24,378 nt of DNA from contig SMXV01000041.1 in NCBI GenBank assembly GCA_004356175.1, forward strand, positions 1-24,378. The letters are read 5' to 3'. The notes below the pieces were generated by a model. The model was not told the DNA's origin and ran no database searches. It saw only the letters and a list, made by a program, of their open reading frames with translations. The position numbers and the translations under genes were made by a program. Positions 1 through 24,378 of this stretch are shown one piece after another. Within the stretch, counting starts at the first letter, position 1. Each line of letters begins with the position of its first letter. Origin of the DNA: Acidobacteriota bacterium (GTDB lineage: Bacteria; Actinomycetota; Acidimicrobiia; Spongiisociales; UBA5794).

Positions 1-70
1 AGGCCCACCAACGACTCGGCTTCGCCGTGTTCGAACTTCGTCTCGCTCCATGCTCTTTCAAGGACATCGA

Positions 71-1822
71 ATGATCCCGGTACGTGCCTACTTCAAACTC
101 TTCTCCGGATACCTCCGGCCGTACCGCTCTCAAGCGGTGCTGCTTTCGGTCGTCCTGCTCACATCCATTGCGTTTCAACTGGTCAATCCGCAGCTGGTCA
201 AACGTTTCATCGATGGAGCGACAAGCGGCCAAGCGACATCGGCTCTCCTGCCGCTTGCGATTGCGTTCATAGTCGTCGCGATTGTCCATCAACTACTGCT
301 CGTGTGGGCGACGTACCTTGCTGAGCAGATCGGGTGGTCTGCAACGAATCAGATGCGATCGGATCTTGCACACCATGTAATGCGTCTCGACATGGGTTTT
401 CACAAGGGCGCGAGTCCTGGCGAACTGATTGAACGCATCGACGGCGACGTGACTGCCCTCTCCAATTTCTTCTCATCAATGATGATCAAGGTCGTTGGCA
501 ACGGCATTCTCCTCGTGGGAATCCTGGTACTTCTGTGGCGAGAATCGTGGGTGATTGGACTGGCAATCACCGTGTTCACGACTTTCACGCTGCTAGCGCT
601 CTTCAGACTCCACGGAATCACTGTGCCGTGGCACAAAGCCATCCGGGCGACAAGCGCCGAACTGTACGGCTTCATCGCGGAGCAGATGGACGGAACTGAG
701 GACATCCAAGCAAACGGTGCCACAGGCTTCATGCTTTCGAAGTTCGATGCCATTCATCGAAAGTGGCTTCCCCAGGTGGTGCGTGGCTGGACGGGATGGG
801 CCATGATGTGGAGCGCTTCATTGGCCCTCTTCTTCACGTCACTCGCTGTCGTGTTTGTTGTCGGCTCGTGGCAATTCAGCATCGGCACCTTGACACTCGG
901 TGGTGTCTATCTCGTCTTTCAATACGTCAACCTCGCCAACGATCCAATTGAGTACATCCGAGAGGAGTTGATCGACCTACAGAAGGCTGGCGCGTCAATC
1001 GACAGGGTTGAAACGCTGTTTGCACGCTCCTCTGTGCTTGTCCAAAGGAACGATTTGCATCTGGACAAAGGTCCGCTGAGCGTAGAGTTCAGGGGCGTCA
1101 CGTTTGGGTATAACGACGAAGCCGGGAACGAGACGATCCTCGACGATGTGTCATTTGACATCGCGCCTGGACGTGTTGTCGGTCTGCTTGGCAGGACAGG
1201 GTCTGGCAAATCGACGATTGCCAGACTCGTCACAAAGATGTACGAGCCACAAAGCGGCGCCGTCCTTATCGGCGGGACCGCAACGTGGGACGTCGACGTC
1301 GCCCACCTTCGGCAACGCGTGGCCATGGTGACGCAAGATGTGCAGTTGTTCAGGGCAACAGTGCGCGACAACCTCACGTTCTTCGATGCTTCAGTGAATG
1401 ACAAGACGTTGCACGATGTGATTGAGCGCCTTGAGCTCGATGAGTGGTTCGCATCGCTACCCCAGGGCCTCGACACCATGCTCGACGCAAACGGCGGTGG
1501 ACTCTCCGCAGGCCAAGCGCAACTGCTCGCGTTCACAAGAGTCTTCCTGCGCGACCCAGGAGTTGTGGTGCTCGACGAGGCGTCGTCACGACTGGATCCA
1601 GCCACCGAAGCTCTGCTCGAGAGAGCTGTAAACCACCTGCTGCGCGACAGAACCGGAGTCTTGATCGCCCACCGGCTGGCAACCGTGGATCGGGCAGACG
1701 ACATCGTGATTCTCGACGGCGGCAGGATCATCGAGCACGGCGCCAGGCAGCAACTCGCTGACGACCCGAACTCCACATTGTCGCGACTTCTGGTCACTGG
1801 AATGGAGCAGGCACTCGTATGA
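71..1822 (+). CDS. ABC exporter, fused permease/ATPase, subunit 1 of a probable heterodimer
   Basis: N-terminal TM helices; Walker A GRTGSGKS, signature LSAGQ, Walker B VVVLDEA, H-loop IAH. ATG at 71 (preceded by AAGGA) preferred over ATG at 50. Confidence 0.92.
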   Translation: MIPVRAYFKLFSGYLRPYRSQAVLLSVVLLTSIAFQLVNPQLVKRFIDGATSGQATSALLPLAIAFIVVAIVHQLLLVWATYLAEQIGWSATNQMRSDLAHHVMRLDMGFHKGASPGELIERIDGDVTALSNFFSSMMIKVVGNGILLVGILVLLWRESWVIGLAITVFTTFTLLALFRLHGITVPWHKAIRATSAELYGFIAEQMDGTEDIQANGATGFMLSKFDAIHRKWLPQVVRGWTGWAMMWSASLALFFTSLAVVFVVGSWQFSIGTLTLGGVYLVFQYVNLANDPIEYIREELIDLQKAGASIDRVETLFARSSVLVQRNDLHLDKGPLSVEFRGVTFGYNDEAGNETILDDVSFDIAPGRVVGLLGRTGSGKSTIARLVTKMYEPQSGAVLIGGTATWDVDVAHLRQRVAMVTQDVQLFRATVRDNLTFFDASVNDKTLHDVIERLELDEWFASLPQGLDTMLDANGGGLSAGQAQLLAFTRVFLRDPGVVVLDEASSRLDPATEALLERAVNHLLRDRTGVLIAHRLATVDRADDIVILDGGRIIEHGARQQLADDPNSTLSRLLVTGMEQALV

Positions 1823-3630
1823 CGAACGAAGCCAAAATCTCGTTCTGGCGCGTCCAGGCCAGGATGATGGCAGCACAACCAATCCGATACGGCGTTGCTC
1901 TGTTTCTGTGGATTGGCATCTGGACGATGCCGGTACTCGTAGGCCTCATCGCTGCCCGATTCTTCGAAGCGCTCGTTGACGGCGTCGACAGGAACGGGGT
2001 AGCCATGGCTGTCGTCGCACTCTTCGGATACGCTGCTTTTAGAGCTGTCTTCATCGTGCTCGGCATGCGTAACCATGCGTCCCTCCTCTTCCGAGCCGGC
2101 AACACAATGAGACGCAACCTACTCGTGCGTATCTACGAGCTTCCGGGAGCAGTTGGCACATCGGAGACACCAGGTCAGATCGTCAGCAAGTTCAGGGACG
2201 ATACCGAGCACATCGTGCAACCCTTCGACCTATTTGTCGATTTCGTGGGAGGGATTGTCTCCGGAACGATCTCGTTCGCGATCATGTATTCAATCGCACC
2301 CACGACCACACTCATCGTCGCGATTCCTGTGGTTGTCGTCGGTGTCGTCGCAAATCGCACTGGAGGACTCGTCCGCCGATATCGCACGGTCGCGCGTGAC
2401 ACGACCGAAGCTATTACGGGTTTTCTCGGAGAGACGTTCGGTGCGATCCAGTCGGTAAAGGTTGCTGGTGCCGAGTCTCACATGCTCTCGAGGTTCAACA
2501 GTCTCAACAACGAGAGGCGGTTGGCGATGATCAAGGACCGGACGCTGACATCGGTGCTCGAGGCGACCTTCAGAAGTACGGTGAATGTTGGAACAGGCAT
2601 CGTCCTGCTGCTTGCGGCTGGCACGCTCAATGCGACAGGCTCATCGGGCATGTCCCTCGCGCAGTTCGCACTGTTCGTCTACCTGTTGGCACTCGTCACT
2701 GATTCTGCGTACTTCTACGGTGTGTATATCGCACGATCGAAGCAGGGAAGTGTCAGCATGGAGCGCCTCAGTGCCGTGATGGCCGGTCAGCCGTGGCAGC
2801 GCATAGTCAAGTCGACTGAACTCGGGCTCGACAGTGATACCCCCACTGCTCCACCGTATGTTGGTGTTCCCGAGCCATTCGAGTCGCTCTCGATTCGCGG
2901 TCTGACGTTCCACTACGGCGACACGCATCATGGAATTGACGATGTCGATCTCGACATTGCGGCGGGCGAGTTCGTTGTTATCACAGGGAGGATCGGATCC
3001 GGCAAGACAACGCTGGTCCGCACCATTCTGGGCCTGCTCCCGCGCGACTCCGGCACAATCACCTGGAATGGTGAGGAGGTCAATGAGCCTTCGACGTGGT
3101 GCGTACCGCCACGCGTTGCGTACACGCCACAGGCACCCAAGCTGTTCTCCATGTCTCTGCGCGAGAATCTGATTCTGGGATCCGACCTGGAATCCGGACG
3201 ACTTGATGAATCGATTTACATTGCAACGATGGAGCAGGACATCGAGGCAATGACTGGCGGCCTCGAGACCATGATTGGTCCGCGGGGCGTCCGCCTCTCG
3301 GGAGGACAGATTCAACGGTCAGCTGCGGCACGCATGTTGACACGGCCAGCGCAACTGCTGGTACTCGATGACGTGTCATCGGCACTCGATGTCGAGACGG
3401 AGCAGACACTCTGGCGCAGGCTCTCCGAGACGAGAAAGGGTGTTGCATCGTTGGTGATTTCACACCGACATGCCGCTCTTGCACGAGCCGACAGGGTCAT
3501 TGTGATGGAGAACGGTCGGATTGTCGCCGTTGGGACCGCCAGCGAACTAACAAAGACGTCAGAGACGTTCCAGGCGATCTGGGAAGGTCCCAAGAAAGGA
3601 ACCAGGAGGAACGGTTCTAGCCACGCGTGA
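1819..3630 (+). CDS. ABC exporter, fused permease/ATPase, subunit 2
   Basis: ATGA overlap with upstream gene; Walker A GRIGSGKT, signature LSGGQ, Walker B LLVLDDV, H-loop ISH. Confidence 0.92.
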   Translation: MTNEAKISFWRVQARMMAAQPIRYGVALFLWIGIWTMPVLVGLIAARFFEALVDGVDRNGVAMAVVALFGYAAFRAVFIVLGMRNHASLLFRAGNTMRRNLLVRIYELPGAVGTSETPGQIVSKFRDDTEHIVQPFDLFVDFVGGIVSGTISFAIMYSIAPTTTLIVAIPVVVVGVVANRTGGLVRRYRTVARDTTEAITGFLGETFGAIQSVKVAGAESHMLSRFNSLNNERRLAMIKDRTLTSVLEATFRSTVNVGTGIVLLLAAGTLNATGSSGMSLAQFALFVYLLALVTDSAYFYGVYIARSKQGSVSMERLSAVMAGQPWQRIVKSTELGLDSDTPTAPPYVGVPEPFESLSIRGLTFHYGDTHHGIDDVDLDIAAGEFVVITGRIGSGKTTLVRTILGLLPRDSGTITWNGEEVNEPSTWCVPPRVAYTPQAPKLFSMSLRENLILGSDLESGRLDESIYIATMEQDIEAMTGGLETMIGPRGVRLSGGQIQRSAAARMLTRPAQLLVLDDVSSALDVETEQTLWRRLSETRKGVASLVISHRHAALARADRVIVMENGRIVAVGTASELTKTSETFQAIWEGPKKGTRRNGSSHA

Positions 3631-4210
3631 TGGAGAAGATCTCGATCTCGAATGTGAGCGCTTCGCCTGCAAGAGCGTGGTTGGCATCAAGCGTCACGAT
3701 CTCGTCTGTGATGGAGATGACTGTGACGGCTTGACCACTTGTGAGGAACACCTCATCGCCGACCTTCGCGTCACCCTGCTCGGGGTTGAAAGGAACTTCG
3801 ATGACGTTGTCCTCGCTCCATTCGCCATACGCGTCCTTTGGCTCGATCCGAACTGTGCGAACGTCGCCCACTTTGCCGCCGCGGACCGCGTCGTCAAATC
3901 CGCCGATCACCTGACCGACGCCCACGGTGAATGTGAACGGCACACCACGATCACGCGATGAGTCGAACTGTGATCCGTCGTCAAGGGTGCCCACGTAGTG
4001 AACCTCAAGAATGTCTCCGTCCTGCACTATCAGCGAGTCTCCCTCCTGGGACTGGACTCCGGCGTCCACGGTCGTCGACGTTGCGGCTGAATCAGCGCCG
4101 GTCGTGGTGGTTGGATTGTCCGCTGGCGCGCCGTCAGAAGTGGCACTGCTGCATCCAGCACCAAGCAATGCCAGTGCCGACAAAGCTACAACGAATGTGC
4201 GAAGACGCAT
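3617..4210 (-). CDS. FKBP-type peptidyl-prolyl isomerase (SlyD/SlpA-like with insert-in-flap domain), predicted lipoprotein
   Basis: VHYVGTLDDGSQFDSS...FTVGVGQVIGGF...AYG...DANHALAGEALTFEIEI. The start at 4210 gives MRLRTFVVALSALALLGAGC, a signal peptide II with lipobox. 3' end overlaps the ABC gene by 14 bp. Confidence 0.88.
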   Translation of the reverse strand: MRLRTFVVALSALALLGAGCSSATSDGAPADNPTTTTGADSAATSTTVDAGVQSQEGDSLIVQDGDILEVHYVGTLDDGSQFDSSRDRGVPFTFTVGVGQVIGGFDDAVRGGKVGDVRTVRIEPKDAYGEWSEDNVIEVPFNPEQGDAKVGDEVFLTSGQAVTVISITDEIVTLDANHALAGEALTFEIEIFSITRG

Positions 4211-4328
4211 GGGTTCTCCAAGAATTGGTGGATACACCAAGGGTATCAAGAAGGGTGGCTATCGCGGGTCGCCGGACCCGGAGGACCGCAAGATCGTAAG
4301 ACGGCATTGATTGGCACGCCTGCTCGCT

Positions 4329-4375
4329 GTTCCCCCTGGCGGCAAGGGCCGCCGGTCCCACCTTCAGGGGGGGAC
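4329..4375. repeat. GC-rich nested stem-loop (REP-like) between divergent genes
   Basis: GGCGGC-AAGG-GCCGCC (4338-4353) nested inside GTTCCCCCT (4329-4337) / AGGGGGGGAC (4366-4375). Confidence 0.5.
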
Positions 4376-4455
4376 GAACCTGCGGAGCTTGCAGCCCATG
4401 TACCAACTACGCCCGATGTGTCTGCTCGAAAGGCAACCGTCCCTCGGGGGGTGAG

Positions 4456-4461
4456 TACCCT
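4456..4461 (+). promoter_or_regulatory. Putative -10 element (TACCCT), leaderless transcript
   Basis: TANNNT 6 nt upstream of ATG 4468. Confidence 0.5.
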
Positions 4462-4467
4462 GCGGGG

Positions 4468-6234
4468 ATGGCCACCTATACGCCGCCGGTTCGCGACATG
4501 CTGTTTGTGCTTGACACGATTGGGGATCTCGACTCGATACTAAATCTTCCAGATTTCGGTCATGTTGATATCGAGACGGTTGAGGGCGTGCTCAGCGAAG
4601 CTGCTCGTTTCTTCTCGGAGGTCTTTGCTCCAACAAACGAAATTGGCGACCGGAAAGGCGTGTCGCTGGAAGACGGAAGCGTAATCACGCCCGACGAGTT
4701 CAAACCTGTCTGGTCGAAGCTGGTCGAATCTGGATGGACCGCGGTGACCGGCTCACAGGACTTTGGTGGCCACGGCTTCCCAAGGACAATTGGACTGGCA
4801 CTCTCTGAAATGATGACGTCAGCGAATCTTGCGTTCTCACTCATACCGATGCTCACTGGGAGCGGTATCACGCTGCTGACCCGACATGGCAGCGATGAAC
4901 TCCGCGACAAGTACCTCGCGAACCTCATCTCATGCGAGTGGACCGGCACGATGGTACTGACCGAACCGCAGGCCGGGTCTGACCTCGGCGCGATACGGAC
5001 CAAGGCGGTTCCCAACAGAGACGGCACCTACGCAATCAGCGGCACGAAAATCTTCATCACATGGGGCGACCACGATCTCGCAGACAACATCATTCACATG
5101 GTCCTTGCACGAACCGAGGATGCGCCTCCCGGTACGAATGGAATCTCACTATTCCTCGTACCAAAGTTTCGGCTTGATGCCGACGGTTCCCCGGCGGAAC
5201 TGAATGAAATCGAAGTCGTGTCGATCGAGCACAAACTCGGTATTCACGCAAGCCCGACATGCGTGCTCTCGTTCGACGGCGCAACAGGATTTCTCGTCGG
5301 AGAAGAGAACCAGGGCATGCGCTACATGTTCACCATGATGAACCAGGCGCGCCTCGAAGTCGGGCTTGAAGGGCTCTCCGTAGCCGAACGGGCGTATGAA
5401 CATGCAGCGGAGTACGCAAAACAACGCTTGCAGGGACGCGCACTCGGGTCCTCGGAGCCGTCTCCAATCATCGAGCACGCTGACGTGCGCCGGACCCTTA
5501 TGACCATGAAGGCGTATACCGAATCCATGCGATGCCTGGTCTACGCGGCGGCGGCTGCCGACGATGTTCTTCACAGTGCACATTCCGAAGCGGAACGACT
5601 CGAAGCAGGTAACAGACTCGCGCTGCTGACACCGATAGCAAAGTCATGGTGCACAGACCGCGGCGTCGAAGTCGCATCAATGGGGATTCAAGTCTTTGGC
5701 GGCATGGGATTCATCGAGGAGTCCGGCGCCGCACAGTTCTATAGAGACGTACGGATCACGCCAATCTATGAAGGCACGAACGGAATTCAAGCCATCGACC
5801 TCGTAATGCGGAAGCTGCCAATGGACAACGGCGCCGTCATCGAAAAGTACCTTGCGGAGATTGAGGCTCTTGATGCCGAGCTCGAAAGGGCTGGAGAGCC
5901 ACTCGCTGGGGTGCGAACCGAACTGGCAAACGCTACAAAGGTCGTGCGCAAGGCCACGTCGTGGTTGAATTCGTCGCCCGATGTTCAGGCCAGAATGGCC
6001 GGTGCAACACCGTACCAAGAGATGCTCGGAACGCTCGCTGGCGGGTACTACCTTGCCGTGAGTGCACTTGTAGCGTTGCCCCATGTGGACAAAGACCCGT
6101 GGATGTCTGCAAAGGTCACCACAGCAACGTTCTATGCAACCAACCTGTTGCCGAAGGTCCATGGGCTTATCGGCTCGGCCATAGGGGGGTCGAATCTTAT
6201 CTTTGCCATAGACCCGCAGTACATCGGCGGTTAG
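4468..6234 (+). CDS. Acyl-CoA dehydrogenase (long ~590 aa, DmdC-like subfamily)
   Basis: GTMVLTEPQAGSDLG, ISGTKIFITWG, IEHKLGIHASPT, GGMGFIEE, RDVRITPIYEGTNGIQAIDL. Substrate cannot be assigned from sequence. Confidence 0.93.
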   Translation: MATYTPPVRDMLFVLDTIGDLDSILNLPDFGHVDIETVEGVLSEAARFFSEVFAPTNEIGDRKGVSLEDGSVITPDEFKPVWSKLVESGWTAVTGSQDFGGHGFPRTIGLALSEMMTSANLAFSLIPMLTGSGITLLTRHGSDELRDKYLANLISCEWTGTMVLTEPQAGSDLGAIRTKAVPNRDGTYAISGTKIFITWGDHDLADNIIHMVLARTEDAPPGTNGISLFLVPKFRLDADGSPAELNEIEVVSIEHKLGIHASPTCVLSFDGATGFLVGEENQGMRYMFTMMNQARLEVGLEGLSVAERAYEHAAEYAKQRLQGRALGSSEPSPIIEHADVRRTLMTMKAYTESMRCLVYAAAAADDVLHSAHSEAERLEAGNRLALLTPIAKSWCTDRGVEVASMGIQVFGGMGFIEESGAAQFYRDVRITPIYEGTNGIQAIDLVMRKLPMDNGAVIEKYLAEIEALDAELERAGEPLAGVRTELANATKVVRKATSWLNSSPDVQARMAGATPYQEMLGTLAGGYYLAVSALVALPHVDKDPWMSAKVTTATFYATNLLPKVHGLIGSAIGGSNLIFAIDPQYIGG

Positions 6235-6485
6235 TGGCGTGGGTCGGTAGGGGTGTGTATGGCTCGGCGTTCAGACGCTCGAGTCGCAAGGGGCGAGGTT
6301 CCATCACTCCCGGTGGCGGAGTGGCGGAACCGAGCCCGCAGCGAGTAGTGATGCACGATCGTCAAGGCGTGCGCAGTCGATACGGACCTGTGCTCCTGAT
6401 AACCGCTCCACGTGAGAGGTGGACTATTCCCGAGGCGCGACTACCTTCAGCGAGGGGCATACCTCCTCTACCTCGCCCTCGGAGC

Positions 6486-7721
6486 ATGACTACAGACCAA
6501 ACCACTGAAACCGCGACATCCTTCGCCTCCCTGGGTGTGGCACCAGACCTGGTTGCGGAACTCGCAGCGAACGGGATTACCACCCCTTTCCCCATCCAAG
6601 AGATGACGATGGCCGACGCGATCGCGGGAAGAGACATCACCGGGAAAGCAGAGACAGGGTCCGGAAAGACCCTTGCGTTTGGGCTTCCCATGATTATGCG
6701 AGTGGAGAAGGCCAAACCAAAACGTCCACAAGGACTTGTCCTTGTACCGACACGTGAACTCGCAGTGCAAGTGACAAGGGCCCTCGCACCCCTCCTTGCG
6801 TTACGGGGGCTCACTGCGGTCTCGGTGTACGGCGGAGCACCGATGGAATCACAGACGTCAGCTCTCGTCGCAGGTGCCTCTATAGCAATTGCAACACCTG
6901 GCCGTCTTATTGACCTCCTGGAACGTCGAGCGCTCGATCCACGCGACATCCGAATCGTCACAATCGACGAGGCCGACCAGATGGCCGACATGGGATTCAT
7001 GCCCCAGGTCCGCGCAATTATGTCTCAACTACCCGAGAAGCGTCAAACGTTCCTTTTCTCGGCAACGCTTGATCACCAGGTCCAGGAACTCATCGATCGC
7101 TACATGACCGATCCGATTGATCATCGGGTTGATTCTGGCAGCGAAACAGTTGAGACGATGGAGCACCGATTTCTCAAGGTCCACTACATGGACAAGGCAA
7201 AGGTGGTGGCGGAGCTATCTCGCCACAACCACCGAATTCTGGCGTTTACCCGCACGAAGGCTGGTGCCGACCGCCTGTCAAAGGAACTCAAGGAGCTCGG
7301 TGTGGCATCCGCCCCCATCCACGGCGACCTACCTCAGCGCACCAGGGAGAAATCTCTGAGTAGATTCTCCGACGGAGATGTGAACGTACTGGTAGCGACA
7401 AACGTGGCAGCACGAGGGCTACACATTGACGGCGTCGACGTCGTCATCCATTTCGATCCGCCGGACGATCCCAAGACCTACCTGCATCGAAGCGGGAGAA
7501 CTGCGCGAGCTGGAGAGCAGGGACTCGTTGTGACTCTCGTCGAGTGGGACCAGGTCAACGAAGTTCTGGGGATTCAACGACGGGCTGACCTGAACATTCC
7601 GATTGTCAAGATGTTCTCGAACGATCCGCGCCTAGCGGAACTCGCTACGTGGCAACCTCCCCCTGAGGAGGCCCCGTTCACCGCAAAGTCAATCAAGAAA
7701 CGCAAACGACGCGGGTTCTGA
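6486..7721 (+). CDS. DEAD-box RNA helicase
   Basis: Q motif PFPIQ, AETGSGKT, PTRELA, TPGR, DEAD, SAT, AARGL, HRSGRTAR; basic C-terminal tail. ATG at 6486 follows GGAG; the ORF-track extension from 5961 overlaps the upstream gene. Confidence 0.93.
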   Translation: MTTDQTTETATSFASLGVAPDLVAELAANGITTPFPIQEMTMADAIAGRDITGKAETGSGKTLAFGLPMIMRVEKAKPKRPQGLVLVPTRELAVQVTRALAPLLALRGLTAVSVYGGAPMESQTSALVAGASIAIATPGRLIDLLERRALDPRDIRIVTIDEADQMADMGFMPQVRAIMSQLPEKRQTFLFSATLDHQVQELIDRYMTDPIDHRVDSGSETVETMEHRFLKVHYMDKAKVVAELSRHNHRILAFTRTKAGADRLSKELKELGVASAPIHGDLPQRTREKSLSRFSDGDVNVLVATNVAARGLHIDGVDVVIHFDPPDDPKTYLHRSGRTARAGEQGLVVTLVEWDQVNEVLGIQRRADLNIPIVKMFSNDPRLAELATWQPPPEEAPFTAKSIKKRKRRGF

Positions 7722-7750
7722 GTCAACTCACCATCACACAGGAGCGCCCA

Positions 7751-8260
7751 ATGGCCAACCAGTACAGCGAGCCGCCAGAACTGAAAATCGACCTGTCCAA
7801 GACGTACTCCGTTGTGCTCCACACAAGCGCCGGTGATATCACGGCAGACCTGTACGCAGCGGACGCACCTCAGACCGTCAACAACTTCGTATTCCTCGGG
7901 AATGAAGGCTTCTACGACGGCGTCATCTTCCACCGTATCATCCCGGGTTTCATGATCCAGGGCGGCGATCCGACGGGAACCGGTACGGGCGGCCCGGGAT
8001 ACAAGTTCCGGGACGAAACCCACTCTCGCACGAGCTACAAGCGTGGCACCCTCGCCATGGCAAACTCGGGACCGCATACGAATGGGTCCCAGTTCTTCAT
8101 CATGCACGCCGATTACGGACTCCCCAACCAGTACACGATTTTCGGCGAGGTGACCGAAGGGCTCAACATCGTCGATGCCATTGCGGCGGGTGCAACCGGA
8201 GCACAGGACCGGCCACACGCTCCTGTCACAATCGATTCCGTCACCGTCACCGAGAAGTAG
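7751..8260 (+). CDS. Cyclophilin-type peptidyl-prolyl isomerase
   Basis: APQTVNNF, FYDGVIFHRIIPGFMIQGGDP, LAMANSGPHTNGSQFFI; RBS CAGGAG. Confidence 0.95.
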   Translation: MANQYSEPPELKIDLSKTYSVVLHTSAGDITADLYAADAPQTVNNFVFLGNEGFYDGVIFHRIIPGFMIQGGDPTGTGTGGPGYKFRDETHSRTSYKRGTLAMANSGPHTNGSQFFIMHADYGLPNQYTIFGEVTEGLNIVDAIAAGATGAQDRPHAPVTIDSVTVTEK

Positions 8261-8302
8261 CCAGCCTCCGTTCGGCGAGGGACCACTGCGGGCGCACTGA
8301 TT

Positions 8303-8469
8303 ACTAGTGCCCTGTCCGGTAACGTTTGGGTTGTCGATGTCGATTCAGGGGCGTTGGTCGCAAGGACGCAGGACGAAGGCGTAGTCTGGACTGCGTTGAG
8401 GACGAGGACGCCGCGAGCGGCGTTCCTGGGCGATAGAACAGCGCAGAGGTTATCGGACAGGGGACTAGT
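8303..8469. mobile_element. MITE-like element or IS scar: 21-bp inverted repeats including terminal ACTAGT
   Basis: 8303-8323 ACTAGTGCCCTGTCCGGTAAC vs 8449-8469 GTTATCGGACAGGGGACTAGT (19/21 complementary); CTAG at both ends; no transposase. Confidence 0.55.
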
Positions 8470-8480
8470 GTCCAGTCATC

Positions 8481-9335
8481 ATGGACTGGCTGATTGATCC
8501 CTTCTCACACGCTTTCCAGCTACGGGCTCTCGTAGCAGGCTCACTTGCGGCCGTCGTGTTCGCAGTTGTCGGGACATGGGTCGTGATTCGAGGCATGACG
8601 TTCCTTGGGGACGCGCTTGTGCATGGTGTCATTCCAGGAATCGCGCTTGCAGTGCTGTTCGACTTCAATGTGCTACTCGGCGCAGTCGGCGCGGCCCTCG
8701 TCATGATTGCCGGTATCAATTTTGTACACCGACAGACCGAATTCTCAGAGGACACCGGCATCGGACTGCTCTTCGCTGGAATGCTCTCGGTTGGCGTCAT
8801 CTTGATCTCTACAACACCGAATGCGAGCCGGACGCTCACGGCCATCCTGTTTGGCAACGTTCTCGCGGTATCAGCGTCTGACATTGCCGTGCTTGCCGCT
8901 GTCGCGGTCGTATCGGTGGCCGGAACCATGTTGCTGTTTCGCAGACTGGTTGCCTTGTCGTTCAACGAACGAAAGGCCGAACTCCTCGGCCTCAATCCTC
9001 GCGCCACACACGCCATGCTTCTCGTACTGATCACTTTGGCGATAGTCGGCTCGTTCCAGACGGTTGGAACCCTGCTCGTATTTGGGCTAATGGTCGGCCC
9101 CCCCGCTACGGCCGCTTTGTTGGTGAGGAGAATCCCGACGATGATGATCACAGCGGGCGCAATCGGAGTCTTCTCTGTCGTCACAGGACTCGTAATCAGC
9201 TACCACGCTGACACATCTGGATCGGCGACGATGGCACTCATACCAATCGTTCTGTTCTTCACTGTGCTCGGCGCAAAAACAGTCACGACAAAACAACGTT
9301 CATCGGAGACCTCAGTCAAGAACTCAGCGACGTAG
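8481..9335 (+). CDS. Metal (Zn/Mn) ABC transporter permease, ZnuB/MntB/AztB family
   Basis: DPFSHAFQLRALVAG, FLGDALVHGVIPGIA, SEDTGIGLLF, ILFGNVLAV, SFQTVGTLLVFGLMVGPPATA. Confidence 0.9.
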   Translation: MDWLIDPFSHAFQLRALVAGSLAAVVFAVVGTWVVIRGMTFLGDALVHGVIPGIALAVLFDFNVLLGAVGAALVMIAGINFVHRQTEFSEDTGIGLLFAGMLSVGVILISTTPNASRTLTAILFGNVLAVSASDIAVLAAVAVVSVAGTMLLFRRLVALSFNERKAELLGLNPRATHAMLLVLITLAIVGSFQTVGTLLVFGLMVGPPATAALLVRRIPTMMITAGAIGVFSVVTGLVISYHADTSGSATMALIPIVLFFTVLGAKTVTTKQRSSETSVKNSAT

Positions 9336-9377
9336 GTAACTGCCGCTCTTGCGTGTCACCTGATCGATGTCGTTCGT

Positions 9378-9659
9378 TTAGGAAGCTTTGCGACGCTCAC
9401 GATCACGTAAACGTCGTCGCATGCGTCGGCGCTCGCCCGCGTCCATACCGCCCCACACGCCAGCAGATTGGTTGGTGGTCAGCGCGTATGACAAACACGC
9501 CTCGCGCACAGGGCATTCGGCGCAGATCGCCCGTGCTTCCTGGGTCGCGGACTCTTCTTCTGACGCCGGAAAGAAAATGTCGCTCTCGACACCGCTGCAC
9601 GCCGCAGCTTCTCTCCAATCGGCGTCCGATTCCCACATCAAATCGCTCAACGTAAGCAC
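9378..9659 (-). CDS. whiB: WhiB-family Fe-S transcriptional regulator
   Basis: W-R-x-x-A-A-C, four Cys (C..CAEC.....C), GVWGG turn, Arg-rich tail; GTG start after GAGAAGGGG. Subclass not assignable. Confidence 0.93.
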   Translation of the reverse strand: MLTLSDLMWESDADWREAAACSGVESDIFFPASEEESATQEARAICAECPVREACLSYALTTNQSAGVWGGMDAGERRRMRRRLRDRERRKAS

Positions 9660-9694
9660 GTGTACCGTACCCCTTCTCTATCCGTGAACCATAT

Positions 9695-9720
9695 AACGAC
9701 TATGGCGGTGTGTGTATTCC
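9695..9720 (-). promoter_or_regulatory. ECF sigma promoter GGAAT-N18-GTT (SigH/sigmaR-type) upstream of whiB
   Basis: Minus strand: AAAAAAA GGAAT acacacaccgccatagtc GTT; 35 nt before GTG 9659; A-tract upstream of the -35. Confidence 0.7.
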
Positions 9721-9883
9721 TTTTTTTGCCAACATACTCGGCGGATACGACACAACATCCTCCTGTCGAATTGGCAACCAGCAGAAGGCGGAGAACATGC
9801 CGTCCACATTCGCATAGGAACAGCTAGAGCGCTGCGGCATGGCTACTCTGTGCGCGACAGACCGCGAGTTTTGGGGGAGTACG

Positions 9884-10462
9884 TTGCCACTCACCATCAT
9901 GTATCAGGGAGCCGACACGACCGTCGAGAATGACACGACGGCATTGATTGGTTCCGACGCTGCCTCGACCGTCCGCATAGTCCGGCCAGGCATTTCACGC
10001 AAGCATGCAGTGGTGTCCTTCGACGGGTCGGCGTGGAAGGTCGAGGACGCCGGCTCGCGCAACGGCATATTCGCTGATGGACAGAGAATTCAGACAATCG
10101 AAATTTCGGGTGCAACCACGCTCTACCTCGGGCACCCCACCGACGGTGAAGTCATCTCATTCGTGCCAGTCTCTGAAGGGGACCCAACCTCCACCGCCTC
10201 AATCCAGGACGAAATCGACGAGTTTGTGATTCCGACCGAAACAGCAGCAGCCACAACGTCGCGGCGTGATCGAACCTCTGCTACAAAAGTGCAGCAGACT
10301 TCAGCTGGATCAGCATCCGACGCCGAACTCGCTGCCCTGACCGCTGCCCTCCGGGATCAGATCAGCTCCGTCAAAGGCCTGACATGGTCAGTATGGGCAA
10401 TGATTGCGGTCACGGCGGTGCTTTCAGTTATGACGCTATTTGTAGGGATTCTGGGGAACTGA
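9884..10462 (+). CDS. FHA-domain protein with C-terminal transmembrane anchor
   Basis: IGSD...ISRKHA...VEDAGSRNG FHA pattern; Thr/Ala-rich linker; terminal hydrophobic helix. Start uncertain (TTG 9884 after GGGGAG; ATG 9839 or 9899 are alternatives). Confidence 0.8.
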   Translation: MPLTIMYQGADTTVENDTTALIGSDAASTVRIVRPGISRKHAVVSFDGSAWKVEDAGSRNGIFADGQRIQTIEISGATTLYLGHPTDGEVISFVPVSEGDPTSTASIQDEIDEFVIPTETAAATTSRRDRTSATKVQQTSAGSASDAELAALTAALRDQISSVKGLTWSVWAMIAVTAVLSVMTLFVGILGN

Positions 10463-10471
10463 TGGGGAAGG

Positions 10472-10543
10472 TTTTCAGCTATCAGCTATCAGTCAGAAGG
10501 ATGGGGCCCAGACGTTCGACAGCTAAGAGCCGAAAGCTAGACG
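10472..10543. repeat. Heptamer-repeat imperfect hairpin (CTATCAG units) between convergent genes
   Basis: TTTTCAG CTATCAG CTATCAG (10472-10492) facing degenerate reverse complements CTAAGAG CCGAAAG CTAGACG (10523-10543). Confidence 0.55.
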
Positions 10544-10551
10544 CTTCTTCC

Positions 10552-11403
10552 TCATGTTTCAAGTTCCGGATTTTGTAAAAACTCCAATACCTCATCGGCA
10601 ATTTCGTCGGCGGATGGTAGATCGTCGGGGATCTTGGTGGTCGTACCGACGCTGTTACCAAGACTCTCGATGAAGGCTGCTGCGTCCGTTCGCTGTGCGA
10701 TTATCTCGTCGAGACGTTCAAGCTGAACTCGTGACTCCTCCTCGAGCTCACTGAGATCGAATTCCGCACCGACCTGTACTGCCACCTTCCGCAAAAGAGC
10801 GAGAACTCCTGTGTGATAGGGCCGACCGACATACTGCGGAACCTGGACCCAGTAGCCGATTGCCTCGATTCCGACCTCCTGGATTGCCGTCCGAAAGACG
10901 GTTCCAGCCGACGAAGGCACGACAATCTCATCGAGGAGCAGTTCGTCGCCGCCCTGTAGCAGTCTGGGGTCGGACGCTGTGCAGAAAACAGGGGGAACTT
11001 CGTCATGGCGAATCGGGGTAGGCACCGCCCCGAGGGTCACGAGATGCGACACACCGAAGCGCTGAGCGAGATTCGCAAGTGCGTCGGAAATCGACTCCCA
11101 AGCAAAATCAGGCTCGTTCCCCACCAGTACGAGTACGTCGCGCCCTGAGGGCTTCACATGGATGATCTCCGTCCGCGGCCACGACACAGTGTGCGGCAGT
11201 CCTGGACCAAAGCGAAGAATGGGACGATTCGATCGGTAGTCGAATATGGAGTCGGGATCGAACGTGACAATCGGCTGTCCCCCTTCGGCGAGCCAGTCGG
11301 CCGCGTCGCTCGCTGCTGAAGCCGCGTCGCCCCAGCCAGCAAGCCCGAACACCATGACCGGATCCTCAAGCGGGGGCGGGGTATGGAGGGTGTACAGGCT
11401 CAT
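10552..11403 (-). CDS. PAC2-family protein (proteasome assembly chaperone-like)
   Basis: PVMVFGLAGWGDAASAAS, DYRSNRP, GNEPDFAW, VTLGAVPTPIRH, GYWVQVPQYV pattern of actinobacterial PAC2 proteins. Confidence 0.85.
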   Translation of the reverse strand: MSLYTLHTPPPLEDPVMVFGLAGWGDAASAASDAADWLAEGGQPIVTFDPDSIFDYRSNRPILRFGPGLPHTVSWPRTEIIHVKPSGRDVLVLVGNEPDFAWESISDALANLAQRFGVSHLVTLGAVPTPIRHDEVPPVFCTASDPRLLQGGDELLLDEIVVPSSAGTVFRTAIQEVGIEAIGYWVQVPQYVGRPYHTGVLALLRKVAVQVGAEFDLSELEEESRVQLERLDEIIAQRTDAAAFIESLGNSVGTTTKIPDDLPSADEIADEVLEFLQNPELET

Positions 11404-11418
11404 CGAATCAGGACCGCA

Positions 11419-11907
11419 TCAGAGGTAAAGACCATTGCCGCGTTCGTCGCGCTCTCCAGCTTCAATCGCGCTTTGAAATCGCATCCGTTCGAGCTGCTGC
11501 GATGCCGCCATCTGCTGGGTAATAAGCGATGCCTGGATGCCATGAAAGAGACCTTCAAGCCAACCAACGAGCTGCGCTTGGGCGATACGAAGTTCTGCTT
11601 CCGATGGAGAGGACGTAATCGGAATGAAGACTGCATCGAGTTCTTCCACGAGGTCATCGGATAGAACCTCGCGCAGTTCACCAATCGACTGCTCGTATAT
11701 TGCTACGAGGCGAACCCGGCCTGCCTCGTCGAGAGGTGCAGCCCGTACCTCCTCAAGCATCGCTCGTGTCATCGATGCGATACGTATCAGCTTGGACGGT
11801 TCCGAGACATGGGGCTGAGCCTCGGGCGTGTCTGGTGCAGTATCGTCGTCGGAAATGATCTCAGGTGTCACGGCGTCAGAGCTGGCGGGTTTCGCTTTGG
11901 AATCCAT
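11419..11907 (-). CDS. bpa: Bacterial proteasome activator Bpa/PafE
   Basis: PSKLIRIASMTRAMLEEVRAAPLDEAGR, ELRIAQAQLVGWLEGLFHGIQ, C-terminal GLYL (HbYX). ATG 11907 lies 6 nt after a TATGCT -10. Confidence 0.92.
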   Translation of the reverse strand: MDSKAKPASSDAVTPEIISDDDTAPDTPEAQPHVSEPSKLIRIASMTRAMLEEVRAAPLDEAGRVRLVAIYEQSIGELREVLSDDLVEELDAVFIPITSSPSEAELRIAQAQLVGWLEGLFHGIQASLITQQMAASQQLERMRFQSAIEAGERDERGNGLYL

Positions 11908-11963
11908 CAAACAAGCATACGGCAACATGCGACAGCGAATACGAGGATGGCCAGCCGGTGCGA

Positions 11964-13514
11964 CTAGGTGGTCGCCACGAACCGAATCATGTGCCATCCC
12001 TCTGCGCCGTTTGGACGAGGTGCCACTCGCAACTCGGACTGGGTCTGGCCAGTCCTGTCGGTCGCTCTCACCCTCAGAGTGTGCGGTCCTTCAGATACAT
12101 CTGTCTCAAACGCCCACTGAATCCAGCTATTGGTCGACAACGGCTCTGTCAACTCAGCGGTCTGCCATGGTCCGTCATCCATCTGTACTTCTACCTGTTC
12201 GATTTCGACGGTCGGCGCCCAAGCAACACCGCCGAATACGTATGTACCGATCGGTATACGACCGCCGGACTTGGGTCGATCCACCCGAGACTGCGTCTTG
12301 ATTGGACCTTCTTTCGCCCAGCCGCGGGGAATCCAATATCCGTCGAAACCATCCCACGTCGTGAGTTCAATCTCTGTGATCCACTTTGTAGCGGACACGT
12401 AGCCATAGAGGCCAGGAATCACAAGGCGAGCAGGGAAGCCATGATTGGCTGGAAGAATCTCGCGATTCATACCAACAGCGAGCAGAGCATCGCGTCCGTC
12501 GAACGCAAGCTCGGTAGGGAACCCAGCGGTCCATCCGTCAACCGATCGGCCAACGATCTGGTCGGCGCCAGGCTGTACACCGGCAAGGTTGAGAATGTCG
12601 GGGAGGGGCACGCCCGTCCACAAGGCGTTGCCAACGAGGTGGTCGCCGACTTCGTTCGATACACATGCGAGAGTCGCATATTTCTCGACGAGCGGCATAT
12701 TGAGAATGTCGTCGTACGTGAGCACAACCTCCTTGTCGACCATTCCATGAATGGTCAAGGTCCACTCCTCTGGGTCGATTGCGGGGACAACCAGCGCAGT
12801 GTCGATTCGATAGAACGTAGTGTTTGAGACAACGATCGGCGCAACCAATTTCAGATCGAAATCATTTTCGCCTGTGGGGTCTTTCTCCGCTGTGAAGGGC
12901 ACGGGTAGATCGAGTGCTTCGAGCTGAGCCTCCGCCCTCGATCGTATCTTCGCCCTTCCGACACCGATCATGAGAACTGACACGGTTGCAGCTGCACCGA
13001 CTGCAAGAAGAAGTCTTCGTCGCTCGATGCTCGGAATGTCGCCATCGGTGACATCGCGCTCTTTGGGCTTCGTCCACTCTCTGATGCCATACCAGGTGAG
13101 AAGACCGACGACTCCTGCGATGAGTGTTGAGACGACGACGATTCCGGTCTCAGCAGCGGCGTCACCAAGCTGGGCGGCGATTCCCACAATCGCGAACAGT
13201 GCGAACCCGATAAGGATCGGCCACGGAGACACCGAGGAATTGTTGCCGAGCAGCCAGCCAAACAGAAGCGCGACAATGACCATGCTCAACCCGAGCACGG
13301 CCTTGTCCGCGGTGCCAAAGGTAGAAATGGCGAACGACTCGAGCCATGCAGGGGTCACGTCGACCACATACGAACCGATCGACGAAATCGCTGACGGAAT
13401 CGACGGCGATAGACCGGCAAGTAGCTCGGTGACGCCGAGGGTCACGGCGACACCAGCCGTACCTGCCCACGCAGATCGACGGCGCGCGTTGACTTTGGCC
13501 TCTATCTTCCCCAT
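11964..13514 (-). CDS. Membrane-anchored molybdopterin oxidoreductase (sulfite oxidase/MsrP superfamily)
   Basis: FYRIDTAL, TLACVSN (Mo-ligand Cys), GNALWTGVPL, HGFPARLVIPGLYGYVSATKW, C-terminal dimerisation-type domain; N-terminal TM helices. ATG 13514 avoids overlap with polX. Confidence 0.88.
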   Translation of the reverse strand: MGKIEAKVNARRRSAWAGTAGVAVTLGVTELLAGLSPSIPSAISSIGSYVVDVTPAWLESFAISTFGTADKAVLGLSMVIVALLFGWLLGNNSSVSPWPILIGFALFAIVGIAAQLGDAAAETGIVVVSTLIAGVVGLLTWYGIREWTKPKERDVTDGDIPSIERRRLLLAVGAAATVSVLMIGVGRAKIRSRAEAQLEALDLPVPFTAEKDPTGENDFDLKLVAPIVVSNTTFYRIDTALVVPAIDPEEWTLTIHGMVDKEVVLTYDDILNMPLVEKYATLACVSNEVGDHLVGNALWTGVPLPDILNLAGVQPGADQIVGRSVDGWTAGFPTELAFDGRDALLAVGMNREILPANHGFPARLVIPGLYGYVSATKWITEIELTTWDGFDGYWIPRGWAKEGPIKTQSRVDRPKSGGRIPIGTYVFGGVAWAPTVEIEQVEVQMDDGPWQTAELTEPLSTNSWIQWAFETDVSEGPHTLRVRATDRTGQTQSELRVAPRPNGAEGWHMIRFVATT

Positions 13515-13524
13515 AGACCTAGAT

Positions 13525-13550
13525 AACGACGTTGCTGGTGCATCAGTTCC
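13525..13550 (-). promoter_or_regulatory. ECF sigma promoter GGAAC-N17-CGTT upstream of the Mo-oxidoreductase
   Basis: Minus strand: GGAAC tgatgcaccagcaacgtc GTT, 10 nt before ATG 13514; the polX stop codon lies inside it. Confidence 0.68.
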
Positions 13551-15285
13551 GCCGTTCTCCAACCCAGGCAAGAAAATCATCGAGCTGAAGGCAGTTCACG
13601 ACACGGTGCGACGGGACCCATCCCCTTCGCGCCTGAGCGACACCCCACCGTTGGTGGTTGTACGCAGATACGTGGTGCGCGTCCGTCGAGATTGCGAAGA
13701 GCACGTCGGTGGTTTCCACGGCACGGCGAAGCATCGGAGCCGACAGATCGAGCCTTTTCAGGTGGCTGTTGATCTCAAGCGCTGTGCCAGATGAGGAAGC
13801 GGCGGCGAACACCGCGTCAGCGTCAAATTCGATGCCGCCGCGCTTTCCGAGCATCCGTCCGCTTGGATGCCCAATCACGTTCACAGCGGGATTCTCGATC
13901 GCAGCGAGGAGCCGCTCGGTCTGCTCGGCGACGCTCAGCTCAAAGTACGAGTGAATCGACGCAACCCCAAAGTCGAATCCGTCCAGAAAGGTTGGGCTGT
14001 AGTCGATCGACCCGTCTCTTCCGATGTTGAGCTCGGCACCGTGCAGAATCGTGAGAGTCGGGTACGACGGACGGAGGCTCTCAATCTCTCTCCGTTGCCC
14101 GAGCATACGCTCTTCCGAGAGTCCGTTCATCACGAGGTCCTCTGCGTGGTCCGTGATTGCTATGAACTCCATGCCAAGTTCCACGGCGGCGTCGAGCATG
14201 TCGTGCAGGGAGCTGCGACCGTCCCCTGACCAGCTTGTGTGGACGTGCAGGTCGCCGCGCAACTCCTCTTGAGCAATGGGGGCCGGAAGTGTTCCGTTCT
14301 CGGCCGCAGAAATCTCCCCAGTATCCTCTCTCAGTTCAGGTGCTATCCATGGCAGGTCGAGTTTTGCATAGATGTCCGCCTCAGTTTTCGCAGCAACAAC
14401 GTCCCCGGAGTTGACATCAGACAGCGAGTATTCGTTGAGCGTCATACCCCGTTCGATCGCTCTCGTGCGTAGCGCTATGTTGTGTGCCTTTGAACCGGTG
14501 AAATACATGAGCGCTGCGCCGAGCGACTCAGTTGGTACGACACGAAGATCGACCTGTACCCGATCTCCCATAACGATCGACGCCTTTGTCGTTCCCGATC
14601 CGAGAATGGCTGTCACTCCGGGCAGGTTGACGAACGCCTCAACCACGAGCGATCCTGAGTCGGCGGTGACAAGGATGTCTATGTCGCCGATCGTTTCTGA
14701 GAGCCGTCGCAGACTGCCCGCGTACTCAATTGTCAGTACTCCATCGACGCTTTCGAGTTCAGAAATCACACGGTGGGCGGTCTCCATGGCATCGGCAATC
14801 TCCATGCGAGAATCGTCGGAATGGAGGCCGAGGAGCGAGATTGCCTGTGCGATCTTCTCCTCAGATTTTTCCCCAAGACCGGGCAGGGTTCGTAGCTGCT
14901 GCTTCTCGATTGCGCGAGTCAATCCCTCGACATCAACAACCTGCAGGGAGTCCTGCAACAACAGGACCCTTTTCGGACCGAGACCAGGGATCCGCATCAA
15001 CTCGATCATCGATGGAGGGAAGCGGTCCTTGAGCCGCTCGACCTTCGCAATCTCTCCGGTCGACGAGAACTCCAGTATCTTTCGAGCCGTACTGTCGCCA
15101 ATACCGTCGATTTCGGTGAGTTCTGCGAGAGTCATGTCGCACACACGACTCGCGTTTGATGCGATTGCGTCTACGGCTTTCTCATAGGCTCGTGTCCTGA
15201 ATGATTGGCTCTTTCCGTCTTCGAGCTTCGTGTACGAGATGAGTTCACGCAGCGCCGCCATCACCGATTCGTTTGATGGTGTCAC
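13543..15285 (-). CDS. polX: DNA polymerase X with C-terminal PHP domain
   Basis: FRTRAYEKA, HhH IDGIG/IPGLG, YAGSLRR, GDIDIL and VDLRV catalytic Asp, YFTGSKAHN, PHP motifs GDLHVHTSWSGDG, ITDH, STDAH. Confidence 0.95.
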   Translation of the reverse strand: MTPSNESVMAALRELISYTKLEDGKSQSFRTRAYEKAVDAIASNASRVCDMTLAELTEIDGIGDSTARKILEFSSTGEIAKVERLKDRFPPSMIELMRIPGLGPKRVLLLQDSLQVVDVEGLTRAIEKQQLRTLPGLGEKSEEKIAQAISLLGLHSDDSRMEIADAMETAHRVISELESVDGVLTIEYAGSLRRLSETIGDIDILVTADSGSLVVEAFVNLPGVTAILGSGTTKASIVMGDRVQVDLRVVPTESLGAALMYFTGSKAHNIALRTRAIERGMTLNEYSLSDVNSGDVVAAKTEADIYAKLDLPWIAPELREDTGEISAAENGTLPAPIAQEELRGDLHVHTSWSGDGRSSLHDMLDAAVELGMEFIAITDHAEDLVMNGLSEERMLGQRREIESLRPSYPTLTILHGAELNIGRDGSIDYSPTFLDGFDFGVASIHSYFELSVAEQTERLLAAIENPAVNVIGHPSGRMLGKRGGIEFDADAVFAAASSSGTALEINSHLKRLDLSAPMLRRAVETTDVLFAISTDAHHVSAYNHQRWGVAQARRGWVPSHRVVNCLQLDDFLAWVGERRN

Positions 15286-16214
15286 AGCGACAAGAGTGAG
15301 TAGACGCCGAACGTGCCGATCAGGAGCAATCCCTCCACACGGCTTATGCGCTGCGAGGAATACGCGAACACGCCAGCAAACACGGCCGAGAGAACCATGA
15401 TCGAGATCAACACAGGCGGCACCGCGGACACGCTGCCCGGGCCGAGAATCGCAGCGACACCGGCAACCCCAAGAGAGTTGAAGACGTTCGATCCGAGCAC
15501 GTTCCCGAGAACAAGGTCCGATGCCCCTCTGCGCGCGCCCGCGAACGCAGCCGAGAGTTCCGGCAGGCTTGTGCCCACGCCGGTGATGAGACCCATGAAC
15601 ACAACGGACAAACCAGCTGATTCGCCGATTGACAGGACGCCGTTGAGCAGTACTCGACCAGCGACGACTGTGGCAGCAAGTGCGACGAGGCCAATAGCAA
15701 CGTCGCGCCCAATATGTCGAGGCTCCTCGACAGTGCCCGGTTCGTGTTCGTCTGGTTCGGCGGCTCCGTCATTTGCCCAGTAGATGAGTAATCCGATGGC
15801 CACGAACATCCCAGCGACAAGACCGACTCCCTCCGAGACCGATACGGTGCCGTCTGCCAAGACGGCCGCAAAGGCGCAAACAGAACCGAGCATGAGTAAT
15901 CCTTCACGTCTCACGACGGAGTGCGTTGTCACAAGGACGGATATCAGCGCTGCCGAACCGAGGACGAGCGTTAGATTTGCTGTGTTCGAAGCAAGCACGT
16001 TGCTCATCGCGAGTCCAGTTTCGCCCTTCGACGCCGCCACGATCGATACGACAAACTCTGGCACAGACGTGCCAAACCCAACGATGACAGCACCGACAAT
16101 GACGGCTGAGACATTGAGCGCCTTCGCGAGGTTCACGGCGGACACAACAAGCCGATCGGCCGCCACCACGAGCACAATGAGACCACCAATGATCAGCAAG
16201 ATGTCGTACGCCAC
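15282..16214 (-). CDS. Ca2+/cation (Ca/Na) antiporter, YrbG-like
   Basis: Two alpha repeats GFGTSVPE...ASN and GVGTSLPE...GSN; GTGA overlap with the polX start. Confidence 0.92.
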   Translation of the reverse strand: MAYDILLIIGGLIVLVVAADRLVVSAVNLAKALNVSAVIVGAVIVGFGTSVPEFVVSIVAASKGETGLAMSNVLASNTANLTLVLGSAALISVLVTTHSVVRREGLLMLGSVCAFAAVLADGTVSVSEGVGLVAGMFVAIGLLIYWANDGAAEPDEHEPGTVEEPRHIGRDVAIGLVALAATVVAGRVLLNGVLSIGESAGLSVVFMGLITGVGTSLPELSAAFAGARRGASDLVLGNVLGSNVFNSLGVAGVAAILGPGSVSAVPPVLISIMVLSAVFAGVFAYSSQRISRVEGLLLIGTFGVYSLLSL

Positions 16215-16346
16215 GTCTGTACCTCCGTGGGGCGATGGTACCGCGTATCGATATTGCTCCAGTGATCGAACGGTCTGTAGCAGATGGCGACGGACTCATA
16301 CCGACGTACAAGTCGTGAACCACAGACCTGAGTAGGCTCTACCACC

Positions 16347-17729
16347 GTGGCAGGCATCGATGAACCGATACATGAAACGTGGCTGGGCGGTGACTCGCTG
16401 GTTCCGAAACGCTTCGTACGGCCTGCCATCGAATTCACCCGCGTAGAGGCAGCGGGTGGGGGCATTCTTCTCGTCACCGCGGTAATTGCATTGATCTGGG
16501 CAAACTCGATGTGGTACGAGTCATATTTCACGTTGTTCAATGCCCCCATTGAGGTCGCTTTCGGCCCTGTTCACATTGCCGAGTCATTCAAGGACATCAT
16601 CAACGACGGCCTCATGGTGGTGTTCTTCTTCGTCGTCGGCCTTGAAATCAAACGAGAGCTCGCCGTTGGCGAGCTGAACTCGCTCAAAAAGGCATCTCTC
16701 CCAGTAATTGCGGCGCTTGGAGGCATGATCGTCCCAGCATTGATCTACGTTGCGTTTGTGGTCGGAACCGGTGATCCCGAAGCCATCAAAGGTTGGGGGG
16801 TGCCAATGGCGACAGACATCGCGTTCTCTGTTGGCATTGTTGCGCTCCTGGGCTCGCGCATATCGGTGAGCGCAAAACTCTTTCTCCTCGCCCTTGCGAT
16901 CGTCGATGACATCGGCGCAATCCTCGTCATCGCCGTCTTCTACACAAGCGAAATCGACTTCGGCTACCTCGCGTTTGCTGCAGCGCTGCTAATCGCTATT
17001 CACTTCGCCAAGAAGGCAGGCGTTTCAAGTCTGTTGTTCTATGTGCCCGTCGCCTTCGTCATCTGGTTCTTGTTTCTCGAATCAGGTGTGCACGCAACCA
17101 TTGCCGGCGTCATTCTCGGACTCATGACACCGGCCTACGCCAAATACTCAGATGAAACGTTCAGACAGAAGATGGTCAGAATATTGAGCCGATGGGACAC
17201 CAACAGAGCCTCCCCCGATTCAGCAGACCGACTCGATGCCGATGCCCGAGATCTCGCGCGCGTATCCATTGCTTCGATTTCGCCGCTCAACCGTCTTGAG
17301 CACGCGCTCCATCCTTGGTCGTCCTTCCTGATTGTCCCACTGTTTGCCCTGGCAAATGCGGGTGTCCGATTCGTAGGAAACGAAGCAAGTTTTGCCGAGC
17401 AGGTAACCGCGCCAGTTGCCCTCGGGGTCGCCATTGGACTTCTCGTCGGAAAACCGTTGGGAGTCATTGCTGCAACATGGCTTGGGGTCAAACTCGGACT
17501 CGGTGTACTGCCAAATCGGACCTCGTTCGCCACGGTGCTTGGACTTGGCATGCTCGCTGGCGTTGGCTTCACGGTGGCCCTCTTTATCACCGAGTTGGCA
17601 TTCACCAGTGAATTGCTAACGGCAGAGGCCAAACTCGGGATCTTCATCGGGTCCATTGTCTCGGGCCTTGCGGGCTACGCCGTGCTTAGGATCTCCAACC
17701 CACTGAGACCTGAGTCGCCGGAGATCTGA
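16347..17729 (+). CDS. nhaA: Na+/H+ antiporter NhaA
   Basis: INDGLM..FFF.VGLEIKRE, GWGVPMATDIAF, LAIVDDIGAILVIAVFY, GKPLG, AGVGFTVALFI. GTG start 8 nt after a TAGGCT -10. Confidence 0.95.
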   Translation: MAGIDEPIHETWLGGDSLVPKRFVRPAIEFTRVEAAGGGILLVTAVIALIWANSMWYESYFTLFNAPIEVAFGPVHIAESFKDIINDGLMVVFFFVVGLEIKRELAVGELNSLKKASLPVIAALGGMIVPALIYVAFVVGTGDPEAIKGWGVPMATDIAFSVGIVALLGSRISVSAKLFLLALAIVDDIGAILVIAVFYTSEIDFGYLAFAAALLIAIHFAKKAGVSSLLFYVPVAFVIWFLFLESGVHATIAGVILGLMTPAYAKYSDETFRQKMVRILSRWDTNRASPDSADRLDADARDLARVSIASISPLNRLEHALHPWSSFLIVPLFALANAGVRFVGNEASFAEQVTAPVALGVAIGLLVGKPLGVIAATWLGVKLGLGVLPNRTSFATVLGLGMLAGVGFTVALFITELAFTSELLTAEAKLGIFIGSIVSGLAGYAVLRISNPLRPESPEI

Positions 17730-17751
17730 CATTTCGATTCCGATGAGACCG

Positions 17752-17777
17752 GGAACATTTGTCAACGCCACGTAGTT
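17752..17777 (+). promoter_or_regulatory. ECF sigma promoter GGAAC-N18-GTT upstream of the DUF547 gene
   Basis: GGAAC atttgtcaacgccacgta GTT, 8 nt before GTG 17786; overlaps an alternative TAGTTT -10 at 17773-17778. Confidence 0.62.
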
Positions 17778-17785
17778 TCTCCTCC

Positions 17786-18565
17786 GTGAACACGAAACCG
17801 AACGCTCTTCTCATCGGGTGGCGTATGCTCTACGCTCGCCGCGTGGCTGCGCCCGATCCATCGGGCACCGCGGTTGTAGATCACACTCTGCTGGCTGAAG
17901 TTCTCAAGGCCGTTTCGGCTGACGGCGTCAGGGCGCTTCCGTCGGCGCTCTCGACACTCGGACGGTACCGCGACGAACTTGCCGCGATCAACCCAGACGG
18001 CCTCGACGCAGACGAAGCGCTCGCGTATTGGATCAATCTCTACAACGCGGGAGCGCTCTCCCGCGCGGGTGACGCTCGATCTCATGATTACGCATCTGTG
18101 CTCAGAGTGCCTGGCGCGTTTTTCGGCGTGTGGGCAACCGTCCAAGGCGTTACTTTGTCCCTCGACGACATCGAGCACGGAAAGATTCGGCGCTTCAAGG
18201 ATCCGCGGATACATGGGGCGTTGGTGTGCGGTTCTGTGTCATGCCCAACGCTCAGCGGAACACCCTTTGTTGGAAGAGATGTCGACCAGCAGCTCGACAC
18301 GCAGATGCGCTCGTATCTCAGTAACGGCGGCGCGGCGATCGATCGGACCACGAATACGATTCGTCTGTCACGGATTCTGAAGTGGTATGGGGCCGATTTT
18401 CAGCGGCCCAACGCAATGCCAACGCTTCGTCCGGCGCGAGCATCGAAAATGGCCGAAGCCATCCGGCCGTGGCTCGCAGAAGATGACGCGGACTACGTGG
18501 AGCTCCACCGGCCAAAGATCGTCTTCTCCTCCTACGACTGGGGACTTGGCTGCTCAATCACATGA
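17786..18565 (+). CDS. DUF547 domain protein
   Basis: LAYWINLYNA, LSLDDIEHG, DPRIHGALVCGSVSCP, LSRILKWYGADF, YDW. GTG 17786 preferred as start. Confidence 0.88.
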   Translation: MNTKPNALLIGWRMLYARRVAAPDPSGTAVVDHTLLAEVLKAVSADGVRALPSALSTLGRYRDELAAINPDGLDADEALAYWINLYNAGALSRAGDARSHDYASVLRVPGAFFGVWATVQGVTLSLDDIEHGKIRRFKDPRIHGALVCGSVSCPTLSGTPFVGRDVDQQLDTQMRSYLSNGGAAIDRTTNTIRLSRILKWYGADFQRPNAMPTLRPARASKMAEAIRPWLAEDDADYVELHRPKIVFSSYDWGLGCSIT

Positions 18566-19185
18566 GCCGCCCCCTGAGCAGAAGCAACCACGCCGAAGGT
18601 GAACACGGCTGTAGCGACGAGCGCAGCGGCCACGTCGTATGGGAGCACCAGACGCATGAGGTCGGACGATGACACAACCCATTCGCCATTTGGTCCGAAC
18701 CCGACATTGTGGAGATATCGACCGATCGACCATACGCACACAAGACCGATCGCCAAACCTCCGACCACGGCAGGGCCCCGTCCCCACGCTCGGTATGCCC
18801 CTATGGTGACTGCCGCGACCACCCACGCAATGTCGAGCGCCGAAATCAACTGAAGAAACTGAGTTGACGGATCGAACCTCATCGCTGCTGACGACGCGAG
18901 GGTGACAAGACCGACCGTTCCGGTGACGAGAACAACCAGAGCGACTCCACTTGCGACGGTCTCCGTGATGTTGCCCCAGCCCGAACCGTTGAACCATCCC
19001 GAGGAACCAAGGGACACGACCATTTGGCTAAGCACGATTCCGAAAAGCACCAGCCCACTCAGCTGAACGATGAATCCTCTCAGCGGATCAGAACGAATGT
19101 CGACAAGTAGCAGCGGTAGCGAGACGAGCAGCCCACCAACAAGCCAAGGCACGGTCACGAGAATAGCCTTCTCTATGGGTGCCAT
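18532..19185 (-). CDS. Hypothetical polytopic membrane protein (about 6 TM)
   Basis: Long hydrophobic ORF; ATG 19185 is 1 nt after the methyltransferase stop; 3' end overlaps DUF547 by 34 bp. No family recognised. Confidence 0.75.
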   Translation of the reverse strand: MAPIEKAILVTVPWLVGGLLVSLPLLLVDIRSDPLRGFIVQLSGLVLFGIVLSQMVVSLGSSGWFNGSGWGNITETVASGVALVVLVTGTVGLVTLASSAAMRFDPSTQFLQLISALDIAWVVAAVTIGAYRAWGRGPAVVGGLAIGLVCVWSIGRYLHNVGFGPNGEWVVSSSDLMRLVLPYDVAAALVATAVFTFGVVASAQGAAHVIEQPSPQS

Positions 19186-19186
19186 A

Positions 19187-20065
19187 TCAGACTCGGACCG
19201 AGCGTTTTCCCGTGTGTCCTTCATGGATTCGGCGATTCGCAATCCCGATGTATTCGGCGTTGAGCTCGTAGCCAACGAAGTGCCGGTTCGACTCAACCGC
19301 CGCGACGGCTGTTGTGCCCGACCCAAGGAATGGGTCGAGAATCAGATCGTTCTCGAAGGTATACAACTCAATGAGTCTGCTGGGAAGCTCTACAGGGAAT
19401 GGCGCAGGATGCCCAACTCTGCGTGCCGACTCTGGCAGTATGTTCCATATCGACACAGTTGCCTCAAGAAACTGCTCCTTTGTGATCGTGTCCTCGCCCT
19501 TGCGAACCCGAGCGTACGAACCTTTCGATCCGACGATGACGTATTCGTGAATGTCTCGCAACGTCGGATTCTTCGCCGACTGCCACGAGCCCCATGCACA
19601 CGATCCGCCCGCTGATTTCGCCTTCTGCCAGATAATCTCGCCACGCAGATCGAATCCCGTCTCTGTCAACAACGCAGAGACGTACTGGTTGAGGGGAATG
19701 TATGGCTTGCGGCCAAGATTGGCGACGTTGACCGCGACCCGGCCACCTGGCTCAAGGACACGGAACGTCTCAGCGAAAACCTGACGTAACAGGTCGAGGT
19801 ACTCGTCGATGCCGAGATCTTCGTCGTACTCCTTGCCCACGTTGTATGGAGGGGAGGTGACCATCAGAGCAACACAGTTATCGGGGATCTGGTGCATGTC
19901 TACGGAGGATGATTCGAAAATCTGGTCGATCACTGATGCCGGCGGATCGGCAACTTCACCCATGTCCAAGGTGGTACCGGCAATGTGCATCCGACGCCCA
20001 TAGTACACCGACGCATCATGCCCCTCGCGTTTTCCGGAACCGAAACTCGCTGTGTTCGTGGCCAC
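19187..20065 (-). CDS. Site-specific DNA amino-methyltransferase (N4-C/N6-A, beta class), no cognate endonuclease seen
   Basis: Catalytic motif IV VTSPPY precedes SAM-binding motif I DPFLGSGTT; HPAPFP; RBS AGGAGG before the GTG. Confidence 0.92.
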   Translation of the reverse strand: MATNTASFGSGKREGHDASVYYGRRMHIAGTTLDMGEVADPPASVIDQIFESSSVDMHQIPDNCVALMVTSPPYNVGKEYDEDLGIDEYLDLLRQVFAETFRVLEPGGRVAVNVANLGRKPYIPLNQYVSALLTETGFDLRGEIIWQKAKSAGGSCAWGSWQSAKNPTLRDIHEYVIVGSKGSYARVRKGEDTITKEQFLEATVSIWNILPESARRVGHPAPFPVELPSRLIELYTFENDLILDPFLGSGTTAVAAVESNRHFVGYELNAEYIGIANRRIHEGHTGKRSVRV

Positions 20066-20131
20066 GATTGCCTCCTGGACAGAACGGTAGTAGCAGGACC
20101 CACCAGAATGGTGGCAAAGGGAACGAGCGAA

Positions 20132-20241
20132 GGTTCTAGTTTCTAGCCAGCACAGATTCCAGAACGGTTCCGCAAGAATGGCTCAGCACTGCCCTGAAAG
20201 CTGAGGGCTGATAGCTCTCCGCTGACGAGAAACCAAGAACT
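20132..20241. repeat. Heptamer-repeat element with outer imperfect inverted repeat
   Basis: CTGAAAG CTGAGGG CTGATAG CTCTCCG CTGACGA (20194-20228); outer arms GGTTCTAGTTTCTAGCCAGC (20132-20151) / GCTGACGAGAAACCAAGAACT (20221-20241). Confidence 0.55.
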
Positions 20242-20255
20242 GGAGGCTTCCTCCC

Positions 20256-21080
20256 CTACTTCACTACCGCCTTGTACGACCCGAGATTGATGAGCGATGC
20301 TGCGCTGGCGGGTGGGGGGTCGATGACGTAGCGCAGACCCTCCTCGCCTGGTGGGTGCACAAGGTCGATGAAGAAACGGTAATTCCATGCAACCCCGGCC
20401 GGGCGGGACTCGATTCGAGTCAGGTTCGCGCCCCGTAACCCAAGCTCCGTGAGAACAAGTGCGAGTGACCCAGGGGTGTGGGATCCGGTGACGACAATGG
20501 TCGTCTTGTCATCATCAGGATCCACAACAGGTTCGCCGACGGCAAGAACAACGAACCGTGTCGTGTTGTCATCGCGGTCGAGTACGTGCTCAAGCAGAAT
20601 GTCGAGTCCGTGGGCCGCTCCCGCCCGGGGCGGTGCAAGCGCTGCCACAGATTTGTCGCCTGCTTCAGCGACCTGTCGGACGGCTCCCGCGGTGTCATGT
20701 GTCGGCACGACCTCGACGCCAAGTTCGAGCAGGGCGTGCTCGGCCTGAGCAAGCGCCTGGGGGTGGGAGCGAACCTCGCGAACGTCCTCAAGCTTGGCAC
20801 CGGGGACTCCATGGAGTGCGTGGCGCACCTCGACGAGATGCTCAGCAAGGATCGAGAATCTGACATGGCTGTCGTCGCCTGGCAAGCGGTCAAGGACCGG
20901 CAAAACGGAACCCGTGGTCGAATTCTCAACCGGAAGCACGAGACGGTCGACCTCGTCTGCTTCGAGGGCATCGAATGCTGCCGCGAACCCCCTGTACCCA
21001 ACGAAATCGCCATCGGGAAACAGCTCGGTCGCTGCCCTATAGCTATAACTGTGCGGTTCGCCCTGGTAGCCGATAATCAT
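20256..21080 (-). CDS. pheA: Prephenate dehydratase with ACT domain
   Basis: IGYQGEPHSYS, LPVENSTTGSV, SHPQALAQ, NTTRF, NLTRIESRP, YRFFIDL. True start ATG 21080; the upstream part of the track ORF is not PDT-like. Confidence 0.93.
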   Translation of the reverse strand: MIIGYQGEPHSYSYRAATELFPDGDFVGYRGFAAAFDALEADEVDRLVLPVENSTTGSVLPVLDRLPGDDSHVRFSILAEHLVEVRHALHGVPGAKLEDVREVRSHPQALAQAEHALLELGVEVVPTHDTAGAVRQVAEAGDKSVAALAPPRAGAAHGLDILLEHVLDRDDNTTRFVVLAVGEPVVDPDDDKTTIVVTGSHTPGSLALVLTELGLRGANLTRIESRPAGVAWNYRFFIDLVHPPGEEGLRYVIDPPPASAASLINLGSYKAVVK

Positions 21081-21104
21081 GACCCGAGACAGTATCAGAT
21101 ACAG

Positions 21105-21130
21105 AACGAAACCAACCAGCGACAGGTTCC
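21105..21130 (-). promoter_or_regulatory. ECF sigma promoter GGAAC-N17-CGTT upstream of pheA
   Basis: Minus strand: GGAAC ctgtcgctggttggtttc GTT, 24 nt before ATG 21080; a separate TACTGT -10 sits 8 nt before the ATG. Confidence 0.6.
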
Positions 21131-21231
21131 CGAAATGTCGGCAACGCCCACCCAATCGCTTTGCCCTTGTGTCCCGTTTCGTTGATCGTGCAGCGGAGCA
21201 TCCCCGGGGACGTCCGTGCATAGGTGCCTTT

Positions 21232-23391
21232 CTACGTCCTCTCGTCGAGCAACATCGCAATGTCTTGCACTATCACGGTCTCGTCTGCGCCTATCTCTTT
21301 GACTCCGTCATCCATCATCACGTAACAGAACGGGCAACCGGTCGCAATGATGTCTGGGTTCGTGGAGAGAGCTTCTTCTGTCCGTTCGATGTTGATCTTC
21401 TTGTCAGATTTCTCCTCCTCGAACCAGAACTTCCCGCCACCCGCACCGCAGCAGAATGAGTTGGTCCCGTTGCGGACCATCTCAACTCTGACGCCGGAGG
21501 AGTCAACGATCGTGCGCGGAGCAAGGAAGATGTCGTTGTGTCTGCCGAGGTAACACGGATCGTGGAACACAATCGTCTCGCCCGTAGATGTGGGTGTGAG
21601 ACGTCCGTCCTCGACAAGCTGACTCAGGATCTCTGAGTGATGCATAAGCGTGTAGTTGCCACCGAACTGGGGGTACTCGTTGCCCAGTGTGTTGAAGCAG
21701 TGCGGGCATTGGGTGATGATCTTGTCGACACCGAGATCATTGAGTGTCTCAATGTTCTGCAGCGCCAAACCCTGAAAGACATACTCGTTGCCGGTTCTAC
21801 GCGCAGGATCTCCGGTGCACAGCTCCTTTGCAGCAAGAATGCCGAAATCGATTCCTGCCTTGTGCAGCAACCTCGCAGTTGCGACGGTCACGTTCTTGTT
21901 TCGGTCGTCGAAGCTACCCGCACACCCAACCCACATAAGATATTCGGCTGTCACGCCGGGTTCCCCGAGTCGTTTGACCTCGAAATCGAGCTGGTCAGTC
22001 CAATCACCCCGCGCATTCTGATCCATACCGTATGGGTTGAACGAGTTCTCCATGGACACATACGCCTTGCCTAGTTCAGAGGGGAAGTCGGACTCCATGA
22101 GAGACAGATATCGCCGCATGTCGAGGATCTTGTCAACGATTTCAAGACCTGCAGGGCATGCCTCATCACAGGCACGACACGTCGTACACGCCCACAACTC
22201 CTCCGACGTAATCAGTTCAAAGACGTTGTCAGACGAAACCGTGATTGCCTCGCCATCACCGACGGTTGGCGAGATTGGTGGTTCCGCTGTCTGGGCAGCG
22301 ACGGTGCCAAGTTTGAGAATAATCTCTCTGGGATCCAGGAGTTTACCCGTCTGGTTCGCGGGGCACACCGCAGTGCAGCGCCCACACACCGTGCAGGCGT
22401 CTGTGTCAAAGAGCTGCTTCCAGGTGAACTCAGCAACGGTGGAGACACCAACGGTTTCGATGTCTGTGGCCTCCATCAGGTTCGGCATCTCGCTCATTGC
22501 GCCCTTCGGCCGTTCCCTCGGCTGTAGGGCCAGGTTGACCGGGGTCGTGACCATGTGCCGCAGCTTGGTTGTCGGCAACATGACAAGAAAGACCACAAAC
22601 ACAACGGCGTGAGCAATCCACATCCCCTGGTGGAAGCCGGCTGCAGACGACGTCGGAACAAGGTTCGAGAGCGGATAGCCGACAAAGGACCACTGCTCGA
22701 ACGCTGGTCTGCCGACAACGGCAATCCGGGCCGCCTCTGTGAGGAGCCCTGTGACTCCAATCGCGGCGAGCAGAATCAGGATCCACGCATCCTCCGGGCG
22801 AGTCTTCGACTTGATTCGAGCAGGCGGGTTACCGAATCTGCGTATCGCCGCCCAGGTGACACCGCCAAGAAATGCAAGGGCCGCAGCATCGAGGAACATC
22901 GAGTACCACTGATAAAAGTCACCATGGAGAAACTTCATGCCCACCGGAGCGAGGTGATCAATCTCGAGAATAACGGTGCCGAGAAAGAGAACGAGGAACC
23001 CGTAGTACATGAGGGAGTGCATCACGCCGGCTGCCGGATCCTCCATCACCGTCTTCATCGAAACGCCCTGCCGGAAGCGGTGAAGCCGTCTCTTGAAGTC
23101 CAACGCCCGAGTCTCGCTACTGCCGCGCTGCCAGCTTCGAGCTCGCATTGCAAACAGTCCAATCGACACCCCAAGGAATGTCGCGACCATGACGTAGAAC
23201 ATCGCTACGACGAGATCGGGGATATTCCCAAAGACCTCTCTGCCCACTTCGGCGTCTGACTCGGCGGGAAGGGTGCCAAGCCACCACAGCAGCAGCGTTC
23301 CAAAGACGGAGAGCACTGCGATCGCGCCGATCACACGCGACGGCGTGACCAACCTCGATTCGGTGTCGTCGATTGTCTCGGTGGTGGTCAA
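21232..23391 (-). CDS. Membrane-bound Fe-S oxidoreductase with CCG domains (EtfD/FadF/HdrD-like)
   Basis: N-terminal TM region; CTVCGRCTAVCP and CTTCRACDEACP ferredoxin motifs; CCG-domain motifs WVGCAG, ELCTG, CPHC, HDPCYLGR, CCGAGGG, CPFC. TTG start after GAGGAG. Confidence 0.92.
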   Translation of the reverse strand: MTTTETIDDTESRLVTPSRVIGAIAVLSVFGTLLLWWLGTLPAESDAEVGREVFGNIPDLVVAMFYVMVATFLGVSIGLFAMRARSWQRGSSETRALDFKRRLHRFRQGVSMKTVMEDPAAGVMHSLMYYGFLVLFLGTVILEIDHLAPVGMKFLHGDFYQWYSMFLDAAALAFLGGVTWAAIRRFGNPPARIKSKTRPEDAWILILLAAIGVTGLLTEAARIAVVGRPAFEQWSFVGYPLSNLVPTSSAAGFHQGMWIAHAVVFVVFLVMLPTTKLRHMVTTPVNLALQPRERPKGAMSEMPNLMEATDIETVGVSTVAEFTWKQLFDTDACTVCGRCTAVCPANQTGKLLDPREIILKLGTVAAQTAEPPISPTVGDGEAITVSSDNVFELITSEELWACTTCRACDEACPAGLEIVDKILDMRRYLSLMESDFPSELGKAYVSMENSFNPYGMDQNARGDWTDQLDFEVKRLGEPGVTAEYLMWVGCAGSFDDRNKNVTVATARLLHKAGIDFGILAAKELCTGDPARRTGNEYVFQGLALQNIETLNDLGVDKIITQCPHCFNTLGNEYPQFGGNYTLMHHSEILSQLVEDGRLTPTSTGETIVFHDPCYLGRHNDIFLAPRTIVDSSGVRVEMVRNGTNSFCCGAGGGKFWFEEEKSDKKINIERTEEALSTNPDIIATGCPFCYVMMDDGVKEIGADETVIVQDIAMLLDERT

Positions 23392-23415
23392 GCGGCTCCT
23401 CGTACAGACCAGCCG

Positions 23416-23421
23416 ATTGTA
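23416..23421 (-). promoter_or_regulatory. Putative housekeeping -10 (TACAAT) for the Fe-S oxidoreductase
   Basis: Near-consensus TANNNT 24 nt before TTG 23391, with RBS GAGGAG in between. Confidence 0.55.
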
Positions 23422-23480
23422 AACGGCGGTTGGGACGCGTCGCCGCTTTGTGATCCAACAGAGCGAGCCACACCTGACCT

Positions 23481-23531
23481 GTCACCCAGACCTTCGTTGC
23501 CACCCTTCGGCTTCGCTCGTCCCTGGGCGAT
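23481..23531. repeat. REP-like stem-loop
   Basis: GTCACCCAG (23481-23489) / CTGGGCGAT (23523-23531) enclosing CCTTCG...CCCTTCGGCTTCGCTC. Confidence 0.4.
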
Positions 23532-23558
23532 GTCGATCGGCGACCCAGGACAGGCTGA

Positions 23559-23660
23559 AAGCCCACACCGTGCGGCGTATACCCACTCGGCCTCCGTCGG
23601 CAGGGCCTGCTCCGCCCATTGCGCGTACGCCGACGCGTCGGCATGGGCCATGTGGATGTA
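23559..23660 (-). pseudogene. Remnant of a formylglycine-generating enzyme (FGE/SUMF1-sulfatase modifying) family gene
   Basis: YIHMAHADASAYAQWAEQALPTEAEWVYAARCGL matches the family motif V..VS..DA.AYA.WAG..LPTEAEWEYAARGGL; flanks show no similarity; no plausible start or RBS. Confidence 0.75.
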
Positions 23661-23698
23661 TGTACAACTGTTCATATCTTCATGTGTCTTTTGTGTTG

Positions 23699-24378
23699 CT
23701 ATCGGCCGACCAGGGCCCTTGCGAAGAACATGAGGTTCGCCGGTCGTTCCGCCATTCGGCGAGTGAGGTACGGGTACCAAGCCTCGCCATAGGGCACGTA
23801 TATCCGCATCTTGAGTCCGAGTCCGACGAGTTCAACCTGGCGATCCCTACGGATCCCGTACAACATCTGAAACTCCCAATCGCCTGGCCGACCTGATGCT
23901 GCGCGAATGACTCGGTTGATACGGCCGTCGTCGTGGCTAGCGATTGCAGGCAGGACGTCTGCGTAGCCCATGAGCTGATCGCTGAGCCGGTCAAACGAGG
24001 CATTCACCTCCTCGGCGGTCTGGAAGGCAACGTCCGCCGATTCCATGTACGCGCCCTTGCAGAGCCTGATGTGTCCGCCGAGGGCTGAGATGCGGTCAAT
24101 GTCGTCAGCGGTTCTCATCAGGTATGCCTGGACCGCCACACCGAGGTTGCCATGTTTCTTTTGGGCGGCTTCGTAGAGAGCCAACGTTGTCGAAGTGTGA
24201 GCTGATTCCTCCATGTCAATGGTGACCGTTGTTGACGCTTCGCTGGCTGCAGCGGCAATCGTGTCAAGGTGTTGAGCGGCAACCGAGTCATCTAGACCCA
24301 TACCAAGCTGGGTCAGTTTGACGGCGATATTCGCATCCAGACCCTTGCTCGAAATCTCACCGAGGCACGCAAGATAGG
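23699..24378 (-). CDS. Proline dehydrogenase (monofunctional type), 5' end outside the window
   Basis: Open to window edge: AVKLTQLG, VTIDMEE, GVAVQAYL, RLCKGAY, IASHD, EFQMLYGIR, RIYVPYGEAWYPYLTRRMAERP. Confidence 0.93.
   Translation of the reverse strand, partial: YLACLGEISSKGLDANIAVKLTQLGMGLDDSVAAQHLDTIAAAASEASTTVTIDMEESAHTSTTLALYEAAQKKHGNLGVAVQAYLMRTADDIDRISALGGHIRLCKGAYMESADVAFQTAEEVNASFDRLSDQLMGYADVLPAIASHDDGRINRVIRAASGRPGDWEFQMLYGIRRDRQVELVGLGLKMRIYVPYGEAWYPYLTRRMAERPANLMFFARALVGR

What the first reader, a model, noticed from the sequence alone, without database searches (positions are those of the whole stretch)
9695..21130. Four ECF-sigma (GGAAY-N18-GTT) promoters define a candidate stress regulon across unlinked genes
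Seen: exact GGAA(C/T)-N18-GTT matches in the correct orientation 8-35 nt before the starts of whiB (9695-9720 -), the Mo-oxidoreductase (13525-13550 -), DUF547 (17752-17777 +) and pheA (21105-21130 -); three of them have CGTT. A rough estimate at 60% GC gives about 2e-5 per position, or about 0.03 expected over ~22 upstream 60-nt windows, versus 4 observed. I scanned only upstream regions, by eye. Established: this is the consensus of Streptomyces sigmaR and mycobacterial SigH/SigE (thiol-oxidative, heat and envelope stress). Inference: one ECF sigma factor co-regulates an Fe-S redox sensor, a Mo-oxidoreductase, a two-Cys unknown protein and a Phe biosynthesis enzyme, and this links two poorly characterised genes to stress response.
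Basis: partly seen in the sequence, partly recalled or inferred. Interest (0 to 1): 0.75.

Follow-up and report, generated by a model that had tools for sequence, protein, structure and literature searches.

The report
Conserved stress-sigma promoters in an Acidimicrobiia genome
Three of the four short promoter-like motifs are real, evolutionarily conserved start signals for a SigE/SigH-type stress sigma factor in an uncultured marine-sediment actinobacterium. This is an ordinary kind of regulon, but it ties the unknown protein family DUF547 to oxidative or envelope stress; the fourth motif, in front of pheA, is probably a chance match.

Summary
All four GGAAY-N18-GTT matches exist at the stated coordinates. 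They are the only matches in the window, and all are intergenic and co-oriented with the next gene (35, 10, 8 and 24 nt before whiB, the Mo-oxidoreductase, DUF547 and pheA).

- **Genome-wide enrichment.** The genome is a 61%-complete Acidimicrobiia MAG. Upstream co-oriented matches number 15 at spacer 18, against a mean of 2.3 at 22 other spacers.
- **Other targets.** These include msrA, ccdA, a CxxC redoxin lipoprotein, htrA, lgt, dnaK, nifU and a SigE-like ECF sigma gene.
- **Conservation in relatives.** The motif is kept upstream of orthologues of whiB (22/28), DUF547 (19/25; 29/43 in a wider set, 0/31 outside the group), the Mo-oxidoreductase (12/29, including all same-genus) and msrA (17/21). 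It is absent upstream of pheA (0/28).
- **Which sigma.** The SigE-like gene carries the motif in 30/30 relatives. The SigH-like gene never does (0/30).

Verdict: this is a real ECF regulon of a known kind, most likely read by the autoregulated SigE-like factor. The pheA site is probably a chance match. The useful new element is DUF547 (invariant Cx4C, no solved fold relative) as a core member. No TSS data could be obtained. The scan has reported similar ECF regulons in other genomes.

The parts
9695..9720 (-). ECF promoter of whiB: GGAATA-N17-CGTT, with -35 at 9720-9716 and GTT at 9697-9695, 35 nt before the GTG
   Evidence: Exact match and sequence. GGAAY-N18-GTT is kept in 22/28 orthologue upstreams across the order, plus 2 with N19. 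Other spacers give 0-4.
9378..9659 (-). whiB gene (93 aa, four Cys, WhiB1-like)
   Evidence: Pfam Whib, 84 bits. The best solved relative is M. tuberculosis WhiB1, 68.6 bits. The gene appears monocistronic because the next gene is on the other strand.
13525..13550 (-). ECF promoter of the Mo-oxidoreductase: GGAACT-N17-CGTT, 10 nt before the ATG. The -35 overlaps the last codons and the stop of polX.
   Evidence: Kept in all 9 same-genus orthologues and in 3 other genera at N18 (12/29), including three loci where polX is not the upstream gene.
11964..13514 (-). Membrane-anchored sulfite-oxidase-family molybdoenzyme (516 aa): four predicted TM segments, an RRR motif, then a SorA-like domain with a single Cys
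   Evidence: Pfam Oxidored_molyb, 148 bits. NCBIfam SoxC, SorA and MsrP models are all far below their cut-offs. PDB SorA, 82 bits. Hydropathy analysis.
17752..17777 (+). ECF promoter of DUF547: GGAACA-N17-AGTT, 8 nt before the GTG (leaderless geometry)
   Evidence: Kept in 19/25 orthologues among relatives and in 29/43 Acidimicrobiia-type orthologues from public genomes, against 0/31 homologues of other phyla.
17786..18565 (+). DUF547 protein (259 aa, no signal peptide or TM segment, invariant C148-x4-C153-P)
   Evidence: Pfam DUF547, 71 bits. Invariant columns in 66 homologues. AlphaFold2 model with pLDDT 96 has no convincing fold match.
21105..21130 (-). GGAACC-N17-CGTT match 24 nt before the pheA ATG. 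It is specific to this genome and is probably a chance or very recent site.
   Evidence: Absent upstream of 28/28 pheA orthologues at N18 and at every other spacer tested.
21089..21094 (-). TACTGT, a TANNNT -10-like hexamer 8 nt before the pheA ATG. It is the likely housekeeping leaderless promoter of pheA.
   Evidence: Sequence. pheA orthologues carry TAGGGT, TATCGT or TACCCT at the same position. The sigma assignment is an inference.
20256..21080 (-). pheA (prephenate dehydratase with ACT domain)
   Evidence: Pfam PDT 164 bits and ACT. NCBIfam prephenate dehydratase models, below cut-off. A terminator-like hairpin lies directly after the stop, at 20254-20242.
10552..11907 (-). bpa (proteasome activator) and a PAC2-family gene, downstream of the Mo-oxidoreductase on the same strand. 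Co-transcription is possible but uncertain.
   Evidence: Pfam BPA and PAC2. The gap is 56 nt with no terminator-like site. bpa follows the Mo-oxidoreductase in only 6 of the 29 relative loci (7 of 30 counting G000's own locus).

Best explanation
The motifs before whiB, the membrane-anchored molybdoenzyme and DUF547 are promoters of a SigE/SigH-type ECF sigma factor regulon in an uncultured marine-sediment member of the class Acidimicrobiia.

**Proposed mechanism.** The most likely cognate factor is the SigE-like ECF sigma on contig C66. Its own gene carries the same promoter, which gives positive autoregulation. It is followed by an anti-sigma factor with an HxxxCxxC zinc-finger domain and one transmembrane helix. 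On oxidative or envelope stress the anti-sigma releases the sigma factor. RNA polymerase carrying it then starts transcription about 9-10 nt downstream of the GTT.

**Expected transcripts.** For DUF547, msrA and the molybdoenzyme this position coincides with, or lies within a few bases of, the start codon, so their mRNAs would be leaderless or nearly so. whiB would have a 35-nt leader with a ribosome-binding site.

**What is co-induced.**
- A WhiB1-like Fe-S regulator.
- MsrA.
- DUF547 (a cytoplasmic protein with an invariant Cx4C).
- Envelope maintenance proteins: CcdA, a CxxC redoxin lipoprotein, HtrA, Lgt and the molybdoenzyme.

**pheA.** The pheA match is not part of the conserved regulon. 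pheA is most likely transcribed from a conserved housekeeping-type leaderless promoter.

**Shown versus inferred.** Shown: the motif, its spacing-specific enrichment, its conservation, and the presence of the sigma and anti-sigma genes. Inferred: which sigma reads the sites, the transcription start positions, and the inducing signal.
For: 1. **Spacing-specific enrichment.** There are 15 upstream co-oriented matches at N18, against a mean of 2.3 (0-8) at 22 other spacers.

2. **Extended consensus.** The sites give gGGAAC-N17-CGTTg. This equals the published SigE consensus GGAACY-N16/17-CGTT and SigH consensus GGAAY-N18/19-GTT (PMC5430705; PMC3489674).

3. **Other targets in the genome.** These are msrA, ccdA/dsbD, an AhpC/TSA redoxin, htrA, dnaK, nifU, lgt and the ECF sigma gene itself.

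4. **Conservation upstream of orthologues.** The signal peaks only at N18: whiB 22/28, DUF547 19/25, molybdoenzyme 12/29 (9/9 in the genus), msrA 17/21, htrA 6/15. Spacers and flanks diverge. DUF547 in a wider set is 29/43, against 0/31 in other phyla.

5. **The sigma genes.** The SigE-like gene has the motif 4-20 nt upstream (overlapping the extrapolated start in one relative) in 27/30 relatives at N18 and in the other 3 at N19. The SigH-like gene has it in 0/30.

6. **Sigma and anti-sigma identities.** The C66 sigma best matches SigE (NF007229 at 202 bits; PDB 9m9d at 159 bits). The C7 sigma passes the SigH_actino cut-off. The anti-sigma has HLDTCVEC and one TM helix.

7. **Precedent.** C. 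glutamicum SigH controls the WhiB-like genes whcA and whcE (PMC3489674).
Against: - No transcription start or expression data exist. The only RNA-labelled public runs are whole-genome-amplified libraries with flat, genome-like contig coverage.
- The SigH-like factor could read the same sites, as mycobacterial SigH and SigE do. Several core targets (msrA, a whiB, dnaK) are classic SigH/SigR targets.
- The SigE-like sigma scores below the NCBIfam SigE cut-off (202 against 265 bits). Its anti-sigma is membrane-anchored, unlike mycobacterial RseA.
- My gene calls are home-made. They missed whiB, which I added by hand. The genome is only 61% complete.
- The molybdoenzyme site is conserved mainly within one genus, and its -35 overlaps the polX C-terminal codons.
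- Relatives are not independent samples.
Confidence: 0.8

Rival explanations
1. The sites are read by the SigH/SigR-like ECF sigma (contig C7, with an 82-aa RsrA-like anti-sigma), either instead of or together with the SigE-like factor. On this reading the regulon is a classical cytoplasmic thiol-oxidative stress response, and the SigE-like gene is merely one of its targets, as sigE is for SigH in M. tuberculosis.
For: The C7 sigma passes the SigH_actino cut-off (258 against 251.55 bits) and sits next to a small zf-HC2 protein. It is present in 41/41 genomes searched. msrA, dnaK, a whiB and thiol-redox genes are typical SigH/SigR targets, and published SigH and SigE consensus sequences overlap (PMC5430705; PMC3489674). 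C. glutamicum sigH is itself transcribed from SigA promoters, so lack of autoregulation does not exclude it.
Against: No motif lies upstream of the SigH-like gene, or within 600 nt downstream of its start (which covers the anti-sigma gene), in 30/30 relatives; one relative has only an N17 match there. The SigE-like gene always has it. No thioredoxin or thioredoxin-reductase target was seen in this 61%-complete genome.
Confidence: 0.3
2. All four matches are chance occurrences of a short degenerate pattern in AT-richer intergenic DNA and have no regulatory function.
For: The whole-window count is only weakly above shuffles: 4 against 1.18, with 4 of 100 shuffles reaching 4. About 2.3 upstream matches per spacer length are expected genome-wide. 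The pheA site is not conserved.
Against: The excess occurs only at N18 (15 against 2.3). The motif is conserved at the same position upstream of whiB, DUF547, the molybdoenzyme, msrA and the sigma gene across genera and families, while the surrounding sequence diverges. The target functions are coherent.
Confidence: 0.03
3. The pheA site is a recently gained but functional promoter, so that in this species Phe biosynthesis is stress-induced.
For: It matches the full extended consensus (gGGAACC-N17-CGTT) in the right orientation, 24 nt before the ATG. ECF promoters are defined largely by these bases, so RNA polymerase with the cognate sigma may well initiate there. The prior probability of a chance match in any single upstream region is low, about 0.3% by my estimate from base composition.
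Against: The motif is absent in 28/28 orthologues, including 8 same-genus ones, whereas the other sites are kept in 100% of same-genus genomes. About 2 of the 15 genome-wide hits are expected by chance. A conserved TANNNT leaderless-type promoter lies between it and the ATG.
Confidence: 0.2
4. The conserved GGAAC and GTT blocks reflect something other than a promoter. Possibilities are coding constraint from N-terminal extensions or the polX C-terminus, or the binding site of a transcription factor.
For: The longest ORFs of DUF547 and the molybdoenzyme extend over the motifs. The molybdoenzyme -35 encodes the last Arg-Asn of PolX.
Against: My start model places the starts downstream of the motifs. 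Upstream open-frame lengths vary between relatives. The 18-nt spacer diverges freely while two short blocks at fixed spacing are kept. The molybdoenzyme motif persists in three loci without polX upstream. The same bipartite motif precedes unrelated genes and an ECF sigma gene.
Confidence: 0.03

Closest known systems
Mycobacterial SigE (ECF14) and its promoters, GGAACY-N16/17-CGTT
   Same: The promoter consensus and spacing are the same (PMC5430705). The autoregulated sigma here best matches SigE by NCBIfam and PDB sequence. It has a cognate anti-sigma with an HxxxCxxC zinc-finger motif. htrA is among the targets.
   Different: The sigma is below the SigE equivalog cut-off (202 against 265 bits). 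The anti-sigma has a predicted transmembrane helix and a second, Cys-less RseA_N-like repeat, whereas mycobacterial RseA is described as soluble (PMC8999054). htrA is not adjacent to the sigma operon. The organism is in the class Acidimicrobiia, where I found no described regulon.
SigH (Mycobacterium, Corynebacterium) and SigR (Streptomyces) thiol-oxidative stress regulons (ECF12), GGAAY-N18/19-GTT
   Same: The core promoter is identical. The targets overlap: msrA, dnaK and thiol-redox proteins. There is precedent for SigH control of WhiB-like genes, namely whcA and whcE in C. glutamicum (PMC3489674). A SigH-like sigma with an RsrA-like anti-sigma is present in the genome.
   Different: The SigH-like operon has no such promoter in any of 30 relatives. 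No trxB, trxC or mycothiol genes were found among the targets in this incomplete genome. Many targets are envelope proteins.
E. coli RpoE-RseA-RseB envelope stress system
   Same: The anti-sigma is membrane-spanning with an RseA_N-like N-terminus (25.9 bits, cut-off 24). It is followed by a gene for a signal-peptide protein with faint MucB_RseB_C similarity (17 bits, below cut-off). HtrA/DegP-type protease is a target.
   Different: The RseB-like similarity is below threshold and was not followed up. The zinc-finger motif is absent from E. coli RseA, and the promoter consensus differs (from my own knowledge of the RpoE consensus, not tested here).
Plant class IV glutaredoxins (GRX-like 1 and 2) with a fused DUF547 domain
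   Same: Both contain the DUF547 domain. In plants it is fused to a glutaredoxin domain (PMC13621322). This independently links DUF547 to thiol redox biology.
   Different: The protein here is a stand-alone 259-aa DUF547 with no GRX or DEP domain. Neither the plant nor the bacterial proteins have been characterised biochemically.

Membership tests
SigE/SigH/SigR-type ECF promoter | -35 GGAAY and -10 GTT separated by 18 (or 19) nt | tested here: met
   There are four exact matches. The extended consensus over 15 genome sites is gGGAAC-N17-CGTT. Published consensus sequences are in PMC5430705 and PMC3489674.
SigE/SigH/SigR-type ECF promoter | More frequent upstream of genes, in the right orientation, than expected, and only at the functional spacing | tested here: met
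   There are 15 at N18 against a mean of 2.3 (0-8) at spacers 8-30. Coding-region counts are flat.
SigE/SigH/SigR-type ECF promoter | Conserved upstream of orthologous genes | tested here: met
   whiB 22/28, DUF547 19/25 and 29/43, Mo-oxidoreductase 12/29. Not met for pheA: 0/28.
SigE/SigH/SigR-type ECF promoter | Cognate ECF sigma gene present and preceded by the same promoter (autoregulation) | tested here: met
   The SigE-like gene on C66 has the motif 12 nt before its ATG, and so do 30/30 relatives (27 at N18, 3 at N19).
SigE/SigH/SigR-type ECF promoter | Transcription start a few nt downstream of the GTT, dependent on the sigma and induced by stress | not testable with these tools
   The organism is uncultured. 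The RNA-labelled runs are WGA libraries held as contigs with genome-like coverage.
ECF14 (M. tuberculosis SigE with RseA) | Sigma scores as a SigE equivalog | tested here: inconclusive
   NF007229 is the best hit at 202 bits, but the cut-off is 265. The best PDB match is SigE at 159 bits, against SigH at 104 bits.
ECF14 (M. tuberculosis SigE with RseA) | Soluble zinc-finger (ZAS) anti-sigma factor | tested here: not met
   The ZAS motif HLDTCVEC is present, but one strong hydrophobic segment (residues 145-163, mean hydropathy 2.5) predicts a membrane anchor.
ECF12 (SigH/SigR with RshA/RsrA) | Sigma of the SigH_actino family with an adjacent small ZAS anti-sigma | tested here: met
   The C7 sigma scores 258 bits on TIGR02947 (cut-off 251.55). 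The adjacent 82-aa protein has zf-HC2 (34.9 bits). The RsrA model scores 46 bits, below its 62.5 cut-off.
ECF12 (SigH/SigR with RshA/RsrA) | SigH/R-type promoter in the sigH-rshA operon (before sigH, or before rshA as in C. glutamicum) | tested here: not met
   0/30 relatives have GGAAY-N18-GTT within 250 nt upstream or 600 nt downstream of the sigH-like start. They have TANNNT about 8 nt before the ATG instead.
WhiB-like (Wbl) Fe-S transcription factors | Whib domain with four cluster-binding Cys and a GVWGG turn followed by a basic tail | tested here: met
   Pfam Whib, 84 bits. Four Cys, GVWGG and an Arg-rich C-terminus are visible in the translation. The nearest solved relative is WhiB1.
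Sulfite oxidase family molybdoenzymes | Oxidored_molyb domain with a Mo-coordinating Cys, and membership of a named subfamily (SorA, SoxC or MsrP) | tested here: inconclusive
   The domain is present (148 bits) and the protein has a single Cys (its alignment to the Mo ligand was not checked). SoxC (122 bits), SorA (115 bits) and MsrP (51 bits) are all far below their cut-offs of 420, 600 and 207.
DUF547 (PF04784) | Match to the Pfam model above its gathering score | tested here: met
   71.1 bits against a cut-off of 27. C148-x4-C153-P is invariant in 66 homologues from many phyla.

The most novel reading that the evidence does not exclude
DUF547 is a core effector of an oxidative or envelope stress response. 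It would be a cytoplasmic enzyme or sensor with a previously unsolved fold that uses its universally invariant Cx4C-Pro motif (together with invariant His, Arg, Asn and Tyr residues) for thiol or metal chemistry. Its co-regulation with MsrA and a WhiB1-like regulator across a whole order of the class Acidimicrobiia (the 40 relatives searched, with matching results in other public Acidimicrobiia MAGs), together with its fusion to glutaredoxin in plants, would give the first functional handle on this widespread family.
Probability: 0.4. Interest if true: 0.55.

Novelty: new member of a known kind. Interest (0 to 1): 0.35.

Why it matters
ECF sigma regulons of the SigE/SigH/SigR type are textbook biology in Mycobacterium, Corynebacterium and Streptomyces, so finding one in another actinobacterial class is expected. 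There are three points of value.

- **A first target list for this group.** I found no described regulon for these uncultured marine-sediment Acidimicrobiia. The core set conserved across the order is the sigma gene itself, a WhiB1-like regulator, MsrA and DUF547.
- **A testable context for DUF547.** This family has no known function, no solved structure and an invariant Cx4C motif. It also occurs fused to glutaredoxin in plants.
- **A caution about motif matches.** A perfect consensus match in the right place (pheA) can still be lineage-specific and probably fortuitous. Only comparison with relatives separates it from the real sites.

Tried and rejected
1. **TSS evidence from public runs.** The sequence is present in many marine-sediment metagenomes. 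Two runs are labelled metatranscriptomic, but they are WGA libraries held as contigs with flat, genome-like coverage and no read ends, so they are uninformative.

2. **Relaxed scan of the genome.** I allowed one mismatch in the -35 while requiring CGTT. This gave 9 hits at N18 against about 4 at other spacers, too weak to extend the regulon.

3. **SigH-like sigma as the autoregulated factor.** No motif is present upstream in G000 or in 30 relatives.

4. **Function of DUF547 from structure.** The AlphaFold2 model is confident (pLDDT 96). Foldseek against PDB and Swiss-Prot AFDB gave nothing with E below 0.2 or TM above 0.3. VIA-align against 48,161 chains gave only generic helical-hairpin matches (Z up to 8 over about 85 residues). 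PDB sequence search found nothing.

5. **Mo-oxidoreductase, bpa and PAC2 as a conserved operon.** bpa follows the molybdoenzyme in only 6 of the 29 relative loci (7 of 30 counting G000's own locus), so this is not a conserved unit.

6. **Kim et al. 2012 (PMC4546429), the conserved SigR regulon.** The paper is not held. Whether DUF547 or this Mo-enzyme appears in the Streptomyces regulon could not be checked.

7. **A strong motif match on contig C117.** It points antisense into purM with no gene downstream. I left it as an unexplained or chance hit.

Full report
**Observation**

Reading the sequence and calling genes gives the following layout; starts come from my codon, ribosome-binding-site and start-codon model, except whiB, which my caller missed and I added by hand, and identities from Pfam.

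| Gene | Start codon | Distance from last T of GTT |
|---|---|---|
| whiB | GTG 9659 | 35 nt |
| Sulfite-oxidase-family molybdoenzyme | ATG 13514 | 10 nt |
| DUF547 | GTG 17786 | 8 nt |
| pheA | ATG 21080 | 24 nt |

Three of the four have CGTT. Over the whole window the count is only mildly unusual: 4 against 1.18 expected, with 4 of 100 shuffles reaching 4. However, all four lie in the 8.7% of the window that is intergenic, and all are co-oriented with the next gene. Using other spacer lengths as an internal control, 0.14 such matches are expected (P about 1e-5).

**Genome-wide test**

The window is a whole contig of a 1.08-Mb, 136-contig, 61%-complete MAG. I called genes with a simple codon-usage model (whiB was missed and added by hand). 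I then counted GGAAY-Nx-GTT matches that are intergenic, co-oriented and within 150 nt of a start, for x = 8 to 30.

- The count is 15 at x = 18, against a mean of 2.3 (range 0-8) elsewhere, including 1 at x = 17 and 2 at x = 19.
- Counts inside coding sequence are flat (P about 3e-8).
- About two of the fifteen are therefore expected to be chance.
- The sites share an extended consensus, gGGAAC-N17-CGTTg.
- This matches the published mycobacterial SigE (GGAACY-N16/17-CGTT) and SigH (GGAAY-N18/19-GTT) consensus sequences (PMC5430705), and the Corynebacterium and Streptomyces equivalents (PMC3489674).

The other genes behind the motif are:
- msrA (9 nt)
- ccdA/dsbD
- dnaK
- an AhpC/TSA-type redoxin
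- htrA (9 nt)
- a NifU-like gene
- lgt
- a short-chain dehydrogenase
- a DUF3179 gene
- an ECF sigma gene (12 nt)

Hydropathy and N-terminal sequences show that many of these are envelope proteins:
- The redoxin (WCFPC) and DUF3179 have lipoprotein signal sequences.
- HtrA has one TM segment.
- CcdA and Lgt are membrane proteins.
- The molybdoenzyme has four TM segments and an RRR motif before its catalytic domain.

MsrA, NifU, DnaK, WhiB and DUF547 look cytoplasmic.

**Conservation**

The organism belongs to the class Acidimicrobiia, judging from the record titles of the closest DUF547 loci. Its DNA is found in marine-sediment metagenomes.

I located orthologues in 40 relatives: 10 of the same genus, 14 of the same family and 16 of the same order. 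I then scanned the 150 nt upstream of each start.

| Gene | Orthologue upstreams with the motif at N18 |
|---|---|
| whiB | 22/28 |
| DUF547 | 19/25 |
| Molybdoenzyme | 12/29 (all 9 same-genus plus 3 other genera) |
| pheA | 0/28 |

- Every other spacer gives 0-2 (once 4), and the antisense strand gives 0-1.
- The 18-nt spacer and the flanks differ freely between species, while the two short blocks stay fixed.
- The molybdoenzyme -35 overlaps the last two codons of polX, but the motif is also kept in three loci where polX is not upstream.
- In a wider set of public genomes, 29 of 43 Acidimicrobiia-type DUF547 genes carry the motif, mostly 6-18 nt before the start. None of 31 DUF547 homologues from other phyla do.
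- msrA (17/21) and htrA (6/15, five of them in the genus) behave likewise.
- Counts that include the unpublished genome G038 are one N19 match before its molybdoenzyme gene and one N19 match before its SigE-like gene. No conclusion depends on them.

**The pheA site**

None of 28 pheA orthologues has the motif, at any spacer. This includes 8 of the same genus, with up to 88% protein identity. Instead they share a TANNNT hexamer (TAGGGT, TATCGT or TACCCT) about 8 nt before the ATG. G000 keeps TACTGT at 21094-21089. I infer that this is the conserved promoter, of a housekeeping leaderless type.

About two chance matches are expected genome-wide, and the real sites are kept in every same-genus genome. 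I therefore rate the pheA match as probably fortuitous (about 0.75). A recently gained functional site is the alternative (about 0.2). A perfect consensus may still fire in vivo, and only an assay can tell.

**Which sigma factor**

The genome has at least nine sigma-70-region-2 genes and two zf-HC2 anti-sigma genes.

*The SigE-like pair (contig C66).*
- The sigma gene (9905-10423) is preceded by the motif.
- Its best matches are mycobacterial SigE: NF007229 at 202 bits (cut-off 265), and PDB 9m9d at 159 bits against SigH at 104 bits.
- Its downstream partner (P0001) has a Cys-less RseA_N-like repeat, a second repeat with the zinc-finger motif HLDTCVEC, and one strong TM segment.
- The next gene encodes a signal-peptide protein with faint, sub-threshold MucB_RseB_C similarity.

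*The SigH-like pair (contig C7).*
- The sigma (18077-18640) passes the SigH_actino cut-off.
- It sits next to an 82-aa zf-HC2 protein.

*Comparison across relatives.*
- The SigE-like gene carries the motif 4-20 nt upstream (overlapping the extrapolated start in one relative) in 27/30 at N18 and in the other three at N19.
- The SigH-like gene never does (0/30). It has a TANNNT about 8 nt before its ATG.

Autoregulation is the usual signature of the cognate ECF factor, so I assign the regulon to the SigE-like factor (about 0.6). Mycobacterial SigH and SigE read overlapping promoters, and C. glutamicum sigH is itself SigA-transcribed. The SigH-like factor therefore cannot be excluded as a second or alternative reader.

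**The two poorly characterised proteins**

*DUF547.*
- It has no signal peptide.
- C148-x4-C153-P is invariant across 66 homologues from many phyla, as are N84, Y86, N87, R135, R141 and H143.
- A confident AlphaFold2 model (pLDDT 96) has no convincing match in PDB or Swiss-Prot AFDB.
- I found no bacterial literature on it.
- In plants the domain is fused to a glutaredoxin (PMC13621322).
- Its place in the core regulon beside MsrA and a WhiB1-like regulator supports a thiol or oxidative-damage role. That role is an inference.

*The molybdoenzyme.*
- It is a distinct, membrane-anchored branch of the sulfite-oxidase family.
- It falls below the cut-offs of the SoxC, SorA and MsrP models.
- Its regulon membership is mainly a feature of this genus.

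**Limits**

- No transcription data could be obtained. The two RNA-labelled runs are amplified libraries with genome-like coverage.
- Gene calls are my own.
- The genome is incomplete.
- Relatives are not independent samples.

**Comparison with what is known, and verdict**

This works like the SigE/SigH/SigR regulons of Mycobacterium, Corynebacterium and Streptomyces (ECF14 and ECF12; PMC8999054). There is even a precedent for SigH control of WhiB-like genes.

It differs in four ways:
- The lineage.
- The membrane-anchored zinc-finger anti-sigma.
- The lack of a motif on the SigH-like operon.
- The membership of DUF547.

The scan has already reported similar ECF regulons in other genomes. This is a new member of a known kind.

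Noticed in passing
G000 contig C66 8374-10423 (locus L016): The SigE-like operon encodes an anti-sigma with two anti-sigma-domain repeats: the first is Cys-less and RseA_N-like, the second has HLDTCVEC. It also has one TM helix. The next gene encodes a signal-peptide protein with faint MucB_RseB_C similarity (17 bits, below cut-off). This could be a hybrid of the actinobacterial zinc-finger type and the proteobacterial RseA-RseB type.
   Followed up: partly
window 9378-18565: Three conserved regulon promoters (four counting pheA) lie within one 12-kb block, whose gene order whiB ... Mo-oxidoreductase ... DUF547 ... pheA is syntenic in relatives such as G005:C28, G012:C6 and G016:C6. The window is 2.25% of the assembly but holds 4 of the 15 sites (binomial P about 3e-4, or 3e-3 without pheA). 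The selection is post hoc, so this is only a hint of a stress gene neighbourhood.
   Followed up: partly
window 21089-21094; loci L061-L089 and L258-L287: pheA and the SigH-like sigma genes of this order carry a TANNNT hexamer about 8 nt before the ATG and no Shine-Dalgarno sequence. This suggests that leaderless housekeeping transcripts are common in this lineage.
   Followed up: no
window 10552-11907: bpa (proteasome activator) and a PAC2-family gene follow the Mo-oxidoreductase on the same strand, with a 56-nt gap and no terminator-like hairpin. They might be co-transcribed from the ECF promoter in this species. The linkage is present in only 6 of the 29 relative loci (7 of 30 counting G000's own locus).
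   Followed up: partly
G000 contig C117 4345-4370 (-) (locus L022): A very good motif match (gGGAACG-N17-GCGTTg) sits in a 60-nt gap between purM and the next gene, but it points antisense into purM and has no ORF downstream. It may be chance or an antisense/small RNA promoter.
   Followed up: partly
loci L154, L164, L165, L170, L175, L183, L192: Contigs carrying Acidimicrobiia-type DUF547 genes (46-57% identity), four of the seven with the ECF motif, belong to MAGs labelled Kiloniellales, Trueperaceae, Gammaproteobacteria, Gemmatimonadota or Acidobacteria. These are probably mis-binned contigs or mislabelled bins.
   Followed up: no
window 9000-21500 in runs X16 and X20: Runs labelled METATRANSCRIPTOMIC WGA hold about 80% of the words of a 10-kb stretch with flat depth across genes and intergenic regions, like the DNA runs. 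They should not be used as evidence of transcription.
   Followed up: yes
G000 contig C66 11843-12061 (-): A second WhiB paralogue lies about 1.4 kb upstream of the SigE-like sigma gene. The same neighbourhood is seen in several relatives, for example G016:C6, G007:C232 and G004:C13.
   Followed up: no
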